Source: a virus
Lineage: Duplodnaviria; Heunggongvirae; Uroviricota; Caudoviricetes
Strand: one strand, 5' to 3'
Virus record (IMG/VR): IMGVR_UViG_3300041955_000143
Span: 37,290-101,289 of that record
Length of the DNA stretch: 64,000 nt
Shown: piece by piece, positions 1 through 64,000 of the stretch
Layout of the letters: each line of letters begins with the position of its first letter
Numbering within the stretch: the first letter of the stretch is position 1
Notes under the pieces: model-generated
The model's database searches: none
Told to the model about the DNA's origin: nothing
The model's input: only the letters and a program-made list of their open reading frames with translations
Program-made: the position numbers and the translations under genes

Positions 1-1885
1 GAGAATCGTTTTAGCGCCAGTCATTACGCCATGGCGAACTAACCCGCTTGCGCCAGCACCAGCACCAGCGCCAGCCGCCGCTCCAGCCCATTCCGCTGTC
101 TTCAGCGGATCGCCGCCGCTGAGAAAGGCGCCGATACTGCCGCCAGCTAGACCGGCCTCCATCATCTGCCGCACTGTGGTTGAGTTGCCGAGCGCCTTGC
201 GCGCGGCGTCATAAACAGTTTCGCGGTTGATTACGGCCTGCAATGCATTGGTGCCTTGTGGTCCAAGTATGGCGGTCGAAAGTTTACGTTGCTGCGGAGA
301 ATTGAGAACGCGAATCGTCACGTCATTTCGATCTGGCGTAGCCTCGACACGATCTGCCATTGCGGAGACGTATCCTTCACGAAATAACTCACGCTCGCTC
401 GGCTTCATCTTCGCCATCTGTTGAACGACGATAGCAGGATCACCCTTCCAGCGTGCAGCTTTACTTCCAGCCTCTAGCGCATCATTGGCACCAAAGAAAT
501 TAGCCGCCACGCCGCGAGCATTGCTGTAGCTCAGCACAAGATCATCGAGTTCGTTGCGCATAGTAGTCGCGAGACCAGTTAATGCGCCGCCCTCGCTCGT
601 TCTACCAGCGCGCATGGCCGCCGACGCCGCATCTCGAAGATTGCGATATGTGTAATCCCAGAATTGCAAATTAGGATACGTCGGGACACCTTGCGGTCCT
701 TTATTGAAGATCAAGCGCCCATCCTGAGTGATGCTAACACCAGGATTGAAGGCACCCATACCTTGCACGATCGCTCGATCTTGTCCTTGCGTCACCGCAT
801 CTTTCATGGCTGACTTGACGGCTGGACTCCCTAATAGAGTTTCCAGCGTTGGAGAAATCAGCGGTTTGTCGCCATCGGAATATGCCTGTTTGTAGGCTCC
901 GACGCGCGTCGCGTCATACGCGGCCTGCAATTCTGCTCGCGTGGTCGTCGCATCAGCACCGCCGCTGACGAGACCGCGCATGGCCGCGCCAACACGCTCA
1001 TTCTGGCCAGCGAATCTTTCCTGTATCGCCCCAGCAAGAGCGGCGCGTCCTTCCGGCGAAGTATTGGCTGCGGAGCGCAGCAATGCGCGCGTATTCTCGC
1101 CGCCAAGATCGGCAAGCATCACAGGCTCGCCAGCGGCTTTAGCTGCCATAAACTCAGTACCCGTAAGTCCTGGCGTCGTCCCGGCTGTTACTTGCGGATA
1201 ATCCCGCGTTAGTGCGCCAGCCACGCGCCGCGCTGCTTCGACTTCTGGATTTATCCAACCGCGGACGGTCGAAACAGCAGGCTTAACGAGATAATCAGCC
1301 GCAGCCTTCCCGATTGTCTCCAATCCAGCACCGCCAGCGCCGCCTACAGCGCCGCTTGCGGCACCAATCGCCGCTTTTTCCAGCGCATCAAGAGGATCGG
1401 TTCCTTCGCTCGCCCCGCTTATCCCGCCGTAAGTCGCGCCAATCTTCGCTCCTTGAGCAAGCCGCGCGGCTAGACCTGGACCGCTTGCCTCTGGGGCCAA
1501 TGCCATGGGCAAGACTGCGCCTGCCAATTCACTACCGCCATAGACATAGGGATGTTCTTTTTGTGCTTGCTGCTCTGCGGCCTTCGTAATATCGCGCATC
1601 TTTTCGTAAGCACCGCTAGGTCCACCAATTTCTTCTACTAATTTCGATACTTTCTCGTGTTCCTCTGGCGAGAGAGCTAAATAAGCTTCAGGTGGCACAC
1701 CAGACGCTGCCAAAGCTCCAGCGATTTGCGGAAGCCATCCTGCAGTGGCCCCTGATCCGACACCTAACGCCGCAGCCTCTAATTTTGATGTTTGCGGCTC
1801 AGATGTAGTTTTAGGCACAAGATCATCGAAACCGCTTGGCTGTGGCGGCTGATTCTGCGGGATAAGATCGTCGAATAGTCCCACG
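1..1885 (-). CDS. Large Gly/Ala-rich virion (internal/ejection-type) protein, N-terminal ~628 aa only; ORF runs off window start
   Basis: Minus-strand frame open from GTG at 1885..1883 (overlapping stop of upstream gene) to coordinate 1 with no stop; translation MGLFDDLIPQNQPP... is low-complexity G/A-rich like phage internal virion proteins; not in ORF track because no stop in window. Confidence 0.45.
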
Positions 1886-1886
1886 A

Positions 1887-4800
1887 TTATAGTCCAGACG
1901 GATCAATGCCCTGTTGACGTAGCCTACCTATCACGGCGTCACGCGGAGCACCACGCGCGATGGCATCACGAGCCTGACTAAGAATATCGTTAGCTGGCGC
2001 CGATCTCTCGGCAGCAGTTGGTGCCTCGCCGCCGATCCGTTCATAAGCTTCCTGTGCTTTCGGCGACAAGAATGAAATGTGATCGCGCGTCGTGCCAAAC
2101 GCTCGATCCCATTGATCAGCGACGGAATCGAGTTGGCCCTTAACTAAACGCACCAAAGTTTGATTAGCAACATGCTGTGCGTCCCGCGCCATAGTAGGAT
2201 CAAAGGCTGCAGCGCGCCACTTATCCAATTCTGCTTGTGCCGCACTACTTGACCCTTTGAACGCCTTTACTGCCTCGTCGTTCACGGCATTAGAAGCAGA
2301 TGCCACGCGCGTTAGACGCGGGTCTTGTTGATGTCTCAAAACCCAATTCCGTACTTCATTGGCATATTGCGTACCTAATCCCCACGGACCAATCGAATTG
2401 GATCTAAAATTATCCAAATCAGTCTGCGCGGCTTCTAATTCGTTCAAATGATTTGCCAAAGTATTCATTGGGCGGATGATGTTGCGCGCAGTCGGCCCCG
2501 AGGTAAATTCGCGTATTGCAGCGTTTCGTGCGGTCCAGTTAACCGCATCAAAACTCGGATCGTAAAGCGCGGCTGATTGCAACATCCCCTGCCAGAACGG
2601 TCGCGCCAATGCGAATGATGATGGCGGCGCAATCTTGCCTTGCACCATCATTTTTACAAGCGCCTGTTGCCCCGGCGTCATTCCTACTAATGCCTGATCG
2701 TTGAGTTGCTTCCCAGCAAGAGGATTCTGGAACACTTGTTCGGACAGGGTTCCTCCCTCTGGGGGCGCCACCACGGAGGTAATTCCAGATTGCCGAAGAA
2801 TCTGTGCAAGTTCCGCTTTTGCCTCTGGTGTTTCATCAGCCATCGCGACTCGCACTGATTGCGGCGTTGCTGGTGCAGTCCCTTGCGGCATATTAGCGGC
2901 AGCGGGCGCAGTAGCGGTCGGGACGGCGGGGGCGACGGTTGGAGTTGGGGATAGAGCAGGAATAGGAGAAGTTACCGGCTCGCCAATGGCGCCAGTGTTA
3001 GGATCAATACGCCTGAAAGTATTAGTTGCTGGGTCACGGATTCCATAAATGTCCTGCCCAAGCGGGCCAGTACCGATCTTTACGGGCTGCATGAGTTGAC
3101 GTCTCTCGGCAGCTTCTTTTTGAGCCAAAATCGCCCGCTGATCGGCCGTTAGATCGGTGTAAGGCCGCGTGTGCAGATCGAGTTCTGATTGCCAATGCTT
3201 GGCCTCAAGGTCTAATTTTTTGGCCTCTAAATCAATTTTTCTTTGGGTGAATCCGGCCGCTTGCTCCTGCTCTTTGAGACCTTGATAAGTCTGGGCCCCC
3301 ATCAGACCACCTTCACCGATCGCCACTCCTGGGAATGGAGAACGTGAAGCCAGCATCCCAAGACCAGCGGCCGTCAATGCTGGCCAAAGTTTAGAGTTCC
3401 CCGACCAGTCAATTCCGGCAGGCGTGGGCGAGGCTGCGGCCACTCCAGTCGGAGTAGGCGGTGCCGCGGGCGCAATGCCAGTTGGCGGCGGGGCGAAAGC
3501 GAGGGCCTGCGACGGCATACCGCCGCCCTCGAATTTGTTTTGCCACAGATTCGCAAACTGACCAGCCGTCATTCCCAAGCTGCCGCCGTTTTGTAGTACG
3601 GCATCGCGGCCGACGATGCTCGCCGCAGGCGCGTTGGGATTTGCCAAAAGGGCAAGTGCGCCGTTCGCGCCTTGCTGGTGAGCCAGATATAGCTCGGCGG
3701 CCGTAGGATCGCGGCCCAGCGCGGCGCGGAGAACCTGCTGGTTATCCCGCCCTAATCGTCCAGCCGCATCAGCGCTCGCCGCTGGGTCAGTGGGGTCATC
3801 CAAGCCGTATTGCTTGGCCGTGCTCGGAACGAATTGGAAAAGACCGCTCGCCCCGGAGAACTCATTCCTAGCGTCCGGATTGAGGCCCGATTCGATCTTG
3901 GCGGTTCTCGCCAAGTAACCAGACGGCAGGCCGTATTTGTCCTCTGTCTTGTCGAACAGGGTCGGGCTGCGCCCCGTTGAGACCTCGGGCGGCAACGCGG
4001 CCACACCAGCATCGGCATCGCTCGGGCGCGACGGCGGCAAGGGGACATCGGTGAGAACGCCGTTAGCCGCGTTGGGAGGCGGCAGCATAATCGCGGTATT
4101 GTCTGTCGGATTGATTACGCTACCCGCCCATGACGGCATATTGGTCACGTCGGAAAAGGCTTGATCGAAGTCTGGCCCTCCACCTTCCGCATAGCCGCGT
4201 GGCACCATTATCCGGTCGTGCGTCGGCAGACCGGCAATGCCGCCGGAGGCAAAACGGCCGACACCTCCGCCGTGTGCCCATCCGAGTCCGCTCTGGTCAG
4301 TACCCATACCGAATCCCGACATGTCGGCTGACACGCCAGGATTGGCCGGGGTGACGATATTGCCTTCGTATGTCGGGGCACCTCCACCGGACGGAATGTT
4401 GCCCGGCGAGACACCAACCGGCGCGTTCAGCCCTTGCTGAATGCCCTTTGCCATCTGGCCGATCTGCTGGCCTTGGACCTGCGGTTGCTGGGGTGGCTGT
4501 GGCGGCCTAGGAGGCCCAGGGCCGCGCGCTAGCGATCCGGTCGGCACATATCCAGTCCCGCCGCCATACGGCATCCCTGCCGCTCCGTAGGGGAATGCGG
4601 ATATGCCTGTGGTCTGACCGCCGCCGAGCGCAAAGCCTGGAACCTCGCCGCCTGCGGCAAAGTGTCGCGCTCTATTCGCTACACCGCCATGCCATCGGCG
4701 GATCGCGTCCTTCGTGGCCTCGTCGTAGTCGACGTGCTTGATGCCATGGACTTCATGCACGGCGTCTGGATGATGATGCTCGACGTCCTGCGCAACGAGT

Positions 4801-5762
4801 CCTATGCGAGTCTCAGGATCGCCCTTATAGTTGAAGCGATAGATGGTCTGGCCGTCGAATAGCTTGCCGATCCGATGCAGGTTCTCTTTCACTCTACGGT
4901 CGGAACCAGTTAGAAATGGTATCGCGCCAGCCGAACCGAATAATCCGGTGAGCGTCGTTCCCAAGCCGAGAGCCTGACTGATAGGATTTGGCGGCGGCCC
5001 AATCGTCTGCGCCGTTCCGCCCATCAAACTGCCGAGGCTTCCAGCAATCCCCGCTCCATATTGTTCAGTCTGGAACGGATAGGCGAGTTGGTTGAGGTAT
5101 TGCTGATAGTTGAAAACGTCTTGGGCTTGCTGCGTCTGTTGCTCAGTCGTACCAGCACCAATCTGCGCGCCAGCGCCCGTTAGCCCTAAATTCTGCGCCG
5201 ATCCCGCGATGCCGCTCAGGCCGTATGCTCCAGCCTGCGCCGCCTGTTGTTCGGAGAGCGCGGTGTTGACTCCTTGCGTATAACCCTGACTTTCGAGGCC
5301 AGCGATAACCGGGGCTTGGGCGAGTTGCTCTTGGTTCGCCGTTTCCGCCTGCGCGATCGCCTCGCGGTTGCCGCCGAGCGCACCCTGAGCAATCGCGTTG
5401 CCTTGCACCTGTTGTTGTTGGAGCGCGTTCTGCGCGTTGAACTCTTGTTGGGTCGCGCCGACGACCTGCTGCGTATAAGGATTCTCGTAATTCTGGATTT
5501 GAGCCGCCGTGATCGGTTGACCGGCGCTGAGCGCCATCTGCTCGGCGGTCGACATCGCCGGCTGCGCGGCGTTTGCGTATTGATTGATTCCACTGATCCC
5601 CGCATATTGCTGGGCATTTATTGGGGCCACGCCTTGGCCAGAAAAAGCAGTGTAGGGCGTCTGACTAAGATTAAGAGCATTGTTCAAAAGCGACGTGTAC
5701 GCCGACATCGCCTGCGGTGTAGGCGTCGTGGTTTGGGTCGTTGTATTCTTGTTCCCGCACAT
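1887..5762 (-). CDS. Multidomain virion protein: Q/G-rich N-terminus, internal peptidase-S74-like intramolecular chaperone motif (TGSDRRVKENL...GLVAQDVEHHHPDAV...VDYDEA), Pro-rich linker, SLT lytic transglycosylase domain (AKIESGLNPDARNEFSGASGLFQFVPSTAKQYGL)
   Basis: ORF open to 5822 but first 20 codons overlap the upstream gene; Met21 (5762) or Met39 (5708) is the likely start; domain motifs read directly from translation. Confidence 0.65.
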   Translation of the reverse strand: MCGNKNTTTQTTTPTPQAMSAYTSLLNNALNLSQTPYTAFSGQGVAPINAQQYAGISGINQYANAAQPAMSTAEQMALSAGQPITAAQIQNYENPYTQQVVGATQQEFNAQNALQQQQVQGNAIAQGALGGNREAIAQAETANQEQLAQAPVIAGLESQGYTQGVNTALSEQQAAQAGAYGLSGIAGSAQNLGLTGAGAQIGAGTTEQQTQQAQDVFNYQQYLNQLAYPFQTEQYGAGIAGSLGSLMGGTAQTIGPPPNPISQALGLGTTLTGLFGSAGAIPFLTGSDRRVKENLHRIGKLFDGQTIYRFNYKGDPETRIGLVAQDVEHHHPDAVHEVHGIKHVDYDEATKDAIRRWHGGVANRARHFAAGGEVPGFALGGGQTTGISAFPYGAAGMPYGGGTGYVPTGSLARGPGPPRPPQPPQQPQVQGQQIGQMAKGIQQGLNAPVGVSPGNIPSGGGAPTYEGNIVTPANPGVSADMSGFGMGTDQSGLGWAHGGGVGRFASGGIAGLPTHDRIMVPRGYAEGGGPDFDQAFSDVTNMPSWAGSVINPTDNTAIMLPPPNAANGVLTDVPLPPSRPSDADAGVAALPPEVSTGRSPTLFDKTEDKYGLPSGYLARTAKIESGLNPDARNEFSGASGLFQFVPSTAKQYGLDDPTDPAASADAAGRLGRDNQQVLRAALGRDPTAAELYLAHQQGANGALALLANPNAPAASIVGRDAVLQNGGSLGMTAGQFANLWQNKFEGGGMPSQALAFAPPPTGIAPAAPPTPTGVAAASPTPAGIDWSGNSKLWPALTAAGLGMLASRSPFPGVAIGEGGLMGAQTYQGLKEQEQAAGFTQRKIDLEAKKLDLEAKHWQSELDLHTRPYTDLTADQRAILAQKEAAERRQLMQPVKIGTGPLGQDIYGIRDPATNTFRRIDPNTGAIGEPVTSPIPALSPTPTVAPAVPTATAPAAANMPQGTAPATPQSVRVAMADETPEAKAELAQILRQSGITSVVAPPEGGTLSEQVFQNPLAGKQLNDQALVGMTPGQQALVKMMVQGKIAPPSSFALARPFWQGMLQSAALYDPSFDAVNWTARNAAIREFTSGPTARNIIRPMNTLANHLNELEAAQTDLDNFRSNSIGPWGLGTQYANEVRNWVLRHQQDPRLTRVASASNAVNDEAVKAFKGSSSAAQAELDKWRAAAFDPTMARDAQHVANQTLVRLVKGQLDSVADQWDRAFGTTRDHISFLSPKAQEAYERIGGEAPTAAERSAPANDILSQARDAIARGAPRDAVIGRLRQQGIDPSGL

Positions 5763-5764
5763 CT

Positions 5765-6448
5765 CTAAGTTGTGGCGATTGCCGCCGTCCCGTTGTTGGC
5801 TGTCTTTTTGGACGCACCCCACAAGTTATCTTCTGCTTGCACGGCCTCGGCGGCCTCCTTCAGTAGCGGCCCAAGTTTCTTCTGCGCCACTGAGAACGTG
5901 ATCGAGCGAGGCGATTTCGTACAAGTGTTTGCGAACTCCTTGAGTCTCTGCCGAAGTTCGCTGTGATCTTCCATCGGTTCAGAACGCCATTGCGGTGCAT
6001 TGAAAACAAAAAACGCGCCCGCAGGATAGCCAAGTGCGCGGCGATATAGGCGCACTTTTCCAGCCATGCTACGGTTCGTAATTATGCCAGTTACGAGCGG
6101 CATATTCATTTTCATGGCGCACGACTTGCCGAACTCGATCAGCGCCTCAGCATTATGCGATCGCCGATGATCGCCGTCGACAAAGTTCCAGAGTTCGGAA
6201 AGATGCCATTGATCGGAATACCAATAGTCGGACAGGATTAAACAGGTCGAAGCCTCGAGGTGTCCCGTTTCGCCGATCACTCCGACAATCGCCCCCTTTT
6301 GCTTGAAACAACGGTGCAAGTAGCCTCGGACCTTGTCCTCATTCAGCGTAAAGAGTCCGTTTTCCTCCCAAAGACGACGACACATCGACATTACATCGTC
6401 TTCATCGGCCGGGACGGCAATTCTTACTTTCGGAAGTTCTGTGCCCAT
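5765..6448 (-). CDS. hypothetical protein (227 aa)
   Basis: Co-directional ORF in virion gene string, contiguous with neighbours; no confident domain assignment. Confidence 0.4.
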   Translation of the reverse strand: MGTELPKVRIAVPADEDDVMSMCRRLWEENGLFTLNEDKVRGYLHRCFKQKGAIVGVIGETGHLEASTCLILSDYWYSDQWHLSELWNFVDGDHRRSHNAEALIEFGKSCAMKMNMPLVTGIITNRSMAGKVRLYRRALGYPAGAFFVFNAPQWRSEPMEDHSELRQRLKEFANTCTKSPRSITFSVAQKKLGPLLKEAAEAVQAEDNLWGASKKTANNGTAAIATT

Positions 6449-6744
6449 CAGTTCGGCTTCGCCCTTTCGGCCGACTCATCCGAGCCATTATGCGCGATCC
6501 GCGCTTGATCTTGCCGCCCTTTCTCGATTGATTCGAGTTGCCTCGTCAGCATGTCGCGGAGTTGAGCCGCGCAAGCCTCGTCCATGCGGATACGACAACT
6601 GATTGCGGGATCAGGCTCTACCGTCTTGCCGTCGTCGCTCGGCGTGAAAAGAAACGTAGCGAGACTCAAATTGACGACGCCGTTAAAGACGCCGATGCCA
6701 ACTACGTTCGTAACGAAAGTCACGTCGTCGCTAATGGATTTCAC
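6448..6744 (-). CDS. hypothetical protein (98 aa)
   Basis: ORF with start/stop coupling to neighbours. Confidence 0.35.
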   Translation of the reverse strand: MKSISDDVTFVTNVVGIGVFNGVVNLSLATFLFTPSDDGKTVEPDPAISCRIRMDEACAAQLRDMLTRQLESIEKGRQDQARIAHNGSDESAERAKPN

Positions 6745-7028
6745 GATTGCACCTCTCTCATGCCATCCTCTTGATAAAGTCTAAGCACATCTCGGTCGCC
6801 AGCCTCAGTGCGCGAAAGGTGGAATGGCACGCCATTCTTGGTAAGCCTTCCGGTCCAAGGATCGCCAATCCGAAATCGTAGAACATTGTCGAAAAACCTC
6901 TCGTCGGTAATGACCCTACCGTCACTCAAAGCGAGGCGAAGGATTTTACTCAATTCGCCAGTAGCTCCGTCAAATTCCCATTCAATGTCCTTGACGGTAA
7001 CTATCGGCGCGCGAACTTCGTCATTCAT
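6741..7028 (-). CDS. hypothetical protein (95 aa)
   Basis: ORF with 4-nt overlap coupling to HNH gene. Confidence 0.35.
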   Translation of the reverse strand: MNDEVRAPIVTVKDIEWEFDGATGELSKILRLALSDGRVITDERFFDNVLRFRIGDPWTGRLTKNGVPFHLSRTEAGDRDVLRLYQEDGMREVQS

Positions 7029-7771
7029 AGCAATCTCCCAAGAGCGCGGGCATAGTCAATGGGATCGCGAGCGCCCTTCGCGAGATTGCATTTGGCACAA
7101 GTGATCTGGATGTTACTACGGTGATTGCTGCCGCCCGGTCGAGACAGGGCAATAATATGGTCGATGTGATAATCGAGGCCGAGTTTGCGACGGCAGTAAG
7201 CGCATTTCCTTCCTTGCATCCGCAAAATCGAAGCAATGTCATCGGTAGTAAATGAACCTGGGGCAAGCTTTTCGATTGCGCGGCGGCGATGTCCTGAAAC
7301 CCTCGCGTTGTGTTTAGCGCGCTCTGGATGATCCAAGGCCCATTGCCGCGTGCGCTCTTGGGCCCTTTGGCGATATTCCTCGTCAGCAGGTTTGCGCCCC
7401 TGTACTCGGCGCTGTTCCTTTACTTCAGGTCTCTTTACGCGTTTTTGGTGCAAGAGACGCGCACAATAAACGCAGTGACGCCCTTTAACGAAACGCAAGC
7501 CATCGTGGCCGTGAACACACTCCCTACCGTAGTAGTAAATCGACCCCTGTTTTATCGCCTCATCGCGAGGAGATTTTCTTGGCGGTTTCCGATTAGCCGC
7601 AGCACGCTTAGCAGCACCCAAGCTAACGCATTCACAGCATGTTGCCTTTGAAGTATAGCGTTCCGAGACGTGCCCATGAGGACACGGCCTATCGACAAAA
7701 TACCGCTTGAGGCCAAGTAGCCTCGCCTCTTTACGCGAAATGATTGGACGCCTAGTTTCATCGTCAGCCAT
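7025..7771 (-). CDS. HNH endonuclease (Cys-rich zinc-finger N-terminus)
   Basis: Motif YHIDHIIALSRPGGSNHRSNIQITCAKCNLAKGA is a canonical HNH core; multiple CxxC/H pairs upstream. Confidence 0.7.
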   Translation of the reverse strand: MADDETRRPIISRKEARLLGLKRYFVDRPCPHGHVSERYTSKATCCECVSLGAAKRAAANRKPPRKSPRDEAIKQGSIYYYGRECVHGHDGLRFVKGRHCVYCARLLHQKRVKRPEVKEQRRVQGRKPADEEYRQRAQERTRQWALDHPERAKHNARVSGHRRRAIEKLAPGSFTTDDIASILRMQGRKCAYCRRKLGLDYHIDHIIALSRPGGSNHRSNIQITCAKCNLAKGARDPIDYARALGRLL

Positions 7772-7801
7772 CTTGAGCGCTCCAGTAGCTCACCTTGGTT
7801 A

Positions 7802-7993
7802 CATGCTTATCCGGTTGTCTCACACAGTCAGTCGAAGTAGTCCGTTTTGGTATCGAGCTTTCGGCGCATGATGACTTGGTGCCACAAATAGCCGCCAATC
7901 AGTCCCCAATCGCCAATTTCGTAGGATACGCGAAGCAACTGCCATGCTGTTTTCATGTCCTAACCCCCTGTGTGAGACAACCGGATAAGCATG
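7802..7993. mobile_element. 192-bp MITE with perfect 26-bp terminal inverted repeats (CATGCTTATCCGGTTGTCTCACACAG) flanked by 8-bp target-site duplication CTTGGTTA (7794..7801 and 7994..8001)
   Basis: TIRs and TSD read directly; first 13-15 nt of TIR match the ends of the IS1595-family element at 36598..38899. Confidence 0.65.
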
Positions 7994-8046
7994 CTTGGTT
8001 AGAGGCTCGTTGGCGCACCCACGCCTTCGGGCCTCGATTCATCTTA

Positions 8047-9084
8047 TCACTTCTTCGCTGGCGGCGGCAGTTTTCGCAACGTGCCGATCTCTTTCTTACG
8101 TTGGCTCATTACGAAATTGTCCAACGCAGCGTGTCCGAGTTTAAGGCTCCCGTGTTTTTGGATAATGGCCCAAGGTGGAACGATTACCTCACCACCACTA
8201 ACATCGACAGGGACCGCTTCGTAATGGCCAGCGCCACGTGCGCCACCTTCGCTGTAGGTAAACAACCCGCCTCCAATGGCAAACTTGGTGAATGCCCTCG
8301 GCGGACGAGGTAGATTGCCGTGAGGCATGTGCGGCGTTGGCCCCATGCCGTAAGGCCCCATATGGTACATTTTCCCTAAAAGGTTCATTCCAGCCAAGGA
8401 GTTGCCGTGCCCTAAAGAAGACACGGTTGAGGAAGGGACCACGTAAGAGCCCGCAGGAACTTTGATTTGATGCGCGTCGGTGCGACCTGGCACAGATGAA
8501 ACAACTGGCCCGACGTGTAATTGTCTCGCCTCGTTCCGCTCGAACCACGGCGGATTCATGCTTGGCGGTCGACTCACGTTCAGGCCGCCCATTTGGCGGT
8601 TTGCGACGCCGCCGCGGCGGAGCAACTGAGTCCCCATAGGTCTAACGGGTTGCGATTGCGCGGTCCCGACGGTACTCGCCGCAGTGGTTGCCGCGTTCGG
8701 CATTAACGGATTTGTGGATTGCGTTCCCGGTGCAACGCCAACGGTATTAGTGGCATTGGTTAGTGCCGTGGCAACGGCGCTACTCGGCGCCGCAGGATTC
8801 GATGCTCCCGGCACGGCAGGCGATGGGGCACCAGTCGATCCCGCGCCAGCCCCGGAGCCCTGTTGGAGAGCGCTTATGATGGCTTGAACGGGGTTAACGC
8901 CTCCGCCGTCGTCGAAGGTTGGAACCACGCCGCCAGAGGCTTTCCGCGAATTGGAAAGCGCTATGGCGATAGCCTGCTTGCGCGCCCTTTCCGGACCAAA
9001 CTTCCCGAGCGTATGGGCGAAGGTTTTACCCCCGCGCAACTCCTTGATGGTCTCGCCGACAGGTGCGCCAGGAGTGAGCGGCAT
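8047..9084 (-). CDS. Gly/Pro-rich virion-associated protein (345 aa) with repeated basic-GG-hydrophobic motifs
   Basis: Long ORF in structural block; motifs RGGKTF, SGGVVP, RRGGVANRQMGG, SGGEVIVP resemble repeats in the 296-aa protein at 17742..18632. Confidence 0.45.
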   Translation of the reverse strand: MPLTPGAPVGETIKELRGGKTFAHTLGKFGPERARKQAIAIALSNSRKASGGVVPTFDDGGGVNPVQAIISALQQGSGAGAGSTGAPSPAVPGASNPAAPSSAVATALTNATNTVGVAPGTQSTNPLMPNAATTAASTVGTAQSQPVRPMGTQLLRRGGVANRQMGGLNVSRPPSMNPPWFERNEARQLHVGPVVSSVPGRTDAHQIKVPAGSYVVPSSTVSSLGHGNSLAGMNLLGKMYHMGPYGMGPTPHMPHGNLPRPPRAFTKFAIGGGLFTYSEGGARGAGHYEAVPVDVSGGEVIVPPWAIIQKHGSLKLGHAALDNFVMSQRKKEIGTLRKLPPPAKK

Positions 9085-9091
9085 TTATCCC

Positions 9092-9415
9092 CTACCTCGC
9101 ATTTAGATTGCCGCCCTCGCCAATCTCGATTGAGAGCGGCATGGGACGGCTACGGGCCGCAGCATATTCAGCGTCGGAAAGGCACTCCTCGCTTGTGGTA
9201 TATTGCGGGAAAGAAAACCCACATTCGCCTTGAGTGTATTCGCATATGCCGTCTTTGCGACAGGCGAGTTGGGGAAGGCAGACGACCGCAGGCACGGTGG
9301 TATTCATCGTTCGCACCGTGACGCTATGCGGCCTGTCTGCGGGACAATCGGCCGCAACGGCCGCGGCTGTAGAAGCCACCGTGATTGCGATTGCGAGGAT
9401 TAACCGGACCATCAT
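9092..9415 (-). CDS. small secreted Cys-rich protein
   Basis: N-terminal hydrophobic signal MMVRLILAIAITVASTAAAVAA then 8 Cys; ORF open to 9493 but Met27 gives the signal-peptide start. Confidence 0.4.
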   Translation of the reverse strand: MMVRLILAIAITVASTAAAVAADCPADRPHSVTVRTMNTTVPAVVCLPQLACRKDGICEYTQGECGFSFPQYTTSEECLSDAEYAAARSRPMPLSIEIGEGGNLNAR

Positions 9416-9461
9416 TCCCTCTACCGTTGCTTTAGCACGTTTTTCCTCAGATTCGTATAGG

Positions 9462-9800
9462 TTACTTGCCCAACACACTCCATTGCGAGCCATTCCAGAA
9501 AACTAGGTACGTCACGGCCCCGGTAGCGGCGGTCGCATTTGCCCCCCATGCCAATGCGGCGGCTCCATTCGTAATGACAGCTATCGAGCCTATCGCGGGA
9601 GAAGCGGGCAGAGTCGTTGTCGTATAGGCTTTGACGCTCTCCGGGAAATTGACCGCCTTCAACGCCGCGATCAGCGTTAGCATATTCTGATTGGCGTTGC
9701 TGAGTTGGCGGACGACGCCTTGAAGGGTCGATACAATGTCGGTCGAGCCGGCCGTGCCTTGGCCGGGAGTCGGACCGCCGGGCGCTTGTGGCATACTCAT
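9462..9800 (-). CDS. hypothetical protein (112 aa), Ala/Thr-rich
   Basis: ORF in tail-gene neighbourhood. Confidence 0.4.
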   Translation of the reverse strand: MSMPQAPGGPTPGQGTAGSTDIVSTLQGVVRQLSNANQNMLTLIAALKAVNFPESVKAYTTTTLPASPAIGSIAVITNGAAALAWGANATAATGAVTYLVFWNGSQWSVLGK

Positions 9801-10114
9801 TTCGGCAATCCTCCGACGATCAAACCTTCCCTAATTCGACCGTGCCACAAGCCGCCAGGACTTCCGTCGATTGACGGTTCGACCGTCATCGTATCGAAGC
9901 TAGCGCCGTCAATGCCACCCGTGACCGTCCAAGCGAAATCAGGACGGCAACCCTGCACGTCGTCGTCCTCAAATAAATTCCACTGCTCCCGCGTCGGCAT
10001 CTTCACGACGAAGCAACTCTGCCGCCATTTGGGATCAATCGGGCTAACGAACGTGAAGCCGACGCGCTTCCCGTCTTTCATCAGCCATTTCGGATTGAGA
10101 TCGACGAGTCTCAT
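9797..10114 (-). CDS. hypothetical protein (~105 aa)
   Basis: ORF open to 10237 but upstream part overlaps the membrane-protein gene; Met42 start abuts its stop. Confidence 0.35.
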   Translation of the reverse strand: MRLVDLNPKWLMKDGKRVGFTFVSPIDPKWRQSCFVVKMPTREQWNLFEDDDVQGCRPDFAWTVTGGIDGASFDTMTVEPSIDGSPGGLWHGRIREGLIVGGLPK

Positions 10115-10338
10115 GACCGATTGCACACCTCGCCGAATTGTATCGCTGTCCCGGCTACGCCAATACAGAAGCACACCAACCCGATCACGAACGAGAAAAA
10201 CGCAAACCAGCCGAGCCAATAATCCAGCCACGTCCATGCCATCGTGACGTGCGAAACTGCCTCAAAGGATAGCGCGAGCACTCCCATGCCGACCAAGGTA
10301 AGCAAAATAGTCCCGATTATTCTACAGAGCTTTCTCAT
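10111..10338 (-). CDS. small two-helix membrane protein (holin-like candidate)
   Basis: 75 aa with two hydrophobic helices (IIGTILLTLVGMGVLAL; WLGWFAFFSFVIGLVCFCIGVAG). Confidence 0.35.
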   Translation of the reverse strand: MRKLCRIIGTILLTLVGMGVLALSFEAVSHVTMAWTWLDYWLGWFAFFSFVIGLVCFCIGVAGTAIQFGEVCNRS

Positions 10339-10543
10339 TTCGGCACCTTCCTAGTGACTCTCTTATCGGCGTTTTTCGTAAATACGCCGTCAGGCACAAT
10401 AGGCCAGACCAATTCGCCGAACGGAATCCGGACGCGAATGTGAGGAAGGTCATGCCCTACCGAGACCAATGCGCCGAAGGTCGGCCTAGCGCCGAGGCGC
10501 AGCGCCAGATGACCGGATGCGGTTAGCTTGGCTTGCGGCAGCA

Positions 10544-12619
10544 TCAGCGCCTCCCTGCCGGCGCGTAGCGCCACTTACAGCTTCCCAACCTATAGAAGCT
10601 CCCGATGTCGCTGGTCTGGACACCGATCGCCATCAGCCGACCGCGGAAGCGAACACTGAGGTATTCAGTTTGCTGAGTGCAGGTATAGGGCCCGTAGGCG
10701 ATTGGCGTGTCGCCAGGATAGTTGACAACATAGAACGTCATTTGGATTTGGGCCGAGTTGCTGCCGCCAGCAAAGGTTTCCCATTTGAAATCCGGCAGCA
10801 CTTGGTCGACGAAAACAAATTCTTCGCCTTCCGCGAGGTAGAAGAAGCCCGTGAGGAAGCTGGAAACCAGCGGGGCTCCCGCTGCGTCTGGCGTCGTTTC
10901 GTGCTGGTAGATAATTCCGTTCGGCGAGGCACCAATCGGCATACCGAGCACACTCTGGTCGATCCAGGCCGACCGAGGCCAAGGGCCGTAATCCCAAGGT
11001 TGTCCCGGTTCGACCACGTTCATCTTGACGTAGGTATCGCACTCGCCGCTCACACTGGCCGCGCTTGGGAAAAGCCAGCCGACCTCGTTGAAGGGCGTGT
11101 TCGGCATGGTCCGGACATTCTGCAGATAATTCGTATTGATGTTCTGGAAGACACTGTCCCAGACCGGACACGGGATCGGCGCAACGCCACCGCTAGTGTA
11201 GCTGTAAAAATTGTTCCGCCCCATCCAATAGACGCTGCCGGAGAGATTCTGCATGGCATGAGACGAGATCATGCCCATGCCGACGCCGATCTTGTTAAAG
11301 CCGAAGACGTCAGGCGGCCCGATATAGGTCATTGCCCACAGATCGAGGTCGGTCCAAATGAGATTTTGATTTGGCGCCGACATGCCGCCCATGATCGCGG
11401 AGCCGGATGGGATCGTGAAGTTGCCGGCCTGTGTCTGAGCGCTGGCGACCCAATTAAAGAAGTTCGAGACGTCGCACCACTCTACCAAGAGTAATTGCTG
11501 CTGAAATCCAATTCCCTGCTTAACGGACGATCCGTAGGCGATAAGAATTTGCTCAGACATCGAGATAAAAATGCCGTTATTGAACGGCGGCCCGCTCGAA
11601 ATGATCTGCGCGTTTTGAAATCCGCCAGTCGGGTCCCAATAGAAAATGCCGCCGCCTTTCGGGCAGGCGACAAGAATGTTGCCCCAATTATCTTCCGTCC
11701 AATCGGTCGCGGTTATTTCTGTCCCGGTTTGCGGGGCACCGCTGATCGAGCCGCTGCCGGTTCCGTAACCACCTTCGCCATACCCACCTGCGCCATAACC
11801 GCCGCCGCCAGCAGCAGAGGCTGGACCGAGCGCAATGGAATAGACTAGCTGCGCGTTGCCGCCGTTCATCGGGAATGCGCCGCTGGCCGTGGCCTGCGTG
11901 GTGGTAGCTATGGTAAAATCATTGGCGTCGGTGACCGAAACCACGTCGTAGGCGGCGTCAATCGTGACGCCATTGCCAGTGGTCGTGATGGGGAAAACAA
12001 CCGTGCTTCCTACCGATTGGCCGTGAGCAACGAAGTTCACTGAGACAATTTCGCTGCCGATCGTCGTCGTGAAGATCGGAAGGCTCGGAACTCCACTCGT
12101 CGAGATCGCTGGTGCTGGCGCCCCCGTAATAAAGTTGATCGCGGTAATCTGATAGGAATCGGTCCCAGTTATATTCGTGATCGGGTAGAGACCGTCGAGG
12201 ATAATGCCGCCGATCGACACCGGCACATTGAAAAAGACAGAATCGAATGTCGTGACGTTGGCAATGTTCGGATCGGTGATTGTTACGACGGCACTCCCGG
12301 CCGTGGTCGAGAAGGACGGCGCGAAGTTGGAAATCAGCGTTTGTGGCGTAATATCCTTGAGCGAGTTGTTCGTTATGACCGCAAGCTGCTCAGTGGTCCC
12401 TATTCCGAGATGGGTGTTTGTGTTCAAGTCCTCCCAGGCATGAAGGTCCCGCGGTGTGCCCTTGATCGGATAGGGGTAGAATTGCTTGTAGCCGCCGAGC
12501 TTTTGAACCAAGCCGCCCTTAAATCTGACCATGCTCGCGGACGAAATCCCGGCGCGAAGCAGCGTCGGCGTCGATAAGACGTTAACTCCGGGAACGAGCG
12601 CAACGCTGCCAAATCCCAT
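10544..12619 (-). CDS. tail protein (691 aa; tail tubular/spike-type)
   Basis: Large S/T/G-rich beta-type sequence with Gly-Tyr linker (GGGGYGAGGYGEGGYGTG); sits between fiber gene and lysis-like small genes. Confidence 0.55.
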   Translation of the reverse strand: MGFGSVALVPGVNVLSTPTLLRAGISSASMVRFKGGLVQKLGGYKQFYPYPIKGTPRDLHAWEDLNTNTHLGIGTTEQLAVITNNSLKDITPQTLISNFAPSFSTTAGSAVVTITDPNIANVTTFDSVFFNVPVSIGGIILDGLYPITNITGTDSYQITAINFITGAPAPAISTSGVPSLPIFTTTIGSEIVSVNFVAHGQSVGSTVVFPITTTGNGVTIDAAYDVVSVTDANDFTIATTTQATASGAFPMNGGNAQLVYSIALGPASAAGGGGYGAGGYGEGGYGTGSGSISGAPQTGTEITATDWTEDNWGNILVACPKGGGIFYWDPTGGFQNAQIISSGPPFNNGIFISMSEQILIAYGSSVKQGIGFQQQLLLVEWCDVSNFFNWVASAQTQAGNFTIPSGSAIMGGMSAPNQNLIWTDLDLWAMTYIGPPDVFGFNKIGVGMGMISSHAMQNLSGSVYWMGRNNFYSYTSGGVAPIPCPVWDSVFQNINTNYLQNVRTMPNTPFNEVGWLFPSAASVSGECDTYVKMNVVEPGQPWDYGPWPRSAWIDQSVLGMPIGASPNGIIYQHETTPDAAGAPLVSSFLTGFFYLAEGEEFVFVDQVLPDFKWETFAGGSNSAQIQMTFYVVNYPGDTPIAYGPYTCTQQTEYLSVRFRGRLMAIGVQTSDIGSFYRLGSCKWRYAPAGRR

Positions 12620-12629
12620 GTGGCGAGCC

Positions 12630-13553
12630 TCATCCGGCTCGAATCAAGGTGACACCCGCGATCTGCACGGGAGGTATTGTATTGAAAGAACTGGGACTTG
12701 CGCTACCGACCTGAGCGCCAGTAAAAGTTAAAGATGAACTCGCGAGGATGGCGGCGCAAGGCACTCCCGAGCCCGAATTGGTAACCGGCACACGTCCAGG
12801 ATTGGTTGCATCGTTACTAAAACCCGACGTAGGAGCACTGAACGCCAATGAATTAAGCGTCACCGTGCCACTTGGCGTGAATTGCGGTAGTTGATTGGTG
12901 TTGCCCAGAGCTTCCGTATCCGCGCCACCAGCGGCGAGGAATGTGTCACCGCTAACGCCAGACGCGCTAATGCGCCCTGTCCCCTGATTGAACGATGCGC
13001 GGACGCGGCCACGCAAATCAGGCGTGACGTTGCTATTGCCAAGCAGCGCGTAAAGCTGTGGATAGGTCGCTTGGTTAAACACACTGCCGTTGCAAACGAG
13101 GTAAGGCGACACCGTACATGCTGTCATCCACGCCGGAAGCCCACTGTTGCCGCCAGCATACGCGAGATCGAGATACGTCCCGACCGGCGGCAGATCAACG
13201 TAGTCCATGTTCGTGCCGTCGTTGAAGACGTATGTCTTCTGACCGGGAGGTGCGCCAATCGCGTTACCGCCGCCAGAACTGGCAAGCTGGACGTAAAAGG
13301 CTCCGACCTGACAGCGATTCTCAATTATGAAGAAACCAGGGACCGGAATTGTAATCACGATATTTGCCGTGATTGCCCCAGTAAATCGAAGTAGTGCGCT
13401 TTGAGACTGGTACGGACCGGCCCAGGCTGCGCCTGAGTTCGGAGGCGTGCTCAATGTTACAGGTGCATTTGTCAGTCCGATTGTTGCGATATTGCCTACG
13501 AGGCTGTCCGTGGCTGAAAAATTCGCGTTACAAGGCTGATTCCATGAGCCCAC
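12630..13553 (-). CDS. tail fiber protein with phage tail-collar domain
   Basis: Motif LPAWMTACTVSPYLVCNGSVFNQATYPQLYALLGNSNVTPDLRGRV matches tail-collar (PF07484) signature PxGW..CDG....YP.L...G....LPDLRGR. Confidence 0.65.
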   Translation of the reverse strand: MGSWNQPCNANFSATDSLVGNIATIGLTNAPVTLSTPPNSGAAWAGPYQSQSALLRFTGAITANIVITIPVPGFFIIENRCQVGAFYVQLASSGGGNAIGAPPGQKTYVFNDGTNMDYVDLPPVGTYLDLAYAGGNSGLPAWMTACTVSPYLVCNGSVFNQATYPQLYALLGNSNVTPDLRGRVRASFNQGTGRISASGVSGDTFLAAGGADTEALGNTNQLPQFTPSGTVTLNSLAFSAPTSGFSNDATNPGRVPVTNSGSGVPCAAILASSSLTFTGAQVGSASPSSFNTIPPVQIAGVTLIRAG

Positions 13554-13626
13554 GTCGCTGTTTAATGCGGGAACATAGAGCCCCCTCGAGACGGTTTGGG
13601 GATCTGAAATTGTCGCCTCCTATTGC

Positions 13627-14340
13627 CTAGACGCGCGGGGGCGTCGCGATCGGTGCAGGTTGAAGACTTGTCCACGCTTGCGAGGCGTACCTTTTCCGCA
13701 TCTCTTCTACGTTCGCCGATTGCCAAAGATCAGAATAATGTTTTGCCCAAGACTCAGAACCTTGCGGGTCGTCCGTCATGGCGCCGAAGTCCTTCATATA
13801 AGCGTAACCCGCTATGCAAGCCTCAGCGAAGAATAGGTCTGGCAAGTAAAGCGAGAGTACGGTGGTTACGTTGCTCGCGCTCAGTGGCGTTGGTCGGATT
13901 GTACCGATCACCTCCATAGTATATGCGGCATCTGGCGCTGGACCGACGATAAATTGCTGGTCGGAAACTGGAGCGTAATACTCAGGCAGAGAGGGTGTTG
14001 ATGCTGCGGCCTCATTGCCCCACACAGCATCGAGATAATCTCTTGTCACTGGCACAAGCTGATTCCGATTCGTCGTCGTGCCCGATGGCGTGAAAAAATT
14101 CATTCCATTCGTGACAACGAAGCGGCCCAACGCCTGCGGCAACGTAAATGATCGACTATTTGCTGTTAGATTCGCGCTTGTGTCTCTTACAACCGTAGAT
14201 AAAAGATCAAGCTCGCGATACAACCTTTGCTCGCTGTCGTCGATAATTTGAGGAAGCGCCGTCTGATAGTTCGCGTCAGTCGGCGGAATGACGAGAAAAT
14301 TAGCAAGCTGGGCAACGAATTGCGCGTAGTTATAGCTCAC
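13627..14340 (-). CDS. structural-module hypothetical protein (237 aa)
   Basis: ORF immediately upstream of tail fiber gene; no recognised domain. Confidence 0.45.
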   Translation of the reverse strand: MSYNYAQFVAQLANFLVIPPTDANYQTALPQIIDDSEQRLYRELDLLSTVVRDTSANLTANSRSFTLPQALGRFVVTNGMNFFTPSGTTTNRNQLVPVTRDYLDAVWGNEAAASTPSLPEYYAPVSDQQFIVGPAPDAAYTMEVIGTIRPTPLSASNVTTVLSLYLPDLFFAEACIAGYAYMKDFGAMTDDPQGSESWAKHYSDLWQSANVEEMRKRYASQAWTSLQPAPIATPPRV

Positions 14341-14388
14341 GGCCTAAGCCCCGATTCCTGATTGATGGGCTTATAGCACGAATCGGCG

Positions 14389-14973
14389 CTACGCGCCCCA
14401 CCGGCAGACGGTGGCGAGTTGGTCTTGCAGCCGAACGGTATGTTCTTCATGCCACGCAGCGCGACGGTCAATGGCCGCTTTTTGAGCCTCGACATCGCCA
14501 TCGGCTCTTACGAGGCCGCCGTTGTAGGCGTAACGCTGCGGCGAAACATATCGCGGTGAGACATCGGGGAGCGGCTGGCGTGATGCCCTGTGATGCTCCT
14601 CCATCTCTTCGCGCGTCGGGCTAACTCCCATGCGTGAGGCGAAAATCGGTTTACCATCGTCGTACTTCACGTCGCCGAGGAAGGCGTTCCCATGATGATC
14701 GAAAACCGTTGGGCCCATCATAAATGGCGTTTCAATATCGGTCTCGACGTAAGCGGCACCCATGAGATCGCGCATTTCGGCTTCGATCTTCACGGCGCGC
14801 GAAAGCGGCCCTTCGTGCACCCACCATTCGCCGAATTTATCCTCGCCGATCGGCCAGGATTGAACCCGCACAATCGGATCGAACTTAATGCCCCGCAACG
14901 GCATGAGATTGCCAGCGGCGACAACCGCTGGCATAGCGAGAAGGCCGCCGAGGAATAAACGCCGAGAAAGCAA
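14389..14973 (-). CDS. secreted protein with Tat-like signal (MLSRRLFLGGLLAMPAVVAAG)
   Basis: RRxFLGG twin-arginine-like N-terminus read from translation. Confidence 0.45.
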   Translation of the reverse strand: MLSRRLFLGGLLAMPAVVAAGNLMPLRGIKFDPIVRVQSWPIGEDKFGEWWVHEGPLSRAVKIEAEMRDLMGAAYVETDIETPFMMGPTVFDHHGNAFLGDVKYDDGKPIFASRMGVSPTREEMEEHHRASRQPLPDVSPRYVSPQRYAYNGGLVRADGDVEAQKAAIDRRAAWHEEHTVRLQDQLATVCRWGA

Positions 14974-14976
14974 GGA

Positions 14977-15501
14977 TCACTCCTCAACCGTAAGGTTAAC
15001 CATGCGGCCGACCTCCTTCACGATCTTCGGCCGTGCGCCTTCGTGGTCGCGGGTCATGGTGTCTTTCGGGGTCTTTCCGAGCTTCTGTTCGGCCTCGACG
15101 ATTTGCTGGCGGGCGGCGGTGTTGCGCTCGCGAATCGCCTCTTCGGTTAATTCCTTCGGCCGATCCATGAGGATCTGGCCGCCCTTGATGATGTGCGGGG
15201 CGTTGTAACCGGGAGGAAGCCAAGTCGGATGACGCGACGGCGGTACTGGCTCAAAGCCCTGCTCGCGCATACGCGCGAGATAGAATGGGTCTTCCTGTCC
15301 GTAGACCGAGAACTTCTTCCACTCGTAAGTAAGATGGGAAGGGATTTCCTCGATCGGGATGGCAAACTCGTCTTGGAAGACTTGGCCGCGATGGCGGCGG
15401 GTCCGCGGCGCATCGTGCTCGGTCTCATGTTGCGCCGTAGCGCGTTGGTCTGCGGCGGAGACGTGTTCGTTCGGCCGCTTGGCCTTGGGTGCGTCAGACA
15501 T
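14977..15501 (-). CDS. hypothetical protein (174 aa)
   Basis: ORF tightly packed in structural block. Confidence 0.45.
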   Translation of the reverse strand: MSDAPKAKRPNEHVSAADQRATAQHETEHDAPRTRRHRGQVFQDEFAIPIEEIPSHLTYEWKKFSVYGQEDPFYLARMREQGFEPVPPSRHPTWLPPGYNAPHIIKGGQILMDRPKELTEEAIRERNTAARQQIVEAEQKLGKTPKDTMTRDHEGARPKIVKEVGRMVNLTVEE

Positions 15502-15515
15502 GGCGTTTTTCCTTT

Positions 15516-16631
15516 TTAGTAACCGATTCTTCCAATCTTGCCCTCGGCGGTCGCCTTAACAAGCTCTTGGGCATAGGTGCCGAAGGCCCGCTTGCGGTGC
15601 GCGGCTTCATCCTCTCCCGGCTTTGCGGGGTAGGAGAACAGCGCCGTTTCCTGCTGTGCTGGATTGAGTTGGACGGATCGGCGTTGCGCTGGCGCTCCGC
15701 CCGCGCTCGGGGGCGCATTGGTCGGCGGAGCCGCTGGCGTCGGTGTTTTCTTGGCCGCAGGTTTTGCCGCAGGAGCCGCAGGAGCCGCGCTACCATCGCC
15801 GCCCGCTGCGGGCTGTACCGTCGCCGCAGCCGACGTCACCGCAGGCTGTAGATGCTGCTCAATGACTTGGAAATACTCGGGCGTGTCGGGCCGGATGTTC
15901 TTGCCGAGCGCCGCCCAATGGCCTTGCATCATGGCCGCGTTCTTCGTCGCATCGCCGCCGACTTCGGTCGGCGCACATTCGCGATGCCCACGGAGCCAAT
16001 TTTGCGCTGCAGGAGAGAAATTGCCATTCGCCAGATACGCCTCGAATGGCTCGGTCACCGCCTGAGGGGCTTCAACGGCACCGCTAGCCGGAGGAGCGCG
16101 TCGAGTCGCCCCGGCCTCAATCTCAGTCTTGCGTCGGCTGTAATCCTTCAGTTCGGCCGCGGCGCCGGCAATCTGTTCCTGCGCATCGGCCATCTTGTCG
16201 GCGTCGCCAGCGTCAAAAGCCCGTTTGAACTCAGCCTTTGCCGAGGCCAGCGCCCGAGTCGAGTTGTCGATCCCGTTGGTGACCAGCGTCAATTCGGTGC
16301 TGCCGACCGCGTCGCGCGCTTCGGCCGCTTCCTGTTCGCGTTGCGCGGCAAGTCGCTGCGCCCGCTCCGCCCGTTGCCGTTCGGCATTAGCGGTAGCCGT
16401 GGCCGCGTCTGCGCGGCGCCGCTCTGCTTCGATCTTGCCTTGTGCCTCGAGGAGTGCTGCGGCGGCCTCGTCGGCCGCGTCTTTGACCGCTGGAGCGACG
16501 GTTGCTGCGGTTTGTCCGTTCGCTGGCGCGGCAGGAGCGCCGCTCGGTGTCTCGACTACCGGCTCTTCGCCCTCGACTTCGATGGTCACTACCGAGTCGT
16601 CGCTCAGTTCGACCGTTGCTGGATCAGGCAT
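15516..16631 (-). CDS. scaffolding-like protein (acidic, Ala/Glu-rich coiled coil)
   Basis: 371 aa, AERRRADAATATANAERQRAERAQRLAAQREQEAAEARD type coiled-coil low complexity typical of phage scaffolds. Confidence 0.5.
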   Translation of the reverse strand: MPDPATVELSDDSVVTIEVEGEEPVVETPSGAPAAPANGQTAATVAPAVKDAADEAAAALLEAQGKIEAERRRADAATATANAERQRAERAQRLAAQREQEAAEARDAVGSTELTLVTNGIDNSTRALASAKAEFKRAFDAGDADKMADAQEQIAGAAAELKDYSRRKTEIEAGATRRAPPASGAVEAPQAVTEPFEAYLANGNFSPAAQNWLRGHRECAPTEVGGDATKNAAMMQGHWAALGKNIRPDTPEYFQVIEQHLQPAVTSAAATVQPAAGGDGSAAPAAPAAKPAAKKTPTPAAPPTNAPPSAGGAPAQRRSVQLNPAQQETALFSYPAKPGEDEAAHRKRAFGTYAQELVKATAEGKIGRIGY

Positions 16632-16641
16632 TGCTTTTTCC

Positions 16642-17130
16642 TCAGTACGTTACGTCGGGTGATTCGATTACCCCGATGATGTCCTGGTCGCGTACCACGC
16701 GGCAGAGGCAGCCGTTGACGATGATCGAGCGTCCGTCCGCGACAAAAATTGGAACCCAGTCGCCAAGGTCAGCATGGTCAGGACCAAAATCGAAATGCTC
16801 GTCTGAGACGAACGCGGAGTGTCCCTTCATCAGAATAAGCCCCGCTTTTCCTTGGAAGGAATCCTCTTTGCGGGTCATATCCGAGAGATAGAACTTTTTC
16901 TCTCCCATCGCGATCGCTTCCGGCCGCTCGTAGACCGCGATCAAGACGCGATTGCCGTGCAACTTCGGGAAGCCGGGGATTTCCCCTAGTTTCTTCATCC
17001 CGACTTGCCGGTAGATCTTTTCCTTTGGGTCTTCGTCATGAACCGCAGGCCCAAGGCCCTTACCGCGCGGCTGTGCTAGCTCAGCGCGGCGCTTCTGCGC
17101 TACATGCGAGGGAACGATTAGCGAACTCAT
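16642..17130 (-). CDS. GroES-like co-chaperonin
   Basis: KAGLILMKG...GDWVPIF...VRDQDIIGVIE resembles GroES (GGIVLT...GD.V.F......ILAIVE) mobile loop / C-terminal pattern. Confidence 0.4.
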   Translation of the reverse strand: MSSLIVPSHVAQKRRAELAQPRGKGLGPAVHDEDPKEKIYRQVGMKKLGEIPGFPKLHGNRVLIAVYERPEAIAMGEKKFYLSDMTRKEDSFQGKAGLILMKGHSAFVSDEHFDFGPDHADLGDWVPIFVADGRSIIVNGCLCRVVRDQDIIGVIESPDVTY

Positions 17131-17375
17131 TAGATAAATGCTCCTGAGTCGAGTTGATCGACAAGCGCATACACTTCGGACGCATCACCGTGATTTATCA
17201 TATCGCAGGGACGCCGCCCATCAAGCAGAGGATGCGGCGTTCTCAACCAAATATCAATCTCATGGCGCTTGAGATATTCCAGCATCTTTCGCCGGATTCT
17301 TTCAAAGTCGTCTTGCGCGCTCATTCCTTTCTTTCCTGCGGGCCATATTGGTCCTTCTCGACCTCTTGGCACCAT
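17130..17375 (-). CDS. hypothetical protein (81 aa)
   Basis: Small ORF stop/start coupled to GroES-like gene. Confidence 0.35.
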   Translation of the reverse strand: MVPRGREGPIWPAGKKGMSAQDDFERIRRKMLEYLKRHEIDIWLRTPHPLLDGRRPCDMINHGDASEVYALVDQLDSGAFI

Positions 17376-17741
17376 TCGAGAACGTCGGTCAGGCCGCGAA
17401 TATATCCGGTCATGTGCCGGTACTCGGCGTAGTCTCTCGCTGTGCCGTTCTCCAATCCTTGCCGTCGTTCCTCGAGTTTTTCGGCAATGACGTTGTAGAT
17501 TCCTTTATGGAACCGATCAATGATGTCACGCGCCATTGCTACACAACTGGAGCGCCGAAGCCGCTCCCCGATCCGTTATGGGTTCCGTGACGCGCCCCGG
17601 ATCGGACGGCTTCGGTTTCGCTCTCCATGTTGGCCGGCTGCCCGGGTGCCCGAGTAACGGATGCGCGGCTACCATCCCGGAGCGTCCCGCGCCTCATGGC
17701 TGTCAGTGATCGGCCTTGTGCATTCCTCATTTTCTCAGAAC

Positions 17742-18632
17742 TCAAACGACCTGCGGCGGTGCTGGCTTTTTGGGCTTTTCGCCAATCTTTTCCAGTCTTG
17801 CGATTCCTGTAACTGACCCCGCGGTCATGTGATGCACCTGATTCGGCAACCGGCCGCCGCGGGCGCGAACGCTCGTTTTCTCGGCCTTGTCTGACCGAAT
17901 CAGTCCCTCGTCCTTCAGCGTCTTTTGGATCAGGGCGCGATCCTGTGCTTCGTCCTCATGGACGCGACCGCCACGCTTTTTCGACGCGGCATTGGCCGTA
18001 GCCGCGGCTTGCGAGTTGATAAGGTTCTCTTCGGCCGCTTGCTCCTTGGCGTCGCCAACAGATCCGGTTGGGCCACCATCTTCGCGGTGCACACGTCCGC
18101 CGCGCTTGCGGGGCGGCACGATTCCGGGCGGCACAGCGCCGGGAGGCCCACCCATCGGCGGCATTCCACCGGGCGGCATTGCCATCGGCGGGCGCGGCGG
18201 CATGGCGGGCGCACCCATCCCCGCTGCGGGCGGCAGCCCCGGAGCCACAGGAACCACCGGAGGCCGCGCCAATCCGGGCGCGATACCGGCGGGACCAGCA
18301 CCTCCGCCTTGCGGTGCCACGATGACGTTGACGTGAGTCGATCCGTGCTTCTTGGTTCGGCCGCCGCGGGCGCGAGCAGGCACCGCACCACCCTTGGCGT
18401 AGGTGGCGATCGGGTTGACTGCGACCGTGCCGCGCGAACCGCGATCAGCGCGGGATTTCGGCTTTGGACCTTCGCCGAAGCCGATATGCCGTTGCGGCCC
18501 CTCTTCATGGTCACGATTCGTCGGCGCGGTAATGTTGTTCGCTGGACCGGAGGCGCTGCCATATTCCTCCGTCATTTTTTTGAGCTTGGCGGTGTGTCCG
18601 TCGCGAGCGTCTTGAAGGTGAGGGTGAGCCAT
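17742..18632 (-). CDS. Gly/Pro-rich virion-associated protein (296 aa) with repeated RGGRV-type motifs
   Basis: KGGAVPARARGGR, RKRGGRVHREDGG, KKRGGRVHEDE, RARGGRLP repeats; proline-rich centre; opposite-strand ORFs here are Arg/Pro-rich artefacts. Confidence 0.45.
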   Translation of the reverse strand: MAHPHLQDARDGHTAKLKKMTEEYGSASGPANNITAPTNRDHEEGPQRHIGFGEGPKPKSRADRGSRGTVAVNPIATYAKGGAVPARARGGRTKKHGSTHVNVIVAPQGGGAGPAGIAPGLARPPVVPVAPGLPPAAGMGAPAMPPRPPMAMPPGGMPPMGGPPGAVPPGIVPPRKRGGRVHREDGGPTGSVGDAKEQAAEENLINSQAAATANAASKKRGGRVHEDEAQDRALIQKTLKDEGLIRSDKAEKTSVRARGGRLPNQVHHMTAGSVTGIARLEKIGEKPKKPAPPQVV

Positions 18633-18668
18633 GTTCAGTCCTCGATGTTGTCCACTCGGAGTTTTGTT

Positions 18669-18914
18669 TCAGCGCCCTTTAAGAGCTTGCTGCATTTCAT
18701 AAGGCGTCATCTGCGAGCCAGTTTCGTCGTCCCAGCCTTCTTTGTTGCCGACCCACCCGGGCGGCTTTGGAGTTGGCCTTAGCGGTGGCTTAGGATTGCC
18801 GGTCGGTCCGCCATCCGCGCGATACGGCGTGTTGTTCACGCCTTCCGCCTCTTTCATGCGGTCGATGAATTTGGGGTGTCGGGTATAGCCAGCACCTTTT
18901 TCTGGATATGCCAT
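18669..18914 (-). CDS. hypothetical protein (~81 aa)
   Basis: Small ORF between portal and Gly/Pro-rich protein; Met14 start chosen. Confidence 0.3.
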   Translation of the reverse strand: MAYPEKGAGYTRHPKFIDRMKEAEGVNNTPYRADGGPTGNPKPPLRPTPKPPGWVGNKEGWDDETGSQMTPYEMQQALKGR

Positions 18915-19138
18915 CAGGCAGCCTCTTGCTTCGACTTGAGAAAATAGGTGCACTTTGCTTGGTCAAATAACAGACGACCGGGGACCGATTTGTTGTAGAG
19001 ATTAACCAATTCGGTCAGCGTGTCCCAAGAAATGAGGCAAAGCCCTTCCCTACCCGCCCACTGTCGGGCAACCTCTTCCTTCGTCATTGTGACAGTAACG
19101 GTATCGGTCATGTCAGCAACCTATAGCCGATTTCGCGG

Positions 19139-21568
19139 TCATGGTCCAACGCCGGTTGGTTCGGGCGGTGCGGACTGCACTTGCCGGTCGAGATCGTTCT
19201 GCGCCGCTTCGTGGAGATGGCCGAGCGCGCCAGACACCAGCTTGTGCCGCCGGTCCTCGACCCCCATAGCCGCGTCGTGGCGACGCTGGGCGGCGCTTTC
19301 CGCTGACCTATGGGCAAGACCCTCCGCAGCCCGTTGCCGCGCTGCACGGCTCGCCATGGTCGCCAGAGCTAGCTTGTGGATGCGATCGGCCGCAGCGTTC
19401 TGATTCTCGACCCCGCGCGCCCGTTCTGCCGCCGCTAGGTCGCCTTGGTGGATAATCTGTTCCCTCGCCACTCCGAGCGAAGCGATTCGCTCCTTGCTCT
19501 GCAATTCCTGCATGCCTTGGGCCGCCTTGATGTCGGCTTCCTTGGCGCGGGTCTGAGCGTCGGCGATCCGAGCCTGTGCCGCCATAATCGTCGCTTGCGC
19601 CGTCAACTGCTCGGGCGGCGGGGGCGGCGGCGGCGAGCCTGGCGCGGGCGGTGGCTTGAAGAAGTCCTGTGCATCGTTAATGCCCATGACGCTCATCGCC
19701 CGCTCGTCGACCTTGTTCATGTCGAGGTTTTGATTCGTCGCCGCCATCTGCCGAAGCGCTACGACCTTGAGATAACGCTCGGTCTGGCTCGAGGTGTTCG
19801 GATCGGCGGCCGGCATCAATTCGCAATCGCTCAGCGCGGCAAGGAACATTGCACGGTGCCGATCTTCCGCCTGTTCCTCGGCATCGGAGACCGGCTGTTG
19901 CCCGGCCATCGCGGTTAACATCTTGAGAACCTTGCTCTTTTTATTGTGCCGCCACAACGCCTCCGGGTCTTCCATCAACAGACTTTTGAGCATATCGAAC
20001 TCTTGGCCTTGGGCTTGGTGCAATCTCTTGTGCACCGCCGACATGAGCTTCGTCGCTTGCTCGATCAGCGCCAAGGTCGTGCCGACCGGAGCGTCCTGCT
20101 TGCCTTCCCCGATTTGGAGCTCGGCCGTGCCGCCGACCCGCTGCGCCGTCGTCGCGATGTTCTCGATTAACTGAATGAAAACGGCGCTCGGGTCCTTGTA
20201 GGGCAGCGGCATGATCGACTGCCGGATGTCCTGCCCGTTGGTGTCGATCGGCATGCCGCCGCCGGGCGGGATGCGGAACTGATTCGTTAACTGCTTCGCC
20301 AGCGATTTGAGGTAGAGGAAGCCGGGGAAGTTGGCGAACATGCCAGCGTCGATCATCAGCCGCCACGCCGCGGTCACCGCCTTCGTGGCGTTGCCGAGTA
20401 CGTTCAAGAGACCGATGCCGTAGAAGCCCAAGCCGGGGATGAAGATATAGGCGATGATCCGGTTCCGCGGCATGCAGAACAGGTCCTCTTCCTCCCAATT
20501 CCTGCGGATTTCGAGGATGCGGCGCGATTCGCGGTCCAGCACCACCTTGTACGGCAACGGCAATCCGGTCTCGACCTGTTCGCCGGTCTTGTCGTCCTTC
20601 AGCGTGTGCTCGAATCCGGGGACTTCGATCTCGCAGTAGCACTCGTATAGTTCGCGGTCCTGGTCGGCCGGTTCTGTATAGGTCGTCGGCGCAATGCCTT
20701 GGACTTGGTCGATCTTGGTCTTGACCGCATCCTTTTGGGTCTGCGCCATGTTCTCTGGAAGCGCGATGTCCAGATATGCGCCGATCAACTGCATCCGCCG
20801 CAACAGGCTCGGCTTCATAAAAATGCGGTGGGTAATGCGGCCCGCGCCGTCAATATCGCTCGCCGTGTTCGAGACGATCAGATCCTCGGCATTGATCGAG
20901 GCAATGACTGGGCGCCGCTTGATCGGATCGTGATAGCCCTTCTTGAACGAAATCCCCGAAAATCCGAGCATCAAGAGCATACGATCGGTGTCGGGATAGT
21001 ATTCCTTGGCAACCTTTATCAGGTAGTGGTTGAGGTCCTTTTCTAGTTCTGTCGCCAGCTTGTCGGCGAGTTCGTTGCCTTCACCGTCGTTCCGGACCTT
21101 GACCGGGCCGTCGCTCGGCAATAGCTCGCCTCGGGCATTGGCTTGGAACCGCAGCACCGCCTCGAGCAATAGCGGATGATCGACCGTGGAGACGCCTTCG
21201 GCTGGCGTTGCTCCGCTCGCCGCAGCGCCGCGGGGATTTTTCACCTGCAGGCCAAGCAACGATATGCCGTTGCTCATGTTCTCAAGCCACTCGGAGCGGC
21301 TTTGCAGGTCTAACTCAATGCCTTGGAGTAGCCTTTCGGCAATCTGGGAAAGGTCGGAGTCTGCCAATAATTCCGCTAGGTTATCGCCGAACTCAGCCGT
21401 TTCCTTGCGCGGTTGCGGTCGTGGCCCGAACGTCACGTCAACCATGCCGTCGGGATTTTCCTGCACTAATGCGCCAGTGTGAACGTCGTAGTCGTCGTCC
21501 GGATTGATAACGACGGTGATCGCCTGCCCGGGCGTGGCACTATCGACGGCGTAGGCGGCGTCCGACAT
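19139..21568 (-). CDS. portal protein (809 aa, P22-like with long C-terminal helical region)
   Basis: Position downstream of terminase, size, internal FIPGLGFYGIGLLN hydrophobic core and long C-terminal Ala/Gln-rich helical tail as in P22-type portals. Confidence 0.6.
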   Translation of the reverse strand: MSDAAYAVDSATPGQAITVVINPDDDYDVHTGALVQENPDGMVDVTFGPRPQPRKETAEFGDNLAELLADSDLSQIAERLLQGIELDLQSRSEWLENMSNGISLLGLQVKNPRGAAASGATPAEGVSTVDHPLLLEAVLRFQANARGELLPSDGPVKVRNDGEGNELADKLATELEKDLNHYLIKVAKEYYPDTDRMLLMLGFSGISFKKGYHDPIKRRPVIASINAEDLIVSNTASDIDGAGRITHRIFMKPSLLRRMQLIGAYLDIALPENMAQTQKDAVKTKIDQVQGIAPTTYTEPADQDRELYECYCEIEVPGFEHTLKDDKTGEQVETGLPLPYKVVLDRESRRILEIRRNWEEEDLFCMPRNRIIAYIFIPGLGFYGIGLLNVLGNATKAVTAAWRLMIDAGMFANFPGFLYLKSLAKQLTNQFRIPPGGGMPIDTNGQDIRQSIMPLPYKDPSAVFIQLIENIATTAQRVGGTAELQIGEGKQDAPVGTTLALIEQATKLMSAVHKRLHQAQGQEFDMLKSLLMEDPEALWRHNKKSKVLKMLTAMAGQQPVSDAEEQAEDRHRAMFLAALSDCELMPAADPNTSSQTERYLKVVALRQMAATNQNLDMNKVDERAMSVMGINDAQDFFKPPPAPGSPPPPPPPEQLTAQATIMAAQARIADAQTRAKEADIKAAQGMQELQSKERIASLGVAREQIIHQGDLAAAERARGVENQNAAADRIHKLALATMASRAARQRAAEGLAHRSAESAAQRRHDAAMGVEDRRHKLVSGALGHLHEAAQNDLDRQVQSAPPEPTGVGP

Positions 21569-21574
21569 CAGGCG

Positions 21575-21793
21575 CTAGACCTTGTGATGAGCATACTTCC
21601 CCTTGATAGCTTTCGAGTAAAAGCCGCCCTTCGAGTCGGCCGCCATGAACCCATCATACACACTTTGCGGGACTTCGACATGGCGGTAGGTTCCGCCGCT
21701 TTTGAATTGCACCTCGAGGGTACGAGTCTCGGGGTCAAAGCCAACAGAGGCGACGTTGCTAGACGTCACTGGTTCGCGCTTTATGTCAGCCAT
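21575..21793 (-). CDS. KTSC-domain protein (72 aa)
   Basis: SSNVASVGFDPETRTLEVQFKSGGTYRHVEVPQSVYDGFMAADSKGGFYSKAIKGKY matches KTSC pattern. Confidence 0.45.
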   Translation of the reverse strand: MADIKREPVTSSNVASVGFDPETRTLEVQFKSGGTYRHVEVPQSVYDGFMAADSKGGFYSKAIKGKYAHHKV

Positions 21794-22050
21794 CTTGCCT
21801 CGATCTGTTGCTTTGTCAGCGCCAACGCAGCGCGGTAACGAGCAAGCATAAGACGCCCAAGCAGCGGCTTTTCTCGCCGCAGGGTTCGATAAAGCCGCGC
21901 CAAATCATTACGCGCCGCCGCGATCTCGGGTATCCGCTTCCACCGCTTATCAGGGACATACGCGCCCTCGCGCTTGATCGCCGCATAGGTCGCCTCAACC
22001 ATTTGCCCTCGTCGCATTAAACACGTCGTCCAGAAACCGTAGTTGGTCAT
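21781..22050 (-). CDS. hypothetical protein (89 aa)
   Basis: Small co-directional ORF between portal and terminase. Confidence 0.3.
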   Translation of the reverse strand: MTNYGFWTTCLMRRGQMVEATYAAIKREGAYVPDKRWKRIPEIAAARNDLARLYRTLRREKPLLGRLMLARYRAALALTKQQIEARWLT

Positions 22051-22183
22051 TTATGACTTTTTGGCCCCAAGCGTCCATTCGCTCAAGCGTGTCGGCGGCC
22101 TCAAGCATTAAGGTGTGCTCTGGCTCAACGGCATGGGACGACGCTTGAAATCTTAGTCTCTCGATCAAATTCGTCTCAGCCAT
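21995..22183 (-). CDS. hypothetical protein (62 aa)
   Basis: Small co-directional ORF. Confidence 0.25.
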   Translation of the reverse strand: MAETNLIERLRFQASSHAVEPEHTLMLEAADTLERMDAWGQKVINDQLRFLDDVFNATRANG

Positions 22184-22490
22184 GGGCTGCGTCCTTCTCG
22201 ATCCGGAAGCTGTAGCCCTCGGCGAGATTCTTCACCTCGCCGCAATAGAGGTCGGCGATCTTATGCTCGTCCATAATCATTCCCGCTGGTTCGGTAAGCC
22301 AAACCTCATAGGTCGACCAGCCGAACGGATTTGCCTTCCCGTTCCGCAAGTCGATCCCTTCTGTGATGTCCTTGCCGTTCTTTGTAAAGGTCAGCCTCTC
22401 AGCCATTCCCGGCCTCATCGCCAAAGTAGAGTTGCCCAAAATGCTTGCGACAATCTTTATACTCAACAGCGCACATTTCGCCGACAACAT
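22176..22490 (-). CDS. hypothetical protein (104 aa)
   Basis: Small co-directional ORF. Confidence 0.3.
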   Translation of the reverse strand: MLSAKCALLSIKIVASILGNSTLAMRPGMAERLTFTKNGKDITEGIDLRNGKANPFGWSTYEVWLTEPAGMIMDEHKIADLYCGEVKNLAEGYSFRIEKDAAHG

Positions 22491-22540
22491 GACCTTCGAT
22501 GGTAAGCGGTCGTCGAGTGGCTACGGCATGGCGTTTTCGC

Positions 22541-22786
22541 TCAGCCATTCCCGCCCCCCTCGACCGCCTTCATTAAATCCGTGAAACTATCGACCGCGCG
22601 TTGGACGTGGCGTCCTTCAACAATATCTAAGAGCGTGATCGCAAAGCCAAGCCCTTCCGGCTCTGGAAATCGACAGCCGACGATGACAGTGCCGTCTTCT
22701 TGTCCCTCGATGAAATAGCCCTCCGGAATCGGATGGAGGGCGGCGGTGATCTCGTTAACGGCGTTGAGGTTTACCATCACCGCCAA
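22541..22786 (-). CDS. hypothetical protein (81 aa)
   Basis: Small co-directional ORF. Confidence 0.3.
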   Translation of the reverse strand: MAVMVNLNAVNEITAALHPIPEGYFIEGQEDGTVIVGCRFPEPEGLGFAITLLDIVEGRHVQRAVDSFTDLMKAVEGGGNG

Positions 22787-23016
22787 CCTTCATTGAGAAG
22801 TTCAACAAGCAAATCAGCATGGCTCCTCACGGCGTCGATGGCTTTCGTCTTATCCGCGGGGTGGAATGCTGCTGTAATCATCTTGTAGTGGGCCATTCCA
22901 AGGATCGAGCCGGCATCCTTTGGATTATATTCCCTGAGCAGACCGAGAAGATCGTCGGCCGCTAGATCAATTTCTCGATCCGATACGTTTTTGTGCTCGC
23001 GAGACGCCGACCTCAT
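22777..23016 (-). CDS. hypothetical protein (79 aa)
   Basis: Small co-directional ORF. Confidence 0.3.
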   Translation of the reverse strand: MRSASREHKNVSDREIDLAADDLLGLLREYNPKDAGSILGMAHYKMITAAFHPADKTKAIDAVRSHADLLVELLNEGWR

Positions 23017-23288
23017 CCGCGCACCGGCAGGATGCGCGACTGCTGAGGATTCATCATGCTGTTTAGAAGTAGGGTCGACAGCATTCCGACGCCCGCATAC
23101 ATATCGCCTTTTCGGCCGCCGACGATTATTGGCGCAATTCCGCCGACCGAATTGACCGCGACAATCGCGAGCGAATCCAGTTGGCCCATCTTCGCGTTTG
23201 CCAATAGGTCTTCAAGCACCTTGATTATTGGGTTCTGGATCCGCAGCGGCGGGATTCCGTCAAGTGCGATGCCATTCTGATCGTTCAT
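23013..23288 (-). CDS. hypothetical protein (91 aa)
   Basis: Small co-directional ORF, 4-nt coupling. Confidence 0.3.
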   Translation of the reverse strand: MNDQNGIALDGIPPLRIQNPIIKVLEDLLANAKMGQLDSLAIVAVNSVGGIAPIIVGGRKGDMYAGVGMLSTLLLNSMMNPQQSRILPVRG

Positions 23289-23473
23289 TTTTGGCCCTCT
23301 TTCTGTAGAGATACGACTGGAAGCGTGACCAGCTTCCGCTTCGGATTTGGGTCGCCGTGGTAGGTGTATTTTTCTTCCGCCTTGGCTTTTGCGGCTTGCA
23401 TCAACGCCCTGCGGCGCACTTCCTTGGATTGAAAAGCCTTGCCGTAGTCCACCATCACAGGCCGCCCCACCAC
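23285..23473 (-). CDS. hypothetical protein (62 aa)
   Basis: Small co-directional ORF. Confidence 0.25.
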   Translation of the reverse strand: MVGRPVMVDYGKAFQSKEVRRRALMQAAKAKAEEKYTYHGDPNPKRKLVTLPVVSLQKEGQK

Positions 23474-23676
23474 CCCTTGCAGATCGTAAGCGTTACACCG
23501 AGCTTGTGCATGTAGTAAATCGCCACGATCATTCGCCCTTCGCTAATCGCTGCGCCGCATAGCAGGCCGACACAGAACATAACCGCTAGTCTGGCTATGC
23601 CGGAAACCGGCGCTCCCAGCGCCTCTTTTCTCGGCGGGTCAGCAGCGCCTCTACCGGCCATGTTAATATCAGCCAC
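23455..23676 (-). CDS. small membrane protein (73 aa)
   Basis: Hydrophobic stretch IARLAVMFCVGLLCGAAI. Confidence 0.25.
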   Translation of the reverse strand: MADINMAGRGAADPPRKEALGAPVSGIARLAVMFCVGLLCGAAISEGRMIVAIYYMHKLGVTLTICKGWWGGL

Positions 23677-23882
23677 AGTGACCTCACGTTAGTCCTCGAC
23701 CCCTGCCAGCCTTTCGGGCGGCGCCGCTTCGTCGGCGCGGATTGCCGACTTAGCAAACACGCTCAATACCTGCGGCACCTTGGCCGCTTCGGCCTCTGCC
23801 TCTATCGCGGAATGGGCGAGCACATCGACCCAGAGCTCTACCGAGCGCTTGACGCGGACCCGCCATTGGGCCGGGCGCGGCA

Positions 23883-24110
23883 TCAGGAGCGCCACCGATA
23901 TAGCAGCCGCATATTAGCGGCGGGCATTGGCCATACCTCAAATCCGTTCTTTGATCTTCGGTGAAAATAGACTGGGAAACCGTAATCGTTTGGCCGATCT
24001 TTTTGAACGTGGCCCCATGTAGGATCATCGACTTCGAGCAGCTCAATCGTGGAGGGCTGCGGATCAAGCCATTCCGCAATCGACCGGAGCATTCGAGCAA
24101 GAGATTTCAT
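23883..24110 (-). CDS. hypothetical protein (~75 aa)
   Basis: ORF open to 24248 but Met47 start couples (ATGA) to upstream zinc-ribbon gene. Confidence 0.3.
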   Translation of the reverse strand: MKSLARMLRSIAEWLDPQPSTIELLEVDDPTWGHVQKDRPNDYGFPVYFHRRSKNGFEVWPMPAANMRLLYRWRS

Positions 24111-24322
24111 CGTTTGTCTCCAAACACCTTGTCCCATTCCGCGTTCATTAGCTGGATGGAGCGTTGGAACGTTGGCGAATTTTGGATACGGTCGTATCGG
24201 TGTGCATACGCTTCTGCGTCGAAACGACCAAGGCTCGGAAAATAGCACGGCCCCGCAAATTCACAGCCATAGAGGTATCGAAATGCGGTCGCGCCGCAGC
24301 GAGGACAAACGAGATTTGCCAT
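24107..24322 (-). CDS. small zinc-ribbon protein (71 aa)
   Basis: CPRCG...C..C pattern; directly downstream of terminase. Confidence 0.3.
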   Translation of the reverse strand: MANLVCPRCGATAFRYLYGCEFAGPCYFPSLGRFDAEAYAHRYDRIQNSPTFQRSIQLMNAEWDKVFGDKR

Positions 24323-24324
24323 GT

Positions 24325-26118
24325 CTATCCACCTACCCCGTAGGCGTTTGCGACCGTATCGTGCGGTGGGCCTTTGTAGCGCATTTCGTCTTCAAGGAGA
24401 CTACTCATCTCCTCAGCGCGCACAAGCAATCCTTGCTCGCGGAGCCAGCCGATCGCCATGCTGCAAGAATCCACCAGGTCGTCATGCTCGCCTCTGGGGA
24501 ACAACTCATTTTGCTGGATCGTATCCTCCGCCCATTTCGTGTTCGGAGCCCAGATAGCTCCATCGGTAAACATCGGCACGATCGAATGTGCCCGCGAAAC
24601 CTTGTCACCGACCGGGTTGACCATCCAGATTCCCCAATTCTCGCGGGCGTAGAGCCGCCGAATTTCGTTCGCGACGTCATGGCCGCGAGTCTTGTTCTCG
24701 ATCAAAAGCCGGTTGACCTTGTAGCGCTTGCAGGTATCGGCAACCCATTCGACCAGGCCCCATTCGTGCTGCTGGCGAGAGGTGAAACTGACCTTGGCCT
24801 CGCCGGGCCGCGCCGAGATCACCTTGCCGTGAAGCGGCAACCGCTTCGCCCACGCAAACATCAGCATCGCGCGGCGGTTCTTGTTGACGTCGACCCAGAT
24901 GCCCCAGACCGTCAAGGCGTTAAAGTCGTTCTCGGTTTTCTCGCCGAGCGCGGTGTCGAGGCTGGCGACGATCAGATCGCACAGCGGAAACTCCTTGCGG
25001 TTCTCATTCCACTCCAAGCCATAAACCTTGGCCGCAGTTCCATCCCAAGTCTGCCACCAGTCTCGTTTGATGATGCCGCCTCCCTTCGGAATAGGCGATT
25101 GCTGCAGACGACCACTCGCCATATAGATTCCGAGCGTACTCTTGATTCGGCGCAACTCTTTCTGCCCAAACCGTTCTGGCCACATCAGTTCGTCAGGTTC
25201 AGTGCGTGGGTCCTCGAAAAACACCTCCTCGCAATCGTCAACGTCCTCGTCGAAGAACGACTCGATCATGTCGCTGCCAGTGCGGTATCCGTTCACCCAT
25301 CGCCGCGGCACGTACTCCATGGGAATAACCAGCGTGCAGTATTCCTCTTGCCCCGCGAGCACTATGCCCGAGAGATCGCCCTGGTGAAGGCGCTGCATGT
25401 TCAGGACGATGGCGCTTTGCTTAGGATCGTTGAGGCGCGTCGATGATAACTCCTGCCACCAGCTTGCGACCTTGCGCCGATCAGCGTCGGTCTCGATCTT
25501 TTTTTCAGTCTCGGTGTTGTGGGGATCGTCCACGGAAATAATGTCACCGCCGAGCCCTAGAAGCGAACCGCTAACCGACGTGGCAATACGCGACCCACCT
25601 TCAGTGTTGTCGAAATGGTGCTTCGCAGCCTGGTCGATGCGCAGCGTAAAACGATCCGCCCAATAGCGTTGATAGAACGGACTGAGCAATAGCCGGCGTG
25701 TCTGGTTCGAGGCTGTCAGTGAAAGCCGCTCGTTATAGCTACCACTAAGAAACGCTACCTGCGGCCCGCTGAGAAAGGTACGTTCGGACCGCGCCCATAT
25801 CCAGGCGTTCCAAGCCACTGAAACCATTTTGGTTTTGCCGGTCCTTGGGGGCTGATTTATGAGCAGCCGCAGGATGTGACCTTCTGTGACGGCCTGAAGG
25901 TGGTCGCAAACGGCACCTATAATCCACGAATCTTGGAACGGAGCCGAATCAATCGAAGGCCACGCCGCCTCGAGGAAATCGCGGAAGCTATTTTCGTATA
26001 GCTCTCGTTCCTCACGCCAGTTTCTCTCGCGGAGTTTTGAGCGGAGAATGTCTACACGCTCAATAATGTCGGGGGTGATGGTTTGGTCGGTCATCGCATC
26101 GCGTCGTGGCCAGACCAA
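24325..26118 (-). CDS. terL: terminase large subunit
   Basis: 597 aa; Walker A-like NQPPRTGKTKM, Walker B-like GGDIISVDDPHNTE, C-terminal nuclease-type acidic residues (HDDLVDS); size and position before portal. Confidence 0.8.
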   Translation of the reverse strand: MVWPRRDAMTDQTITPDIIERVDILRSKLRERNWREERELYENSFRDFLEAAWPSIDSAPFQDSWIIGAVCDHLQAVTEGHILRLLINQPPRTGKTKMVSVAWNAWIWARSERTFLSGPQVAFLSGSYNERLSLTASNQTRRLLLSPFYQRYWADRFTLRIDQAAKHHFDNTEGGSRIATSVSGSLLGLGGDIISVDDPHNTETEKKIETDADRRKVASWWQELSSTRLNDPKQSAIVLNMQRLHQGDLSGIVLAGQEEYCTLVIPMEYVPRRWVNGYRTGSDMIESFFDEDVDDCEEVFFEDPRTEPDELMWPERFGQKELRRIKSTLGIYMASGRLQQSPIPKGGGIIKRDWWQTWDGTAAKVYGLEWNENRKEFPLCDLIVASLDTALGEKTENDFNALTVWGIWVDVNKNRRAMLMFAWAKRLPLHGKVISARPGEAKVSFTSRQQHEWGLVEWVADTCKRYKVNRLLIENKTRGHDVANEIRRLYARENWGIWMVNPVGDKVSRAHSIVPMFTDGAIWAPNTKWAEDTIQQNELFPRGEHDDLVDSCSMAIGWLREQGLLVRAEEMSSLLEDEMRYKGPPHDTVANAYGVGG

Positions 26119-26426
26119 AGCATCGCCCGATGCTCATCGGCCTGTTCTGGCGTTCCCATTGGTTTGCCGCGTCGGCGGTTCATTGCCATGTGGGCGAGTT
26201 GGCGCAACGTGATTGCCCGTGCGCCATGCTGTAGCGCGAGCACTTTCTTTGATTGCGTGATGTCGTAATGGTCGCCTTGGAACCACTTGCGGGCAACGCC
26301 GATCTTGTCGGCCATCGCGTGCAGTTCGGCCTCGGTATCGGCAATCATGTGGCTCATAACGTAGGTGCGGCCCTTGCGGTGTTTTGGCTCAAAGTCGGCC
26401 TTCATGTCATCAACGTAGACGGTCAT
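26091..26426 (-). CDS. DUF4031-family phage protein
   Basis: MTVYVDD...RKGR..MSHMIADT.EELH..A.KIGV..WFQGDHYDI matches DUF4031 signature. Confidence 0.5.
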   Translation of the reverse strand: MTVYVDDMKADFEPKHRKGRTYVMSHMIADTEAELHAMADKIGVARKWFQGDHYDITQSKKVLALQHGARAITLRQLAHMAMNRRRGKPMGTPEQADEHRAMLWSGHDAMR

Positions 26427-26725
26427 CGCGGCAGTTCCGAAAGCGGCTTAAGCTGTGTCCAGCGGCCTTCTTTTGTCCTGCCATAGACGCCGGTTTGAGT
26501 TACGACGATGCGGTCGAAGACTCCTTCAAACGCATGGGCGCCAACGAGATCATCGGGCGGTACGGGCGGATAGACTTCCTCACGGCAGCGCGGCTTGGAC
26601 ACAATGGTGTAACCCGCTTTATCGAGTTCACGCATTATGCCGTTGATGTCGCAGACTTGGCCGCCGCCCAAATCAATAGCTTTCCAGATCGGATCGTCTT
26701 CGTTGAGAATCGGATGTTCGGTCAT
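26423..26725 (-). CDS. hypothetical protein (100 aa)
   Basis: ORF with 4-nt coupling. Confidence 0.35.
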   Translation of the reverse strand: MTEHPILNEDDPIWKAIDLGGGQVCDINGIMRELDKAGYTIVSKPRCREEVYPPVPPDDLVGAHAFEGVFDRIVVTQTGVYGRTKEGRWTQLKPLSELPR

Positions 26726-27177
26726 ATGAAGCCCCGCTCTTGGGCCAGCCAGACTGGAATCGTAAATGTACCGTCCCTGTTATCTTCCACCAAGTATTTA
26801 GGGAACCAATCCGTGCGAATGCCGTCATGCAGGCGAATCGCCTTGTCAGTCTCGCCTCTGACCTCGGCTTCTATGTCGACTAATTCGCGCTTGCCGCCGG
26901 TCGGCTGGCCGGCGACGTGGCGGATCGAATATACTTCGTAGTTAACGATGGCGTCGGCCGGGAGCGCGTTCGAGAGTGCGACTTGCCAGCGCCGCCAGCC
27001 TCGGTGGCCGGGCTTGAATTGGACCGTGAATTGCACCGTGAAAACGTGTCGGCCGCCGAACTCTAGCGCGTCCTCAAGGTGTCGGGCGAAGTACGTGCCC
27101 TTGCGGAAGCCGTCACGCAAGATCGCCCGCGCCTTGCGCGCGCTCGTCGTCCCGTGCCACCAAATTATTTGCTTCAC
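26722..27177 (-). CDS. hypothetical protein (151 aa)
   Basis: ORF with coupling; no recognised domain. Confidence 0.4.
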   Translation of the reverse strand: MKQIIWWHGTTSARKARAILRDGFRKGTYFARHLEDALEFGGRHVFTVQFTVQFKPGHRGWRRWQVALSNALPADAIVNYEVYSIRHVAGQPTGGKRELVDIEAEVRGETDKAIRLHDGIRTDWFPKYLVEDNRDGTFTIPVWLAQERGFI

Positions 27178-27470
27178 CCTTTCCGACTCCCCACGTAGGT
27201 TCCGGCGAAGGCGCCGGCAGCGGCGACTAACAGCAAAGCCGGATTATGAACGTAGCTCAAGATCACCGCGCCCTGGAAGATCACGCACAACGCCGCGTAA
27301 TTGGACGCCCGCAGACGGCGCCCGGTCGCGACGGATAGCGTGTATCGCGCAAACACGAAGTCGAGCGCGAACATTCCGAAGAATGCAATCAGGGCTTCCT
27401 TCATGCGCGCTTCACGTAGTCGGTCTCGGCTCATCGTGGCCTCTTGACCCACCGATACCCACTCTCGCAT
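27174..27470 (-). CDS. small membrane protein (98 aa, 3 TM)
   Basis: Hydrophobic helices throughout. Confidence 0.35.
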   Translation of the reverse strand: MREWVSVGQEATMSRDRLREARMKEALIAFFGMFALDFVFARYTLSVATGRRLRASNYAALCVIFQGAVILSYVHNPALLLVAAAGAFAGTYVGSRKG

Positions 27471-27655
27471 TTCGCATCGTAGTGGAGATATGTGCCAGCC
27501 GGTCCGGTTTTAAGCGTCGTGACGCCAGCGACGCGATCACCGTAGGAAGCACAAGGTTCGTCGGATACGGAAATATAGGCCACGGTGACGAGTGTAACGG
27601 CCGCAGTTGCCGCCAATCCAGCGATAACGAGGATCTGCCAGTTCCGCCGTTTCAT
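27431..27655 (-). CDS. small secreted/membrane-anchored protein (74 aa)
   Basis: N-terminal signal-like MKRRNWQILVIAGLAATAAVTLVTVAY. Confidence 0.3.
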   Translation of the reverse strand: MKRRNWQILVIAGLAATAAVTLVTVAYISVSDEPCASYGDRVAGVTTLKTGPAGTYLHYDAKCESGYRWVKRPR

Positions 27656-28560
27656 TTCTCGACCTCCGCAGGCTTTGAAGGCAGATAGGCGGCACGCAGA
27701 ACTTCAAGGTCGACGCCTTTGCCGGCGCGATCGAGCGAACGGATGGTTGCGTATTGCGCCCGATAGCCGCGTTCGTGCTCGATCACCGTCCCCCAAAGCC
27801 AAACGGTCCCGAACACTCCTGATCCCTGAATCTCGCCGTAAAACTCATGGGCAAGTTCGTAAGGATCCTTGAAGGCCCAAATGCCTGCGGTGTTGTGATC
27901 GTCGATCTCCAGCCCTTTGCCGATCTTGTCCTGCATCGGCTGGCCGGGGAACCACGCACTTCCGGCGCTGTAGCTCCGAAGCAGATTCCCGCCTTCGACT
28001 TTCCATGCACGATGACCAATCAGTTCTCCAACCGTCGGCGCGGTGCGCGGCAAAGGCTTGTGCGCGGCAACCGGATCCTTGTACGGCAGCGGCACAAAAC
28101 TAGGATTACCGACGTAAAGAGTTTGTTGGAGCAGAGCTCGTTGATGCGTCATCTCCTTTATCAAATCTGACATCGTCACACCGGGCGACAACGCCATTAT
28201 CGAGCCGGGGTTTGCTCTGGCGAGTGCGGTATACTCGGCTGCGGTGAGCGGTCGGGGGCTTGGGGCTGCGGGTCCGAAACTCGGCGCCGCTCCCCCGGAG
28301 TTTCCTGCGGGGTGTTGTGCAATGGCAAGATTTCGTGGCGTTTGATCGGATTGCCGATGTTGCTCATTCGTGTTTCCTTTCGGGTTTTTCAACAAATAAC
28401 GGATGATAGCGTTGTAGACCTCCATTCCGCTTGCGCGAGGAATGACGTTGCCGACTATCCCGTCAATAAATCGGAAATCGCCAGTCGTCAGATTTGATTC
28501 GATGATCCAATTAGGCGGGACCGGAAGCCCCATAAAACTCGTTAAGCTAGCTAGCGCCAT
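27652..28560 (-). CDS. hypothetical protein (302 aa)
   Basis: Long ORF, no recognised domain. Confidence 0.45.
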   Translation of the reverse strand: MALASLTSFMGLPVPPNWIIESNLTTGDFRFIDGIVGNVIPRASGMEVYNAIIRYLLKNPKGNTNEQHRQSDQTPRNLAIAQHPAGNSGGAAPSFGPAAPSPRPLTAAEYTALARANPGSIMALSPGVTMSDLIKEMTHQRALLQQTLYVGNPSFVPLPYKDPVAAHKPLPRTAPTVGELIGHRAWKVEGGNLLRSYSAGSAWFPGQPMQDKIGKGLEIDDHNTAGIWAFKDPYELAHEFYGEIQGSGVFGTVWLWGTVIEHERGYRAQYATIRSLDRAGKGVDLEVLRAAYLPSKPAEVEK

Positions 28561-28563
28561 ATC

Positions 28564-29025
28564 CTAAACTCCCTCTGATGGCGTCGGCGGAGTTTTAGCC
28601 GCCTCCACAGCGGCAACCCGTTCCCCGACCATCGCCGCGACGTCAATCGATTCGCGGACTTTGTCGGTGAATATGGCAACCAGCGGCAATAGGCCGAACA
28701 TCGACCGCTCGAAGCATACCGATTCTTTGCCGTCGACGGTAGCGACATACGCTTTAACCCCCGGCAACCCACAGATCACGTTCGGGTCATCGTAGCCTTG
28801 CGCTTTTGCCATCTCGCCGGCAACGGCAACCTCATGCTCAAGGCCAGCGTTAGCCACAGTCGCATTCCACTCGTCTCGGACCGCATCGAACATGGCAACC
28901 ATCAGCGCGGTAATGACAGCGCGATCGACCGTAAGCTGGCCGCTAACTTCCTTCGCAACTAGTTCCTTGGCTGCAGCGCGGAGCGATGCACTGGCCTCGG
29001 CATACGCAGAAACAGGCTCGTTCAC
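28564..29025 (-). CDS. hypothetical protein (153 aa)
   Basis: ORF. Confidence 0.4.
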   Translation of the reverse strand: MNEPVSAYAEASASLRAAAKELVAKEVSGQLTVDRAVITALMVAMFDAVRDEWNATVANAGLEHEVAVAGEMAKAQGYDDPNVICGLPGVKAYVATVDGKESVCFERSMFGLLPLVAIFTDKVRESIDVAAMVGERVAAVEAAKTPPTPSEGV

Positions 29026-29306
29026 GGTTTGGCGTCGAGACGCGTATAACCATCCTCGAACGCCTTAGCCGGTGACCACGATTTGTAGCCGTCCTCGTAG
29101 ATCACGAGGTAGTCGCCTAAGTTCGGGCGGCCGCGCGCAAATACATCAGACCTGATATTGACCTTGCATGGCGCACCGTTGACATCTTCGACTGTCACAG
29201 GGGTGTTGAAGCCCGGGCCAAACTCTAGAATTTTCCCAGCCTTAACGATCTTGTGGCACTTCCAATCTGCTAGTTGGCTCATTGCTTCCCGCCTTTCAGG
29301 TTGCAT
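29022..29306 (-). CDS. hypothetical protein (94 aa)
   Basis: ORF with coupling. Confidence 0.35.
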   Translation of the reverse strand: MQPERREAMSQLADWKCHKIVKAGKILEFGPGFNTPVTVEDVNGAPCKVNIRSDVFARGRPNLGDYLVIYEDGYKSWSPAKAFEDGYTRLDAKP

Positions 29307-29557
29307 GGGATGAGTACTGACCGCGGATCATCGGGACGACCAGCGGTGGTAATTAAAGCGTTGGAACCGCAGATATTACACTCGACGTAATAGAGACCAC
29401 ACCGTTTTGCTGGATAGGGCAAGTTAGTGTGACACGTATCAACGCCGAGCGCTTTTGCGCCGTCAATATCGACGCCATTCGGATAATCCGGATTTGGCGG
29501 ACACTGCGGTTCGCGGCCACGATCAATCCATTCAACTTTGAAACTGCCCCCTGACAC
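29279..29557 (-). CDS. Cys-rich small protein (92 aa)
   Basis: Multiple Cys incl. CxxC (ECNICGS). Confidence 0.35.
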   Translation of the reverse strand: MSGGSFKVEWIDRGREPQCPPNPDYPNGVDIDGAKALGVDTCHTNLPYPAKRCGLYYVECNICGSNALITTAGRPDDPRSVLIPCNLKGGKQ

Positions 29558-29558
29558 G

Positions 29559-29759
29559 TTACGATTCCTTCGCGAGTGCTTCGAGTTCCGCGCGCAGCCT
29601 CTTGATGTCCTCGCGGACGGTTTTGAGGTCGCGCCAACTATGGGAAGGTAATCCGCCCCAGACCTCGTCGCACAGGCCGTCGAGGAGCCGAACGGTGACG
29701 AGACTGAGGTTCAGGAGATCGACGGCCGGTTTGGCTTTAGCTTTTGTGCGCTTTTTCAT
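29559..29759 (-). CDS. hypothetical protein (66 aa)
   Basis: Small ORF. Confidence 0.3.
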   Translation of the reverse strand: MKKRTKAKAKPAVDLLNLSLVTVRLLDGLCDEVWGGLPSHSWRDLKTVREDIKRLRAELEALAKES

Positions 29760-29941
29760 CCGATTGCCTTCCCGGCGCTATATTTGGCGCGATGTATCGC
29801 ACGATTAGTGATCCTAGCGCGGTCGCGGTTCAAAGCCGCCCAGTGGGCTTTAGCTTCGTCGGCGCGGCGCAAAATCGCCTCTTCATCTACTGTCAAAAAC
29901 TTGCGCCAAAGTCCGCTTTTCCGCTTCGATTTCCAAGTCAT
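29756..29941 (-). CDS. hypothetical protein (61 aa)
   Basis: Small ORF. Confidence 0.3.
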   Translation of the reverse strand: MTWKSKRKSGLWRKFLTVDEEAILRRADEAKAHWAALNRDRARITNRAIHRAKYSAGKAIG

Positions 29942-30205
29942 GCGGACACCCTTTCGCCCTTGTCATAAGCGACCGCCCTTGCCTCTAATGTTTTCACAAT
30001 TTTCCCGCTTTCCTCTTCCGATAATACGATCTCCGCGACATTCCTAACGGCAACCATGGTTTCCTCTGCTCGGTCGTGAAATGCTCGGCGCCTTTCCTCG
30101 GTCGTCCCGCTTTAAGTTTTGGCTCTGGTAGAATCGCAAGTGACGGAGATCCAGCACAAGCGCCCCAGTGGCGAAGTCCGCATCGCCCGCACAAAGGTTC
30201 AAAGA

Positions 30206-30394
30206 TCACTGCGAAAGTTTCATCTCTTGCAGGGCAACAAACCTAGTGAGTTGCCCGTCAGTGATTTGGAACTCGACCCTTATGCCGTCTTTGTTAAGCG
30301 CGGCGATCAGAGTGCAAACATCGAGTAAAAGATGCTTGACCTTGTTAACCTCCTCGATCTTCGTCATCGCGCCCCCTCGCTGATCTTGTGCCAC
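30206..30394 (-). CDS. hypothetical protein (62 aa)
   Basis: Small ORF. Confidence 0.25.
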   Translation of the reverse strand: MAQDQRGGAMTKIEEVNKVKHLLLDVCTLIAALNKDGIRVEFQITDGQLTRFVALQEMKLSQ

Positions 30395-30663
30395 TCGCTG
30401 CCGTGGAGCTCATAGAAGCCGCCAGTACCAAGCCAATAAGTTGTGTCCTGGCGATAAGCATAGGGCGGCGTTAGGACTCGCTCGCGTTCCCGCTCCTGGG
30501 CGTCCCAAAGCCAAGACAAAGCCGCGAGGACGCGATTCTCGGTATTAGTCATAAGGTCTTGAGGCCACCACGACCCTTGCTCGAAAACACTGACGGATCG
30601 AGCGTGCGCCAAAGCCGCTTGGCATTTCCGTAGATGTGCCAAGGCCTGTTCACGCTCGGTCAT
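30364..30663 (-). CDS. hypothetical protein (99 aa)
   Basis: ORF. Confidence 0.35.
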   Translation of the reverse strand: MTEREQALAHLRKCQAALAHARSVSVFEQGSWWPQDLMTNTENRVLAALSWLWDAQERERERVLTPPYAYRQDTTYWLGTGGFYELHGSEWHKISEGAR

Positions 30664-31214
30664 CGCGACGCCACTAGATTTGGCTTCGTATCGTGCCGAG
30701 CCGCAATCACTTCGCGATCATGGACCGGATGGCAATTAGCATCGTGCGCGACGTCTATGTTGAGCGTCACGCTTTGGTCGGCGATGCGCTGCAGCAGAGC
30801 CTTGGCTTGGATCATGTCTCTGGCGTTGACGGTGCAGGCATCGTCGTCGCAAGAGATTGCCAACTGAGGCTGCGGCTGTGACGGGACGCTGATGTACGCT
30901 ACGGTGGTTCCGTTAGTGACGGCGTAAGTGCCGGTGTCTGGATTAGCCAAGATCACCGTGCTGGCGAAGGTGGTGACGCCGACACTGAGCGTCTGACTTG
31001 TTCCAGACGCCACATAATAGGCTGGCGTCGCCGATCTTACTGCCGACAGTATCGAAGTGGTGGCGCCACCGTCGCTCTCTGCTTGTGCAGGCAGCGCGAT
31101 TTCGGGCACCGTTGGCTGCGGAGCAGGCGGCTGATTATCAACCGCCGAGAACTTCGCGTAAGCGCCGCTGGCGGCGAGCACAACCGCGACCGCAATTCCT
31201 AGCATGATCTTCAT
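30660..31214 (-). CDS. secreted protein (184 aa) with N-terminal signal peptide
   Basis: MKIMLGIAVAVVLAASGAYA signal; Thr/Ser-rich beta-type body. Confidence 0.4.
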   Translation of the reverse strand: MKIMLGIAVAVVLAASGAYAKFSAVDNQPPAPQPTVPEIALPAQAESDGGATTSILSAVRSATPAYYVASGTSQTLSVGVTTFASTVILANPDTGTYAVTNGTTVAYISVPSQPQPQLAISCDDDACTVNARDMIQAKALLQRIADQSVTLNIDVAHDANCHPVHDREVIAARHDTKPNLVASR

Positions 31215-31228
31215 GGTTCTTTCCTTTC

Positions 31229-31411
31229 CTAAGTGCGAGCTAGCTTGGCGCGCGAGGTCCGATCCTTCTTGGTGCGAATGCCGCGCGCTACGGAATCAGG
31301 GACAATACGATCCAAGAGGATTTTCATTTCCGCAATCTGGTCAGAGCGAAGGCGCTTAAACGCGCCCTTGCGCCGATCATTCTTACGGCCGGGAAAATTG
31401 CGAGGTTTCAT
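31229..31411 (-). CDS. small basic protein (60 aa)
   Basis: Small ORF, Lys/Arg-rich. Confidence 0.25.
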   Translation of the reverse strand: MKPRNFPGRKNDRRKGAFKRLRSDQIAEMKILLDRIVPDSVARGIRTKKDRTSRAKLART

Positions 31412-31515
31412 TGCCGCACTCCTTCAATTAAGCGAACCCGCGCCCTCCGGGTGCTGGGGGGCGACGACGAATAGGCGCGGGTTCTGGCGCCGTGTGGTCC
31501 CCGGCGCGTTGGGAT

Positions 31516-31992
31516 TCATGTTGCTGTTGCATCTTCAAAGTTGACGATGCGCCGAGCGTTGGTCGGCGGCTGTGCCCTCGGATCGTTGTCGAGCTTCACA
31601 CAGAATTGCGCCGCTCCGTAAGGGTAGATTTCGTCAATAACGCCTGTCTCGCCGCCTTTGAGCGCGATTCGCGTACCGACCGGCAATGGCGGCTGTATCG
31701 CATTGCGCTTGGCCCATTCCTTTTCCGCCTTGCGGATTAGATCACCAACCGTGAAGCTGTAGTTATTCAGGATCTCGGCCATCTCGAAGTCGCAATCCCA
31801 ATAGCAATAGGAATCGAGGGCTTTCGCAATATCATAGCCATCCATGTGCTGCCGACCGTGCTTGGCAATCGCCTTCGCACATTCCTCCGCGTCGTCGCAC
31901 TCTTCCAAACATCCCTGCGCAAAGAGGCTATCCACAATCTTGCGGGCCGCCTCTAAGGCGATCTCAGGAGTGAACTTCGGGCGCGGTTCCAT
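31516..31992 (-). CDS. hypothetical protein (158 aa)
   Basis: ORF. Confidence 0.4.
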   Translation of the reverse strand: MEPRPKFTPEIALEAARKIVDSLFAQGCLEECDDAEECAKAIAKHGRQHMDGYDIAKALDSYCYWDCDFEMAEILNNYSFTVGDLIRKAEKEWAKRNAIQPPLPVGTRIALKGGETGVIDEIYPYGAAQFCVKLDNDPRAQPPTNARRIVNFEDATAT

Positions 31993-31995
31993 GCT

Positions 31996-32193
31996 TCAGA
32001 CCTCGTAATGCCAATCTGGTCCCCAAGTGCTCGGCGGATCGCCGCGCAGGCACTCATTCCGCCGGTTGGCGCGATAGGTCATTGCGGCGCGCGGATTGTG
32101 CTCGCGCTGCTCTTTCTTTTCCACCTTCGGCTTGATGCCGGCGCGAACGCGCGCCATCACATCGTCGTCTAGCTTTCGTTCAAGGCGGCCCAT
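31996..32193 (-). CDS. hypothetical protein (65 aa)
   Basis: Small ORF. Confidence 0.3.
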   Translation of the reverse strand: MGRLERKLDDDVMARVRAGIKPKVEKKEQREHNPRAAMTYRANRRNECLRGDPPSTWGPDWHYEV

Positions 32194-32204
32194 CTAATTG
32201 TCCT

Positions 32205-32504
32205 TTAAGCTGCCTTGACGCCAAGCCGCTCAAGCTCGGTCGCGGCGTCATCTCGCCTAGCCTCGAATACGGCCCACAACGCTTTAGTAAACTCCTCTTC
32301 GAGATCGCCCGACCATCCGATGCTCGACACGGTGCCACCGCCTGTCTGACCGCCTCGCTCAATGCGAAATTGGGTTGAATTTTCTGCATGCTGGATAAGC
32401 ATGATACCGACTACTCTCATGCCAGCCAAAGCATCTAAATTATGCTCGGCCCGCTTTAGCTTTTCGTGCAGACTTGCCGCTTCCTCTAGTTCCGAACGGG
32501 TCAT
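32205..32504 (-). CDS. hypothetical protein (99 aa)
   Basis: ORF. Confidence 0.35.
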   Translation of the reverse strand: MTRSELEEAASLHEKLKRAEHNLDALAGMRVVGIMLIQHAENSTQFRIERGGQTGGGTVSSIGWSGDLEEEFTKALWAVFEARRDDAATELERLGVKAA

Positions 32505-32531
32505 TTCCGTTTCTCCGCTTGGCGCCGGAAC

Positions 32532-32831
32532 TTATTTCGGCGGCCACACCGGCATTGTCGCCATCAAAGCTGTAAATTGCCTCGCGATAGGCTCCTGCGC
32601 CTCGCGGTAGACTTGTCGAATGAGGCTTGATAGTTCGGCTTGGAATCGGGCCGCTTCGTATTTGTCATCTGGTGCCCAGTTTTTCCAAAACTGTTCCATT
32701 TGCAATTCAAAAATGCGCGAATCGCGCGCCTGTTGATCGCGCTCCTGAAGAGTTGCGAGTTTTTCCATTACGCTTTCCCCTTTGTGAGCCACCGATACCA
32801 AGTTGTTCTTGAAATTCCTTCGGCTTCCCAA
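32532..32831 (-). CDS. hypothetical protein (99 aa)
   Basis: ORF. Confidence 0.35.
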   Translation of the reverse strand: MGSRRNFKNNLVSVAHKGESVMEKLATLQERDQQARDSRIFELQMEQFWKNWAPDDKYEAARFQAELSSLIRQVYREAQEPIARQFTALMATMPVWPPK

Positions 32832-33178
32832 GGCCGAGTGGCTGTCAACGTCTTGGCCTCGTTCTTCTTCAGCGGTCGACCAGCTTTGCGTTTAGGCTCG
32901 CGCGGGTTGGTCGCTACCCCAACCTCACCTCCTGGCCGGGACTGGTTCAAACGCCTAGCGGCTCTTCCCTGTCCTGACGGGTCATGCGCCTTTGTCTCAG
33001 CGTTACTATCCGCCTTCGGCTTGGTGTCATCGAAACTCGGTCTGCTTCCCCGAGCGCCGCGCGATTGATTCGGGCAAGGCCGCTCCGCCGTCACCTTGAA
33101 CGGGTGCGCCTTGCCGCAGACTTTGCATGGGTGCCATTCCATACGGAACGATTTGGGACGATTTGGGACGAAAGTCAA
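32768..33178 (-). CDS. AlpA-like HTH DNA-binding protein (C-terminal GISRTTWYRWLTKG)
   Basis: C-terminal helix-turn-helix resembling AlpA/excisionase-type; contains a 2x11-bp tandem repeat gatttgggacg at 33149..33170. Confidence 0.35.
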   Translation of the reverse strand: MTFVPNRPKSFRMEWHPCKVCGKAHPFKVTAERPCPNQSRGARGSRPSFDDTKPKADSNAETKAHDPSGQGRAARRLNQSRPGGEVGVATNPREPKRKAGRPLKKNEAKTLTATRPWEAEGISRTTWYRWLTKGKA

Positions 33179-33696
33179 GCGCCGTTTTTCTTTATCCCAT
33201 CGCCTTTTGGTTCTAGCGGTGTTTCCGGCTCTTCCTCAGCGGTTTCATTCGATTCGACGGCCCTATTCGCAACTCCTTGCAAATCACGGTTTGCCTCTAA
33301 CTCCAAGATTGGACCTAGCTTTTCGAGTTCTACCGCTATGTCGCGGCGCAGTTCCTCGAGGGTTAAATCTCTTAGGGAATCGCCGGTATTTCCTTCGACT
33401 TTGATGGCGGCGAGCGTTGGACTTCGATAGGGTGCGATCTTTGCGGCAATGGCCACGGCACGCTGATAATCCTTGTCGACTTCTCTCATTGCCTCGTCGG
33501 GCAAATCCCTGATTTTGCTTCTTATCTGCGCCCTTACGAAGAAGTGGCGCATTGCGGTTTCCATGACGTAGAGGTGGTTTAGAACCTTGTCTGGGACTTG
33601 GGCTATTGCCGATTGAGCGGATAGCAGATGCTCTTCGGCTTCACGAATGATGGTCCGCTTATTTTTGGCTCCTTTTGGTCGGCCGGTCTTTGCCAT
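33175..33696 (-). CDS. hypothetical protein (173 aa), N-terminal AT-hook-like GRPKGAKNKR
   Basis: ORF. Confidence 0.4.
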   Translation of the reverse strand: MAKTGRPKGAKNKRTIIREAEEHLLSAQSAIAQVPDKVLNHLYVMETAMRHFFVRAQIRSKIRDLPDEAMREVDKDYQRAVAIAAKIAPYRSPTLAAIKVEGNTGDSLRDLTLEELRRDIAVELEKLGPILELEANRDLQGVANRAVESNETAEEEPETPLEPKGDGIKKNGA

Positions 33697-33865
33697 TTCC
33701 GTAGCATAAGGGCATTTTATTTGCGGGCAAGATAGTCAGTTTCGGGGAATATGTTCCGAGTTTATGGGATTTCGGCGTTCTTTTCCGTCCAAAGCGGCGC
33801 TAAATTTGCTTCCACAATTTTCGGCATGGCACTATTTCCCGCGGCTTTGCAGGCGGTGCATTTTT

Positions 33866-34639
33866 TCATGGCTTACATTCCATAAAGGCTCCAATAAATT
33901 CAGCGGCTAACGGCGCGACAATCGCGTTGCCGTAGGCGCGCAGGCGTCCCACTCGGCCGGGTATCCCTGTAGCCAGCGGGAATGTGCCGGATTCAACTGG
34001 CCGCGCTTTTCCGTCTGTGCAGGGGAGCCAGTCGCAATCTGCCCAACCTGCTGCGACAACGGGATGCCCGTGTCCGTTGGCCGTGGAGGTCGAACCCCGC
34101 GCGAATGATCCTGTGCTGTCGGGCTCACCCATCCCGCAATCGCGGTGGGCCACGAACCACAATCGTTGCCTGATGTGCGGCGCGCCGACGCCGCAAGCTG
34201 GCAGTACGGCCGATGCGCAGGCGTAGCCTTGTCCTTCCAAGTCAGCGAAAACAAGGTCGAGCCAACCCCATCCAATCGCCGCTTCAACTTGCTCACCAAA
34301 GATTGTTCTAGGGCGGCACTCGCGGATGAGAGATGCCCACGAAGGCCACAGGTGGCGTTCGTCATTGGCCGCCTTGCCCGCTCCTGCGGCGCTGAAAGGC
34401 TGGCAGGGACAAGAGCCTGTCCAAACAAATCTTTCGCCCCAATTGGCGAGATTGAGGGCATAGTCCCAGCCTCCGATTCCTGCGAAGAAATGTGCTCGTT
34501 CGACGTCTGGAATGTCGTCAGGGCTGAGGTCTTCGATTGGTCGGTCATCAATTTTTCCCGGCGTTATGTGTCCAGCGTCCATAAGGTTACTGAGCCAATC
34601 GCAGCAATAGCGATCAATCTCATTGTAAAATGCTTTCAT
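33866..34639 (-). CDS. DNA (cytosine-5)-methyltransferase (short form, 257 aa)
   Basis: Motif I FAGIGGW and motif IV PCQPFS(AAG) read from translation. Confidence 0.7.
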   Translation of the reverse strand: MKAFYNEIDRYCCDWLSNLMDAGHITPGKIDDRPIEDLSPDDIPDVERAHFFAGIGGWDYALNLANWGERFVWTGSCPCQPFSAAGAGKAANDERHLWPSWASLIRECRPRTIFGEQVEAAIGWGWLDLVFADLEGQGYACASAVLPACGVGAPHIRQRLWFVAHRDCGMGEPDSTGSFARGSTSTANGHGHPVVAAGWADCDWLPCTDGKARPVESGTFPLATGIPGRVGRLRAYGNAIVAPLAAEFIGAFMECKP

Positions 34640-35163
34640 CGGAGACAGATTAAATAGCGGTAGATTTTTTCGACAAGTTCTATGAATTGCGTTTCGGTCA
34701 ATCTGCCTTTGGCATAATTACATGCAGCACAGCACGAAACAACATTTTCGACTGTGTAACCCCCGCCGTTAAGGCGATCAATCCCGCCGCTTCGCAGATT
34801 ACCGCAATAATGGCAGGATGCCTTAACAAGGCCGCGAAATTGCTCACGGGTTAGTCCCCATTGCAGATTTTTCCGTTTAGCATTGGATCGGTAGGTACTT
34901 TCTGCTTCAAGTAGCCATCTCTCGGCAGTGTCATTACGCGACCGCTTTTGCCATGCACCGCGCCGCGCGCAAGTCGCACAGCAAATGACCTTCCCGCGAC
35001 GTAGCGCTGTAAGACGGACAGATCGAAACTCTCCGCATCGGCATAGGCAAACAGCGGTAACATGGACGTTCTTTGCACCACGCCGAATCGTCTGCACGGC
35101 CAAATCGCCGAAAACCTGCCCGACTTCAATCATTGCGGAGCCATTGGGCGGCATAGGTGTCAA
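34636..35163 (-). CDS. HNH endonuclease
   Basis: CHYCGNLRSGGIDRLNGGGYTVENVVSCCAACNYAKG; 4-nt overlap with downstream C5-MTase gene. Confidence 0.6.
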   Translation of the reverse strand: MTPMPPNGSAMIEVGQVFGDLAVQTIRRGAKNVHVTAVCLCRCGEFRSVRLTALRRGKVICCATCARRGAWQKRSRNDTAERWLLEAESTYRSNAKRKNLQWGLTREQFRGLVKASCHYCGNLRSGGIDRLNGGGYTVENVVSCCAACNYAKGRLTETQFIELVEKIYRYLICLR

Positions 35164-35222
35164 TCTCGTTGTAATAGGCAGGCACGGCGTTTGCGCCTTT
35201 TTGCTGGTTTTAAGCGTCTAAC

Positions 35223-35459
35223 TTAACCCTCCCACCCTTTTAGGAAACACCTAATTGCGGCGTGTGGAACACCATCTGCTCCGATCGTAAGGTAAGGCCA
35301 AACCACTGCAGTATGATACAAATTTGGCTCATCGACCACAGCATCGTCTGGAACTTCGACCCATTCGCTTGTGACGCGGGTGGCCTTGATCAAGACATCG
35401 ACGAGGTGCACGCGATAATGGCCGTTTTTGGTGTCCCAATCCACGTCCTTGAGAGCCAA
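35223..35459 (-). CDS. hypothetical protein (78 aa)
   Basis: Small ORF. Confidence 0.3.
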   Translation of the reverse strand: MALKDVDWDTKNGHYRVHLVDVLIKATRVTSEWVEVPDDAVVDEPNLYHTAVVWPYLTIGADGVPHAAIRCFLKGWEG

Positions 35460-36017
35460 ACCGTCGCTGCCCGAGCAGCAAAGCCCTTTGTGCCGGTTGG
35501 CCAGGGGCTATTCTGGCTTTCTGGCGAGGCGTCTGACGTCGACCAACTCCCCATCGTCCAGCCTGAGCCCTTCGATCATAACTACCGGAAGAATGGTGGC
35601 CTTAACCGTGGGCATCGCCTCGATCGGTTTGGCACGGCGCTCATAGTCGCGGATCCGAACGACATCGCCCATTTTTGGCCTCTACGCGAATCGCGGTGGC
35701 CATTCTACCGCAAATCATCGGCTTCGACCGCTGCGCCGAGGCCCAAGCTATTGCCATTTTTTTCCGTTCCCGATCATCTCGCCATGCGGAGACATCGCGG
35801 CTTCCAGATAGGGAGCGAAAGAGTCTGCCAGCCGCAATCTAGTCATCATGTCGAAACGCTCTCGCGGCAACTTATCGACCAACCATGCCGCCAATCCGCT
35901 CGGCGTGACAGGTACTTTATTGTTCGGAGCGACCATTGGTTTTGTCCTCAATCTGCTCGGCTTTGCGCAGCTCGCCCTGCCATGTTACTCTGGAAACGCT
36001 GGTATTGGAATTTCAGA

Positions 36018-36241
36018 CTATGAGCGAATTTGTCGGTGGTGACGTTAACGCAGTCCTGCGGTTGGTAAAATCACTTTCGGATGACGGCGACACTCAGCTT
36101 TCGATTCTGACAGTGGCGCTTGTAACCGCGTGTCGGTCATGTGGGGTTGACCGCGAGAGCGCAATGCCGATCATTCTGGAGGCATTTGACGATCAGCGGG
36201 ATTTAGTCCCGCTAGGCAGCGCGGAAGCTATCGGGTCATAA
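36018..36241 (+). CDS. hypothetical protein (~74 aa, MSEFVGGDVNAVLRLVKSL...)
   Basis: ORF open from 35936, with Met28 start at 36018 chosen by eye; ends directly before the IS1595 transposase remnant; locally lower GC. Confidence 0.3.
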
Positions 36242-36242
36242 G

Positions 36243-36356
36243 GAGAAGCTCGGCATCGGCGCGAACGGCGAAAGCCCGACCTACGACGGCCTGTACAGCG
36301 GCAAGTGGCATCATCAAAAGGTCAGTCATGACGACGAGGAACTACATGCTTGAACC
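36243..36356 (+). pseudogene. remnant of IS1595-family transposase C-terminus (…LGIGANGESPTYDGLYSGKWHHQKVSHDDEELHA*)
   Basis: Near-identical at nt and aa level to the last 35 codons of the intact transposase at 37817..38884 (LGIGANGESPTYDGLYSGEWTHPNVSHG...). Confidence 0.5.
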
Positions 36357-36527
36357 AAAAAATGCCGATGCTTTAAGGCCAAAGGCCAATCGTGACTGTT
36401 TGGTTTGTGGTGGCCGAGGCTGGTATATCGGAAAGACCACTGATCCAACGCGGAACAGCGGCGATGAACCAAAGGAGTGTCCTTGCACAAAGTTGGATTG
36501 GCACAAGGACTAGCGATCATGGGAGAA

Positions 36528-36542
36528 AACCGGATAAGCATG
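36528..36542. repeat. solo copy of IS right-end inverted repeat (AACCGGATAAGCATG)
   Basis: Identical to the right terminus of the element at 38885..38899; lies 55 bp upstream of the intact element's left end. Confidence 0.4.
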
Positions 36543-36610
36543 TTTTGTTTAGTGTTTGATCCATTGAACAAATCACATAACCGTCCTTGTCAACTTTCAT
36601 GCTTATCCGC

Positions 36611-36639
36611 TTGACACATGCACCTACTTGTGCTAGTGT
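36611..36639 (+). promoter_or_regulatory. candidate sigma70-type promoter inside the IS left end (TTGACA-17 nt-TAGTGT) followed by RBS AAGGGAG upstream of the passenger operon
   Basis: Hexamers and spacing read from sequence ttgacacatgcacctacttgtgctagtgt. Confidence 0.35.
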
Positions 36640-36658
36640 TTGCGTAACGTAAGGGAGT

Positions 36659-37030
36659 TTGAGCATGATTATCTACCTCGCTGGCGGCATGAAAGACGGA
36701 TGGCAGGATCGAGCCATTAACCTTCTTGAAGGGCATGAAATCCTCGACCCTCGATCTTGGGGCGACCCGAACCCGGCTATCTATACGGAGCGTGACCTTT
36801 CGGCGGTTCGCCGGTCGGATTGGCTCTTGGTTCACATGGCCTCTACAAACCCAAGCGGCTTTGGCCTGTCCGTTGAACTTGGCTACGCTTATGCTCTTGG
36901 GAAAAAGATTGTGTTCTGCGACGAAATTCGCAGCGATTGGCGTTCGCCGTACTTCGGGATGCACCGCGAAATGGCTACCGAAGTTGTCCATACGCTTGAA
37001 GCTGCGGCGGCTGTAATTAAGGGAAATTAA
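36659..37030 (+). CDS. nucleoside 2-deoxyribosyltransferase-like protein (Rcl/DNPH1/NDT fold)
   Basis: MIIYLAGGMKDGWQDRA N-terminus and SVELGYAYALGKKIV (catalytic Glu in E-L-G context) match the NDT-like family pattern; lower GC than phage backbone. Confidence 0.55.
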   Translation: MSMIIYLAGGMKDGWQDRAINLLEGHEILDPRSWGDPNPAIYTERDLSAVRRSDWLLVHMASTNPSGFGLSVELGYAYALGKKIVFCDEIRSDWRSPYFGMHREMATEVVHTLEAAAAVIKGN

Positions 37031-37033
37031 CCA

Positions 37034-37813
37034 ATGTCCGCTTTCAGCCCGTTGTTTGGGAAAGCGCCAGAGTCGGGCCGGGTGTTGGCATGGTTTTCGT
37101 GCGGCGATGCTAGTGCCGTTGCGGCTAAGCTGGCCGTCGAAAAGTATGGTGCTCGTTGTGAAGTGCTGTATTGTGACACCTTCGCTTTTGAACACCCGGA
37201 CAACCGACGTTTTTTCAAAGACGTTGAAAAGTGGCTCGGTTGCGAAATAAAAATCCTTAAATCGCAAGACTATCGAGACATTTATGACGTTTTTGAAAAG
37301 ACCCGTTGGCTTGTTGGAGTTGGTGGAGCGCGATGCACCACGGAACTGAAAAAGAATGTTCGCCGTGCTTACCAGCGCCCGGACGACACTCATATTTTTG
37401 GCTTCACTACTGACGAGAAAAAGCGAGCCAAGCGGTTTCATGAAAACAGCCCCGACTTGTTCGCTGAATTTCCTTTGATTGACGCCAAAATAGCCAAGGC
37501 TGACTGTCATCAGCGGATGCGCGATGCGGGTATTGAACTGCCCGCCATGTACCGGCTTGGCTATAAAAACAACAACTGCATCGGATGCGTGAAGGGCCAA
37601 AGTGGGTATTGGAACAAAATTCGCCGCGACTTCCCTGAAATCTTCAACAAGATGGCTAAGCAGGAACGCAGTTTGAACGCGGCCATCAATAAAAAGTACG
37701 TTAAAGGCAAGCGCCAGCGGGTTTTCCTTGATGAATTGCCACCCACTGCCGGACGTTATGAAAGCGAAGCTGACATTGAGTGCGGCGTTATCTGTGTGAC
37801 AGCAAAGGATTAA
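37034..37813 (+). CDS. PP-loop ATP pyrophosphatase, PAPS-reductase-like family
   Basis: LAWFSCGDASAVAAKL resembles the SGGxDS PP-loop; overall size/pattern like phage PAPS-reductase/DndC/IbrA-type proteins; assignment by eye only. Confidence 0.5.
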   Translation: MSAFSPLFGKAPESGRVLAWFSCGDASAVAAKLAVEKYGARCEVLYCDTFAFEHPDNRRFFKDVEKWLGCEIKILKSQDYRDIYDVFEKTRWLVGVGGARCTTELKKNVRRAYQRPDDTHIFGFTTDEKKRAKRFHENSPDLFAEFPLIDAKIAKADCHQRMRDAGIELPAMYRLGYKNNNCIGCVKGQSGYWNKIRRDFPEIFNKMAKQERSLNAAINKKYVKGKRQRVFLDELPPTAGRYESEADIECGVICVTAKD

Positions 37814-37816
37814 GTC

Positions 37817-38884
37817 ATGGTTCACGACATTCACCAATGGGAAAAACTGCCGTTCCCGAAGTCCCTGAGAGACTTTCAACGGCTTTTCCTCGACGACGCG
37901 GCGTGCGCTCGCTATCTCGAAGGCGCAAAATGGCCGGACGGCTTTCAATGTCCGCACTGCAAAGCCCGTGGCGAGCCTGTACGCATTGCTAAACGCCCGC
38001 TTGTGCTGGCGTGTCGCAAGTGCCGCAAGCAAACCTCCCTGACGGTCGGCACGGTCATGGAAAGCACTCATACGCCGCTGACGACTTGGTTTTGGGGCGC
38101 TTACCTCATTTCCAGCATGACGCCCGGTCTGTCTGCTGTTCAATTCCAGCGCCAGCTTGGCCTTACCCGATACGAAACCGCCTTCGGCATCCTACACAAG
38201 CTTCGCGCCGGTATGGTGCGCCAAGACCGCGACCGGATCGGCGGCAGCATTTCGGGCCGGGACCATATCGAAATTGACGAAACCTATATCGGCGGCGTGC
38301 TGCGCGGCGAGGGCAAAGGCCCCCATGCCGACGAAAAGACCCTTGTGGTCGCCGCCGTCGAGGTTCGCACCCGACCGCCCAAGAAGGGCGACAAGCCGCA
38401 ACGGCGCGGCGGGCGCTATGCCGGTCGCCTTCGGCTTGAAATCGTCCCCGACCGCACCGCCAAGTCCCTGTGCGGCTTTGTAGAGGCTGCGGTTGATCCT
38501 ACGTCCAACATGGTCGTTACCGATGCTTGGGGCGGCTACAACTCGCTGGCTGATCGCGGCTACGCCCACATGCCGGTCGTCGAGTCGAACAAGCCCGATG
38601 TTGCGGAAGAATACCTGCCAATCGTTCACCTTGTTTTCAGCAACCTCAAGGCTTGGCTGCAAGGCACGCACCACGGGCGCGTCGAGCCTAAGCACCTGCA
38701 AGCCTACCTCAACGAATTTACCTTCCGCTTCAATCGCCGCTTCTACCCGTTCAACGCCTTTCGTTCGCTCTTGGGCATTGGCGCAAACGGCGAAAGCCCG
38801 ACCTATGACGGGCTGTATAGTGGCGAATGGACGCATCCGAATGTCAGTCATGGAACACATCAACCGCTAGACACTGCATGTTGA
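37817..38884 (+). CDS. IS1595-family (ISXO2-like) DDE transposase
   Basis: N-terminal transposase zinc ribbon (AKWPDGFQCPHCKARGE...CRKCRK), DDE-region motifs HIEIDETYIGG, TDAWGGYNSL, C-terminal YLNEFTFRFNRR; paralogous to 62186..63088. Confidence 0.8.
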   Translation: MVHDIHQWEKLPFPKSLRDFQRLFLDDAACARYLEGAKWPDGFQCPHCKARGEPVRIAKRPLVLACRKCRKQTSLTVGTVMESTHTPLTTWFWGAYLISSMTPGLSAVQFQRQLGLTRYETAFGILHKLRAGMVRQDRDRIGGSISGRDHIEIDETYIGGVLRGEGKGPHADEKTLVVAAVEVRTRPPKKGDKPQRRGGRYAGRLRLEIVPDRTAKSLCGFVEAAVDPTSNMVVTDAWGGYNSLADRGYAHMPVVESNKPDVAEEYLPIVHLVFSNLKAWLQGTHHGRVEPKHLQAYLNEFTFRFNRRFYPFNAFRSLLGIGANGESPTYDGLYSGEWTHPNVSHGTHQPLDTAC

Positions 38885-38934
38885 AACCGGATAAGCATGT
38901 CAACTTTGATTGGCAGAACTTCCTTCACGGCGCG

Positions 38935-39111
38935 TCATTTGATCCTCTCGTCTTCGGTGGATTTCTTTATGGCATTGGCAAATGACAAGTCCGACTGCTC
39001 TGGGATAAAGGCCGAACCGTCATCGAAACCGCGCAATAATTTCAGCGCAGCAGCCGCCTCGCGTTCCCTGTGCTGGCGCACCGGCACAATGCCTGTCCAG
39101 ACATAGATCAT
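38935..39111 (-). CDS. small hypothetical protein (58 aa)
   Basis: Hand-translated ORF MIYVWTGIVPVRQHREREAAAALKLLRGFDDGSAFIPEQ...; stop lies 35 bp from IS insertion site. Confidence 0.3.
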   Translation of the reverse strand: MIYVWTGIVPVRQHREREAAAALKLLRGFDDGSAFIPEQSDLSFANAIKKSTEDERIK

Positions 39112-39353
39112 AGCTTGAAATCCGATCTGTAGAAGCGATTATGTCCCGGTGTGATGCGTGGTTTTAGCTGTTTATCCGCCCGCAGAACCGCGTAGTGCCG
39201 GTTTATCGTCCGCGTCGAGCAGTGAAGTTTTTGCGCGACATACTGCGCTCTGTGGCCGGCGAGAAATGCGGCCTCAATCTCGGCGAGTTCTGCTGCAGTG
39301 AAATGGTCGTGGTGGTTACGGGATTTTTCCCAGGTGTCGGGGGGATGGGTCAT
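39108..39353 (-). CDS. small HTH protein (sigma70 region-4/HTH_23-like)
   Basis: FTAAELAEIEAAFLAGHRAQYVAQKLHCSTRTINRHY; ORF open to 39521 but Met57 start (39353) gives ATGA coupling to upstream gene. Confidence 0.4.
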   Translation of the reverse strand: MTHPPDTWEKSRNHHDHFTAAELAEIEAAFLAGHRAQYVAQKLHCSTRTINRHYAVLRADKQLKPRITPGHNRFYRSDFKL

Positions 39354-40381
39354 GCTGGCATCTCCCTGACCCGCAATCGTTCTGGCCATTCTGCTTGGTC
39401 TCCCCCTTTTGCGGATCGTAAGTGAAGCGGATAGCCGTCGCTCAATGGCGCGGCGCCGAGTTGCTTGACAAAACACGCAACGCCAGCAGCCTCGCATTGC
39501 GCCACGATGCTGTCGGCCCATTCGATCTGCATCGGGCGTGCATTAGGTCCACTCTCTCCACCGACGATCACCCAATCTAGCGCCGCATGCCCCGAGGTGT
39601 CGCCGCCGTTACCATCGCCGCCCCATGGGCTAAATCGTTTACCGTTTAGGCAACTCTCCCATGAATGGCCGAGGCCACCGTCAAACTCCTCGTGAATGCG
39701 CGTGAGGTCAATCGGCGCCAATAGCGGCTCCGCCGAAATAAATCGGACCGCCGCCGGCGTCTGCAATAGAAGCGGTATGCGCTCGTCGGCTTCCTGCTGG
39801 CGTTCGCAGGAGACGCCGAGCCAACAATTTTCAAGCGGCCAGCAGTAACGAATCTTTGCTGGCGTAACAGTCTCGGCGAAGGCAACATTTCGATGCGTGG
39901 CGCACTGTGCCGCAACGCGCGAGCAGACGTCTCCACCGCCGATGCTGCTCACAGTGGTATCCGACATGTAGCGGCACATTCGCTCCGCTCGCTTCGTAAG
40001 GATTTGAAAAGTGTGCTGCGGGCATAACGCGGCGATAGCCAACATCTTGTCGATCCATTCATCCTTCACGAAGTCGGCGAACAGGTCGGTCATCGAACAG
40101 ACGAAGATCATGCGCGGCTTTTTCCAGCGTAGCGGCGCCTGCAGCATTTCATCGTCGAGAAAAATTTCGACGTCCTTGCGGTGCCCCGGCTTGAACGGCA
40201 GGCCAGTGCCGAGCCGCTTGTTCATGCTCTCGGCGTAGCAAAACTCGCATCCTACCGTAGCATGTTCACAGTACCAGCCGATACGCCCCCACGGTTCGCC
40301 GTCAGACCCGACCCCCGATCGGCGAGCTCGTATTGGCGTCCATGAGGCGTCCGTCCATTCTATGTTTGAGCGGTCGCTCAT
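39350..40381 (-). CDS. phage Gp37/Gp68-family protein (DUF5131)
   Basis: N-terminal SNIEWTDASWTP...GWYCEHATVGCEFCYAE matches DUF5131 signature (IEWT..W.P..GC...S.GC..CYA). Confidence 0.6.
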   Translation of the reverse strand: MSDRSNIEWTDASWTPIRARRSGVGSDGEPWGRIGWYCEHATVGCEFCYAESMNKRLGTGLPFKPGHRKDVEIFLDDEMLQAPLRWKKPRMIFVCSMTDLFADFVKDEWIDKMLAIAALCPQHTFQILTKRAERMCRYMSDTTVSSIGGGDVCSRVAAQCATHRNVAFAETVTPAKIRYCWPLENCWLGVSCERQQEADERIPLLLQTPAAVRFISAEPLLAPIDLTRIHEEFDGGLGHSWESCLNGKRFSPWGGDGNGGDTSGHAALDWVIVGGESGPNARPMQIEWADSIVAQCEAAGVACFVKQLGAAPLSDGYPLHLRSAKGGDQAEWPERLRVREMPA

Positions 40382-41004
40382 GGCGCGGACTCCTCGACCG
40401 GCGCATTGGTTCCAGCCGCCTCGCGTTCTTTGCGAGCGAGCATTGCCAGCGCTTCGCTTCCAATGGTTTTTGGCATAAGACGGCCCCCTCGCGCACTGAA
40501 CGCGGTGAGCGTAACCCAGATGCCGGCGCGTCCGTTTTCATCCCACTTCCATTCGCGCGGGTCTACGTCTTTGCTCTGCGACCACTCCTTCATTGCCTCG
40601 TAGGCTGGAGCGTCCGCGTTGACGAAGACGTTAGCGAAGGCACCTTGGCCTTCCCGCACCGGAGTTCCGTATCCGGGCACAAACTTGGGCATTGCTCGAT
40701 AGCGCGCCAAGGTCTCTCGGCGCGCCATCTCTTCCTCGCAGGCCGCCACAACTTTCGCGATCGACGGAGGAAAATCGGATTTCCGCTGCAGGCCGGTGCG
40801 CGGATCGGTGACGGCGACGATAACTGCTGGATCATATTTTTCCAACACGACGCCAAGTTGAGCGACAAAGCCTTCCGGGTCGGCAAAGTCATCGCGGCGG
40901 TAGGCGGAAAAGAGGACCTTCACTTGTTTGGTTATCAAGACGGCTTTCGAGATCCCCTTGTAATCTGTCGATTGCGTCGAGGAGTGATCCATTCCTTTTG
41001 CCAT
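40378..41004 (-). CDS. hypothetical protein (208 aa)
   Basis: ORF; start uncertain (overlaps next ORF by ~115 bp). Confidence 0.4.
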   Translation of the reverse strand: MAKGMDHSSTQSTDYKGISKAVLITKQVKVLFSAYRRDDFADPEGFVAQLGVVLEKYDPAVIVAVTDPRTGLQRKSDFPPSIAKVVAACEEEMARRETLARYRAMPKFVPGYGTPVREGQGAFANVFVNADAPAYEAMKEWSQSKDVDPREWKWDENGRAGIWVTLTAFSARGGRLMPKTIGSEALAMLARKEREAAGTNAPVEESAP

Positions 41005-41230
41005 TTACCTTCCCTTGTTGCTTTGAGACTCGGCGCATCCAACCTTTGAATGCCATCGACCAATTCGACTTGCGAGCTATTTGCCTGTTCGCGTTTGCGC
41101 CAGCCCACAAGCGCATATCTTCGGCCATTTCGTTGATTCGGTCGTCCGAGAGGTGCAAGATGCGGTGACCATAATCGCGATCATCGTTCGAGGGTAACCA
41201 ATCATCCGGCAACGCCAATCCTCGCGCCAT
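40889..41230 (-). CDS. hypothetical protein (~113 aa)
   Basis: ORF open to 41422; Met65 start abuts RNase H stop; overlap with 40378..41004 means one of the two starts is wrong. Confidence 0.25.
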   Translation of the reverse strand: MARGLALPDDWLPSNDDRDYGHRILHLSDDRINEMAEDMRLWAGANANRQIARKSNWSMAFKGWMRRVSKQQGKVNGKRNGSLLDAIDRLQGDLESRLDNQTSEGPLFRLPPR

Positions 41231-41231
41231 T

Positions 41232-41744
41232 TTATGCCGCCTCCGGCTGAATCCTAAACTCAATACCGCTTTTGTGTAGTTCAGCTTTCGAGAGTTCGTC
41301 GGCGATTGAATTGTGTTCGCGGCCGATCCACGTCCCATGAAGTGCGCGAAATTTTTTAACTTTCTCGCGAGCGGCCCTAGCGTATTCAGCGTAGAAGCCG
41401 CCCTTGATTTTCCAGCTTCCAAAACATTGTTGGATGACTAGGTTCGAATCGCCCTTGACCAAAATCAATTCGCTGGTCAGGCCGCGCTCAATGAACCAAT
41501 CGAGAATAGCGGTGAAGGCGAGATATTCGGCGACGTTATTTGAGGTCTGCGGTGACGCGGGAATCATCCCCGAAGTCTGCCACACCAGATCGCCGTTTTT
41601 GAAAATAACCGCGCCGTACCCTGCGGTTCCCCCTGGATTGCGGGGCTCGCAGCACCCATCGAAGAAAGCGATATAGGCACCCATCGATTCGGCATATCTC
41701 ACCGCGTTTTCGTCCGTTCGCACCCGCGCTCGTCTTCGCTTCAT
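41232..41744 (-). CDS. rnhA: ribonuclease H (RNase HI-like)
   Basis: FDGCC..NPGGTAGYGAVI, VAEYLAFTAILDW, ELILVKGDSNLVIQQ, REHNSIADELSKAEL match RNase H catalytic motifs. Confidence 0.65.
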   Translation of the reverse strand: MKRRRARVRTDENAVRYAESMGAYIAFFDGCCEPRNPGGTAGYGAVIFKNGDLVWQTSGMIPASPQTSNNVAEYLAFTAILDWFIERGLTSELILVKGDSNLVIQQCFGSWKIKGGFYAEYARAAREKVKKFRALHGTWIGREHNSIADELSKAELHKSGIEFRIQPEAA

Positions 41745-41749
41745 TCAAT

Positions 41750-42230
41750 TCCTCCATAGACCGCTTTCCGCAACTTCCGGCACAGAAGCCATGCGGGTGG
41801 GAAGCCCGTTAGCGCTATAGCTTGGGATGCCCTGATTTCGGGAGGGCCAGACCGCCGGCTACGCTTGATACAGTGCCTTAGAAGTCCCAAGTTTTCGGCG
41901 GGCCGACGAGCCGCACCCGCCAGGGTAGGAAATCCTGCCTTGCGGCAGGCAAAGTTCCCCGCGCTTCGTCCCTCGGAAGTCAGCCGAGGCACTGCGGCAA
42001 GGTAAAGTGAGGTGAGCTCAGTCGGACAAAGTCCGGGCCGGACAGGTGGGCGATATTGACGGGGCGGCACAAAACCCTTATTTAATCCCCGTCTTTGGTC
42101 TGGATTTCTGTCCATAGCACCATCCAGATCGGCGCCGGCGAGCTTGCCACTCGACCGGCGCGTTCTTTTTCTAAGGCCGATTCGCAATTTTTGGAAGCCT
42201 CAGCCAATAGACATACGTCAGTATTACTGC
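41750..42230. other. ~480-bp region without convincing CDS; hairpin-rich, candidate structured non-coding RNA
   Basis: Only ORFs are Arg-rich or overlapping artefacts; several clean stem-loops (CCUGCC-UUGC-GGCAGG; GGCGGG-13nt-CCCGCC; CCUCGG-7nt-CCGAGG) and an AAAGUCCGGGC box. Confidence 0.15.
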
Positions 42231-42232
42231 CA

Positions 42233-42478
42233 CTATTTCGCCGCCCCCAGCTTCAACCGCTTCGTCTTGCTTGGGGTTGGATTTGCGGCGGTGATCGTGA
42301 CGACGCAATTATTCTCTATCTCGAAGAAATGACTATCGAATTTAATAGTGCCATTAGTCATTCCGGAGCAGATCCTTTGAATTTCTGCCCTATCGCGATC
42401 GAGGTTAAAGCCGCGGACGCGCTCGAGCCAACGGCATAGCGCATGGTCTGTGACACGGGGCGGCTTGGTCATTTCCAA
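42233..42478 (-). CDS. hypothetical protein (81 aa)
   Basis: Small ORF. Confidence 0.3.
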   Translation of the reverse strand: MEMTKPPRVTDHALCRWLERVRGFNLDRDRAEIQRICSGMTNGTIKFDSHFFEIENNCVVTITAANPTPSKTKRLKLGAAK

Positions 42479-43095
42479 GAGATCCTATGCAGTTCGGCTG
42501 GTCCTTGGTGGCCGAGTTGCCAGATAAACCAAGCGAATGCTGTCGCGCTTGAGGCGCGGGGGCCATCCCATCCAGCCCTGTGCATCATCGGCAGACGTGA
42601 ACGGAAGGCATAGACGCGCGCCAAGAGGCCCCCGTCGAGGATTGCACTACGGCGCTGCCCCTCGATGAAGGCTAGCCGCAGGAGCATCACCACTTTGGGC
42701 ACACCCAGCGTGAGCGCATGGGTGACGAATCGATCGGCGAGCGCATAAGGTGGATTGGTCACTATCGCGCCGATATGAAAACCAGGGTGTGCTTCCATAA
42801 GGAAGTCGATGCGGCTCTCAGAATCAGGGCAATCGCGGTCGACGAGATCCGTCGCGTAAACACGATGACCAGATTCCCGCAGTACCTTGACGATCGCCCC
42901 ATCACCGCAGGCTGGTTCCCAAATAGTGCCACTGAATTTTTCGACCTTCAAAAGCGCATGAACGGCTTCTGGCGGCGTGGCGTAGAAATCGTCCCGACGT
43001 TCCACTAGTGGGGCACGGCCAGATTGAGCCGATTTGTCGAGCATCGCCCTAGAACTCCTCACACTTCCAGTTTGTGCCGATCTTGGTAACCGCAA
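42469..43095 (-). CDS. DNA N6-adenine (or N4-cytosine) methyltransferase
   Basis: AIVTNPPY catalytic motif and FYATPP region read from translation. Confidence 0.6.
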   Translation of the reverse strand: MRLPRSAQTGSVRSSRAMLDKSAQSGRAPLVERRDDFYATPPEAVHALLKVEKFSGTIWEPACGDGAIVKVLRESGHRVYATDLVDRDCPDSESRIDFLMEAHPGFHIGAIVTNPPYALADRFVTHALTLGVPKVVMLLRLAFIEGQRRSAILDGGLLARVYAFRSRLPMMHRAGWDGPRASSATAFAWFIWQLGHQGPAELHRISWK

Positions 43096-43465
43096 TGAAC
43101 CTAAGCGGGTATATCGAGGCGGCCACCTTGATTTTTACCCGCGCATCGTCGCGCCAGAAGCCTTTGACTTCGTGCATCTCAAGGACGCCGCTCGCCGGTA
43201 GCACAGCAAAATCAGGGGTATAGAACGTCGCATCGGCCAGCCGCAGCTTGATCGCCTCGAACTTGTGCCACAGAATGTCACCAGATGCCCGTAGGAGCCA
43301 CAGGTATGCGTCATAGGCCGCTTCGGTGCCGTTCATAGCCTCAGTCGTCAAACGGCCATGGGCGAGGCCCCTAGCCTCGGCGGCGGGCGATTTGAGCGGC
43401 GCGGAGGTTCCTTCCGCTTTGCCCCGAGTTAGAAACTCTCGGTATTCTTCCTCAGTCCAGCGCAT
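43049..43465 (-). CDS. PD-(D/E)XK-type nuclease (VRR-NUC-like)
   Basis: TPDF...LEMHEVKG arrangement (D...E.K) typical of PD-(D/E)XK. Confidence 0.45.
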   Translation of the reverse strand: MRWTEEEYREFLTRGKAEGTSAPLKSPAAEARGLAHGRLTTEAMNGTEAAYDAYLWLLRASGDILWHKFEAIKLRLADATFYTPDFAVLPASGVLEMHEVKGFWRDDARVKIKVAASIYPLRFIAVTKIGTNWKCEEF

Positions 43466-43792
43466 TCACGCCGCGGCGCCAGCAGCCGCGAGCTTGACGC
43501 TGGCGCGCTCGATAGCGGATTTTCCAAGCGGGGTGTCGGCGAGCATTCCTAAAGCCGATTCGTAAGTGGAGACAATGGCTTCGTGCTCGGCCCGCTCGGT
43601 GGCATCCTGCTTCCGCAGCCGGATAATGGTTCGGAGCGCCTTGACGTCGAAACCGTTGCCTTTGGCCTCGGCGTAAACGTCGCGAATATCGTCGGCGACT
43701 TGCTGCTTATCTTCGGACAAGCGTTCGATCCGTTCCACGAAGGATTTCAGGTGGTCCTTCGCGCTCTTCGCCAGTTGCCCCTCGGTCGCCAT
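43466..43792 (-). CDS. GapR-like DNA-binding protein (DUF2312/UPF0335)
   Basis: HLKSFVERIERLSEDKQQVADDIRDVYAEAKGNGFDVKALRTIIRLRKQD matches DUF2312 consensus. Confidence 0.55.
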   Translation of the reverse strand: MATEGQLAKSAKDHLKSFVERIERLSEDKQQVADDIRDVYAEAKGNGFDVKALRTIIRLRKQDATERAEHEAIVSTYESALGMLADTPLGKSAIERASVKLAAAGAAA

Positions 43793-43814
43793 TGCCGTCC
43801 TCCGTGGTTTGGAA

Positions 43815-44060
43815 TCAGTTCATTCTACTGCGCTTTTCCTGATTCGCCGCTTCGTTCCACATCTCGTCGTCGGCCAAGAGATCGCGCAGAAGCGCCGCAG
43901 CCGCATCGGTGGGATGCAGCCCAGTCGCCTGCCCGAATCGCGCCAGACGCCGAATCGTCTCGGGGTCCAGCGGGATAGGGACCCGCTCGCGATCGTCTTT
44001 GGTTCGCATGGTGGCGGCGCGGTATCCGATTCCCTTGTTCGGTTCAAGGCAGAGGAACAT
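43815..44060 (-). CDS. hypothetical protein (81 aa)
   Basis: Small ORF. Confidence 0.35.
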   Translation of the reverse strand: MFLCLEPNKGIGYRAATMRTKDDRERVPIPLDPETIRRLARFGQATGLHPTDAAAALLRDLLADDEMWNEAANQEKRSRMN

Positions 44061-44338
44061 TACCTGCGCTCCGAGCGGTGCATAAAGAGCGGTCGCAGGG
44101 CTGGAAACGGTTTATTCTCAGGCCATTTTTTGCGGAATTTCTCGACTATTTCGTCGAGCTTGTGTATGGTAATTGAGGCTGGCTTATCCTTAAATTTATC
44201 GTTTGGGGCAAATAGGTTAGATAGAAATGAGCTATTGCCGTACATCTCCTTGCTCACGGCCGACAATGGCTTGCCAGTTGCCTTGCAATAGGCCCCGACC
44301 AAGGTGCGGAGATTTTCTAGGGCTACGTCGGAGATCAT
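44060..44338 (-). CDS. hypothetical protein (92 aa); first gene of leftward block
   Basis: ORF at divergence point. Confidence 0.35.
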   Translation of the reverse strand: MISDVALENLRTLVGAYCKATGKPLSAVSKEMYGNSSFLSNLFAPNDKFKDKPASITIHKLDEIVEKFRKKWPENKPFPALRPLFMHRSERR

Positions 44339-44387
44339 CGGGAGAAAGGATTATCAGCCTACGTTAACAAATGCAAGGCACCCCCCT

Positions 44388-44416
44388 TGACGAAGGAAAT
44401 CTTTTCCCCTAATCTC
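44388..44416 (+). promoter_or_regulatory. candidate sigma70-type promoter (TTGACG-17 nt-TAATCT) for rightward block
   Basis: ttgacgaaggaaatcttttcccctaatct in the divergent intergenic region. Confidence 0.35.
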
Positions 44417-44450
44417 TGTTTTGCGACGTAGCCAAATCAGGGGACGTTCG

Positions 44451-44699
44451 ATGAAAACCAAGCACACAGTCACCGACAGCAAGGGGCAGGTCCACAAGCG
44501 CACAAGCGCTAGCCGCCTCTACACTCACGCCGTTGTTGTCCACTTGCCGGCGATCCCCGCCCACGATCATTTTCTTGCGTGGCCCGCTCGCACCCATGTC
44601 GAGTGGGCCTCTAGTCTCACGCTCGCGCAAAAGGCCGCCTCCCCGTGGCGCCGCAAGGACACCGAAGGCGTCGAGATCATCGAGGCGGTGCGGTCATGA
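44451..44699 (+). CDS. hypothetical protein (82 aa)
   Basis: First ORF of plus-strand block. Confidence 0.35.
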   Translation: MKTKHTVTDSKGQVHKRTSASRLYTHAVVVHLPAIPAHDHFLAWPARTHVEWASSLTLAQKAASPWRRKDTEGVEIIEAVRS

Positions 44700-44950
44700 C
44701 CCTCACAGATTTACGCGAGCTACTGACCAGCGGAAAATTTCACCACGCAACCGTCAAGCTAGGTCGCGGCCGATGCTGGGATGGGCTTTACATCTACGAG
44801 AAGGGAGAGGGCGTCGGTTCCTTCCGCGGCTATAAGCTGACCGGCGCAATCCCTTACGGGTGGGGCGACAGCGAAAGCCCCGAAATGACCGCCGCGATGG
44901 AACTGGTTAAGAGCACGGGCTGGTCATTCGGCGCCTATGGCGAGGGCTAA
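44696..44950 (+). CDS. hypothetical protein (84 aa)
   Basis: ATGA coupling. Confidence 0.35.
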   Translation: MTLTDLRELLTSGKFHHATVKLGRGRCWDGLYIYEKGEGVGSFRGYKLTGAIPYGWGDSESPEMTAAMELVKSTGWSFGAYGEG

Positions 44951-45461
44951 CATGAAGTCTCCCACGCGATTTGAGACAGTGACCTGCTCGCGCTGCGGCG
45001 GCTCGGGCGAGTATTCCTATTGCCAGATGTACGGCCGGACGTGCTTCAAATGCGGCGGCTCGGGCCGACAACTCACCAAGCGCGGCCGAGCCGCCGCCGA
45101 TTACTTGCGGGCGCTGCGGACGATCAAGGCCCGCGACGTCAAGTTCGGCGATTGCGTCTATATCAGCGCGGTCCCCGGCTTCGCGAAGGCGACTTACGTC
45201 CGCGTCGATACGATCTACACGCAACTGCGAAGCGGCAGTCACCGCGACCCAAAAACGGGCGAGACAGTCTACGTCAACCATCTAAACCTGAACGGCACCA
45301 CGCCGAAGGGCGAGCGGTTTGGACTTGGCACCTTCCCTGATGCTGACGTCCGCCTCGTTCCGACGAAGGCCGAGGCCGAAGCACAGGTCGCTAAAGCACT
45401 CGCCTACCAAGCAACCCTCACCAAGGCTGGCACGGTCGCCAAGCGCGCGAGGGCAGCGTGA
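44937..45461 (+). CDS. zinc-ribbon protein (174 aa; two CxxC..CxxC units)
   Basis: CSRCGGSG...CFKCGGSG. Confidence 0.4.
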   Translation: MARANMKSPTRFETVTCSRCGGSGEYSYCQMYGRTCFKCGGSGRQLTKRGRAAADYLRALRTIKARDVKFGDCVYISAVPGFAKATYVRVDTIYTQLRSGSHRDPKTGETVYVNHLNLNGTTPKGERFGLGTFPDADVRLVPTKAEAEAQVAKALAYQATLTKAGTVAKRARAA

Positions 45462-45561
45462 TGAAAAACTACATCGCAGTCACCGCGGCTCTAGCGGCAG
45501 GCACTTTGATCGCCGTCGCGGCGGTTGCTCCTTACGTTTACCTGATCGCGTGGAGCGTAAG

Positions 45562-45945
45562 GTGAGCGCGCACACGCCTGGACCGTGGGCTGTTTTAAGC
45601 GGCTTTCCATGCGAGATCGTGCCGGAAGCACATCGTAATCGACCATACGGAGGGTCGATTTATGAAGCCGAAGATAGAGAACGTTACGCGCTTCGTATCG
45701 CTTCGGCTGATACAAACACGCTTTCCAACTTCGCCCACGAGATTCCGAGAGAGCAAGCTAAGGCCAATGCCCACCTGATCGCCGCCGCACCGGACTTGCT
45801 AGAGGCGCTTCGCGTCCTTGAGGACGCTTATACAAGCGACGTAAACTGGAATAATCGTAATGAAAACATCATTGCGAAAGCGCGAGCCGCTATTAGCAAA
45901 GCCACTGCGGGGGAACACCCATCCACCAAAGAGAGTGTCCGATGA
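45562..45945 (+). CDS. hypothetical protein (~127 aa, GTG start)
   Basis: In-frame part of ORF 45319..45945 after a 34-aa hydrophobic micro-ORF (45461..45565). Confidence 0.3.
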   Translation: MSAHTPGPWAVLSGFPCEIVPEAHRNRPYGGSIYEAEDRERYALRIASADTNTLSNFAHEIPREQAKANAHLIAAAPDLLEALRVLEDAYTSDVNWNNRNENIIAKARAAISKATAGEHPSTKESVR

Positions 45946-46027
45946 TCGCGTTCGAGAAGATCGTTTCTACCGTAATTTTCTCCGCATTGGCCGGGGCGTT
46001 CCTGGCCGCCATTTGGGTGTTCGTCCT

Positions 46028-46345
46028 GTGACGCTCGATTGTTCGCGCTGCGGTCAACCGCACACTAGGACAGGACAACGATACTGCCGTGATTGCCACG
46101 CGGCCTACATGCGGGAATGGCGCAAAACGCACCCTCTGACCGAAGTGGCGCGAGAAAAGGACATGGTCCGTTCGATTGCTGGCACCTACAAGCGCCGCGG
46201 GGTTTTAGTGCCTCAGCCTTGTGCTTGCGGTTCAAGCGACGTCGAAATGCACCATCCGGACTATGACCGACCGCTTTTGGTCGTTTGGATGTGCCGTCCG
46301 TGTCATCTCAATTACCACGTGAAACATGAGGGGTGTCCCCTATGA
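46028..46345 (+). CDS. Cys/His-rich zinc-binding protein (~105 aa)
   Basis: CSRCG..., CRDCH, CACG, CRPCH. Confidence 0.3.
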   Translation: MTLDCSRCGQPHTRTGQRYCRDCHAAYMREWRKTHPLTEVAREKDMVRSIAGTYKRRGVLVPQPCACGSSDVEMHHPDYDRPLLVVWMCRPCHLNYHVKHEGCPL

Positions 46346-47235
46346 GTATGCAAGCCGAAAACCCGCGCGCCGTAGTCGGGTCAAATCAAGCTCCCGAGTA
46401 CGCGCAGCGCGTCACCGACCAGATGGCGCGCGACTATGAGGCCCTGACGCAAGGCGTGGCCGCACTCTTGGAAGAGGCCCGCGGGAAGCCAGTCGAGGTC
46501 ACGACAGATGACGTGGCGCTCGACGTCGGGGCGCTTATCAAGCGATTGGGCGATGCCGACAAGCGCGCCGAGGCTTTCCGGATTGCGGAAGGCGAACCTT
46601 TCCTTCGGGGCAAGAACGCCGTCGACCAGTTCTTTTTCGCGATTCGGGACAAACTCGGGCGTCGGAACAAGAACGACAGGTCGGCGAAGCCTGGGGCAAT
46701 CGACATCTTGCAGGCCCGCGTCTCCTCCTTCCTCGAGCGAAAACGGATCGAAGAGCAGGCCAGACGCGACCGAGAGGCTGCGGAACAGGCCCGCATTGCC
46801 CGGGAGAAGGCCGCTGAGGACGAGAGAGCTCGGCTGGCGGCTGAGGAGGCCAGACTAGCCGCAGAACGCGCTAGGGCCCCCGCCAAGGTCGAGGAGAAGG
46901 CCGCTATTGCCGAGAAAGCCGAGGAACAGGCGTCCGTCGCCAGCGCCGAGGCCGCAATCGCCGCCGAGCGCGCCCAAGAGGCCCATATCGCCACCCTCGC
47001 CAAGCCGGCCGAAATGGCCCGCACCCGCGGCGATGACGGCGTGCTTCTGACGCTCGCCAAGGAAAATTACGCCATCATGGTCGACCGCTCAAAGCTCGAC
47101 ATGGCAAAACTCTGGCCATTTTTCACCGACAGCGAGGTCGAAAAGGCGCTTCGGGCTTGGGCTAAAAACACCGGCTATACGCAACCGATGGCCGGAGCCG
47201 AGATCGGGCGCAAAAATAAGGGCGTGACCCGATGA
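46333..47235 (+). CDS. coiled-coil protein (300 aa), charged Ala/Glu/Arg repeats
   Basis: ERARLAAEEARLAAERARAPAKVEEKAAIAEKAEEQ. Confidence 0.4.
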   Translation: MSPMSMQAENPRAVVGSNQAPEYAQRVTDQMARDYEALTQGVAALLEEARGKPVEVTTDDVALDVGALIKRLGDADKRAEAFRIAEGEPFLRGKNAVDQFFFAIRDKLGRRNKNDRSAKPGAIDILQARVSSFLERKRIEEQARRDREAAEQARIAREKAAEDERARLAAEEARLAAERARAPAKVEEKAAIAEKAEEQASVASAEAAIAAERAQEAHIATLAKPAEMARTRGDDGVLLTLAKENYAIMVDRSKLDMAKLWPFFTDSEVEKALRAWAKNTGYTQPMAGAEIGRKNKGVTR

Positions 47236-48254
47236 CCGACCAAATTTGCAGCTATCAGACTTACGGCTCCAACAGCATGCGCCTGATCTGTCCAGGTCCG
47301 TCGACATGGGACTTCGGGGGCATGCCAGAGCCGATAGTGTGGCTTGGAATTGTGGTCGGCGGACTGTTCGCGGCGTTTCTGGCATTTCTGATCCTGCGGG
47401 CACTGATACGGTCAGGAGTTTTCGTGGTGAGGCAGCAAAGCCGCGCCGTCATTGAGCGCTTCGGCAAATATCACCGCACCGCAGTTCCCGGTTTGCGCTT
47501 CAAACTGCCCGTCATCGACCAGATCGTGAAAACCCAATGGCTGCGGATATTCCAGTTGGCGATCGAGGCCGATACCAAAACCAAGGACAACGTGTTTGTC
47601 GTCGCTCATGTCTCGGTACAGTACCGCATCATTCCAGAACGTGCCTCAGAGGCTTGGTACATGCTGCAGGATGCCGAGAGGCAGATGACCTCGTTTGTTC
47701 TGGACAATGCCCGCTCCACTATCCCCGCAATGACCCTTGATGAGGTGTTCGAGCATAAGGACCGCATCGCCACCGCCGCGAAGGAAGCGCTGACGGAGAA
47801 AATGCACGGCTACGGCTACGAAATCACCGATGTTCTCGTAACCGAGATCGACCCGGCGGCCAACGTCAAGGACGCAATGGATCAAATCCAGACGCAACAG
47901 CGCCTACAGGTCGCGGCACAGGCGAAGGGCGAAGCCAACAAAATCCTGATCGTCAAAGGCGCCGAGGCGGAGGCGGAGTCGAAACGGTTGCAGGGCGTGG
48001 GCATTGCCAACCAGCGCCGCGCCATCGTCGAAGGACTCAAGGATTCGGTAGATAGTCTGCGAGCGGCTACCGGCGTAGACCCAGCCGAGGCAACGCGAAT
48101 GGTCGTGCTGACTCAATACTTCGACACCATCAAAGAGATCGGCGTGTCAGCGGGCGCCAAGGTGATCTTCCAGCCCAGTTCGCCCTCGGGAATGACCGAT
48201 ATGCTGGCGCAAATTCGTACCGCCGTTATGTCGGCGGAAGAGGCGACACGATGA
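47232..48254 (+). CDS. SPFH/band-7 (stomatin/prohibitin-like) membrane protein
   Basis: N-terminal TM (IVWLGIVVGGLFAAFLAFLIL) followed by SPFH-type body and Ala/Glu-rich coiled coil; start may be Met31 (47322). Confidence 0.6.
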   Translation: MTDQICSYQTYGSNSMRLICPGPSTWDFGGMPEPIVWLGIVVGGLFAAFLAFLILRALIRSGVFVVRQQSRAVIERFGKYHRTAVPGLRFKLPVIDQIVKTQWLRIFQLAIEADTKTKDNVFVVAHVSVQYRIIPERASEAWYMLQDAERQMTSFVLDNARSTIPAMTLDEVFEHKDRIATAAKEALTEKMHGYGYEITDVLVTEIDPAANVKDAMDQIQTQQRLQVAAQAKGEANKILIVKGAEAEAESKRLQGVGIANQRRAIVEGLKDSVDSLRAATGVDPAEATRMVVLTQYFDTIKEIGVSAGAKVIFQPSSPSGMTDMLAQIRTAVMSAEEATR

Positions 48255-48292
48255 TTCCCATGAGGCCCCAGTGCGAGAGGTGGAGCGTCGCG

Positions 48293-48679
48293 ATGAAATG
48301 CTCGTACCTGATTGCGGTCGCGGTTGTTGGAATGACGGTTGCAGCGCAAGCGCAAGACCTACACTCGATCGCACCTCCCGCTATTCTCCAAATGGATAGT
48401 TTGCCGAACGCGGGCGAGTTGCGCGTTCGTTATTGCCTAGTAGGCAACCATATCTGCACTGAGCACAGCACAAGTTGTCATGGGCAATGTTGCAGCCAGT
48501 ACGCAGCGGACAGCATTGGTTACGGGTGCAGCGGTAATGTTTACGGCCTGATCTCACCTTTGTCGCATTATGCGGGCTGGCGGTGCCAAATGTATGCGAA
48601 GCCTGCATCAGACGTTCCGCTAGGCGGCGATGCTGGTCCCGTTCCTGAAAACATCAAACAATGTACAAATATCCGTTGA
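48293..48679 (+). CDS. secreted Cys-rich protein
   Basis: Signal peptide MKCSYLIAVAVVGMTVAAQA; 10+ Cys. Confidence 0.4.
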   Translation: MKCSYLIAVAVVGMTVAAQAQDLHSIAPPAILQMDSLPNAGELRVRYCLVGNHICTEHSTSCHGQCCSQYAADSIGYGCSGNVYGLISPLSHYAGWRCQMYAKPASDVPLGGDAGPVPENIKQCTNIR

Positions 48680-48716
48680 GACACCAAACCTAGTTCTGTA
48701 GCGCAGGAGTAACGCA

Positions 48717-49046
48717 ATGCGTTGGAGTTTGGAGGACCGGCAACGAGCAATGGCGATGCGGGCGAGTCGAATGAAGCTGCGGGAGATCGCGGCACATTTC
48801 CCCGGACGTAACGCCTTCCACATCGCAAGTTTGCTCAGTCCAGTAAAGAAGGACCGATCTTCGTTAAATGAAATCAGCAAGGCGATTCTAACGTCGCTCG
48901 GCGAGGAAACTAAGCCACCAGAATATCTCATCGCGGAAGCCGTCATGCGAGCAATGTTTCCGCGGACGCCGACGATGAAGGTCTGCGGGGATCCGGTGTT
49001 AAATCAAAGCGCGGCCTATCGAGCTATGTACGGGGAGAGATTATGA
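48717..49046 (+). CDS. hypothetical protein (109 aa)
   Basis: ORF. Confidence 0.35.
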   Translation: MRWSLEDRQRAMAMRASRMKLREIAAHFPGRNAFHIASLLSPVKKDRSSLNEISKAILTSLGEETKPPEYLIAEAVMRAMFPRTPTMKVCGDPVLNQSAAYRAMYGERL

Positions 49047-49364
49047 AAATGTTCCTGTTAGGCGTCGCTACCGCGCTAGTGCCGTCGCTGATCGTCCTCG
49101 CGACTCTAGTTGTTCCGTTGCTTTGGAGGAAGGACCCCTTTGGAGAAAGACTTTGACTAAGCGAGAGGTGAGCAAATTAGGCCATGGAATTTTCCGTCTG
49201 TTCTGGAAATCTGGCATGAGTTCTCTTGCTTCGGTCGGCAGTTTGCATGACGGCACTCGATGGTTTTCGCCGACAAACTGGACCAGCAAAACGCCAGCAG
49301 GAATTGCTAGTACAAATTGGAGTCTCGTTGACCATGTTGTCCGGTTCGACTTAGGAGACGAATT

Positions 49365-50303
49365 ATGACCAGAACCAAGACTAAGGACCGCCCCGATACG
49401 CTTCTATTTGGCGATGCCGAGATTGAACTGCCGCCAAAATCTGAGGGCGATGCGCCTGGACCGTCCCCGCTCGCGGTCAAGGCCACACCTAGCGCATCCG
49501 AAAGTGGCCGGGGCCAGCCCTCGCCAGCAAAGAAACCGACAAAGAACGCTGTGGCGAAGGTCGAACGGCTTCCGGCGCCGATGAACGTGCTAGACGCGCT
49601 CGCCGCCGCGTTGAAAAACCCCGACGTCGACCCTGTGAAGATGCGGGAGCTCTATAAGCTATACCAAGAAACCGAGGCGAAACAGCAGTTCCACGATGCG
49701 CTGCTTGCCATCGACTTTCCGAGCATCAACCGCGACGGCAAGATTCCGGTCAAGGGCGGGAGGGACCTTCGGTTTGCTTCCTTCGAGAATGTCCATAAGG
49801 CCGTCATGCCCCTGCTTCGGCAGCACCGATTCCGCATGTCCTTCGCACCGATGCCGGGCGAGAACGGAACCGGCCTCGTTGTCGAATGTCGGCTGATCCG
49901 CGGGACCTACGAGGAAAAATGCGTTGTCCCGATCAGCACGGCGCCGGCAAGCCGCGCGATGAACTCGCAGCAAGCGATCGGCGCCGCGATCAAGTATGCC
50001 TCCCGCTACGGGGTAATGTACTTGTTAAACCTTCGCTCCGAAGCGCCAGAGGACCGCGACACTGATGGCGTCCACCCGCAGGAGGTCGCCGAGCAAGAAG
50101 CGGCCAACGCGACCATCAACGGCTCGCAGGCTAAAAAACTCCTAGAAGCCATCAACGATAGTGGAATCGAAGCAACCCGCTTCATGGAAAAGTACGGAAT
50201 CAAAGCCGTCCATGAACTCCCGACCAAGCTCTTCGACGAAGCCATGAAGGCGCTGCGGGATTACGGGGCGCGCAGGGCCGCCCAGGAAAAGAACGCCCAA
50301 TGA
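49365..50303 (+). CDS. erf: ERF-family single-strand annealing protein
   Basis: FASFENVHKAVMPLLRQHRF and surrounding pattern typical of ERF superfamily. Confidence 0.6.
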   Translation: MTRTKTKDRPDTLLFGDAEIELPPKSEGDAPGPSPLAVKATPSASESGRGQPSPAKKPTKNAVAKVERLPAPMNVLDALAAALKNPDVDPVKMRELYKLYQETEAKQQFHDALLAIDFPSINRDGKIPVKGGRDLRFASFENVHKAVMPLLRQHRFRMSFAPMPGENGTGLVVECRLIRGTYEEKCVVPISTAPASRAMNSQQAIGAAIKYASRYGVMYLLNLRSEAPEDRDTDGVHPQEVAEQEAANATINGSQAKKLLEAINDSGIEATRFMEKYGIKAVHELPTKLFDEAMKALRDYGARRAAQEKNAQ

Positions 50304-50488
50304 GTGAGCGAGAGTCTATGGAGCAGACAGTGGCGTATGCCCTTCGGCAAGCGCGAAACGACGCCCTCGATAGCGCCGCCGATCTGTGCGACGCGCTCTC
50401 GACCATCGGTAAGAACGCCGCAGATTGCGCGACCGCGATCCGAACCTTCAAAAAGTCTCTGAGACAACCGAACGATCCGCTGCCATGA
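50300..50488 (+). CDS. hypothetical protein (62 aa)
   Basis: Small ORF. Confidence 0.3.
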   Translation: MSERESMEQTVAYALRQARNDALDSAADLCDALSTIGKNAADCATAIRTFKKSLRQPNDPLP

Positions 50489-50694
50489 GCGCACGAATGA
50501 CCCCTATCGTCAAACTCGCCCGCGAGATTTGGTGGTGGGATTTCTCGCCAAGCGGTCGCCGAAAATACCGCAAGGCATCGCAATGGAAGGCGATCAAGGA
50601 GGACAAGCGGCAGATGTATCTCGCCGAGGCGAGACGTTTTTCCTTTTTGCTCAAACGGGTCGACGTCAACGTACTCAATGAGATAAGCGGATGA
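50485..50694 (+). CDS. hypothetical protein (69 aa)
   Basis: Small ORF. Confidence 0.3.
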   Translation: MSARMTPIVKLAREIWWWDFSPSGRRKYRKASQWKAIKEDKRQMYLAEARRFSFLLKRVDVNVLNEISG

Positions 50695-51362
50695 AGACCG
50701 CCGCACAGAAGAAGCCGCCCGAGGATACCGTCGAGTTTTTCGACGTCGAGCAACGGACGGATGCGTGGCTTGAACTCAGGCGCGGAATCCCAACCACGTC
50801 CAAATTTGCAACGATTATCGCTGAGGGCAAGGACGGCAACGCCAGCAAGACGCGGGAGGATTACATGGAACGGCTGGCCGGCGAAATTATCTCAGGCCAA
50901 GTCGCCGAGAGTTTCCGCAATGAAGTCATGGACCGTGGCAATCGCGTCGAACCGGAGGCAAGGTCATGGTACGAACGGACGCGGTTCGCTGACTTAACGC
51001 AGATCGGCTTTGTAAGGCGGACGGTTAGAGTACCGCTCGGCGGCGACTTCGTCATCGGGTGCTCGCCAGATAGCGGCGTCACAAAGCGTAAGGGATTGGA
51101 GATCAAAAGCGTCGCGCCTCATTTGCTCGTCCGAGGCAAGCGACGAGGCGCTGGCGGCTTTCCTCCAGAACATCGCGCACAGTTGCAGGGAACGATGTGG
51201 GCTTGCGATTGGGACGAAATGGACCTTGTCCTCTACTTCCCCGGCTGGCCTAACCCGCCAGTCTTCACGGTCCAGAGAGACGATCAGTACATCGCGCGCC
51301 TCAAAGACGAGGTCGAGAGGTTCGACTACGAGCTAAAGCGCCTCGTGGAGCAATGCCGGTGA
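50691..51362 (+). CDS. YqaJ-like viral recombinase-domain exonuclease
   Basis: TDAWLELRRGIPTTSKFATII matches YqaJ N-terminal signature; partners ERF. Confidence 0.6.
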   Translation: MKTAAQKKPPEDTVEFFDVEQRTDAWLELRRGIPTTSKFATIIAEGKDGNASKTREDYMERLAGEIISGQVAESFRNEVMDRGNRVEPEARSWYERTRFADLTQIGFVRRTVRVPLGGDFVIGCSPDSGVTKRKGLEIKSVAPHLLVRGKRRGAGGFPPEHRAQLQGTMWACDWDEMDLVLYFPGWPNPPVFTVQRDDQYIARLKDEVERFDYELKRLVEQCR

Positions 51363-51712
51363 AACCGCAGCGCATTCAGAGAAGGCGCATAAAGGGCTGG
51401 AAAATGCCGCCGAATACGGTCTGCGTTGACCGCTCGACCAAATGGGGTAATCCGTTCCGACCAAGGCAAGAGCGGGATTGGACGAAGGAGTATTGCGCCA
51501 AGCTGTTTGAGTACCTTGCTGGCGGCTATATCTGCATGTGCGATCATCCGTCGCCAGACGAGCAGCGCGCTTATCTCAAAATGGCAAAGCGCGATATTAA
51601 GGAGTTGCGCGGCAAGAATCTGGCGTGCTGGTGCAAAGTCGGCGATCCGTGTCACGCTGATGTGCTATTGCGCGCAGCTAACAAGCCGCTGGCGAAGAGA
51701 AAAACATCGTGA
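51353..51712 (+). CDS. DUF4326-family protein
   Basis: WGNPF...CWCK.G.PCHADVLL pattern. Confidence 0.4.
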   Translation: MPVKPQRIQRRRIKGWKMPPNTVCVDRSTKWGNPFRPRQERDWTKEYCAKLFEYLAGGYICMCDHPSPDEQRAYLKMAKRDIKELRGKNLACWCKVGDPCHADVLLRAANKPLAKRKTS

Positions 51713-52263
51713 GAGTCCAACCGATCAACTTCGTCTGGCGCACAGTCGATCTTGTCGACGCGGACGGCGTTGCGACTCGCACGATGGCGATGGTCCCAGA
51801 GCCGAGATACGACAATATCGCCAAGCGACAGTTTGAAGACGGAGAGGCATATCCCCTTCAGCAAATCGAAGAACGCTCGATGCGTTCGCACAATCAATTC
51901 TTCGCCGCGATGGGGGAATATTATGACAATCTTCCGGAGAACATAGCTGCACGTTGGCCAACCGACGTTCACTTCCGCAAATGGTGTCTTATCGAGACTA
52001 ATTGGTTCACAGAGAAAGAATACGAAATGGCGTCGGAAAAAGGAGCCATGATGCTTGCGGATGATATTCGGATAGACGACGAGTACGCCCGCATCGTTGT
52101 GCGAGGAACGAAGGTCTTCGTGCGGCGCGCAATGTCACAGTCTCTCGCAGCCATGGGGAGAGAGAAATTCGAGGCCAGCAAAAAGGACTGCCTCGAACTC
52201 GCCGAGGCGATGGTCGGGACGCCAGTTAGGACGATGCTGCGTGAAGCTGGCAAACATGGCTAG
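51709..52263 (+). CDS. hypothetical protein (184 aa)
   Basis: ORF. Confidence 0.4.
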   Translation: MRVQPINFVWRTVDLVDADGVATRTMAMVPEPRYDNIAKRQFEDGEAYPLQQIEERSMRSHNQFFAAMGEYYDNLPENIAARWPTDVHFRKWCLIETNWFTEKEYEMASEKGAMMLADDIRIDDEYARIVVRGTKVFVRRAMSQSLAAMGREKFEASKKDCLELAEAMVGTPVRTMLREAGKHG

Positions 52264-52441
52264 TAGAGCAATATTTGCCATTGCCAAACGCCGCTGGTGG
52301 GCAGGTGGCGGTTACGTTGTGCTGCAAGGGCCTGGTTGGCCTTACAAGATCGCATGGTTTCGCGAGCTTACTCATGCGGAATGCTTCGTGCGTCTTTTCA
52401 AAGTGTATCTTTCAGACGAGGATCGAAAGGATCTAGCATGA
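52256..52441 (+). CDS. hypothetical protein (61 aa)
   Basis: Small ORF. Confidence 0.3.
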   Translation: MASRAIFAIAKRRWWAGGGYVVLQGPGWPYKIAWFRELTHAECFVRLFKVYLSDEDRKDLA

Positions 52442-52773
52442 GCCGCATAGCTGAATCCCATCTTGGCGACCAGCCATATCCGCTTTCGCCTGGCGCAAAG
52501 ACTGGCGGCACATCGCGCGAGGCCGCGCACATTATTTCCGCGTCGAGTGCAAATGTCCGCGAGCAAGTCTGGAAGACCGTCGCCGCCGCGGAACCGCTCG
52601 GACTCACTGCCGACCAATGCGCCGCGAAGATCGACCGCAAGCCGGGATATATCAGGCCGCGCCTCTCGGAACTTAAAAAGCTCGGGCGCGTCATCAAGAC
52701 CGAAATGCGCCGACCGAATGAGAGCGGACTCCCTGCCTCAGTTTGGAGGATCGTACCTTGCCCCAAGTCTTGA
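52438..52773 (+). CDS. hypothetical protein (111 aa)
   Basis: ORF. Confidence 0.35.
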   Translation: MSRIAESHLGDQPYPLSPGAKTGGTSREAAHIISASSANVREQVWKTVAAAEPLGLTADQCAAKIDRKPGYIRPRLSELKKLGRVIKTEMRRPNESGLPASVWRIVPCPKS

Positions 52774-53093
52774 CCGTTGCCGAGAAACTCGCCGAGATAG
52801 ACCGGCTTATCGAGCACTATCGGTTTGCCCGACGCTGGCCGGAAGAGCCTGAGTACAAAACCTACGTGACATTGAAGGCCGTCGCGGCTGATCTCCGTGC
52901 ACGAATGGACGGCAAAGCAGAAACCACGAGGCGGACGCTCGGCGCGAAAGTCGCCGCAGCGGCTCGGGCGGCAGACGACCACTCGGAAATTTTCGCCCTC
53001 GCTGTTGTTGAATTGGGCAAAGATTTGATCGGACATTGGGCGACTGTTGAGCAAGCGTTAGAGCAATACGAGAGAACTCATGCGACTCCCTAG
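52743..53093 (+). CDS. hypothetical protein (116 aa)
   Basis: ORF. Confidence 0.35.
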   Translation: MEDRTLPQVLTVAEKLAEIDRLIEHYRFARRWPEEPEYKTYVTLKAVAADLRARMDGKAETTRRTLGAKVAAAARAADDHSEIFALAVVELGKDLIGHWATVEQALEQYERTHATP

Positions 53094-53526
53094 GCCATAC
53101 GTTCCACTCGGCGTTCGTCTTTCAGTCGCGCTCCGCCAGCTTGGGACGCCCCCGAGTGACATTGCGAGACTTGTTGAAACTACCAGCCGGAACAGAACTC
53201 TAGACGCAAACCTTTATTGGGTTCTGAAAAAACTGTTCAATACCGAATTATACCATCTCGACCACGATCCAGCGCTGGAAAACCGCTTGCAGGTCAAAAA
53301 TACGCGCACTGGCAAAATCCGCTACGTCCCAGATGCGAATGATCCCCGCTCTTTGATCTACCGAACCAAGGAAGATCACAGACTCAAGACGCTTGTCAGA
53401 GGCGATGGCGCACAATTATCTGACGCCGCCATCGCCCGCAAACGCAAGCGCAAGGAGCGGAAGGCAACGCGACCGAAATACAACTGGCCGTCGAGACCGC
53501 TGCAAAGCAGGAGTTCGTTCCGATGA
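53080..53526 (+). CDS. HNH-like nuclease
   Basis: LYHLDHDPALENR ... EDHRLKT. Confidence 0.4.
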   Translation: MRLPRPYVPLGVRLSVALRQLGTPPSDIARLVETTSRNRTLDANLYWVLKKLFNTELYHLDHDPALENRLQVKNTRTGKIRYVPDANDPRSLIYRTKEDHRLKTLVRGDGAQLSDAAIARKRKRKERKATRPKYNWPSRPLQSRSSFR

Positions 53527-53789
53527 AAGCAAGATCTGACCGTGAGGAAAGAGAGGTGATGCCTCCCTTCGATTTAAGCCTTTACGAAGCATTTATGATG
53601 ATTCCAGGCGGTTGGGGTTTCGAGATACGGTCGTATGAGGACGGTTATTTCACAGTGGAACTCTGGCGCTTCGACAAAACTCCGTTCGCTGAAACTGGAC
53701 ATATACCGATCCACGAACGCGGCAAAAATCTCGCAAATACGATCTGGAAAGCAGCAACTAGAGCGATACGGACCCACAATGCCGGATAA
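53523..53789 (+). CDS. hypothetical protein (88 aa)
   Basis: ORF. Confidence 0.3.
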   Translation: MKARSDREEREVMPPFDLSLYEAFMMIPGGWGFEIRSYEDGYFTVELWRFDKTPFAETGHIPIHERGKNLANTIWKAATRAIRTHNAG

Positions 53790-53970
53790 AACAGCGGCCT
53801 TTGAGGCAATGCTACAAATCCAGAAATGCACAAAAGCAATCCGCGCGCTGGTTAGCGAGAACATCTTGTTACGCCAAGCTCTAATTGAGCTCTCTAAGAT
53901 TGATCCTGGTTGCATCCAATCCACAATCGCCAAGCGGACTCTAAACGAGGTTGGCATCGAGGAAACATGA
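53779..53970 (+). CDS. hypothetical protein (63 aa)
   Basis: ORF. Confidence 0.3.
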   Translation: MPDKTAAFEAMLQIQKCTKAIRALVSENILLRQALIELSKIDPGCIQSTIAKRTLNEVGIEET

Positions 53971-54176
53971 AGCTAATCGCCCACGACCAAAAGGATGATA
54001 TGGTCACGCACCGCTACTCGATCCAAACCGAGGACGGTAAGGTGTGGCTTCTATTTGACCTGCCAAATGGTTCTCCGTTCTATCCGATGGACATCGCTAA
54101 TGCGATGGAGGACCGACTGCAAAAAATGCCTCTAACCCCGCTGCAATCCGCAGCACTAGCAAGGAGACGACAATGA
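53967..54176 (+). CDS. hypothetical protein (69 aa)
   Basis: ORF. Confidence 0.3.
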   Translation: MKLIAHDQKDDMVTHRYSIQTEDGKVWLLFDLPNGSPFYPMDIANAMEDRLQKMPLTPLQSAALARRRQ

Positions 54177-54700
54177 AGTTTCGATCCTCGATTTTAGCGA
54201 TTGCCGCAATGACAATCGCGGCCCCGGCTTTCGGGCAGACCAAAGCGCCACCGCTCACTGTCCAGGACGTGATCGGCGTCTGGAACGCGATCAATGCGCT
54301 AGACACCCACCAGACCGGCGTCCTCGACAAAACCGGCAATCCAATCGCGGTCCCAAACAATTACGAGTACAGCGGCGCCGTACATCTGACTTTGGCCCGC
54401 GACAACGCCAAAGCCTATATGATCGTCAAGGACTATAACGACGAGCTCGCAAAGATGCGCGCCAAATTCACCGAGGACCAGAAGGACGTTCCCAAGGAAA
54501 AACTCGCGGAGTTCACACAGGAGCGGCAGAAAGAGTTCGACAAGAAATCCGCAGAGATGCTGATGGCGCCTGCCACCGACGTCACCTTCGTCCACATCAA
54601 GTCCACCGATCTCTGCCTCGACGCTCATCCGCCAGAGTGCCCGGTGAAGAACGCTATACCAATCACCGTCATTCAGGCGCTTCTACCGATCCTTGACTAA
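54173..54700 (+). CDS. secreted protein (175 aa)
   Basis: Signal peptide MKFRSSILAIAAMTIAAPAFGQ. Confidence 0.4.
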   Translation: MKFRSSILAIAAMTIAAPAFGQTKAPPLTVQDVIGVWNAINALDTHQTGVLDKTGNPIAVPNNYEYSGAVHLTLARDNAKAYMIVKDYNDELAKMRAKFTEDQKDVPKEKLAEFTQERQKEFDKKSAEMLMAPATDVTFVHIKSTDLCLDAHPPECPVKNAIPITVIQALLPILD

Positions 54701-54879
54701 AATGGCGCACGGCATAGTCGGCGCGGCCCTTGTGGTCGCCGCCGCCTTTGCCGCCACGGCGGCGGTGCCGCGGTTGTTCCCAAGTGAGGCACTGAAAGCA
54801 AACAGACTTGACGGGGTGCAAGCAAGTTTTTCAATGCGGTGGCCGGATGATCCGGCACCGAAACATCGGAGAATAAAAC

Positions 54880-55365
54880 GTGAGCAACGAAAGCAAAGGC
54901 AAAGTTACCGGAGCGCCGAGCAAGATGGTCGCAGCGGACGATCCGGCCGTAGTCCAGTTTCTCAATAATCTAACGGAGTTGCGCCGCGAGCGCGACGGTC
55001 TGACGCTGGATCTTCAGCAAGCCCAGCGCGATTTGGCGGGCGCAAATGCAAAGATCGAGTATCTGGAAAATGCGCTCGAAACGATGACGCATCAACGTGA
55101 TACTTTCATGGGGCGTCTGATCGAGGCCGCGACGCACCATGATTCGATCAGAGAAATGTTCGGCAAGGCTGACCGGGCGCTGAACGCAGCGGCCGATGTT
55201 GCTACCATCGCCAAAACCAACGGCAATGGGCAAGAGATAGCCGAGGCACCCAAGCGGGGCGAGCCGGGCGAACTCCTAAGCGACGACGCCGCTAGAAAAA
55301 TCGCGGCGAAATACGCACCCTTCGGGGTGTTCTGGCACGATAGCGTCGAACCCCGGGGACAGTAA
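54880..55365 (+). CDS. coiled-coil protein (161 aa)
   Basis: ORF, last gene of plus block. Confidence 0.4.
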   Translation: MSNESKGKVTGAPSKMVAADDPAVVQFLNNLTELRRERDGLTLDLQQAQRDLAGANAKIEYLENALETMTHQRDTFMGRLIEAATHHDSIREMFGKADRALNAAADVATIAKTNGNGQEIAEAPKRGEPGELLSDDAARKIAAKYAPFGVFWHDSVEPRGQ

Positions 55366-55380
55366 GCTGCAAACGAAAGA

Positions 55381-55423
55381 GCGAGCGAGAAAGAAACCAT
55401 CCCGCTCGCCTGCTTTTCGTTTT
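55381..55423. terminator. candidate bidirectional rho-independent terminator between convergent genes
   Basis: GCGAGCG-loop-CGCTCGC stem followed by CTGCTTTTCGTTTT. Confidence 0.35.
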
Positions 55424-55992
55424 CAAATTCTGGCGTAACGTCGGCGAGCGGCATAACCGTGTGGGTTGATTACTCTGACGCTACCAACACGGACCTCGCG
55501 GCGACCATAAGGACCGCTTGTCGTGAAGTATCCGCCGTGGACATTCGACACGATGGCTTCAACATGCCTATTCCCCCAGATCGCTGCCATACCCGGCGCT
55601 GGCGATGCTGTCTCAAAAACGTGCCACGTCCGCGCCAGCCATAGGTTTAAGCCGTTGAGGACGTGTGCCGTGGTGCCGAAAATGATGGACTCGGCAGTAC
55701 AGCCGCAAGGGCCGCCCATCCGAGCCGCCACATAGCATGGGCCAGGGATACTGCCGCCGTGCCTAGAATGGGCTACATGAACGCGGCGGATAGCCCCGTA
55801 GCGCCAGTGGCGTGGCCGCTGCTGGGCCTTTGCGTGGTGCCTGTGGCTTTTACCCTCCCAATCCCTATGCGCGCCGTAGGGGCTGTAGGACCGTTCTGAG
55901 GCCATATCTGGTCCCATCCAGGGGCCGTAGGCGTTGGCTTGGGTGGTTAGGGCCAAGAAGGCCGTGGCTGCAATAACCGTCGCATACTTCAT
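55423..55992 (-). CDS. secreted CHAP-domain peptidoglycan amidase/peptidase
   Basis: Signal peptide MKYATVIAATAFLALTTQANA; C-terminal GPCGCTAESIIFG...AAIWGNRHVEAIV matches CHAP Cys/His arrangement; ORF open to 56019. Confidence 0.5.
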   Translation of the reverse strand: MKYATVIAATAFLALTTQANAYGPWMGPDMASERSYSPYGAHRDWEGKSHRHHAKAQQRPRHWRYGAIRRVHVAHSRHGGSIPGPCYVAARMGGPCGCTAESIIFGTTAHVLNGLNLWLARTWHVFETASPAPGMAAIWGNRHVEAIVSNVHGGYFTTSGPYGRREVRVGSVRVINPHGYAARRRYARI

Positions 55993-56108
55993 CGGATCAC
56001 TCCTTTGTGCATGGTTCATCGTAGTCGCGGGCCTCGGCCCTCCTTGCCGGTCATGTTGTGGGGATGATGGGAAAGCCTAGCCGCTAGGCTTCAGGAAGGT
56101 CAAGCCTC

Positions 56109-56708
56109 TCAGCCGTACAGCAGTTCGAACTTACCGTCCTGGTGCTCCGCGACGGCCGTAAAGTTTTTCACGAAGTCGCCCGTATTTACATACAGGAACC
56201 CGCGCTGCTGGTGAATCTCTGGATGATGTAGATGGCCGCAGACGACCCCATTACAGCCCTGACCGAGTGCCGTGGTCTTCGCCATCCGGAGAAAATTGCG
56301 GTGGACGTAGCCGCTTAGGATGTTCTGCTGGAAGGCATGAAAAATAATCAGCCAGCCATTCATCAATGGATCGAACTTGTCGCCGTGTGTGACCAGCAAC
56401 CGGCGGCCATCGGCTGCCTGGTGGAAGACGTGATCGACCGAGACCATCCCACCGATCGCATAAAGGAAGTCGTGGTTGCCGTAGATATAATCGACCTTTG
56501 GAGCTGCGTTCTGCAAGGCGCGGATCGCTTCCGCCGGCACATTCTCACGCCTGCCGTTTACGATATCCCCCACCAGATACAGGTGATCCGCCGTGACCTT
56601 CTCGAGGAACAGCATCAACCGGCCGACCATCTCCGGCGATTGGGAGCCGAGATGCAGGTCGGACATGAACAGAGCGCGGTAGTGCGCTGCCTTGGCGTCA
56701 CCCATCAT
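56109..56708 (-). CDS. calcineurin-like metallophosphoesterase (LpxH-like)
   Basis: SDLHLG, GDIVNG, GNHD, THGD, CGHLH metal-binding motifs. Confidence 0.6.
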   Translation of the reverse strand: MMGDAKAAHYRALFMSDLHLGSQSPEMVGRLMLFLEKVTADHLYLVGDIVNGRRENVPAEAIRALQNAAPKVDYIYGNHDFLYAIGGMVSVDHVFHQAADGRRLLVTHGDKFDPLMNGWLIIFHAFQQNILSGYVHRNFLRMAKTTALGQGCNGVVCGHLHHPEIHQQRGFLYVNTGDFVKNFTAVAEHQDGKFELLYG

Positions 56709-56771
56709 TTCCCTGCTTCCCGACAGACAGCCCGAAGGCCCTGGCTTCCCTTGTCTCCTTGGAGGAGACTA

Positions 56772-57854
56772 TCACGCCCGCATCTTGTTGCCGCGCCACG
56801 AGAAGTCCTTCCTTGTCCATGCGATGCAGTAGATCCACGGGATCAGAATATCCCGCAACGCCATCGCCGGAATCATCCTCCACGAGCAGTGCCATCCCTT
56901 CGACCACGCCAGCAGCATCTCAGAACCATACCATGATGCCATCGCCACCGCGACAAGTGATGGAAGCGCCCAGCCGAACGACGCGATCATCAGAACTGGA
57001 ACGACCGCGGTGGATGCCAACTCAGCGGCGAACGGCACCGGGAAGGTCTTGCGGCGAAGGATCGCCCATCTCATCTGACGGTCGAGAACCTGCCGGAATG
57101 TTCTGTGTCCAAGAAGCTGCGGGAACGGCGCACTGACCAGCCTCACCCGCAGCCCGGCAGCGCGCACCACCTTGGTCGCGGCGGCGTCCTCGCAGACCTC
57201 GCTGGCGAGCGCCTCCACGCCGCCCCAGGAGTCCAGCAGCTTGCGGTCCCACAGCATCACCTTGCCCATCCCGAAGCCGTGGCCGAAGGCGTCGGCAACG
57301 AATTGCCAGCGCGCCTGGTAGGTGTTGAGGAAGGCGCATTCAAGCTCGGCGGCGAAGCTCTCCGGCCGCGAGCCGAGAGGCGGGGAGCATACTAGCCCCA
57401 CGTCCGGCGCCCACCGTGAGATCATCTGGTCCACCGCGTCCGGCGGCAGCAGCACGTTCGAGTCGGCCATCATCACGTAGCTCGCGTGACTGGCAGCGCG
57501 CCACCCCTTGGCCACGTTATTCAGCTTTGGGTTATCACTGATAGCATCGTCACCAATCAGCAGCATGGCGCGCCGGTGTCGTCCGACGATCTCCCCAGCA
57601 AGTTGCATGCCGCCGTCATCCCTGCTGGCGATGCAGAAGTAGACATTTGCGTCGTCACGGGAAAACGAGGACTCTAGCGTCTCCGGGTCGTGCTCCTCGC
57701 GCCCCGCGATCGGGCGGATGATGGCGACCGGGCCGTACTCACTCACCACCTTGGTCCCGGTACGGATACGAAGTCCGGCGACCAGGGTACTCAGGAGGTT
57801 GACGGCAATAACGATCGATGCGGCAACGAGGATCAGCGAGGCCATTAGCTCCAT
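56772..57854 (-). CDS. membrane glycosyltransferase (GT2/GT21 ceramide-glucosyltransferase-like)
   Basis: N-terminal TM then GT-A-type region; ORF open to 58091 but first 79 codons overlap upstream gene, Met80 (MELMASLILV) taken as start. Confidence 0.5.
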   Translation of the reverse strand: MELMASLILVAASIVIAVNLLSTLVAGLRIRTGTKVVSEYGPVAIIRPIAGREEHDPETLESSFSRDDANVYFCIASRDDGGMQLAGEIVGRHRRAMLLIGDDAISDNPKLNNVAKGWRAASHASYVMMADSNVLLPPDAVDQMISRWAPDVGLVCSPPLGSRPESFAAELECAFLNTYQARWQFVADAFGHGFGMGKVMLWDRKLLDSWGGVEALASEVCEDAAATKVVRAAGLRVRLVSAPFPQLLGHRTFRQVLDRQMRWAILRRKTFPVPFAAELASTAVVPVLMIASFGWALPSLVAVAMASWYGSEMLLAWSKGWHCSWRMIPAMALRDILIPWIYCIAWTRKDFSWRGNKMRA

Positions 57855-57912
57855 TTGCGCGGGACGATACAGTCGCCACCAGTCTGCATGAGCAAAATTG
57901 ACCACTTCGGCT

Positions 57913-58689
57913 TCAGTGTCCGCGTATCGAAATCCAGGTGATAAGCGGCGTAAGGATAGCTGCCGCGATGAATATAGCACCAGCAGCCCACTGAAAGACC
58001 TGGCTCTGCCCGGCCTGCGTCCCCTTGTTCGATGTCTCCTCCAAGTTGATCTTGTTGACGTTGAACGACAGCTTCGCAATTGCCTCCGCATTTGCTGCCG
58101 CCGTTTTCGCCAGCATCTCTGCCGTCGATGCCGAAAGCGCCGAGATACTCTCCGACATCTTCTTCATCGCATTCTCGATCGCCGGGTCCGCGACGCTGCT
58201 CCGTCCCGCAAGGGTGAATTGGAATGCCTCCAACTTGCTGACGCGGGCGTCAAACGTGGCCTGAATTTGGACGAGCTGAGTTGACACTAGGGTAGAGGTC
58301 GTTCGCACCGACTCAGCAAGCATGTCCCGGATGGTGTTCTGAAACTCTTGCCGGGTCTGAGCAAGCTGGTCGATCCTATTGGTTTCGGCTTGGCGCAGCG
58401 CCGTCTGCAATTTCGACTCCGCCTCGCGGGCAAAGTCTTGCATCCTAGACTCTGCCTCACGGGCGAAGTTCTGCAGCTTCTCCTGAGCAATGAGGTTTGC
58501 GTCAAGGAACCTGTTGTCGGCAACGCGCAGTTCGTGCTGGTGCTCCTTCTCGACATCGACAAGCGCCAACACGTTCTCAGTCGGATCGACGACGGGGCCG
58601 CCGCTAGCGTCGACGCCGATCCCCATCCCAGTCTGGACAGGACGACGAGTCTGTCGTTTCTTTCTGCTGCTGCTGCTGCTGCTGCTCAT
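57913..58689 (-). CDS. coiled-coil protein with C-terminal membrane anchor and N-terminal poly-Ser
   Basis: MSSSSSSSRKKRQ... (AGC)8 run at 58661..58684; C-terminal TM AAGAIFIAAAILTPLITWISI. Confidence 0.45.
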   Translation of the reverse strand: MSSSSSSSRKKRQTRRPVQTGMGIGVDASGGPVVDPTENVLALVDVEKEHQHELRVADNRFLDANLIAQEKLQNFAREAESRMQDFAREAESKLQTALRQAETNRIDQLAQTRQEFQNTIRDMLAESVRTTSTLVSTQLVQIQATFDARVSKLEAFQFTLAGRSSVADPAIENAMKKMSESISALSASTAEMLAKTAAANAEAIAKLSFNVNKINLEETSNKGTQAGQSQVFQWAAGAIFIAAAILTPLITWISIRGH

Positions 58690-58922
58690 CTCAATTTGAC
58701 CCTTACGTCATACTCGCCATTTCCGACCGCTCGCGTGCGAACGTAATAGAAATTCCAACCACGCCCGTTGACCGGAGCTTGCTTGAGCAACGCGCCGGGG
58801 CTGTAGCCAAGACCGACTTCGAGTTGCTTGACTGTAGGATAAGCGTCGGCTGCGTGCGCAGGGTGGCCGAACAGCAGGGCGGCGGCGAGGATTGTGATAG
58901 CGGCAAAAGGTTTCATCATCAT
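58686..58922 (-). CDS. small secreted protein (78 aa)
   Basis: Signal peptide MMMKPFAAITILAAALLFGHPAHA. Confidence 0.35.
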   Translation of the reverse strand: MMMKPFAAITILAAALLFGHPAHAADAYPTVKQLEVGLGYSPGALLKQAPVNGRGWNFYYVRTRAVGNGEYDVRVKLR

Positions 58923-58928
58923 TCCGAC

Positions 58929-59132
58929 TCACTTGGGGCTGTCTGCCAGTTCTAACCATTGAGACAGTTGGTCGGCAAATGCCTGAGCTTGAGTCTTGTC
59001 GGGGAATCCAATCACTTCCGCTAAGACATTGATTGTTATCTTACGGGGGTCATCGGTATTGGGCATCGTAATGACCTTGAACCTATCTGGCATCATGCGA
59101 ACCCCACCAACTTCGATGTTTGTTTCACCCAC
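58929..59132 (-). CDS. hypothetical protein (67 aa)
   Basis: Small ORF. Confidence 0.3.
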   Translation of the reverse strand: MGETNIEVGGVRMMPDRFKVITMPNTDDPRKITINVLAEVIGFPDKTQAQAFADQLSQWLELADSPK

Positions 59133-59572
59133 CCTAGTTCGACTAACGCAAGCTCGGCATCACCAGCATACCGTACCCCACCAACGCACACTGGGCGAGT
59201 CTCCAGTAAATTCATGGCCTCGACGGCAGTGAACCCTTGCGCCCTCATTATAGCATACCCTAATGATGGGCCCCTGTTCCTGCCCTCCGCACAATGCGTC
59301 AGCACAATGTTTCCCTTGAACGACAGCGCACCAATTCCAAAATCAATCGCGGACATGAACCAAGAAGCGCCCTTGTGTGTGCCGTCGTCTTTAGTCGTAT
59401 CGACCAATAGTGCAATGCCATTAGTCGGAGGGAATAGCGGTTCCTCACCATCAATGTTGGCGTCTATTACGTGAGTGATACCCAACGCTTTAATATCGGC
59501 AACATTGGAAGCATCCGTAATTCGACTACCGACATACAGCCTCTCGGTTATCCGGCTGCAGTCGTATGTCAT
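59093..59572 (-). CDS. dual-specificity/tyrosine protein phosphatase
   Basis: VLTHCAEGRNRGPS contains the HCxxGxxR P-loop signature. Confidence 0.55.
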   Translation of the reverse strand: MTYDCSRITERLYVGSRITDASNVADIKALGITHVIDANIDGEEPLFPPTNGIALLVDTTKDDGTHKGASWFMSAIDFGIGALSFKGNIVLTHCAEGRNRGPSLGYAIMRAQGFTAVEAMNLLETRPVCVGGVRYAGDAELALVELGWVKQTSKLVGFA

Positions 59573-60345
59573 CGCCGTGCCGCATCCTGTTTTATTGCTT
59601 GCACGTCGCTCAAAAGGGCGGCGGTGGCAAATCCAGATGGCGACTTTTCATCCTTCTCGATCCAATCAGGTCCGAACATGCAATAACTTTCATCACAGTA
59701 GGAATCCCAGAATTTCCAGCTTAGTGTCTTCAGCATTCCCCATGTAATGCAGGTCAATTCGTCCTCGTCATAGGCAATAACCGGAATCAGATGCCCGCCC
59801 CAAGAACCTGCGGCGCTGTCGCCGGTCAGGGTGGAGGCCCCTGGCGCTACATCCCAAGGGCCATTCTGCGCCGTCAAAGGCAGTTGCACCCCGACATAGC
59901 AAACACCAAAAAGAAAAATCGAGTTCTTCACATCAAGACGATTGCCGGGTTTCACCGAAGCGAACGCCGACAGTTTATGCCCCATGATCGGATTGCTGTA
60001 CCAATAGCGCAAAACATCGGTAGCCGCGCAGCCAGAATCGGTTTCCGGGTCCCCCGGCACATAGCCGCTTAACAGGCTATACAAGGAAAGAATTTCGCTG
60101 TCTGGCAAAATGACTTCGGCCGGTTGCGTGAATGAAGTCCACGTTTGGATGGTGTGGCCCACGCCAGCGATCGTACAACAACCTATTTCACGATTGAGCA
60201 TCGGCCCTAGATGCTTCAAGTTTTTGCTATAATCAGCAGAAACCGGCGGAGGCGATAGGGCGGCGGTGTATTTTTTGCTGTCGGGAAGTCCGAGCAATCT
60301 CTTAGGTGCGAGCTTTCCTAACTTGTAGATTGCGTCCGTCATCAC
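59569..60345 (-). CDS. papain-like (C1-type) cysteine peptidase candidate
   Basis: IGCCTIAGVGH (Cys nucleophile region), GGHLIPVIAYDE (His), CITWGMLKTLSW (Asn/Trp region) in papain-like order; 4-nt overlap with phosphatase gene. Confidence 0.4.
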   Translation of the reverse strand: MMTDAIYKLGKLAPKRLLGLPDSKKYTAALSPPPVSADYSKNLKHLGPMLNREIGCCTIAGVGHTIQTWTSFTQPAEVILPDSEILSLYSLLSGYVPGDPETDSGCAATDVLRYWYSNPIMGHKLSAFASVKPGNRLDVKNSIFLFGVCYVGVQLPLTAQNGPWDVAPGASTLTGDSAAGSWGGHLIPVIAYDEDELTCITWGMLKTLSWKFWDSYCDESYCMFGPDWIEKDEKSPSGFATAALLSDVQAIKQDAARR

Positions 60346-60629
60346 GGCTGTCCTGCATTGGGCACAACGGCGGTTTTGCCGAGCTTTTGTCTTGCGTCCA
60401 CGCGGTCACCATTCAGCATGACGATGATGTGGCTTACGCCATCCTTGGTCGTAAGCTGCATCAGGACGGAGCCGTCAGCGGCAGGAGGGGAGGTCACTTT
60501 AACCCATCCCTCCCCTTCTAGCTTCGCGATGGTCCGCTGCTGCTGCGAAACATTATTGGGCATAGACTGGAATGTAAGAGAAGCCGCCATTAGCAGCAGG
60601 CACTTTGACGTAGCCACGGAGGGTGCCAA
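60342..60629 (-). CDS. small secreted protein (95 aa)
   Basis: Signal-like MAPSVATSKCLLLMAASLTF. Confidence 0.35.
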   Translation of the reverse strand: MAPSVATSKCLLLMAASLTFQSMPNNVSQQQRTIAKLEGEGWVKVTSPPAADGSVLMQLTTKDGVSHIIVMLNGDRVDARQKLGKTAVVPNAGQP

Positions 60630-61002
60630 CCGCGGCCGCGCCGAGCCGACGCCTACGAAGCATCATTCTGGCTCCAACCGGGATCGACGGCAGGAGGTTT
60701 GTCAGCGCCGCAATAACGGCGTTCACCGCCGCACTGCCGGCCACAACAATTGCGCTGTAGGCAGGCCCGAACAGACCAGCCGCAGTCGCCGCAATGCTCT
60801 CGATAGTGGGGGCATAGTTTGCTACGGCCTGCACTACGTTCGTGATTGCGGTGATAACGGCCGGGTCAAGCCCGTAAGTGACGACGCCAGTGGTAGGGTT
60901 AGTGGTCGAGGCGCAGCCGCCAAGAGCGAGGACGCCAGCACCGGCACCGAGCGAAAACAGGTGACGGCGAGTAATATCGGTCTGCATTGTATTTCCTTTC
61001 AC
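60553..61002 (-). CDS. Tat-signal lipoprotein candidate
   Basis: TRRHLFSLGAGAGVLALGGC twin-arginine plus lipobox. Confidence 0.4.
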   Translation of the reverse strand: MKGNTMQTDITRRHLFSLGAGAGVLALGGCASTTNPTTGVVTYGLDPAVITAITNVVQAVANYAPTIESIAATAAGLFGPAYSAIVVAGSAAVNAVIAALTNLLPSIPVGARMMLRRRRLGAAAVGTLRGYVKVPAANGGFSYIPVYAQ

Positions 61003-61223
61003 TTGTTGGTGACGCCGGGGCCGGCGACATTCGACGAGAAGAAGTGGAATCCAAGGTTAATGCAGGTGAGAATGAAGGCGGCATCCGTCGCCACTGTTTT
61101 GATGTCGGATACTATGGCGGGAGAGAGGCTGCCAAATTGCACGCTGCCAGCCGCAATTCCGGTAAGGATAGCGAAGATGACGTTCAGCCAGATGGCTGTG
61201 GCCGGGTTGATTCCGTTCTGCAT
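60999..61223 (-). CDS. small membrane protein (74 aa)
   Basis: Two hydrophobic helices. Confidence 0.35.
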   Translation of the reverse strand: MQNGINPATAIWLNVIFAILTGIAAGSVQFGSLSPAIVSDIKTVATDAAFILTCINLGFHFFSSNVAGPGVTNK

Positions 61224-61359
61224 GGTTAATGCCCTTTCCCAAATTCACTATATAAGCGGCCTACTAGGCCATCCATGACATAGCGGCGACGGCGCCACTG
61301 TCTCCACGCAAAGCTATAGCCGAAAATGCAGCCAAATACAAAAGACGCGACGATCCAGA

Positions 61360-61779
61360 TCACAGATCACCTACCATCTTAATGAGCTTTTGCCTGTCCG
61401 TATCGAGCAGATAATATCCAGTGACCGGCTCCGTCTGGATCTTAACGCCAAATACCTTTAACCGCTTGTTGAGGCGATGAACGTGCTGGTCAATAACACT
61501 AGGATTGACATCGGACTCGCCTCCATACAAAGCCCTGCAAGCAAAGTCCCTGGTTACTACGCCCTTTCGCCTCAACAACAAGCCCAACATTGAGTAGCAA
61601 CGCGGGCCGATGCCGTGGCCTTTCATCCTCCACGGCAGAATAATCGACATCCCAAGCAGGCGCTCTAGCTCCTCCACGCGGTCGTGCAGCCTCTCAATTT
61701 CATCATCGCGCGAAATACCAGGCGACGAGGATCGCGGCAGCGACAATGAGGGCAAGGATTGCGCGAGCGAGGCGGTCAT
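61360..61779 (-). CDS. winged-helix transcriptional regulator (OmpR/PhoB C-terminal-like)
   Basis: C-terminal VDQHVHRLNKRL...GYYL pattern as in trans_reg_C domains. Confidence 0.45.
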   Translation of the reverse strand: MTASLAQSLPSLSLPRSSSPGISRDDEIERLHDRVEELERLLGMSIILPWRMKGHGIGPRCYSMLGLLLRRKGVVTRDFACRALYGGESDVNPSVIDQHVHRLNKRLKVFGVKIQTEPVTGYYLLDTDRQKLIKMVGDL

Positions 61780-61986
61780 TCAAGGCTTTCGTGCCTTGGC
61801 TGCGGCGGTTAAGGCCGTGGCGACGATGGCGTTCAACAGATCATCCGTAATCGCAGCCTGTTCATACCACGGCACGTCTGCCTGCGCCAATTTCTTGAGG
61901 GCGGTAAAGGCCGCAGTGGCTTCTGCTTGCGTATAAAGGGCCTGTGCCTTCAATTTCAGAGTTTGTTCATTCCATGTGGCGGTCAT
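61780..61986 (-). CDS. hypothetical protein (68 aa)
   Basis: Small ORF. Confidence 0.3.
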   Translation of the reverse strand: MTATWNEQTLKLKAQALYTQAEATAAFTALKKLAQADVPWYEQAAITDDLLNAIVATALTAAAKARKP

Positions 61987-62185
61987 CTGTCTATCTCCTA
62001 GTTATGACCCGGTAACACCGTCGCGCCCCGGCATACCTTCCACCATTCCGCAGTGCGCGGTACGTCCGGGGAACACCAATGTCGTAAAGGCGGCGATGTG
62101 CGCCAACCTGAATGATGGGCGATTATCCCGGACTTGACAGAAGCCTCTAGGCATGGCAATATCCTTCTATTGAAGGGGAAAAGCC

Positions 62186-63088
62186 ATGGCCAAACGACCC
62201 AAGCCCGTCCCGCAGATGACCGCCGCTCAGTTCGACGCGGCCTTTCCTGACGAAGAAGCCTGCAAAGCCTATCTGGTTGCCCGTAGATGGCCCGATGGCG
62301 TGCATTGCCCGCGCTGCGGCAATCCCAAGGTCTATGACCTGAGGTCGCGCCGGTGGCATTGGCAATGCGAACAGTGCGCCCCTGACGGCTATCGGTTTTC
62401 TCATATCGCCGGGACGATCTTCGAGAACACCAACAAGCCGCTCCGCGATTGGTTCAAGGTCGCCCATCTCATGCTCGCCAGCAAGAAAGGCATGAGTGCC
62501 TTGCAGATCATGCGCTACATGGGATTCGGCTCCTACAAAACCGCATGGGGCATGTGTCACAAGATCAGAACTGCGTTGATCGAGGACATTCAGAAGCTCG
62601 GCGGGATTGTCGAGGTTGACGAGTCGTTCATCGGCGGCAAAGACAAAAACAAACATTGGGACGGTCGCAAGCGCGAACCGCGAGAGCATCGCCTTTCGAC
62701 TAAAACTCCGGTCATTGGCGCAGTACAGCGCAAGGGCAACGTAGTTGCCCGCGTTCTCGACCACATCAGCAGCGCGGCTTGTCAGACATTCGTGCGCGAA
62801 ATGGTTTCCGACAAAGTCAGCTTGCTCGCGACCGACGAAAGTCGCGTCTATGACGGATTGACCGGATACAATCACCAAACGGTCGATCACCACCGTAAGC
62901 AATATGTCATCGGCGCGGTTCACACCAACACGATTGAGGGCTTCTGGTCGATCTTCAAGCGCGGCGTGGTCGGCACGTTCCACAAGATGAGCGCCAAATA
63001 TATGCCGCTGTACATCGCCGAGTTTCAGTTCCGCTACAATAACCGCATGAACCCCGACATTTTCGGGACGGCGATTTCTGGATGTTAG
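62186..63088 (+). CDS. IS1595-family DDE transposase
   Basis: RWPDGVHCPRCGN zinc ribbon, IVEVDESFIGGK, TDESRVYDGL, YIAEFQFRYNNR; paralog of 37817..38884. Confidence 0.8.
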   Translation: MAKRPKPVPQMTAAQFDAAFPDEEACKAYLVARRWPDGVHCPRCGNPKVYDLRSRRWHWQCEQCAPDGYRFSHIAGTIFENTNKPLRDWFKVAHLMLASKKGMSALQIMRYMGFGSYKTAWGMCHKIRTALIEDIQKLGGIVEVDESFIGGKDKNKHWDGRKREPREHRLSTKTPVIGAVQRKGNVVARVLDHISSAACQTFVREMVSDKVSLLATDESRVYDGLTGYNHQTVDHHRKQYVIGAVHTNTIEGFWSIFKRGVVGTFHKMSAKYMPLYIAEFQFRYNNRMNPDIFGTAISGC

Positions 63089-63090
63089 CT

Positions 63091-63858
63091 TCATTTTTCG
63101 GAGATACCAAATTCGTATTCTGGCACGTCATAGTTTTTGATTTCCATTAATGTAACGACAAAGGTACGACCAGATGCTTGAACGTCGTGGCTAGTTTGAT
63201 TGTTAAAACTGAATTTAAACTTTTTCTGATTTGGCGCTGACGTATAGACTTGAAGGTCTCGGACTTTTACGCCAGGAAGGTCTTTGTCTGGGAATTTCAT
63301 TGGAGTTGCATTTTGTATTAATGTTATTTCGCTCGCAGTCTCCGGCTCGGAAACATCTGTACGTAATGTCCCGGCATTGTCCAAATTCAACGTATCGTTT
63401 CCACCCACGCTAGTTGGAATATTTTTGATGGTTTGCTTGCTGGAATAGTGATGAGAGGATGCCGCGGAAATTAACTTCGCTAGATCAGCAAACGTAATTG
63501 GCCTCTGATAATTGGCCGCTTCAAACGACCCGAGACCCAGAAGCAACACACCAAAAATTCCCGAGAAAATAAGTCTATTTTTCCATGTAATTGGCTGTGG
63601 CAGTAGAAATGTTATCGCTACCCCTACCAACCACGCCAAAGCTAGAAGTATTAGCGCGAGGGTCATTGTAACAATCCCCGCCGCTGACAAGGATGCGATA
63701 ATGCAAGCAGTGGCAAACGTGGCGAGGAGAGCAAATGCTGCGTTTGCCAAAATGTCTCTAAATGTGCCTGTTGGCTTTGTGATTTTCTGTAATCCCCTTT
63801 GGCGTTGCCTTTCGAGATTCCTCCGTTGCTGGCGCGTAAGCGTCTTATTCCGCGACAT
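63091..63858 (-). CDS. passenger membrane protein (255 aa): basic N-terminus, 3-4 TM helices, ~130-aa C-terminal soluble domain; AT-rich codon usage
   Basis: Hydrophobic helices read from translation; markedly lower GC than surrounding DNA. Confidence 0.5.
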   Translation of the reverse strand: MSRNKTLTRQQRRNLERQRQRGLQKITKPTGTFRDILANAAFALLATFATACIIASLSAAGIVTMTLALILLALAWLVGVAITFLLPQPITWKNRLIFSGIFGVLLLGLGSFEAANYQRPITFADLAKLISAASSHHYSSKQTIKNIPTSVGGNDTLNLDNAGTLRTDVSEPETASEITLIQNATPMKFPDKDLPGVKVRDLQVYTSAPNQKKFKFSFNNQTSHDVQASGRTFVVTLMEIKNYDVPEYEFGISEK

Positions 63859-64000
63859 GGCAGAATCCTTCCTCTTTGGGATTGTACCTCCAAAGAGGGT
63901 TCCCGCAGAACGGGAACAAGATTTTGGGAGACGTTTTTTCCCTGATGACAGAGCAGTGATAGTGCATTATACTGCTTCTGTCTAGTTAGGGATAATCGCC

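What the first reader, a model, noticed from the sequence alone, without database searches (positions are those of the whole stretch)
1887..5762. Giant virion protein with an internal S74-type autoproteolytic chaperone motif upstream of an SLT transglycosylase domain
Residues ~307-385 (nt ~4904..4668) carry the hallmark SDRRVKENL...GLVAQDVEHHHPDAV...VDYDEA of intramolecular chaperone/peptidase S74 domains. These normally sit at the extreme C-terminus of tail fibres or spikes and are cut off at the Ser. Here the motif is internal, followed by ~900 aa including a Pro-rich linker and a lytic transglycosylase domain (~nt 3527..3950). Autocleavage at Ser307 would release a Q/G-rich fibre-like N-terminal piece from a cell-wall-degrading C-terminal piece.
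Basis: partly seen in the sequence, partly recalled or inferred. Interest (0 to 1): 0.6.

Follow-up and report, generated by a model that had tools for sequence, protein, structure and literature searches.

The report
Self-cleaving phage ejection protein fusion
A 1,291-residue phage protein that is probably injected into the host carries, in its middle rather than at its end, a small self-cutting "S74" folding module followed by a cell-wall-cutting enzyme; the layout proves common in uncultured phages, but nobody has yet shown that the cut happens.

Summary
ORF 1887-5762 (-) encodes a 1,291-aa protein. It matches Pfam Peptidase_S74 at aa 287-335 (26.4 bits, threshold 22) and SLT at aa 602-667 (37.6 bits, threshold 21.3).

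- **S74:** Ser287 and Lys292 sit at the spacing of the S74 catalytic pair, and AlphaFold2 models the module at pLDDT 90-94.
- **Context:** the gene lies in a podovirus-type structural module. It follows a P22-gp10-like protein and a weakly GNAT-like gene that occupies the P22 gp14 / T7 gp13 position.
- **Split relatives:** isolated relatives encode a ~330-370-aa protein ending in S74, then separate injection proteins.
- **Family size:** the fused form is common. 1,247 clusters match at E<=1e-30, almost all listed being 900-2,100 aa.
- **Catalytic pair:** 117 of 121 S74-bearing members keep both Ser and Lys.
- **Optional module:** S74 is dispensable. Two 77%-identical Rhizobium prophage proteins differ by exactly this module.

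Best reading: an ejection-protein fusion that trimerises and probably cuts itself at Gly286|Ser287, giving 29 and 105 kDa fragments. The cut is inferred, not shown. This is a new variant of a known kind, of moderate interest.

The parts
1887..5762 (-). Whole gene: 1,291-aa internal virion (ejection) fusion protein; stop codon at 1889-1887
   Evidence: ORF. The start is supported by gene spacing and by conserved N-termini. An identical protein counted from Met19 is P0001, from a 101-kb JGI contig.
4905..5762 (-). N-domain, aa 1-286: Q/A/G/T-rich and acidic (pI 4.05), predicted as long helices. It is the most conserved part of the family.
   Evidence: phrog_4287 covers aa 3-348. Homologues are 55-65% identical over aa 1-280. 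AlphaFold2 predicts helices 16-33, 50-81, 86-125 and 133-242 at pLDDT 65-80. Composition.
4905..5054 (-). Gly-rich hydrophobic tail of the N-domain, aa 237-286, ending at the predicted cut site (...GLFGSAGAIPFLTG)
   Evidence: Highest hydropathy window in the protein: aa 266-284, Kyte-Doolittle 1.18. Low pLDDT. Conserved as G/hydrophobic-rich in alignment A1.
4689..4904 (-). S74 / intramolecular-chaperone module, aa 287-358. Putative nucleophile Ser287 (4904-4902) and base Lys292 (4889-4887). Predicted cut between Gly286 and Ser287.
   Evidence: Pfam PF13884, 26.4 bits against a threshold of 22. pLDDT 90-94. Profile hit to MYRF ICA 7dc3 with Ser and Lys columns aligned. Ser and Lys retained in 117 of 121 homologues.
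3966..4688 (-). Gly/Pro-rich, probably disordered linker, aa 359-599, with short GG-x-V...F/Y-[AD]-x-GG motifs at aa 359-376 and 498-510
   Evidence: Composition and motifs. pLDDT below 50. Consensus 'RGGxVxGYADGG' in A1 and A2.
3525..3965 (-). Lytic transglycosylase (SLT) domain, aa 600-746. Putative catalytic Glu624 (3893-3891); motifs ES 624-625, GLFQF 640-644, YLAHQQG 692-698.
3306..3389 (-). Family-wide conserved Gly-rich hydrophobic motif, aa 792-819 (LWPALTAAGLGMLASRSPFPGVAIGEGG)
   Evidence: Nearly invariant columns in A1 and A2. Modelled as a helix at aa 792-807. Hydropathy only 0.91, so not a classical transmembrane helix.
2967..3305 (-). Long helix (aa 816-865) followed by further helices (to aa 890) and a small four-stranded beta unit (aa 894-929)
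   Evidence: AlphaFold2 model, pLDDT 75-88.
1890..2828 (-). C-terminal all-helical domain, aa 979-1291, preceded by a Pro/Ala-rich spacer at 2829-2966
5765..6448 (-). Upstream partner gene (227 aa), weakly GNAT-like, in the position of P22 gp14 / T7 gp13 ('head assembly protein')
   Evidence: 30% identical (E 9e-23) to the 'putative acetyltransferase' upstream of the giant gene in MW202675, which gives sub-threshold GNAT hits. 38-49% identical to genes upstream of the giant gene in four prophages. Positional equivalence taken from the GenBank note on phiGT1_16. Fused to the giant protein in P0046.
1..1884 (-). Next gene of the module: at least 628 codons from GTG 1884, running off the window
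   Evidence: Open frame. phrog_5880, E 2.6e-74. 36% identical (E 1e-52) to the 1,007-aa gene that follows the giant gene in an Ancylobacter prophage.

Best explanation
**What it is.** The gene encodes an internal virion (ejection, or 'pilot') protein of a podovirus-like phage or prophage from a soil bacterium. It is a natural fusion of functions that cultured relatives spread over adjacent genes:
- a helical N-domain ending in an S74 module, in the slot of the second internal virion protein;
- a peptidoglycan-cutting domain;
- a conserved hydrophobic motif plus a helical C-domain.

**How it most likely works.**
1. After synthesis, the S74 module (aa 287-358) brings three chains together.
2. 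As in tail-spike chaperone domains and in eukaryotic MYRF, Ser287 activated by Lys292 cuts the bond Gly286|Ser287.
3. This releases a 29-kDa acidic N-fragment whose new C-terminus is a Gly-rich hydrophobic tail.
4. The remaining 105-kDa fragment starts with S74 and carries the SLT enzyme.
5. Both fragments are packaged in the head and expelled at infection. The SLT domain (Glu624) opens the cell wall, while the hydrophobic segments and helical domains help build the DNA conduit.

**Shown by computation:** the domain identities, the conserved catalytic residues, the gene context, the fusion/split relationship, and the size of the family.

**Inferred:** trimerisation, the cut itself, packaging, and the roles at entry.

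**Rough confidence by step:** domain.95; ejection-protein role 0.8; actual self-cleavage 0.6.
For: **Domain identity.**
- S74 and SLT both pass Pfam thresholds.
- The S74 core is modelled at pLDDT 90-94.
- The SLT fold matches phiKZ gp144 with Glu624 at the aligned catalytic glutamate.
- Ser287 and Lys292 have the S-x4-K spacing and align with the corresponding columns of the MYRF ICA domain and the S16 fibre S74.

**Conservation of the catalytic pair.** An HMM of the S74 core was built without the Ser, Asp and Lys columns. It finds the domain in 123 of 217 family proteins. On the 215 with a usable N-domain, 117 of 121 keep both Ser and Lys. 122 have more than 500 residues after the Ser.

**Virion and ejection role.**
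- Terminase, portal and a P22-gp10-like protein lie upstream on the same strand.
- aa 3-348 match all of phrog_4287, 'DNA ejection protein'.
- The same gene order occurs in MW202675, where an acetyltransferase-like gene precedes a 1,185-aa 'internal virion protein D'.
- Positional equivalents are annotated as virion structural or injection proteins in Brucella Tb, Sulfitobacter NYA-2014a and phiGT1.

**Fusion versus split.**
- Bradyrhizobium phage ppBeUSDA76-2 has a 367-aa phrog_4287 protein ending right after S74.
- It abuts a 496-aa gene homologous to aa 1036-1243 of this protein, followed by a phrog_26400 ejection protein.

**Not an assembly artefact.**
- 821 word-index hits, all 120 listed being 946-1,524 aa.
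- 1,247 clusters at E<=1e-30.
- Fused genes with internal S74 occur in prophages of Rhizobium sp. BK316 and Bradyrhizobium cenepequi CNPSo 4026.

**Precedent for an internal, cutting S74.** MYRF/MrfA (PMC3828593) is known to be cut by an internal S74-type domain.
Against: - **S74 is dispensable.** The prophage proteins of Rhizobium sp. BK316 and R. lusitanum P1-7 are 77% identical in the N-domain and differ by a clean presence/absence of the ~66-aa module.
- **S74 is variable across the family.** Of 215 family proteins, 73 have nothing at this junction and 21 have an unrelated ~150-aa module. At least 43 changes of state are needed on a neighbour-joining tree. Separating the two halves therefore cannot be essential to the family's function.
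- **Some copies have lost the nucleophile.** Four members keep the S74 core but lack the Ser, which hints at a role other than cutting.
- **The module is short.** It is about 72 aa. The solved chains that matched (7dc3, 179 aa; 6f45, 204 aa) continue 36-61 residues beyond the aligned core. From my own knowledge, these extensions are helical and take part in trimer formation.
- **No oligomer evidence.** No trimer model could be run.
- **Weak structural support for the N-domain.** It has only moderate pLDDT, and Foldseek gave no informative match for it.
- **No direct homology to model ejection proteins.** No sequence homology to T7 or P22 ejection proteins was found. Brucella Tb gp23 shares only the S74 segment, and gp25 and gp26 show no detectable similarity.
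- **No experimental data.** No proteomic or biochemical data exist for any fused member.
Confidence: 0.6

Rival explanations
1. The S74 module is a non-cutting oligomerisation or folding cassette. It trimerises the giant protein but the chain stays intact in the virion, as it must in the many relatives that have no S74.
For: S74 is present or absent between near-identical relatives and is missing from 73 of 215 family members. Four members keep the fold but lack the Ser nucleophile. The module is shorter than the solved, cutting S74 domains.
Against: Ser and Lys are retained in 117 of 121 S74-bearing members, measured with a profile that ignores those columns. From established knowledge, every S74 domain tested so far with an intact pair cuts itself (endosialidase chaperone domain, MYRF; PMC3828593). 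Split-gene relatives show that the N-piece works as a separate polypeptide.
Confidence: 0.25
2. It is an external tail fibre or tail-associated lysin. The N-part would be a trimeric fibre matured by S74, and the rest a tail-tip cell-wall hydrolase.
For: Weaker PHROG hits to families named 'tail fiber protein' (phrog_1980, phrog_5668) and 'lytic tail protein' (phrog_2013). GenBank calls the split homologues 'tail fiber domain-containing protein'. Enterococcal tail lysins that carry an S74 domain are described (PMC10194240).
Against: - The gene sits in the internal-virion-protein slot, after the gp10-like and gp14/IVPA-like genes and before another large injection-type gene.
- A separate tail-collar fibre gene exists at 12630-13553.
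- The N-domain is the conserved part, and it is predicted helical, not a beta-helix.
- The strongest N-terminal PHROG match, full length to the profile, is 'DNA ejection protein'.
- The SLT cassette is 56% identical to the one at the N-terminus of the T7-gp16-like internal protein of Rhizobium phage RHEph01.
Confidence: 0.08
3. The long ORF is an artefact: two or three genes merged by a sequencing or assembly error or by a frameshift.
For: Cultured relatives have separate genes.
Against: The same fused architecture appears in hundreds of independent contigs from different sources, with lengths of 900-2,100 aa. It also appears in prophages of isolate genomes. The frame is open throughout.
Confidence: 0.02

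Closest known systems
C-terminal intramolecular chaperone domain (Peptidase S74) of endosialidases and tail fibres, e.g. K1F endoNF, T5 pb1, S16 gp37
   Same: Same Pfam family with the same Ser...Lys (S-x4-K) pair. The core aligns to S16 gp37 (6f45). It sits directly after an elongated N-terminal region.
   Different: Here the domain is internal, with 1,005 residues after the Ser, so cutting would leave S74 on the larger fragment rather than discard it. The upstream part is predicted helical, not a triple beta-helix. The carrier is an ejection protein, not a receptor-binding protein. The module is shorter than the solved examples.
MYRF / MrfA internal ICA (S74) domain of eukaryotic membrane-tethered transcription factors
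   Same: An internal S74 domain with a functional N-terminal part upstream and a long C-terminal part with a hydrophobic segment downstream. MYRF is the best PDB match to the family's S74 profile (7dc3, E 8.6e-4). In MYRF the cut frees an N-terminal trimer (PMC3828593).
   Different: There is no NDT80-type DNA-binding domain. The downstream hydrophobic motif is not a classical transmembrane helix. The biology differs (virus entry versus transcription). Cleavage is unproven here.
Stand-alone S74-ended proteins in the second internal-virion-protein slot of alphaproteobacterial podoviruses: Bradyrhizobium ppBeUSDA76-2 367-aa protein, Brucella Tb gp23, Sulfitobacter NYA-2014a SUFP_020, phiGT1_17 (phrog_4287)
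   Same: Same gene position, after an acetyltransferase-like gene and before peptidoglycan-hydrolase and injection proteins. Same N-terminal start (MG.K/MGG.SK). S74 lies at aa ~260-300. The ppBeUSDA76-2 protein and this N-part both match the whole phrog_4287 profile.
   Different: In those phages the protein ends a few residues after S74 and the following functions are separate genes. Here they form one polypeptide. Tb gp23 shares only the S74 segment detectably.
T7 gp16-type internal virion protein D with an SLT domain (e.g. Rhizobium phage RHEph01 gp48); phiKZ gp144
   Different: In T7-like phages SLT sits at the N-terminus of gp16. Here it lies mid-protein, after the N-domain, S74 and a linker. 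No other part of gp16 is detectably similar.

Membership tests
Peptidase S74 / intramolecular chaperone auto-processing domain (PF13884) | Profile match above the curated threshold | tested here: met
   26.4 bits against a threshold of 22, E 8.4e-6, aa 287-335 covering profile positions 1-57 of 58.
Peptidase S74 / intramolecular chaperone auto-processing domain (PF13884) | Catalytic Ser and Lys five residues apart at the start of the domain | tested here: met
   Ser287 and Lys292. They align with the corresponding columns of MYRF 7dc3 (where the chain has Ala at the Ser position) and S16 gp37. Both are retained in 117 of 121 family members.
Peptidase S74 / intramolecular chaperone auto-processing domain (PF13884) | Fold of the solved S74 domains | tested here: inconclusive
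   A confident model (pLDDT 90-94; strands 292-300, 306-312, 318-321, 335-338, 341-344; helices 324-330, 346-358). Foldseek with the whole 400-aa model was swamped by helical hits and returned no S74 structure. The module lacks the C-terminal extension present in the solved chains.
Peptidase S74 / intramolecular chaperone auto-processing domain (PF13884) | Position at the extreme C-terminus of a trimeric fibre or spike, discarded after cutting | tested here: not met
   1,005 residues follow the Ser. The same holds for 122 homologues. This arrangement matches the MYRF type, not the tail-spike type.
Peptidase S74 / intramolecular chaperone auto-processing domain (PF13884) | Trimerisation-dependent self-cleavage | not testable with these tools
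   This needs expression of wild type and S287A/K292A mutants, or a multimer model. Only monomer predictions were available.
Family-1 lytic transglycosylase (SLT, PF01464) | Profile match, catalytic Glu in the ES motif, goose-lysozyme-like fold | tested here: met
Family-1 lytic transglycosylase (SLT, PF01464) | Muralytic activity | not testable with these tools
   Needs zymography or a turbidity assay.
Podovirus internal virion / ejection proteins (T7 gp14-16, P22 gp7/gp20/gp16) | Gene position after tubular-tail-B/gp10 and the gp14/IVPA-like gene, within the late structural operon | tested here: met
   Order on the minus strand: terminase, portal..., phrog_3287 (P22-gp10-like in relatives)..., GNAT-like gene, this gene, phrog_5880 gene.
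Podovirus internal virion / ejection proteins (T7 gp14-16, P22 gp7/gp20/gp16) | Detectable homology to a characterised ejection protein | tested here: inconclusive
   Full-length match to phrog_4287, which is named 'DNA ejection protein' but is uncharacterised. The SLT cassette is shared with the RHEph01 gp16 analogue. There is no hit to T7 or P22 proteins in the PDB beyond the SLT fold.
Podovirus internal virion / ejection proteins (T7 gp14-16, P22 gp7/gp20/gp16) | Presence inside the capsid and expulsion into the host envelope | not testable with these tools
   Only indirect evidence: split homologues are annotated 'virion structural protein' in Brucella and Sulfitobacter phage records.
MYRF-type membrane-tethered factor | NDT80-type DNA-binding domain upstream of the ICA domain and a transmembrane helix downstream | tested here: not met
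   Pfam finds no domain other than S74 and SLT. The best downstream hydrophobic window scores only 0.91. This is an analogue in layout, not a member.

The most novel reading that the evidence does not exclude
The S74 module may act at entry rather than at virion assembly.

Ejection proteins must pass through the narrow tail channel largely unfolded. They then refold in the periplasm, which has no ATP-driven chaperones. A built-in, energy-free trimerising chaperone would let the N-domain reassemble there. The self-cut, triggered by that trimerisation as in MYRF, would then release the N-fragment as the outer-membrane part of the conduit while the SLT-bearing fragment moves inward.

On this reading the fused, uncut protein is the packaged form, and cleavage is an infection-time switch.

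A related idea, also not excluded, is that this large phage family, rather than tail spikes, supplied the internal-S74 layout captured by eukaryotic MYRF.
Probability: 0.12. Interest if true: 0.8.

Novelty: new variant of a known kind. Interest (0 to 1): 0.5.

Why it matters
- **Where S74 is known.** S74 domains are known as throw-away C-terminal chaperones of phage fibres and spikes, and as the internal self-cutting switch of eukaryotic MYRF.
- **What is new here.** An intact S74 sits in the middle of a phage ejection protein, in a family with over a thousand sequence clusters. This points to an unrecognised maturation step for the least understood virion components of short-tailed phages.
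- **Ejection-protein copy number.** It would also imply copy numbers in multiples of three.
- **Link to MYRF.** It gives a viral counterpart to the MYRF layout.
- **Practical use.** It provides a domain map for thousands of 'hypothetical' giant proteins.
- **Where to test it.** It points to culturable lysogens, Rhizobium sp. BK316 and Bradyrhizobium cenepequi CNPSo 4026, with R. lusitanum P1-7 as a natural S74-less control.
- **Limit on the claim.** Because the module is optional, the likely pay-off is a variation on known themes rather than a new principle.

Tried and rejected
- **Circular first test of Ser/Lys invariance.** The first check (alignment A1) used sequences I had picked with a regex that required S, D and K. 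I redid it with an HMM lacking those columns.
- **False 'empty' downstream region.** I first noted that window 1-1886 had no gene. That was an artefact, because the ORF listing omits ORFs that run off the window. A gene of at least 628 codons is there.
- **Uninformative fold search.** Foldseek of the aa 1-400 model against the PDB returned only generic coiled-coil or helical hits with E>0.1.
- **Source contig not retrieved.** A look-up of the source contig through P0001 failed.
- **Brucella Tb comparisons.** hhalign of the family profiles against Tb gp25 and gp26 found no similarity, and gp23 matched only in the S74 segment. Tb is therefore a positional comparator, not a sequence one.
- **Alternative module unidentified.** The ~150-aa module that replaces S74 in 21 relatives has no Pfam, PDB or convincing PHROG match.
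- **Literature searches.** Searches found no description of an internal S74 in phage ejection proteins. The phiGT1 supplement held no relevant proteomics.
- **N-terminal acylation idea set aside.**
  - Considered: the neighbouring GNAT-like protein might acylate the conserved MG/MC/MS N-terminus.
  - Against: the window's copy lacks a recognisable acetyl-CoA motif and gives no Pfam hit.
  - Better explanation of the adjacency: the gene is the P22 gp14 / T7 gp13 assembly-protein equivalent.
  - Verdict: kept only as a remote possibility.

Full report
**1. What is in the sequence**

The minus strand carries one uninterrupted ORF from 5822 (GTG) to 1887. It lies 2 nt past the stop of the upstream gene. 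It also gives MCGNKNTTTQ..., which fits the signature M-[G/C/S]-x-K-G-S-x-T-T-T. That signature opens 166 of 217 homologues, with Gly at position 2 in 71%, Cys in 19% and Ser in 9%. The protein is 1,291 aa.

**2. The two domains are real**

- **S74.** Pfam gives Peptidase_S74 at aa 287-335 (26.4 bits, threshold 22, E 8.4e-6). AlphaFold2 with a 53-sequence alignment models aa 290-358 at pLDDT 90-94. A profile of the family's S74 segments finds the solved MYRF ICA domain (7dc3, E 8.6e-4) and the phage S16 fibre S74 (6f45). The Ser and Lys columns align in both.

**3. The rest of the protein**

| Residues | Feature | Evidence |
|---|---|---|
| 1-286 | Q/A/G/T-rich, acidic (pI 4.05) N-domain, predicted as long helices at moderate confidence | |
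| 237-286 | Gly-rich hydrophobic tail of the N-domain, ending at the predicted cut site | |
| 359-599 | Gly/Pro-rich linker, probably disordered | |
| 792-819 | Family-wide conserved Gly-rich hydrophobic motif | |
| 816-932 | Long helix, shorter helices and a small beta unit | |
| 933-978 | Pro/Ala-rich spacer | |
| 979-1291 | Confidently modelled helical C-domain | |

The C-domain has no specific structural relative and no PHROG match.

**4. Gene context**

The minus strand from about 26 kb down to 1 is a podovirus-type structural module:
- terminase at 24325-26118;
- an SU10-type portal at 19139-21568;
- a tail-collar fibre at 12630-13553;
- a phrog_3287 protein at 10544-12619, whose counterpart in MW202675 is called 'phage stabilization protein' (the P22 gp10 type);
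- an HNH nuclease;
- a 227-aa gene at 5765-6448;
- the giant gene.

The 227-aa gene is homologous to the 'putative acetyltransferase' that precedes a 1,185-aa 'internal virion protein D' in MW202675. It is also homologous to the genes preceding the giant gene in four prophages. In Sulfitobacter phage phiGT1 the gene in this position is annotated as RimL-like and equivalent to P22 gp14 and T7 gp13. It is followed by an S74-ended protein and two 'internal virion/injection' proteins. That is the classical slot for ejection proteins.

Directly after the giant gene, a further gene of at least 628 codons starts at GTG 1884 and runs off the window. I first missed it because the ORF lister omits ORFs that are cut by the window edge.

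**5. Fusion versus split**

aa 3-348 match the entire phrog_4287 profile, 'DNA ejection protein', at positions 6-385 of 392. So elsewhere the N-domain plus S74 is a complete protein.

Bradyrhizobium phage ppBeUSDA76-2 shows this directly:
- a 367-aa phrog_4287 protein ends 6 residues after the S74 core (hhalign probability 99.7 over aa 225-355);
- its stop codon abuts a 496-aa gene that is 32% identical to aa 1036-1243 here (E 2e-29);
- a phrog_26400 ejection protein follows.

Brucella Tb (gp22 acyltransferase, gp23 S74 protein, gp25 peptidoglycan hydrolase, gp26) and Sulfitobacter NYA-2014a have the same layout. For Tb, though, only the S74 segment is detectably homologous.

The SLT cassette here is 56% identical to the one at the N-terminus of the T7-gp16-like protein of Rhizobium phage RHEph01. 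The window's protein is therefore a mosaic fusion of ejection-protein modules, and the fusion places S74 in the interior.

**6. How common the fused form is**

- A word-indexed search found 821 homologues, and all 120 listed are 946-1,524 aa.
- An exhaustive HMMER scan with aa 1-362 found 6,879 clusters at E<=1e-3 and 1,247 at E<=1e-30. Nearly all of the best 150 are 900-2,100 aa, and only two (395 and 421 aa) end after S74.
- Fused genes with internal S74 sit in prophages of Rhizobium sp. BK316 and Bradyrhizobium cenepequi CNPSo 4026 and in an Ancylobacter MAG.
- Among 50,697 deposited phage genomes, only the metagenomic MW202675 has a detectable N-domain homologue.

**7. Is the catalytic pair under selection?**

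My first test was circular, because I had selected sequences with a regex containing S, D and K. I repeated it with an HMM of the S74 core that omits those columns. The domain is found in 123 of 217 proteins. On the 215 with a usable N-domain, 117 have both Ser and Lys, and 4 (P0106, P0110, P0111, P0117) have a 'dead' S74 without the Ser. That is strong conservation, consistent with an active protease. It also shows that a non-cutting S74 can be tolerated.

**8. S74 is an optional cassette**

- Of 215 family proteins, 73 have nothing between the N-domain and the linker.
- Another 21 have an unrelated, His-rich ~150-aa module with no match in Pfam, PDB or PHROGs.
- On a neighbour-joining tree of N-domains, at least 43 changes of state are needed. 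This figure is rough, since the tree is approximate and recombination is likely.
- The cleanest case is the BK316 and P1-7 prophage pair. Their proteins are 77% identical through the N-domain, align again afterwards, and differ by exactly the ~66-aa S74 module.
- SLT is optional too. Only about a dozen of the 120 listed hits carry PF01464, and two carry a lysozyme domain instead.

Separating the N-piece from the rest therefore cannot be indispensable for the family.

**9. Mechanism**

The best-supported reading is as follows. The protein is an ejection-protein fusion. S74 trimerises it, and Ser287/Lys292 cut Gly286|Ser287. That gives a 29.1-kDa N-fragment with a hydrophobic Gly-rich C-terminus and a 105.1-kDa fragment that begins with S74. 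This is the MYRF arrangement, in which S74 stays on the C-terminal product (PMC3828593). At infection the SLT domain opens the peptidoglycan.

- **Shown by computation:** domains, residues, context, the fusion/split relationship and family size.
- **Inferred:** trimerisation, cleavage, packaging and entry roles.

The main rival is that S74 only oligomerises or folds the chain without cutting it. An external-fibre reading fits the gene position and the conservation pattern poorly. An assembly artefact is excluded by the many independent fused homologues.

**10. Comparison with what is known, and novelty**

The domain is a member of Peptidase S74 by profile and catalytic residues. It fails the usual positional feature, a discarded C-terminal domain of a fibre. 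Its layout resembles MYRF, but it is not a MYRF family member.

C-terminal S74 on the protein in this gene slot is already noted in GenBank records (Brucella phages in PMC4422536; phiGT1, NYA-2014a, RHph_N2). Tail lysins with S74 are also described (PMC10194240).

I found no paper describing an internal S74 in a phage ejection protein. These searches cover open-access papers and bioRxiv preprints only. I rate it a new variant of a known kind, of moderate interest. Its main value lies in the size of the uncharacterised family and in the existence of culturable lysogens in which the cut can be tested.

Noticed in passing
window 1-1884 (-): A further large gene starts at GTG 1884, 2 nt after the giant gene's stop, and runs off the window (at least 628 codons). 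It matches phrog_5880 (unknown function, E 2.6e-74) and the 1,007-aa gene that follows the giant gene in an Ancylobacter prophage (36% identity, E 1e-52). It is probably another injected protein. The ORF listing does not show it because it is cut by the window edge.
   Followed up: partly
window 5765-6448 (-); P0046; L010-L012 and L018 upstream genes: A weakly GNAT-like 227-aa gene always sits immediately upstream of the giant gene, in the P22 gp14 / T7 gp13 position. In one metagenomic homologue (P0046) it is fused to the giant protein's N-terminus. The window's copy gives no Pfam hit and lacks an obvious acetyl-CoA-binding motif.
   Followed up: partly
window 5735-5762 (-), aa 1-10 of the giant protein: The family has a conserved N-terminal signature M-[G 71% / C 19% / S 9%]-x-K-G-S-x-T-T-T in 166 of 217 proteins. 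It superficially resembles eukaryotic N-acylation motifs. Its function is unknown, and a link to the adjacent GNAT-like gene is pure speculation.
   Followed up: partly
P0003 aa ~300-465; P0006, P0014, P0025 and 17 others: A His-rich ~150-aa module (…PTIPE…GHRRVQMFPxGT…ELLDLGP…) occupies exactly the S74 slot in 21 of 215 family proteins. It has no match in Pfam, PDB sequences or PHROGs.
   Followed up: partly
window 4635-4688 and 4233-4271 (giant protein aa 359-376 and 498-510); window 8047-9084 (-), 345-aa protein, aa 51-66, 156-167, 271-285: A short Gly-rich motif (GGVANR / GG-h-x(2-6)-[FY]-[AD]-x-GG) recurs in the giant protein's linker and in a separate 345-aa structural-module protein. 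Homologues show it as 'RGGxVxGYADGG'. It may be a shared docking or packaging motif, but this was not tested.
   Followed up: no
L011 6001-9657 versus L018 6001-9522: Prophage proteins of Rhizobium sp. BK316 and R. lusitanum P1-7 are 77% identical in the N-domain and differ by a clean insertion or deletion of the ~66-aa S74 module. This is a natural control pair for experiments.
   Followed up: yes
L005 13967-23048: In the contig carrying homologue P0003, the giant gene is followed by 1,112-aa and 1,921-aa genes. The second has hits to DUF7178, InPase and, faintly, ART-PolyVal. It resembles the polyvalent injected proteins of Bcep22-like phages.
   Followed up: no
window 37817-38884 (+): An IS1595-family transposase (DDE_Tnp_IS1595 E 6e-32 plus its zinc ribbon) is inserted in the phage region and overlaps a 517-aa minus-strand ORF (36590-38143).
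   Followed up: no
window 28678-28776 (-): ARAGORN calls a 99-nt tRNA-Gly (ACC) inside ORF 28564-29025. The odd length, and the absence of any Rfam hit at gathering threshold, make it doubtful.
   Followed up: no
window 47232-58091: An SPFH/Band-7 protein (47232-48254) and an ERF recombinase (49365-50303) lie here, then a family-21 glycosyltransferase (56772-58091) that could be host DNA. The window may span a prophage end. No integrase was looked for.
   Followed up: no

Follow-up and report, generated by a model that had tools for sequence, protein, structure and literature searches.

Can an insertion sequence (IS) serve as the vehicle of a phage gene module, and what might the module that it carries do? 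Both questions are raised by a locus in a 64,000-nucleotide stretch of DNA from a tailed (pro)phage (the whole stretch analysed, hereafter called the window), in which an IS1595-type element encloses two genes unrelated to transposition. To our knowledge, phage genomes seldom contain intact insertion sequences, and those carrying cargo are rarer still.

A transporter IS in a phage genome

The element spans positions 36598-38899 of the window (2302 bp) and has imperfect terminal inverted repeats (TIRs) of 25 nt. These are formed by the left end (IRL, 36598-36645, plus strand), which pairs over nucleotides 36598-36622 with the right end (IRR, 38875-38899, minus strand); the latter overlaps the final codons of the transposase gene. 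The two ends are 84% complementary over the 25 nt, and their initial 12 nt are identical (CATGCTTATCCG). With at most one mismatch, this 12-mer is found at six places in the window, where 0.42 would be expected by chance, and none of 100 shuffles reached six. Exactly at the outer ends of the element lie the two copies of the target-site duplication TCAACTTT (36590-36597 and 38900-38907), which match at all eight positions, and 8 bp is the size of target duplications in the IS1595 family (ISfinder). An IS1595-type transposon with imperfect repeats of about 25 bp and a clean 8-bp duplication had been reported in a preliminary description of this DNA, and all of these parts were found in place. 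Within the element the order is IRL, ORF1, ORF2, transposase gene and IRR, and both intergenic gaps measure 3 nt, in agreement with the two tightly coupled passengers described earlier between left repeat and transposase. The cargo cassette (ORF1-ORF2, 1.17 kb, between the left-end promoter and the transposase gene) was also correctly described as lower in GC, with a content of 0.51 compared to 0.597 for the transposase gene and 0.57 for the window.

The transposase gene (37817-38884, plus strand) is intact and encodes a protein of 355 amino acids with an N-terminal Zn ribbon and a DDE domain. Its product matches PF12762 (6.3e-32), PF12760 (1.2e-11) and NF033547 (2.5e-55), all of which uphold the initial assignment to the IS1595 family. 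It is 64% identical to ISAcr1-type proteins and 75-78% identical to the closest MAG copies; since the identity to any copy found is below 80%, the element would receive a new IS name. IRL aligns through the promoter with the left ends of ISAcr1 (L018) and a Tardibacter IS (L019), and the homology to ISAcr1-type relatives extends past the 25-nt repeat to about position 36645. The ISAcr1-like clade is found mainly in Alphaproteobacteria. Passenger-carrying "transporter" members of the IS1595 family, of the ISNwi1/ISNha5 type, are catalogued in ISfinder. Here, too, genes without a role in transposition lie inside the terminal repeats, and the arrangement IRL-ORF1-ORF2 is also present in a second contig (L150). 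Judged from its sequence, the element is a new cargo-carrying, or transporter, IS of the IS1595 family and belongs to the ISAcr1-like clade.

The preliminary description had placed the insertion at an intergenic site of the early region. The intergenic position stands: the element is located in a gap between convergent genes, in the non-structural region of the (pro)phage, which is a candidate early region. Next to it lie a 61-aa Zn-ribbon ORF, a 58-aa ORF, an HTH protein and DUF5131. Left and right junctions recur in independent metagenome assemblies (L001, L003, L034 and L035), so the element is not an assembly artefact. A search for the empty insertion site found none, and only one complete copy including the transposase is on record, since L150 ends at a contig edge. 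The activity of the element is thus deduced from the perfect target-site duplication, the intact transposase reading frame and a miniature element (MITE) with the same termini. The element is apparently a transposition-competent whole unit, which would have inserted as a single piece of 2302 bp while duplicating 8 bp.

The MITE is 192 bp long (7802-7993), has perfect TIRs of 26 nt and is flanked by an 8-bp target-site duplication, CTTGGTTA (7794-7801 and 7994-8001); on its minus strand it carries a 42-aa ORF with a ribosome binding site (RBS; 7828-7956). It is probably mobilised in trans by the transposase of the element. An older solo right-end remnant (36505-36543, plus strand), which precedes the intact element by 55 bp, consists of a transposase 3' end and an IRR (...AAACCGGATAAGCATG) and is nearer in sequence to the right ends of two related contigs (L017 and L033) than to the intact copy. 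Another solo end remnant is present at 32392-32403. In this one phage, the intact transporter IS is accompanied by two end remnants and by a MITE that shares its ends and has a micro-ORF of its own.

Inside IRL lies a sigma-70-type promoter (36611-36639, plus strand), composed of TTGACA at 36611-36616, a 17-nt spacer and TAGTGT at 36634-36639, with a TG at 36631-36632 that makes it an extended -10. Because this -10 hexamer is weak, matching TATAAT at just three of six positions, the promoter was missed by a generic scan. Its layout of -35, 17-nt spacer and -10 is nevertheless kept in at least eight IS copies (L018, L019, L071, L073, L076, L077, L078 and L150). In plain relatives of about 1.1 kb the promoter directly precedes the transposase gene, 42-67 bp before the ATG, and drives it. 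Among 79 genomic relatives the left-end core mostly lies at this same distance from the transposase ATG; in the closest ones the distance is 321-866 bp and the space is occupied by other ORFs of 84-213 aa, including a Uma2 gene. The cargo had been credited with a promoter of its own. The TTGACA-17-TAGTGT sequence is indeed present, but it is the native promoter of the IS, shared by ISAcr1 and at least seven relatives, and not one that belongs to the cargo. ORF1, ORF2 and the transposase gene may all be transcribed from it as a single operon.

The pair within and outside the IS lineage

A search of other genomes for the pair with and without the transposase, as suggested earlier, returned contigs with traces of the IS and others free of it. 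L150 contains an intact IRL followed by ORF1 (86%) and ORF2 (84%) in a different flank, i.e. a second copy at another site. ORF1, ORF2 (77%), a C-terminal transposase remnant and IRR are found in L033, and ORF1, transposase remnants and IRR in L017, while L021-24 have a decayed IRL, ORF1, ORF2 and IRR without a transposase gene. The second site in L150 and the decayed copies in L033, L017 and L021 indicate that ORF1-ORF2 is genuine IS cargo, carried by this IS lineage. Together with the intact element, the MITE and the end remnants of the window, the decayed copies provide direct sequence evidence of an IS lineage that carries a phage accessory module from one phage to another, decays and leaves its cargo behind.

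ORF1-family genes were seen in 31 distinct contexts and adjoin PAPS_reduct/PP-loop genes in about 22 of them, often without any IS. The pair lies between the genes for an Enc34-type ssDNA-binding protein and DNA polymerase A (PolA) in L025-32, where no IS ends are present, and IS ends are likewise missing in L039/40, L042 and L043. Distant ORF1 homologues lie upstream or downstream of PAPS_reduct genes from further subfamilies; half of their neighbours (14 of 28) match PF01507, and more are recognised by phmmer or by an SGGxDS motif. The pairing had been regarded as an oddity of a mobile cassette, a view that does not survive its recurrence in phage contigs that have neither IS ends nor a transposase gene. 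These contexts identify the cassette as a pre-existing phage module, the pairing of which was not created by the IS, and ORF1 as the rarer accessory, nearly always located beside a PAPS_reduct/PP-loop gene of some subfamily. A conserved phage operon and an IS cargo had been set against each other at the outset; the pair is found in IS-free phage contigs as well as being true IS cargo.

The two cargo proteins

ORF1 (36665-37030, plus strand) encodes 121 amino acids; its ATG at 36665 is the start common to the homologues, and the RBS AAGGGAG (36651-36657) is located 8 nt upstream. The protein scores 30.9 bits against PF05014 (cut-off 28.8) and 29.8 bits against PF15891 (cut-off 30). Its AlphaFold (AF2) model has a pLDDT of 95.3, and Foldseek matches nucleoside 2-deoxyribosyltransferases (NDT), DNPH1 and MilB with E-values of 3e-6 to 1e-3 (best match 7o62, E 3e-6, TM 0.75-0.78). 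Profile and predicted structure thus agree with the NDT/DNPH1 fold proposed for ORF1 before. Family-invariant residues are W13, P29, Y40, D44, N62-P-S-G65, G67, E71 and G73. HMM alignments place E71, which is invariant across 37 homologues, opposite the Glu of the catalytic loop in 2a0k and 4hx9, so that E71 is the putative catalytic Glu nucleophile of a GxGxxxExG loop. No ORF1 homologue was found among 50,697 cultured phage genomes, so all evidence on ORF1 contexts comes from metagenomic contigs; PADLOC gave no significant match. Among the closest non-phage relatives are many fusion proteins in which an N-terminal membrane domain with multiple passes precedes the NDT-like domain.

According to profile and fold, ORF2 (37034-37813, plus strand, 259 aa) is a PptA/SspD-like PP-loop protein of the PAPS-reductase fold. 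It matches the phage family phrog_424 (4.4e-52) and the SspD model (2.7e-14), the latter being its only match in PADLOC. With PF01507 it reaches 20.2 bits (E 6e-4; 166 of 175 model positions), which is below the cut-off of 22.5. Fold matches include CysH/APS reductases, TtuA and LarE, and Foldseek adds YcfA, a PP-loop enzyme of 6-thioguanine synthesis. The CysH/APS-reductase fold match supports membership of ORF2 in the PAPS-reductase superfamily, and together with phrog_424 it substantiates the PAPS-reductase-like PP-loop protein of the preliminary description. PptA (PDB 21fy chain C) is matched with 5.4e-72 by the single sequence and 2.8e-88 by the family profile, and the two proteins are about 55% identical across 244 residues (13-256); a literature search found no paper on PDB 21fy "PptA". 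The PP motif is degenerate, FSCGDAS compared to the SGGxDS type, with S22, C23, G24 and S27 invariant in the family. Eight Cys are also family-invariant, including a CxxC (182/185) and a C-terminal ECGVxC. ORF2 is predicted to be an Fe-S enzyme of the ATP-pyrophosphatase type. It has more than 8000 homologues, of which the top 120 are at least 69% identical. In phages, phrog_424 genes are mostly solitary, and ORF2-family genes without ORF1 number in the thousands. One stand-alone homologue, in L006, is a moron within a structural operon and has both a promoter and a terminator to itself.

Possible functions of the pair

We consider it likely that the element is a transporter IS carrying a pre-existing phage module, probably for nucleic-acid or nucleotide modification or for counter-defence. 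ORF2 would adenylate and probably thiolate a nucleic-acid or nucleotide substrate, and ORF1, as a nucleotide N-glycosidase or transferase, would supply, trim or recycle the nucleotide for ORF2. Together they might serve phage DNA or nucleotide modification or counter-defence, for instance against phosphorothioate-dependent restriction, and not sulfate assimilation. A phage PAPS-domain protein is reported to confer escape from Dnd (preprint 10.1101/2021.05.05.442762), and PAPS reductases have been found in Aca-regulated putative anti-defence operons (PMC13551039). Phosphorothioate synthesis reportedly requires a PAPS-domain protein and an NTPase (PMC12914056); no NTPase, DndE/SspB or desulfurase gene was found in or beside the element. 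More tentatively, the pair could be an undescribed two-enzyme phage system, for nucleotide or DNA modification or for counter-defence by the destruction or renewed synthesis of a nucleotide signal. It would then be a selfish, highly mobile cassette that spreads between phage genomes by at least two routes, through IS1595 transporters and their transposase-less derivatives and through IS-independent insertion with junction duplications of 31-36 bp.

The location of the pair directly upstream of DNA polymerase A in several phage contigs, and beside ssDNA-binding, RuvC-like, dNMP-kinase and methylase genes in several, would also suit the synthesis of a non-canonical deoxynucleotide. ORF2 would modify (for example thiolate or aminate) a base or nucleotide, ORF1 would move the base onto deoxyribose-5-phosphate or release it, and the phage DNA polymerase would use the product. 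The NDT/DNPH1/MilB family cuts or transfers N-glycosidic bonds, YcfA and the TtuA/LarE sulfur transferases are among the Foldseek matches of ORF2, and the ORF1 family pairs with several PP-loop subfamilies, all of which fits such a pathway. However, the thousands of ORF2-family genes without ORF1 imply that an NDT partner is not needed, and kinase, dNTPase and other pathway genes are not consistently linked. We know of no phage DNA modification that employs an NDT-fold and PP-loop pair, and consider this pathway rather unlikely. Among the roles named in the preliminary description was a nucleotide-depleting defence module; this could take the form of lysogen defence or superinfection exclusion, in which the pair would deplete nucleotides or cleave NAD or dNMP upon infection by another phage. 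The fusions of a membrane domain to an NDT-like domain among the non-phage relatives of ORF1 are an architecture typical of abortive-infection effectors, ORF1 has a weak ThsB/TIR-like similarity (E 0.075), and the moron with its own promoter in a structural operon would be in line with such a role. Nevertheless, we judge defence to be improbable: PADLOC found nothing significant for ORF1 and for ORF2 only the modification component SspD, the contexts are mostly replication modules of phage contigs and not defence islands, and ORF1 has no sensor or effector partner besides the PP-loop enzyme. Nucleotide depletion specifically is backed by nothing in the analysis.

Even less probable is that ORF2 is a true assimilatory (P)APS reductase, an auxiliary metabolic gene boosting host sulfur assimilation, with ORF1 as an unrelated neighbour. 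The catalytic tail of CysH is ECGLH and the Fe-S ligands of APS reductases are Cys; the invariant ECGVxC of ORF2 is similar, not identical, to this tail, and its CxxC and further Cys resemble such ligands. In addition, phrog_424 is labelled "phosphoadenosine phosphosulfate reductase", and "cysH" is the usual annotation in phages. The best structural matches are CysH/APS reductases, but identities are 15-17% and TM-scores 0.42-0.54, and PF01507 stays below its cut-off while the SspD model matches. Further sulfur-assimilation genes are not present nearby, and both the recurrent linkage to an NDT fold and the replication and anti-defence neighbourhoods would be left unexplained. Prophage "PAPS reductases" were likewise reported to lack downstream pathway genes, and their presence was called puzzling (bioRxiv 10.64898/2026.02.18.706556). 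It is scarcely credible that ORF1 and ORF2 are resident phage genes downstream of which a plain IS landed, the left repeat being a remnant and the 8-mer a coincidence. This genome does contain solo end remnants, and other phages have the pair as a native module; however, the 3-nt gap between ORF2 and the transposase gene contains no second left end, the duplication is perfect (8/8) exactly at the outer ends, IRL-ORF1-ORF2 is found at another site in L150, and IRL and IRR flank the pair in L021. Contradicted on all these points, this reading was rejected.

If the pair is indeed such a selfish two-enzyme cassette that spreads through IS1595 transporters and by IS-independent insertion, insertion sequences would be a real vehicle that moves accessory ("moron" or anti-defence) genes among phages. 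The linkage between an NDT fold and PP-loop/PAPS-reductase genes is apparently undescribed; it recurs with several subfamilies of PP-loop genes, and either gene may come first. Through this linkage, the role of the very abundant phage "PAPS reductase" genes becomes accessible to testing. They are usually annotated as sulfur metabolism and may be nucleic-acid modification or anti-defence enzymes.

Comparison with known systems

The element shares with ISAcr1 and other IS1595 members the transposase with Zn ribbon and DDE_Tnp_IS1595 domain, a homologous left end that includes the TTGAC-17-TAGTGT promoter, the 8-bp duplication, and terminal repeats about 25-45 nt long. In contrast to these, its cargo is a two-gene phage module, its host replicon is a phage, and other phage contigs contain derivatives of its lineage that retain the cargo alone, without the transposase. 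PAPS-reductase-family genes with a small partner on mobile elements are also known from IbrA/IbrB-type pairs. The partner in IbrAB is ParB-like, whereas here it has an NDT fold, and the element and its surroundings are free of ParB-like genes (no ParB-like ORF was found in 36300-39500). In L037, an ORF1 homologue has a 343-aa PAPS_reduct gene on one side and, on the other, a convergent DUF6551 gene with a ParB-like motif.

With DndC, SspD and BrxP, ORF2 shares the PP-loop/PAPS-reductase fold, the match to the SspD model and the richness in Cys expected of Fe-S enzymes. Unlike Dnd, Ssp and BREX-4, the element has no adjacent DndD/SspC/BrxC NTPase, DndE/SspB DNA-binding partner or desulfurase, partners that phosphorothioate synthesis is reported to depend on (PMC12914056). 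The PAPS-Dam fusion of Vibrio phages (Piel et al. 2022) is likewise a phage-borne PAPS-reductase domain, located in a variable region exchanged between related phages, and its anti-Dnd effect was shown experimentally (10.1101/2021.05.05.442762). It differs in being a 479-aa fusion with a Dam methylase without an NDT-fold partner, and it probably does not belong to the family of ORF2.

ORF1 resembles NDTs, DNPH1/Rcl and the CMP N-glycosidases MilB/BcmB in fold (TM up to 0.78), in its PF05014 score above the cut-off, in the aligned catalytic Glu (E71), and in a conserved N-terminal Tyr and mid-chain Asp. It is only 16-30% identical to them, shorter (121 aa), and distinguished by the NPSGFGLSxELG loop, the invariant W13 and the genomic coupling to PP-loop enzymes. 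PptA and ORF2 have in common all family-invariant Cys, the FSCG PP motif, NNNCxGC and the C-terminal ECxxxC. Most members of the PptA/phrog_424 family stand alone, whereas ORF2 is coupled to an NDT-fold gene and located inside an IS.

Results

The IS1595-family element occupies 2302 bp of the window (36598-38899). The same octamer, TCAACTTT, stands on either side of it as a perfect direct repeat (36590-36597 and 38900-38907). Its 25-nt terminal inverted repeats have a complementarity of 84% and are identical over the initial 12 nt (CATGCTTATCCG). With at most one mismatch this end 12-mer has six copies in the window against 0.42 expected, and none of 100 shuffled sequences reached six. Three tightly spaced plus-strand ORFs take up the element: ORF1, a passenger with the nucleoside 2-deoxyribosyltransferase (NDT)/DNPH1 fold (36665-37030, 121 aa), ORF2, a PP-loop passenger with the PAPS-reductase fold (37034-37813, 259 aa), and the transposase gene (37817-38884, 355 aa), the final codons of which overlap the right repeat. 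The inverted repeats, the target-site duplication (TSD) and the two passenger genes with their transposase, as reported in the preliminary description, could be confirmed in the sequence at this place. Since the left and right junctions recur identically in independent public metagenome assemblies, the structure is no assembly artefact.

The window belongs to a tailed (pro)phage. The terminase large subunit (24325-26118) and the portal (19139-21568) are encoded on the minus strand, as are the virion and ejection/tail proteins, and the non-structural region codes for a C5-methylase (33866-34639), a DUF5131 protein (39350-40381), an RNase H-like protein and an Erf-like recombinase. ARAGORN located an unusually long (99-nt) tRNA-Gly with the anticodon ACC within this region (28678-28776, minus strand). 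In plus-strand orientation, the element is inserted into a gap of about 110 bp; one border of this gap is the end of a small Zn-ribbon ORF (36328-36513, plus strand, 61 aa), the other the end of a minus-strand operon, a 58-aa ORF (38935-39111). Both neighbouring ends face the gap, thus the insertion is in a convergent intergenic gap and no gene is disrupted. The site had been described as intergenic and in the early region of the phage; the former is correct, whereas "early" could not be shown. An empty-site allele (...CCGTCCTTGTCAACTTTGATTGGCAGAAC...) was not found, since the exact 61-aa flanking ORF is absent from the records, and the other exact flanking proteins occur solely on contigs that also hold the IS. 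The exact transposase has no second occurrence on record, and every contig with the exact ORF2 is the same locus. A DNA similarity search against cultured phages and plasmids returned just short ORF2 stretches and transposase matches of 67-69%, while the DNA of the flanks matches methylase and DUF5131 genes alone.

The transposase consists of an IS1595 Zn ribbon and a DDE domain (PF12760, 1e-11; PF12762, 6e-32; NF033547, 2.5e-55), and these matches support the assignment to the IS1595 family. The closest named relative is ISAcr1 of Acidiphilium, with 67% nucleotide and 64% protein identity. None of the proteins retrieved reaches 80% identity to the transposase, and the IS is a new member of the family.

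ISAcr1 and a Tardibacter IS have a homologous left end with TTGAC(T/G)-17-TAGTG(T/G) immediately 5' of the transposase ATG, and in 79 transposase relatives taken from genomes of bacteria (for the most part alphaproteobacterial MAGs) the core of the left end generally lies 42-67 bp 5' of the ATG. The promoter of the element (plus strand; TTGACA at 36611-36616, 17 nt, TG-n-TAGTGT at 36631-36639) is therefore the conserved promoter of the IS itself. The gene pair had been credited with a promoter of its own, but it is cargo placed between this left-end promoter and the transposase gene. The -10 box matches the E. coli consensus at three of six positions; a generic promoter and terminator scan of 36200-39300 gave nothing above shuffled expectation and did not pick up the left-end promoter. 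Its conservation in at least eight relatives argues that the promoter is functional. In plain relatives such as the locus L077 the -10 box is just about 7 nt 5' of the transposase ATG, suggesting that their transposase mRNA is leaderless.

In the closest transposase relatives (loci L071/72, L073, L076, L078, L118 and L141; transposase identity 78% for L071/72 and 75% for L073), the distance from the left end to the transposase gene is 321-866 bp. All of these except L118 were found to hold other, unrelated small ORFs (84-213 aa) 3' of a recognisable left end and 5' of the transposase gene, which have no Pfam match except for a Uma2 nuclease in L141. The latter locus has two left ends in tandem. 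Because the closest relatives hold other ORFs at this position, a cargo slot between promoter and transposase gene is a habit of the IS clade. Capture of genes via an alternative upstream left end was considered and is unneeded, given this regular slot.

The passenger pair was also found with the IS at other sites, supporting its identification as IS cargo. Contig L150, from a different metagenome, has ORF1 (86% identity) and ORF2 (84%) behind an intact left end (CATGCTTATCCGGTTGAC...), and the flank differs. Decayed derivatives are present as well: L033 retains a -10 remnant, ORF1 (72%), ORF2 (77%), a C-terminal transposase remnant and the right end. In L017, ORF1 (74%) directly precedes remnants of the transposase N- and C-terminus, after which come the right end and, just behind it, a DNA polymerase A gene. 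In L021-24 the left end is decayed (TTGGCA-17-TAGTGT) and the right end intact; ORF1 (75%) and a divergent ORF2 (42%) are present, but the transposase gene is wholly absent.

Besides these copies with IS sequences (L150, L033, L021-24), pairs without IS trace were detected. In L025-32 the pair lies between the gene for an Enc34-type ssDNA-binding protein and DNA polymerase A, in L039 and L040 it follows a RuvC-like gene within a 31-35-bp duplication of the gene junction, and L042 and L043 contain further pairs. The direct repeat in L040 (868-900 and 1983-2013; likewise in L039), CTGAAACCATAACAGTGGATGACCTATAATG, consists of two copies of the stop/start junction between the phage genes on either side, and this arrangement is an IS-independent insertion route for the same cassette. 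The ORF1-ORF2 pair is both IS cargo and a phage operon.

ORF1 almost always neighbours a PP-loop gene: an adjacent PAPS_reduct/PP-loop ORF is present in about 22 of 31 distinct ORF1-family contexts, and the pairs occur in both gene orders. The partners are of an FSCGDAS type, of SGGKDS types (190-310 aa) and of an SFSGG(E/R)TS type (299-343 aa). When NDT-like genes of greater distance were sampled from viral contigs, the share with a PP-loop neighbour fell to 4 of 14. Since the pairing recurs across contexts, the linkage is a property of the two protein families and not of the IS. The preliminary description did not recognise the combination and placed it on a mobile cassette; it is indeed on an IS, but it recurs in phage contigs without one. 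L037 (595-3060) encodes a different PAPS_reduct protein (343 aa, SFSGGETS motif), with an ORF1 homologue (84%) overlapping its stop. A 36-bp stretch from the 3' end of the PAPS_reduct gene is duplicated and flanks this homologue, both proteins terminate in CEESCEVF..DD, and the convergent gene downstream codes for a DUF6551 protein with a ParB-like motif.

ORF1 scores 30.9 bits with PF05014 (cut-off 28.8) and 29.8 bits with PF15891 (cut-off 30). Its AlphaFold model, built from 37 homologues (pLDDT 95.3), matches nucleoside 2-deoxyribosyltransferases, YtoQ, DNPH1, MilB and BcmB (Foldseek E 3e-6 to 1e-3), and many NDT-annotated phage proteins match ORF1 as well. Residues invariant in the family include W13, Y40, D44 and the loop N62-P-S-G...G67...E71-x-G73, with E71 aligned to the catalytic-loop Glu of solved NDTs. 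The proposed NDT/DNPH1 fold with a catalytic-type Glu is thus supported, and ORF1 is a member of a known superfamily. Only 52 close homologues were found, and a tblastn search of 50,697 cultured phage genomes gave no match. In about half of the top 150 matches, e.g. the proteins P0179, P0180 and P0187, the ORF1-like domain is C-terminal in proteins of 300-420 aa with an N-terminal multi-pass membrane domain, an architecture like that of abortive-infection effectors. The sole context seen for such a membrane-fused protein is L152, a short contig with an HTH_17 gene. A Rosetta-stone fusion of ORF1 and ORF2 was not among them, the N-terminal domain being a membrane and not a PP-loop domain.

ORF2 is a member of a known family with a solved structure: its strong match is PDB 21fy chain C, "PptA" (5e-72, ~55% identity over 244 residues). 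It also matches phrog_424 "PAPS reductase" (4e-52) and the PADLOC SspD model (2.7e-14), and its predicted structure (pLDDT 87.5) resembles CysH/APS reductases, TtuA and LarE. The assignment as a PAPS-reductase-like PP-loop protein is supported by these matches, although Pfam PAPS_reduct stays below its cut-off (20.2 against 22.5 bits). Eight Cys are invariant in the family, including a CxxC (182/185) and a C-terminal E-C-G-V-x-C, a pattern as might be expected for an Fe-S sulfur-handling enzyme. Among the candidates scored, the family comprises more than 8000 proteins at E<=1e-3; each of the top 120 homologues is at least 69% identical, and copies of 40-51% identity occur in cultured phages of many hosts.

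The stand-alone state prevails among ORF2-family genes. A 93%-identical copy in L006 (3862-4790; IMG/VR UViG_3300047539_000043) and L013 is a textbook stand-alone moron: it is inserted between the genes for the major capsid protein and for head completion and is equipped with TTGACA-17-TATGTA, an RBS and a terminator hairpin. Homology to the window begins precisely at the ORF2 ATG. The homologues P0137, P0160 and P0168 (371-375 aa) have an extra N-terminal domain of ~115 aa (MRxYLAHP...GAGVAKE...LPVYD). One of the three gave a weak full-length DUF4406 match (E 0.041), and a profile-profile comparison of this domain with the ORF1 family was not significant; possibly, an NDT-clan domain is fused to the PP-loop enzyme here.

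Further traces of the IS family were found in the window. A 192-bp MITE, a short relative with the IS termini (7802-7993), has 26-nt perfect terminal repeats (CATGCTTATCCGGTTGTCTCACACAG), the first 15 nt of which are identical to the right end of the element. Together with its own 8-bp duplication, CTTGGTTA, it covers 7794-8001 between two late minus-strand genes. Its 42-aa ORF (7828-7956; MKTAWQLLRVSYEIGDWGLIGGYLWHQVIMRRKLDTKTDYFD) reads in the same minus-strand direction as these genes, is preceded by an RBS and gave no Pfam match. A solo right-end remnant of 39 bp (36505-36543), consisting of a transposase 3' end plus ...AAACCGGATAAGCATG, is located 55 bp upstream of the intact element, and its sequence is closer to the right ends of L017 and L033 than to the right end of the element itself. 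It may have supplied the 3' end of the 61-aa Zn-ribbon ORF. This remnant suggests repeated insertion here, or a tendency to insert close to ends of the same family. A weaker end-like 12-mer in right-end orientation (32392-32403; TGGATAAGCATG, one mismatch) may be chance or a very old remnant, since the similarity stops after ~11 nt. The phage has thus been a repeated target of the IS family.

Discussion

The sequences establish the two folds, their conserved residues of catalytic type, the coupling of the genes in genomes and the mobility of the cassette, whereas its function is inferred. The three genes would form one operon driven by the left-end promoter. ORF2 could act as an Fe-S ATP-pyrophosphatase on nucleic acid or nucleotide, and ORF1 would be its partner, a nucleotide N-glycosidase or transferase. 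Two published findings are relevant here: in vibriophages, a PAPS-domain/Dam fusion gives escape from the Dnd system (preprint 10.1101/2021.05.05.442762), and Aca-regulated putative anti-defence operons include PAPS reductases (PMC13551039).

Phosphorothioate (PT) synthesis has been reported to require a PAPS-domain protein plus an NTPase (PMC12914056), yet a search for NTPase, DndE/SspB and desulfurase genes beside ORF2 revealed none, which argues against ORF2 being a phosphorothioation enzyme on its own. Literature searches on PptA with phage, PAPS reductase, phosphorothioate and defence yielded nothing relevant. Several points speak against a plain sulfur-assimilation gene: a pathway context is absent, and the ORF2 sequence is SspD-like and not CysH-like. 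Sulfur assimilation would also not explain the links with replication modules and with an NDT-fold gene, and prophage "PAPS reductases" have puzzled others too (bioRxiv 10.64898/2026.02.18.706556). From these points we favour a role of the pair in DNA/nucleotide modification or counter-defence, the specifics being tentative.

The Dnd/Ssp/BREX and IbrAB pairings named as reference in the preliminary description do not apply to this cassette. Partner genes of Dnd, Ssp and BREX-4 systems were looked for and are absent, thus it is none of these, and it is not an IbrAB pair since a ParB-like gene is absent. The model of an NAD reconstitution of the NARP type was rejected as well, NARP3 being an unrelated PnuC/NadR pair. 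A literature search on the pairing of NDT and PAPS reductase returned only an unrelated Asgard-virus paper, with no mention of it in the Dnd reappraisal and BREX papers, and the recurrent NDT-fold/PP-loop linkage appears to be new. The element is of the passenger-carrying kind of IS, which ISfinder already recognises within the IS1595 family. What is apparently new in comparison is that this IS lineage, its transposase-less derivatives and its MITE circulate in phage genomes together with small accessory genes.

Follow-up and report, generated by a model that had tools for sequence, protein, structure and literature searches.

The window, i.e. the whole 64,000-nucleotide stretch of DNA analysed here, contains a leftward gene block (55423-61986) whose core we lean towards reading, with slightly more confidence than doubt, as a phage-encoded lipid-renovation cassette. 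It would convert phospholipid to diacylglycerol and then to glycosyl-diacylglycerol, and it appears to be an insertion into a variable stretch that follows the lysis genes. The first-pass annotation had described the block as envelope-directed accessory cargo, and this was borne out: all 13 minus-strand ORFs were found in place (Table 1), and in a comparison of composition the block was distinct from the phage backbone (tetranucleotide correlation of 0.857, with same-length backbone windows all higher; minimum 0.913). Most of its domain calls also held, except for the LpxH identity and the lipid A role attached to it. Its statement that none of the genes were standard phage functions could not be kept, since the C1 peptidase belongs to a PHROG family and CHAP is a usual phage lysin domain; in phages of at least four lineages, homologs of the C1 peptidase were located 3' of endolysins.

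Table 1. Features of the leftward block and its borders in the window.
Coordinates	Strand	Feature	Basis
55371..55409	-	Putative terminator: GC-rich hairpin followed by T-rich tract	Read directly from sequence
55423..55992	-	Secreted divergent CHAP-like peptidoglycan hydrolase, 189 aa	CHAP matches of relatives
56109..56708	-	Mini-PlcP, short LpxH-fold metallophosphoesterase, 199 aa	Metallophos_2
56772..57845	-	Membrane GT21 lipid glycosyltransferase, Pgt-like, 357 aa	PF13506
57913..58689	-	Tail-anchored coiled-coil membrane protein, poly-Ser N-terminus	Hydropathy scan and sequence
58686..58922	-	Small secreted protein, 78 aa, N-terminal signal peptide	Hydropathy scan
58929..59132	-	Small ORF, 55-67 aa, accompanying the phosphatase	Called in metagenome contigs L001-L003
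59093..59572	-	VHR-like dual-specificity phosphatase	DSPc
59569..60345	-	Papain-fold (C1, xylellain-like) cysteine peptidase	phrog_19005, AF2, Foldseek
60342..60629	-	Small partner gene of the peptidase	ORFs directly upstream of peptidase homologs in L023/L024
60553..61002	-	Predicted Tat-type lipoprotein, 149 aa	Sequence motifs
60999..61223	-	Small membrane protein, 74 aa, 1-2 TM segments	Hydropathy scan
61360..61779	-	Stand-alone OmpR/PhoB-type winged-helix DNA-binding protein, 139 aa	Pfam Trans_reg_C
61780..61986	-	First ORF of the block, 68 aa	ORF list
61998..62117	-	3' remnant of small conserved phage ORF, IS-truncated	L011 match
62118..64000	+	IS1595-family element, context outside the block	27-nt terminal inverted repeats, NF033547 (E 6e-61)

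The metallophosphoesterase (MPE) matched Metallophos_2 (E 5.6e-14) with all metal-ligand motifs intact, and the top fold match of its AF2 model (pLDDT 88.9) was to LpxH structures (LpxH-lipid X). The LpxH-like fold thus stood, but the LpxH identity did not: the protein scored 34.5 and 31.7 bits on the LpxH equivalog models, against cutoffs of 134 and 190, and genuine PlcPs scored 38-52 bits on them, likewise sub-threshold. The nearest cellular homologs were PlcPs, alphaproteobacterial proteins of ~280 aa with 33-36% identity. In Methylocystis parvus a GT4 gene lies directly 3' of the homolog, an order that matches the plcP-agt arrangement shown experimentally in Methylosinus trichosporium OB3b, another type II methanotroph (PMC9239053). 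Compared with LpxH (UDP-2,3-diacylglucosamine diphosphatase), its best structural match, the MPE shares the calcineurin-like fold and the inserted helical lid, here two helices; however, it fails both curated models, its lid is shortened, and its closest relatives, the PlcPs of plcP-agt operons, are other than LpxH, so LpxH was rejected as its identity. We predict a phospholipase C yielding diacylglycerol. Relative to PlcP, ~35-40 lid residues, several short loops and the C-terminal tail are missing; with this trimming and the low identity, the substrate may differ.

The other core gene matched Pfam Glyco_transf_21 (PF13506, E 2.5e-49) and encodes N- and C-terminal TM segments, in agreement with the membrane GT21 call. 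Its ORF (56772-58091) probably starts at 57845, and the ADSN, EDAA and RQxRW motifs are conserved. The best NCBIfam match was the HpnI model, at 124 bits against a cutoff of 310; cellular relatives scored 188-210 bits, also under the cutoff. The GT21 shares its Pfam and CAZy family with HpnI (hopanoid GT21) and the eukaryote-type ceramide glucosyltransferase, but it falls well under the HpnI cutoff and hopanoid or sphingolipid genes are absent nearby. We inspected three large cellular loci. In two of them (L014 and L025) a GT21 relative (47-51% identity) stood immediately beside a true plcP, the plcP products being 65-67% identical to Methylocystis PlcP; the third had no plcP neighbour. The phage GT21 copies were monophyletic (98/100 bootstraps). 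The GT21 enzyme Pgt uses diacylglycerol with UDP-Gal or UDP-Glc and is tied to phosphate deprivation; PlcP is its diacylglycerol supplier, and a Pho box is predicted in the pgt promoter of A. tumefaciens (PMC3972451, PMC8231724). The phage GT21 is likewise predicted to glycosylate diacylglycerol, but ceramide is also an acceptor for GT21 enzymes, and hopanoids are acceptors for the related HpnI. Upstream of the phage GT21, the poly-Ser coiled-coil membrane protein was confirmed: it opens with MSSSSSSS, contains an 11-aa repeat and has one TM segment, at the C-terminus. It was 30% identical over 197 aa to the product of the gene 5' of GT21 in phage contig L008, and its C-terminus was 62% identical in L011; this gene often accompanies the GT21-MPE pair.

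Judged from sequence, GT21 and mini-PlcP form a mobile two-gene cassette. The same order recurs in three other phage contexts, among them L008, where the coiled-coil gene is also present, and IMG/VR contig L006, an unrelated phage in which the pair stands among exonuclease, dNMP phosphatase, deoxyribosyltransferase and DnaB genes. The cassette is rare, being carried by one IMG/VR contig; GT21 had no match in 50,697 deposited phage genomes and no close relative among 185,579 representative genomes. PlcP homologs were found in at least 591 IMG/VR contigs, and agt adjoined the homolog in 34 of the best 80 of these; some of the plcP-agt contigs may be host contamination. Pelagibacter phage Mosig carries a full-length PlcP homolog (43% identity) beside a pstS-like gene. 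Our literature search found no phage gene named as PlcP; phage genes of this kind are usually mislabelled as lipid A synthesis.

The remaining genes would form, for the most part, a conserved framework that takes up inserted cargo: the winged helix, the small membrane protein, the Tat-type lipoprotein, the partner gene with the papain-fold peptidase, the small secreted protein and the secreted CHAP. In phage contigs L011, L023 and L024 the block lies downstream of an endolysin and convergent with recombination genes (RecT and exonuclease in L011). L011 is colinear with it, with identities of 74% for the lipoprotein (L011 5181-5585), 32% for the peptidase, 56% for the small secreted protein (L011 6391-6618), 82% for GT21, 89% for the MPE and 40% for CHAP. 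L023 and L024 keep the winged helix, the partner gene with the peptidase, and CHAP downstream of their endolysins, and GT21-MPE was absent from both. The block would be a distal, variable accessory part of the late or lysis-proximal region of this phage, a phage of Alphaproteobacteria from peat-type metagenomes, with the GT21/mini-PlcP cassette as one cargo insertion and a eukaryote-like dual-specificity phosphatase as another, more recent one.

Among the framework genes, the OmpR-like winged helix was supported by Trans_reg_C (E 4e-7; score 30.4 bits, cutoff 26.2). The protein begins with a coiled-coil and lacks a receiver domain; its weak matches were TctD, PhoB, QseB and CtrA in NCBIfam and the BasR/PmrA DNA-binding domain in the PDB, and a homolog with 39% identity was present in L023. 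The first ORF, upstream of it, gave no match in the Pfam search. The small membrane protein was 40% identical to the N-terminus of the product encoded directly 5' of a peptidase homolog in Methylovirgula (L020). The lipoprotein call agrees with a TRRHLF twin-arginine motif and an LGGC lipobox, both read from the sequence. The partner gene was 67-68% identical to the ORFs 5' of the L023 and L024 peptidase homologs; this conservation is limited to the C-terminal ~69 aa, so its true start is probably internal. The papain-like peptidase was recovered as phrog_19005 (E 3e-30), with an AF2 model (pLDDT 91.6) of C1 fold, for which Foldseek returned the C1 protease xylellain (3ois, E 8e-10, TM 0.67) and then procathepsins. 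Cys57 and His185 are invariant in the alignment, the protein has no signal peptide, and the Pfam search gave no match, Peptidase_C1 included. The claim of a secreted CHAP hydrolase held in part: the signal peptide was read in the sequence, but the protein had no match of its own in family model searches, and CHAP was reached only via relatives: of the 56 aligned, 21 matched Pfam CHAP, at best with E 1e-6. In this alignment one Cys and one His stay invariant, and the L011 relative, a 199-aa gene, has a weak CHAP match itself. Translation of its ORF (55423-56019) probably starts at 55992, where an ATG is preceded by AAGGAG as candidate RBS.

The dual-specificity phosphatase call also stood (DSPc E 1.8e-8, 34.7 bits against a cutoff of 33.5), with an HCAEGRNR (HCX5R) motif and human VHR/DUSP3 as best PDB sequence match (E 8e-10). 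The gene overlaps the upstream peptidase gene by 4 nt (ATGA). On sequence grounds it is a recent insertion: it was absent from L011, L023 and L024, its GC was 0.517, its codon fit (-0.08) was under the backbone minimum, and together with the next ORF it gave a tetranucleotide correlation to the backbone of 0.16. The small ORF that accompanies it (GC 0.49, codon fit -0.09) was also absent from L011.

The block belongs to the phage and not to the host. Backbone genes of a phage are present in the window (those for TerL, portal, ejection protein, Erf and YqaJ), and an independent metagenome contig has the junction between early genes and block with 100% identity. A hairpin sits at this junction, between the convergent block and early operon, and would act as terminator; the consensus terminator scan was silent on it because its loop exceeds 8 nt. 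At the other border, the IS1595 element, which contains a transposase and a low-GC passenger ORF, has its terminus at 62118. The first-pass annotation had placed the block at the phage genome edge, but the element cuts a small phage ORF whose remnant was 56% identical over 34 aa to L011 ORF 3503-3703 (pairwise E 3e-9).

The proposed remodelling would run in two steps. A shortened, PlcP-type, Mn-dependent phospholipase C would strip the phospho-headgroup from inner-membrane phospholipids, giving diacylglycerol and a phosphoalcohol, and a Pgt-type membrane GT21 would then move a hexose from a UDP-sugar to this diacylglycerol, giving phosphorus-free glycolipids. The infected or lysogenised cell would thus exchange phospholipid for glycolipid. 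The most likely gain would be membrane phosphorus that becomes available to phage DNA synthesis where the habitat is poor in phosphorus, while the membrane stays intact; the altered envelope would be a possible side effect or alternative benefit. A glycolipid-making activity of the block is plausible; our scan for Pho-box-like repeats found none above chance. In the window and in L011 the cassette stands among lysis-proximal, envelope-acting genes, and a role in lysis or surface modification also fits.

Two of the rival explanations came with the first-pass annotation. The proposal that the block is host chromosomal DNA caught between the phage and the terminal IS draws on its composition and on the existence of cellular relatives for GT21 and PlcP, but we consider it hardly credible, given the colinear phage contigs, the cassette within unrelated L006, the IS that breaks a phage ORF and the lack of a close GT21 relative among the representative genomes. 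That the block is an island for modifying lipid A or core, by means of an LpxH-like enzyme and a glycosyltransferase, is very improbable. The MPE fold and best PDB matches are LpxH, automated pipelines label MPE homologs LpxH, and AMG surveys place viral 'lpxH' under LPS biosynthesis (PMC10653327); against this stand the sub-threshold LpxH scores, equally low in genuine PlcPs, the closest cellular relatives in plcP-agt operons, and the acceptors of characterised GT21s, which are diacylglycerol, ceramide or hopanoid, a lipid A/core transferase not being described (PMC8231724; NCBIfam HpnI).

Unlikely, yet the strongest of the rivals, is that a prophage expresses the cassette, which alters membrane glycolipids so as to block superinfecting phages or shift resistance to antimicrobials or predators, rather than to release phosphorus. 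Two IS1595 copies and one MITE-like element inside the phage suggest long chromosomal residence, the cargo is compositionally distinct and includes secreted and lipoprotein products, and phage adsorption has been linked to membrane lipid composition (PMC6445935, PMC9938194). However, neither an integrase nor a repressor or att site turned up in the window, where the lysogenic conversion suggested by the first-pass annotation gained no support. The L006 cassette lies amid nucleotide-salvage and replication genes, and the 20 kb examined there showed no trace of lysogeny; Pgt/Agt glycolipids, moreover, are mainly inner-membrane lipids. A little less likely again, we think, is a lysis accessory module, in which phospholipase C, CHAP, papain-fold peptidase and lipoprotein would jointly dismantle membrane, wall and tethers late in infection, with diacylglycerol as membrane destabiliser. 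The position downstream of endolysins in L011, L023 and L024, a peptidase homolog directly after an amidase endolysin in MW202816, the CHAP lysin domain, and the lack of any further recognisable endolysin, holin or spanin in the window all favour it. Yet a diacylglycerol-consuming glycosyltransferase has no obvious role in lysis, and the L006 cassette follows nucleotide-metabolism genes and does not adjoin a lysis gene. L023 and L024, moreover, lack GT21-MPE though the rest of the region is kept, which argues for an optional insert and not a core lysis function.

Read as lipid renovation, the cassette is closest to the phosphate-starvation pathway of Alphaproteobacteria and SAR11, known from PlcP of S. 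meliloti, Pgt of A. tumefaciens and M. loti, and PlcP-Agt of Methylosinus and Pelagibacter. In each, a gene for an LpxH-fold metallophosphoesterase is paired with one for a lipid glycosyltransferase; the two phage genes have their nearest cellular homologs in the families of this pathway, and cellular GT21 genes adjoin plcP. The phage version differs in its 199-aa enzyme with reduced lid and no C-tail (cellular PlcP has about 270-285 aa), in placing the glycosyltransferase gene first, in using a GT21 instead of the GT4 Agt of the best-studied operons, in having no detected Pho box and in being phage-borne. The peptidase resembles xylellain and cathepsin-type C1 proteases in fold and Cys/His pair at only about 12% sequence identity; unlike them, the phrog_19005 peptidase always has a ~76-aa partner gene 5' and is sited downstream of phage endolysins. 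Finally, the cassette shares with the phosphorus-stress AMGs of marine phages (pstS, phoH, phoA) that host-derived metabolic genes are carried by phages of nutrient-poor habitats, and the 'lpxH' of Mosig is itself a PlcP homolog adjoining a pstS-like gene; in contrast to these single genes, the window holds a two-enzyme pathway, with a truncated enzyme and a GT21, in an alphaproteobacterial phage of soil or peat.

We found that thirteen ORFs lie head-to-tail on the minus strand and fill positions 55423-61986 of the window. The window is phage DNA, with a leftward late operon that carries TerL, portal, tail-collar and ejection/transglycosylase genes, and a rightward operon with Erf and a YqaJ-like exonuclease that stops at 55365, converging on the block, from which it is separated by a hairpin (~55381-55409). 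The GapR-like gene is an alphaproteobacterial signature on the phage and, together with the GcrA and MT-A70 genes of a 72.9-kb relative of L011 (a phage contig colinear with the block), points to an alphaproteobacterial host. Exact-protein look-ups of window proteins recovered short metagenome contigs only, which we take from their sample numbers to be of peat-bog origin, and the junction of the early genes with the block recurred at 100% identity in one metagenome contig. Compared as DNA with deposited phages, the block gave no match, nor did a viral contig scan with the last early gene, and the plasmid search with the block gave nothing beyond weak GT21 matches. A tRNA-Gly(ACC) call by ARAGORN (99 nt, 28678-28776, inside ORF 28564-29025) was doubtful by length and position. 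Long plus-strand ORFs over the block (e.g. 60358-61278 and 56337-56936) were discarded as antisense artefacts, the tblastn matches always mirroring minus-strand genes. A sigma-70 promoter scan gave 0 matches, a result that is uninformative for Alphaproteobacteria.

Positions of the block genes, mobile elements and other annotated features in the window
Feature	Position	Description
HNH endonucleases (several in the window)	7025-7771; 34636-35163	
MITE-like element	7802-7993	perfect 26-nt inverted-repeat pair 140 nt apart; terminus as in second IS1595 copy
C5 cytosine methylase	33866-34639	
79-nt stretch	36252-36330	82% identical to 3' end of second IS1595 copy
Second IS1595 copy	36598-38899	inside the phage; termini CATGCTTATCCG...
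Transposase of second IS1595 copy	37817-38884	
DUF5131 protein	39350-40381	
Second DNA methyltransferase	42469-43095	phrog_799
GapR-like nucleoid-associated protein	43466-43792	PF10073, E 1.7e-33; at divergence point of leftward and rightward operons
CHAP-like protein	55423-55992	block
Phosphoesterase (mini-PlcP)	56109-56708	block
GT21 glycosyltransferase	56772-57845	block
Coiled-coil protein	57913-58689	block
Dual-specificity phosphatase	59093-59572	block
Peptidase	59569-60345	block
Peptidase partner	60342-60629	block
Lipoprotein	60553-61002	block
Winged-helix protein	61360-61779	block
IS1595-family element	62118-64000	27-nt imperfect terminal inverted repeats
IS1595 transposase	62186-63088	within element 62118-64000
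Passenger ORF of IS1595	63091-63858	255-aa membrane protein, low GC (0.447), no family match

The window and the right repeat of the terminal IS1595 element end on the same base, a sign that the assembly may have broken off at this repeat. Immediately beyond the left end of the element is the 3' remainder of a small ORF, with 56% identity to a small ORF of L011; the element thus cuts an ORF shared with a phage contig and was inserted within phage DNA. The first-pass annotation had placed the block at the edge of the phage genome, and we saw no sign of such an edge.

The gene order of the block was recovered in L011 (12.7 kb), whose lineage is present on 24 contigs, the longest of 72.9 kb. The colinear genes of L011 and the window shared 74% identity for the lipoprotein, 32% for the peptidase, 56% for a small secreted protein, 62% for the C-terminus of the coiled-coil protein, 82% for GT21, 89% for the phosphoesterase and 40% for the CHAP-like protein. 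In L011 these genes are flanked by an endolysin (GH108 + M15_4) upstream and by convergent RecT, exonuclease and HNH genes downstream. A DPBB_1 gene (RlpA or lytic-transglycosylase-like; L011 10728-11066) follows the CHAP-like gene there and is absent from the window. Two further phage contigs, L023 and L024, carry the peptidase (57-65% identity) with its partner gene a few kb downstream of endolysins, L023 additionally encodes the winged-helix and CHAP-like proteins, and GT21, the phosphoesterase and the phosphatase are absent from both. In the deposited phage MW202816, an amidase endolysin is directly followed by a peptidase homolog. Based on these comparisons, the cargo carried behind the lysis genes varies, the GT21/phosphoesterase pair and the phosphatase having been inserted there separately. 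Composition is in line with the insertion reading of both: the departure of the block from the phage backbone, for which the first-pass annotation had proposed a comparison, was confirmed by a tetranucleotide correlation of 0.857, with all 41 same-length backbone windows higher (minimum 0.913). The phosphatase and its small neighbour reached a correlation of 0.16 (backbone minimum 0.46) and had the lowest GC and codon fit within the block. Host-derived metabolic genes with phage genes on both sides, the arrangement that defines auxiliary genes, were found in L006 (an IMG/VR contig that also carries the GT21/phosphoesterase cassette) and in L011; in the window, the block has phage early genes on one side and the IS-truncated phage ORF on the other.

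The phosphoesterase matched Metallophos_2 (E 5.6e-14) and has 199 aa in the window; together with its close relatives, which share 63-89% identity, it makes up a compact family of short proteins, all six phage-type homologs having 185-203 aa. The next-closest relatives (33-36% identity) are alphaproteobacterial proteins of ~270-285 aa that carry the pipeline name LpxH. These relatives are PlcP: the Methylocystis parvus homolog (P0023) is immediately followed by a GT4 gene, as in the plcP-agt arrangement that experiments have shown in Methylosinus trichosporium OB3b and that is reported to be conserved across type II methanotrophs, all of them, Methylocystis included (PMC9239053). The PlcPs of two cellular loci, L014 and L025, matched the phosphoesterase with E values of 2e-32 and 5e-37. 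LpxH identity was rejected, as the protein scored 34.5 bits on NF003743 (cutoff 134) and 31.7 bits on TIGR01854 (cutoff 190); genuine PlcPs scored 38-52 bits on the curated LpxH models, sub-threshold like the 32-35 bits of the phosphoesterase. All eight metal ligands (D17, H19, D48, N78, H79, H108, H159, H161) were invariant in the alignment and the calcineurin-like motifs (DxH, GD, GNH[D/E], H, GHxH) were intact, whereas ~35-40 lid residues, the loops after GD and GNHD and the C-tail of PlcP are missing. The structural model (pLDDT 88.9) has a two-helix lid at residues 118-149 and matched LpxH-lipid X structures best, so that the earlier LpxH-like call held for the fold, but not for the curated LpxH cutoffs, which were missed. 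We consider the protein, judged by its sequence, a putative PlcP-like enzyme; this assignment uses the closest cellular homologs and their loci, no curated PlcP model exists for scoring, and the shortened lid is the main reason for caution on the substrate. Under the control of PhoB, PlcP breaks down PE, MMPE and PC (in Pelagibacter also PG), with phosphoalcohols and diacylglycerol as the products (PMC3972451, PMC8231724).

The glycosyltransferase was assigned to Pfam PF13506 (Glyco_transf_21; E 2.5e-49, 167.5 bits against a cutoff of 21.7), with transmembrane segments at both ends and conserved signature motifs ADSN, EDAA and RQMRW (D...D...(Q/R)xxRW). The long ORF begins with an Arg-rich stretch of ~80 codons that overlaps the upstream gene, and an ATG at 57845, preceded by GGAG, is the probable start, in agreement with a 100% identical database protein of 357 aa. 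Database proteins identical to GT21 and to the peptidase are both encoded on a contig of 101,289 bp. HpnI identity was rejected (NCBIfam TIGR03472, 124.5 bits against a cutoff of 310); the cellular GT21 relatives (47-51% identity, Rhizobiales) also had HpnI scores below the cutoff. The phage GT21s grouped in a single clade (NJ bootstrap 98/100) that falls within the cellular GT21s of Alphaproteobacteria. In 2 out of 3 large cellular loci inspected, the cellular GT21 directly adjoined a true PlcP ortholog, and the PlcP orthologs beside cellular GT21s were 65-67% identical to Methylocystis PlcP. When phosphate is scarce, Pgt enzymes of the GT21 family glycosylate diacylglycerol with galactose or glucose (PMC3972451, PMC8231724). 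A search for Pho boxes (CTGTCAT-N4-CTGTCAT, up to 3 mismatches) gave window matches not above chance and none in the block.

Family and structure searches also agreed with the earlier calls of a phosphatase, a papain-like peptidase and a winged-helix protein, as they did for GT21 and the metallophosphoesterase. The peptidase matched phrog_19005 and had no Pfam match at all, Peptidase_C1 included. Its AlphaFold model (pLDDT 91.6) was closest to the C1 protease xylellain (Foldseek E 8e-10, TM 0.67, probability 1.00), then to procathepsins, and Cys57 and His185 were invariant in the alignment, in keeping with the catalytic pair of the papain fold, a Cys at a helix N-terminus and a His in the beta-sheet lobe; the modelled fold and these residues identify it as a predicted papain-fold, clan CA C1-type peptidase. 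A partner gene of ~76 aa was always found directly upstream (67-68% identity; L023 7314-7544, L024 6078-6341), and with the peptidase gene it appears to make up a conserved unit of two genes downstream of phage endolysins. A peptidase homolog (47% identity) was also located in a short chromosomal cluster of Methylovirgula sp. HY1 (L020; CP073764, 3426371-3443135), with a lone large terminase, a Lipase_3 gene and housekeeping genes on either side; this cluster may be a prophage remnant, and the same genome holds a second peptidase copy (P0290). The dual-specificity phosphatase matched DSPc (PF00782, 34.7 bits against a cutoff of 33.5), contains the HCX5R loop as HCAEGRNR, had human VHR/DUSP3 as best PDB match (E 8e-10) and overlaps the upstream peptidase gene by ATGA. 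The winged-helix protein (139 aa) matched Trans_reg_C (30.4 bits against a cutoff of 26.2) and has no receiver domain; it is thus not a response regulator. The secreted CHAP assignment stood in part: the 198-aa ORF had no match of its own to Pfam PF05257, but 21 out of 56 aligned relatives in a family of 135 representatives matched Pfam CHAP (best E 1e-6; the L011 protein's own match was weak), C96 and H143 were invariant, and a likely start at 55992 would give a signal peptide. The PDB sequence search gave no match for the CHAP-like or the coiled-coil protein, and the Tat lipoprotein and the poly-Ser tail-anchored coiled-coil protein are assignments predicted from sequence features.

The order GT21 then phosphoesterase was found again in L008, another contig with a coiled-coil homolog, and in L006, where genes for an exonuclease, a dNMP phosphatase and a nucleoside deoxyribosyltransferase precede the cassette in a run of overlapping genes. 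The L006 phage also encodes an endolysin and DnaB and, apart from the cassette, has nothing in common with the window. Among 50,697 deposited phage genomes there was no match to GT21, and PlcP-like genes were present in Pelagibacter phage Mosig, Synechococcus phage S-SRM01 (two accessions) and a faecal 'Bacteriophage sp.' only, plus one weak match in a 1.5-kb Salmonella phage fragment; none was paired with a glycosyltransferase. The Mosig gene (MT647606, 94129-94866), annotated as a putative UDP-2,3-diacylglucosamine hydrolase, encodes a full-length homolog of Methylocystis PlcP (43% identity) and has a phosphate ABC-transporter (pstS-like) gene as divergent neighbour; on both grounds its name is probably wrong and the product a PlcP. 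In IMG/VR, full-length PlcP homologs are encoded on at least 591 contigs, some of which may be host contamination. The best 80 of these had a median of 50% identity to Methylocystis PlcP, and in 34 of the 80 a GT4 agt-like gene was immediately downstream of plcP. One contig, L043, encodes PlcP, Agt and PstS consecutively, its plcP being 73% identical in DNA to that of Mosig over the gene. The mini-PlcP/GT21 version was found on one IMG/VR contig and in a handful of metagenome lineages and in none of the representative genomes, where the GT21 scan of genome contigs gave one distant locus only.

Homology and gene context suggest that mini-PlcP would turn phospholipid into diacylglycerol, that GT21 would glycosylate this diacylglycerol, and that the phosphoalcohol would be left for phosphate recovery. 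Phosphorus mining for phage replication ranks first among the candidate purposes of the cassette, pointed to by the nucleotide-salvage neighbours in L006, the PlcP beside a pstS-like gene in Mosig and the PlcP-Agt-PstS row in L043. We tentatively propose, as a possibility, that a group of phages from soil and peat possesses a horizontally mobile, self-contained cassette (lid-reduced mini-PlcP, GT21 and often a tail-anchored coiled-coil partner) that converts host phospholipid to glycolipid during infection and frees phosphorus for phage genomes, that many viral genes named lpxH or assigned to LPS biosynthesis are PlcP, and that membrane phosphorus mining is widespread and overlooked. As part of this proposal, Pho-type promoters might in addition be driven by the PhoB/OmpR-type effector that stands alone at the block's head. 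Membrane phospholipid is among the largest phosphorus pools of the cell, similar in order of magnitude to what a burst of ~100 genomes of 65 kb would require.

Envelope conversion by a prophage would fit the IS load, which suggests chromosomal residence, but lysogeny genes were not seen (no integrase, att site or repressor among the ORFs scanned within the window, the source contig continuing past it), and we regard it as unlikely. A lysis accessory role agrees with the position of the cassette, yet a glycosyltransferase does not fit such a role and the cassette is optional in the region, which leaves this explanation rather improbable. Lipid A modification is very unlikely given the failed LpxH tests. 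That the block is host DNA, the alternative raised in the first-pass annotation, is contradicted by its synteny with phage contigs and hardly credible. An anti-phage defence system was also dropped, as PADLOC models gave 0 matches for 10 block proteins.

If phosphorus mining is the function, phages with a phospholipid-to-glycolipid pathway of their own could uncouple their replication from external phosphate, and viruses would then drive nutrient cycling in phosphorus-poor peatlands and oceans by one more, new route. There is also a systematic annotation problem, as viral 'lpxH' is catalogued under LPS biosynthesis (PMC10653327) and the nearest relatives here are PlcP, often with agt next to it. 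Our literature search found no paper naming a phage PlcP or a phage GT21. Mini-PlcP is predicted to be a naturally minimised enzyme, easily tested by expression and lipidomics. LpxH has a full helical lid that holds the acyl chains, whereas the lid of the phosphoesterase is cut to two helices, and its 199 aa fall short of the full length of PlcP (~265-290 aa). We rate the cassette as a variant of two things already known, the auxiliary phosphorus-stress genes of phages and the PlcP-glycosyltransferase pathway.
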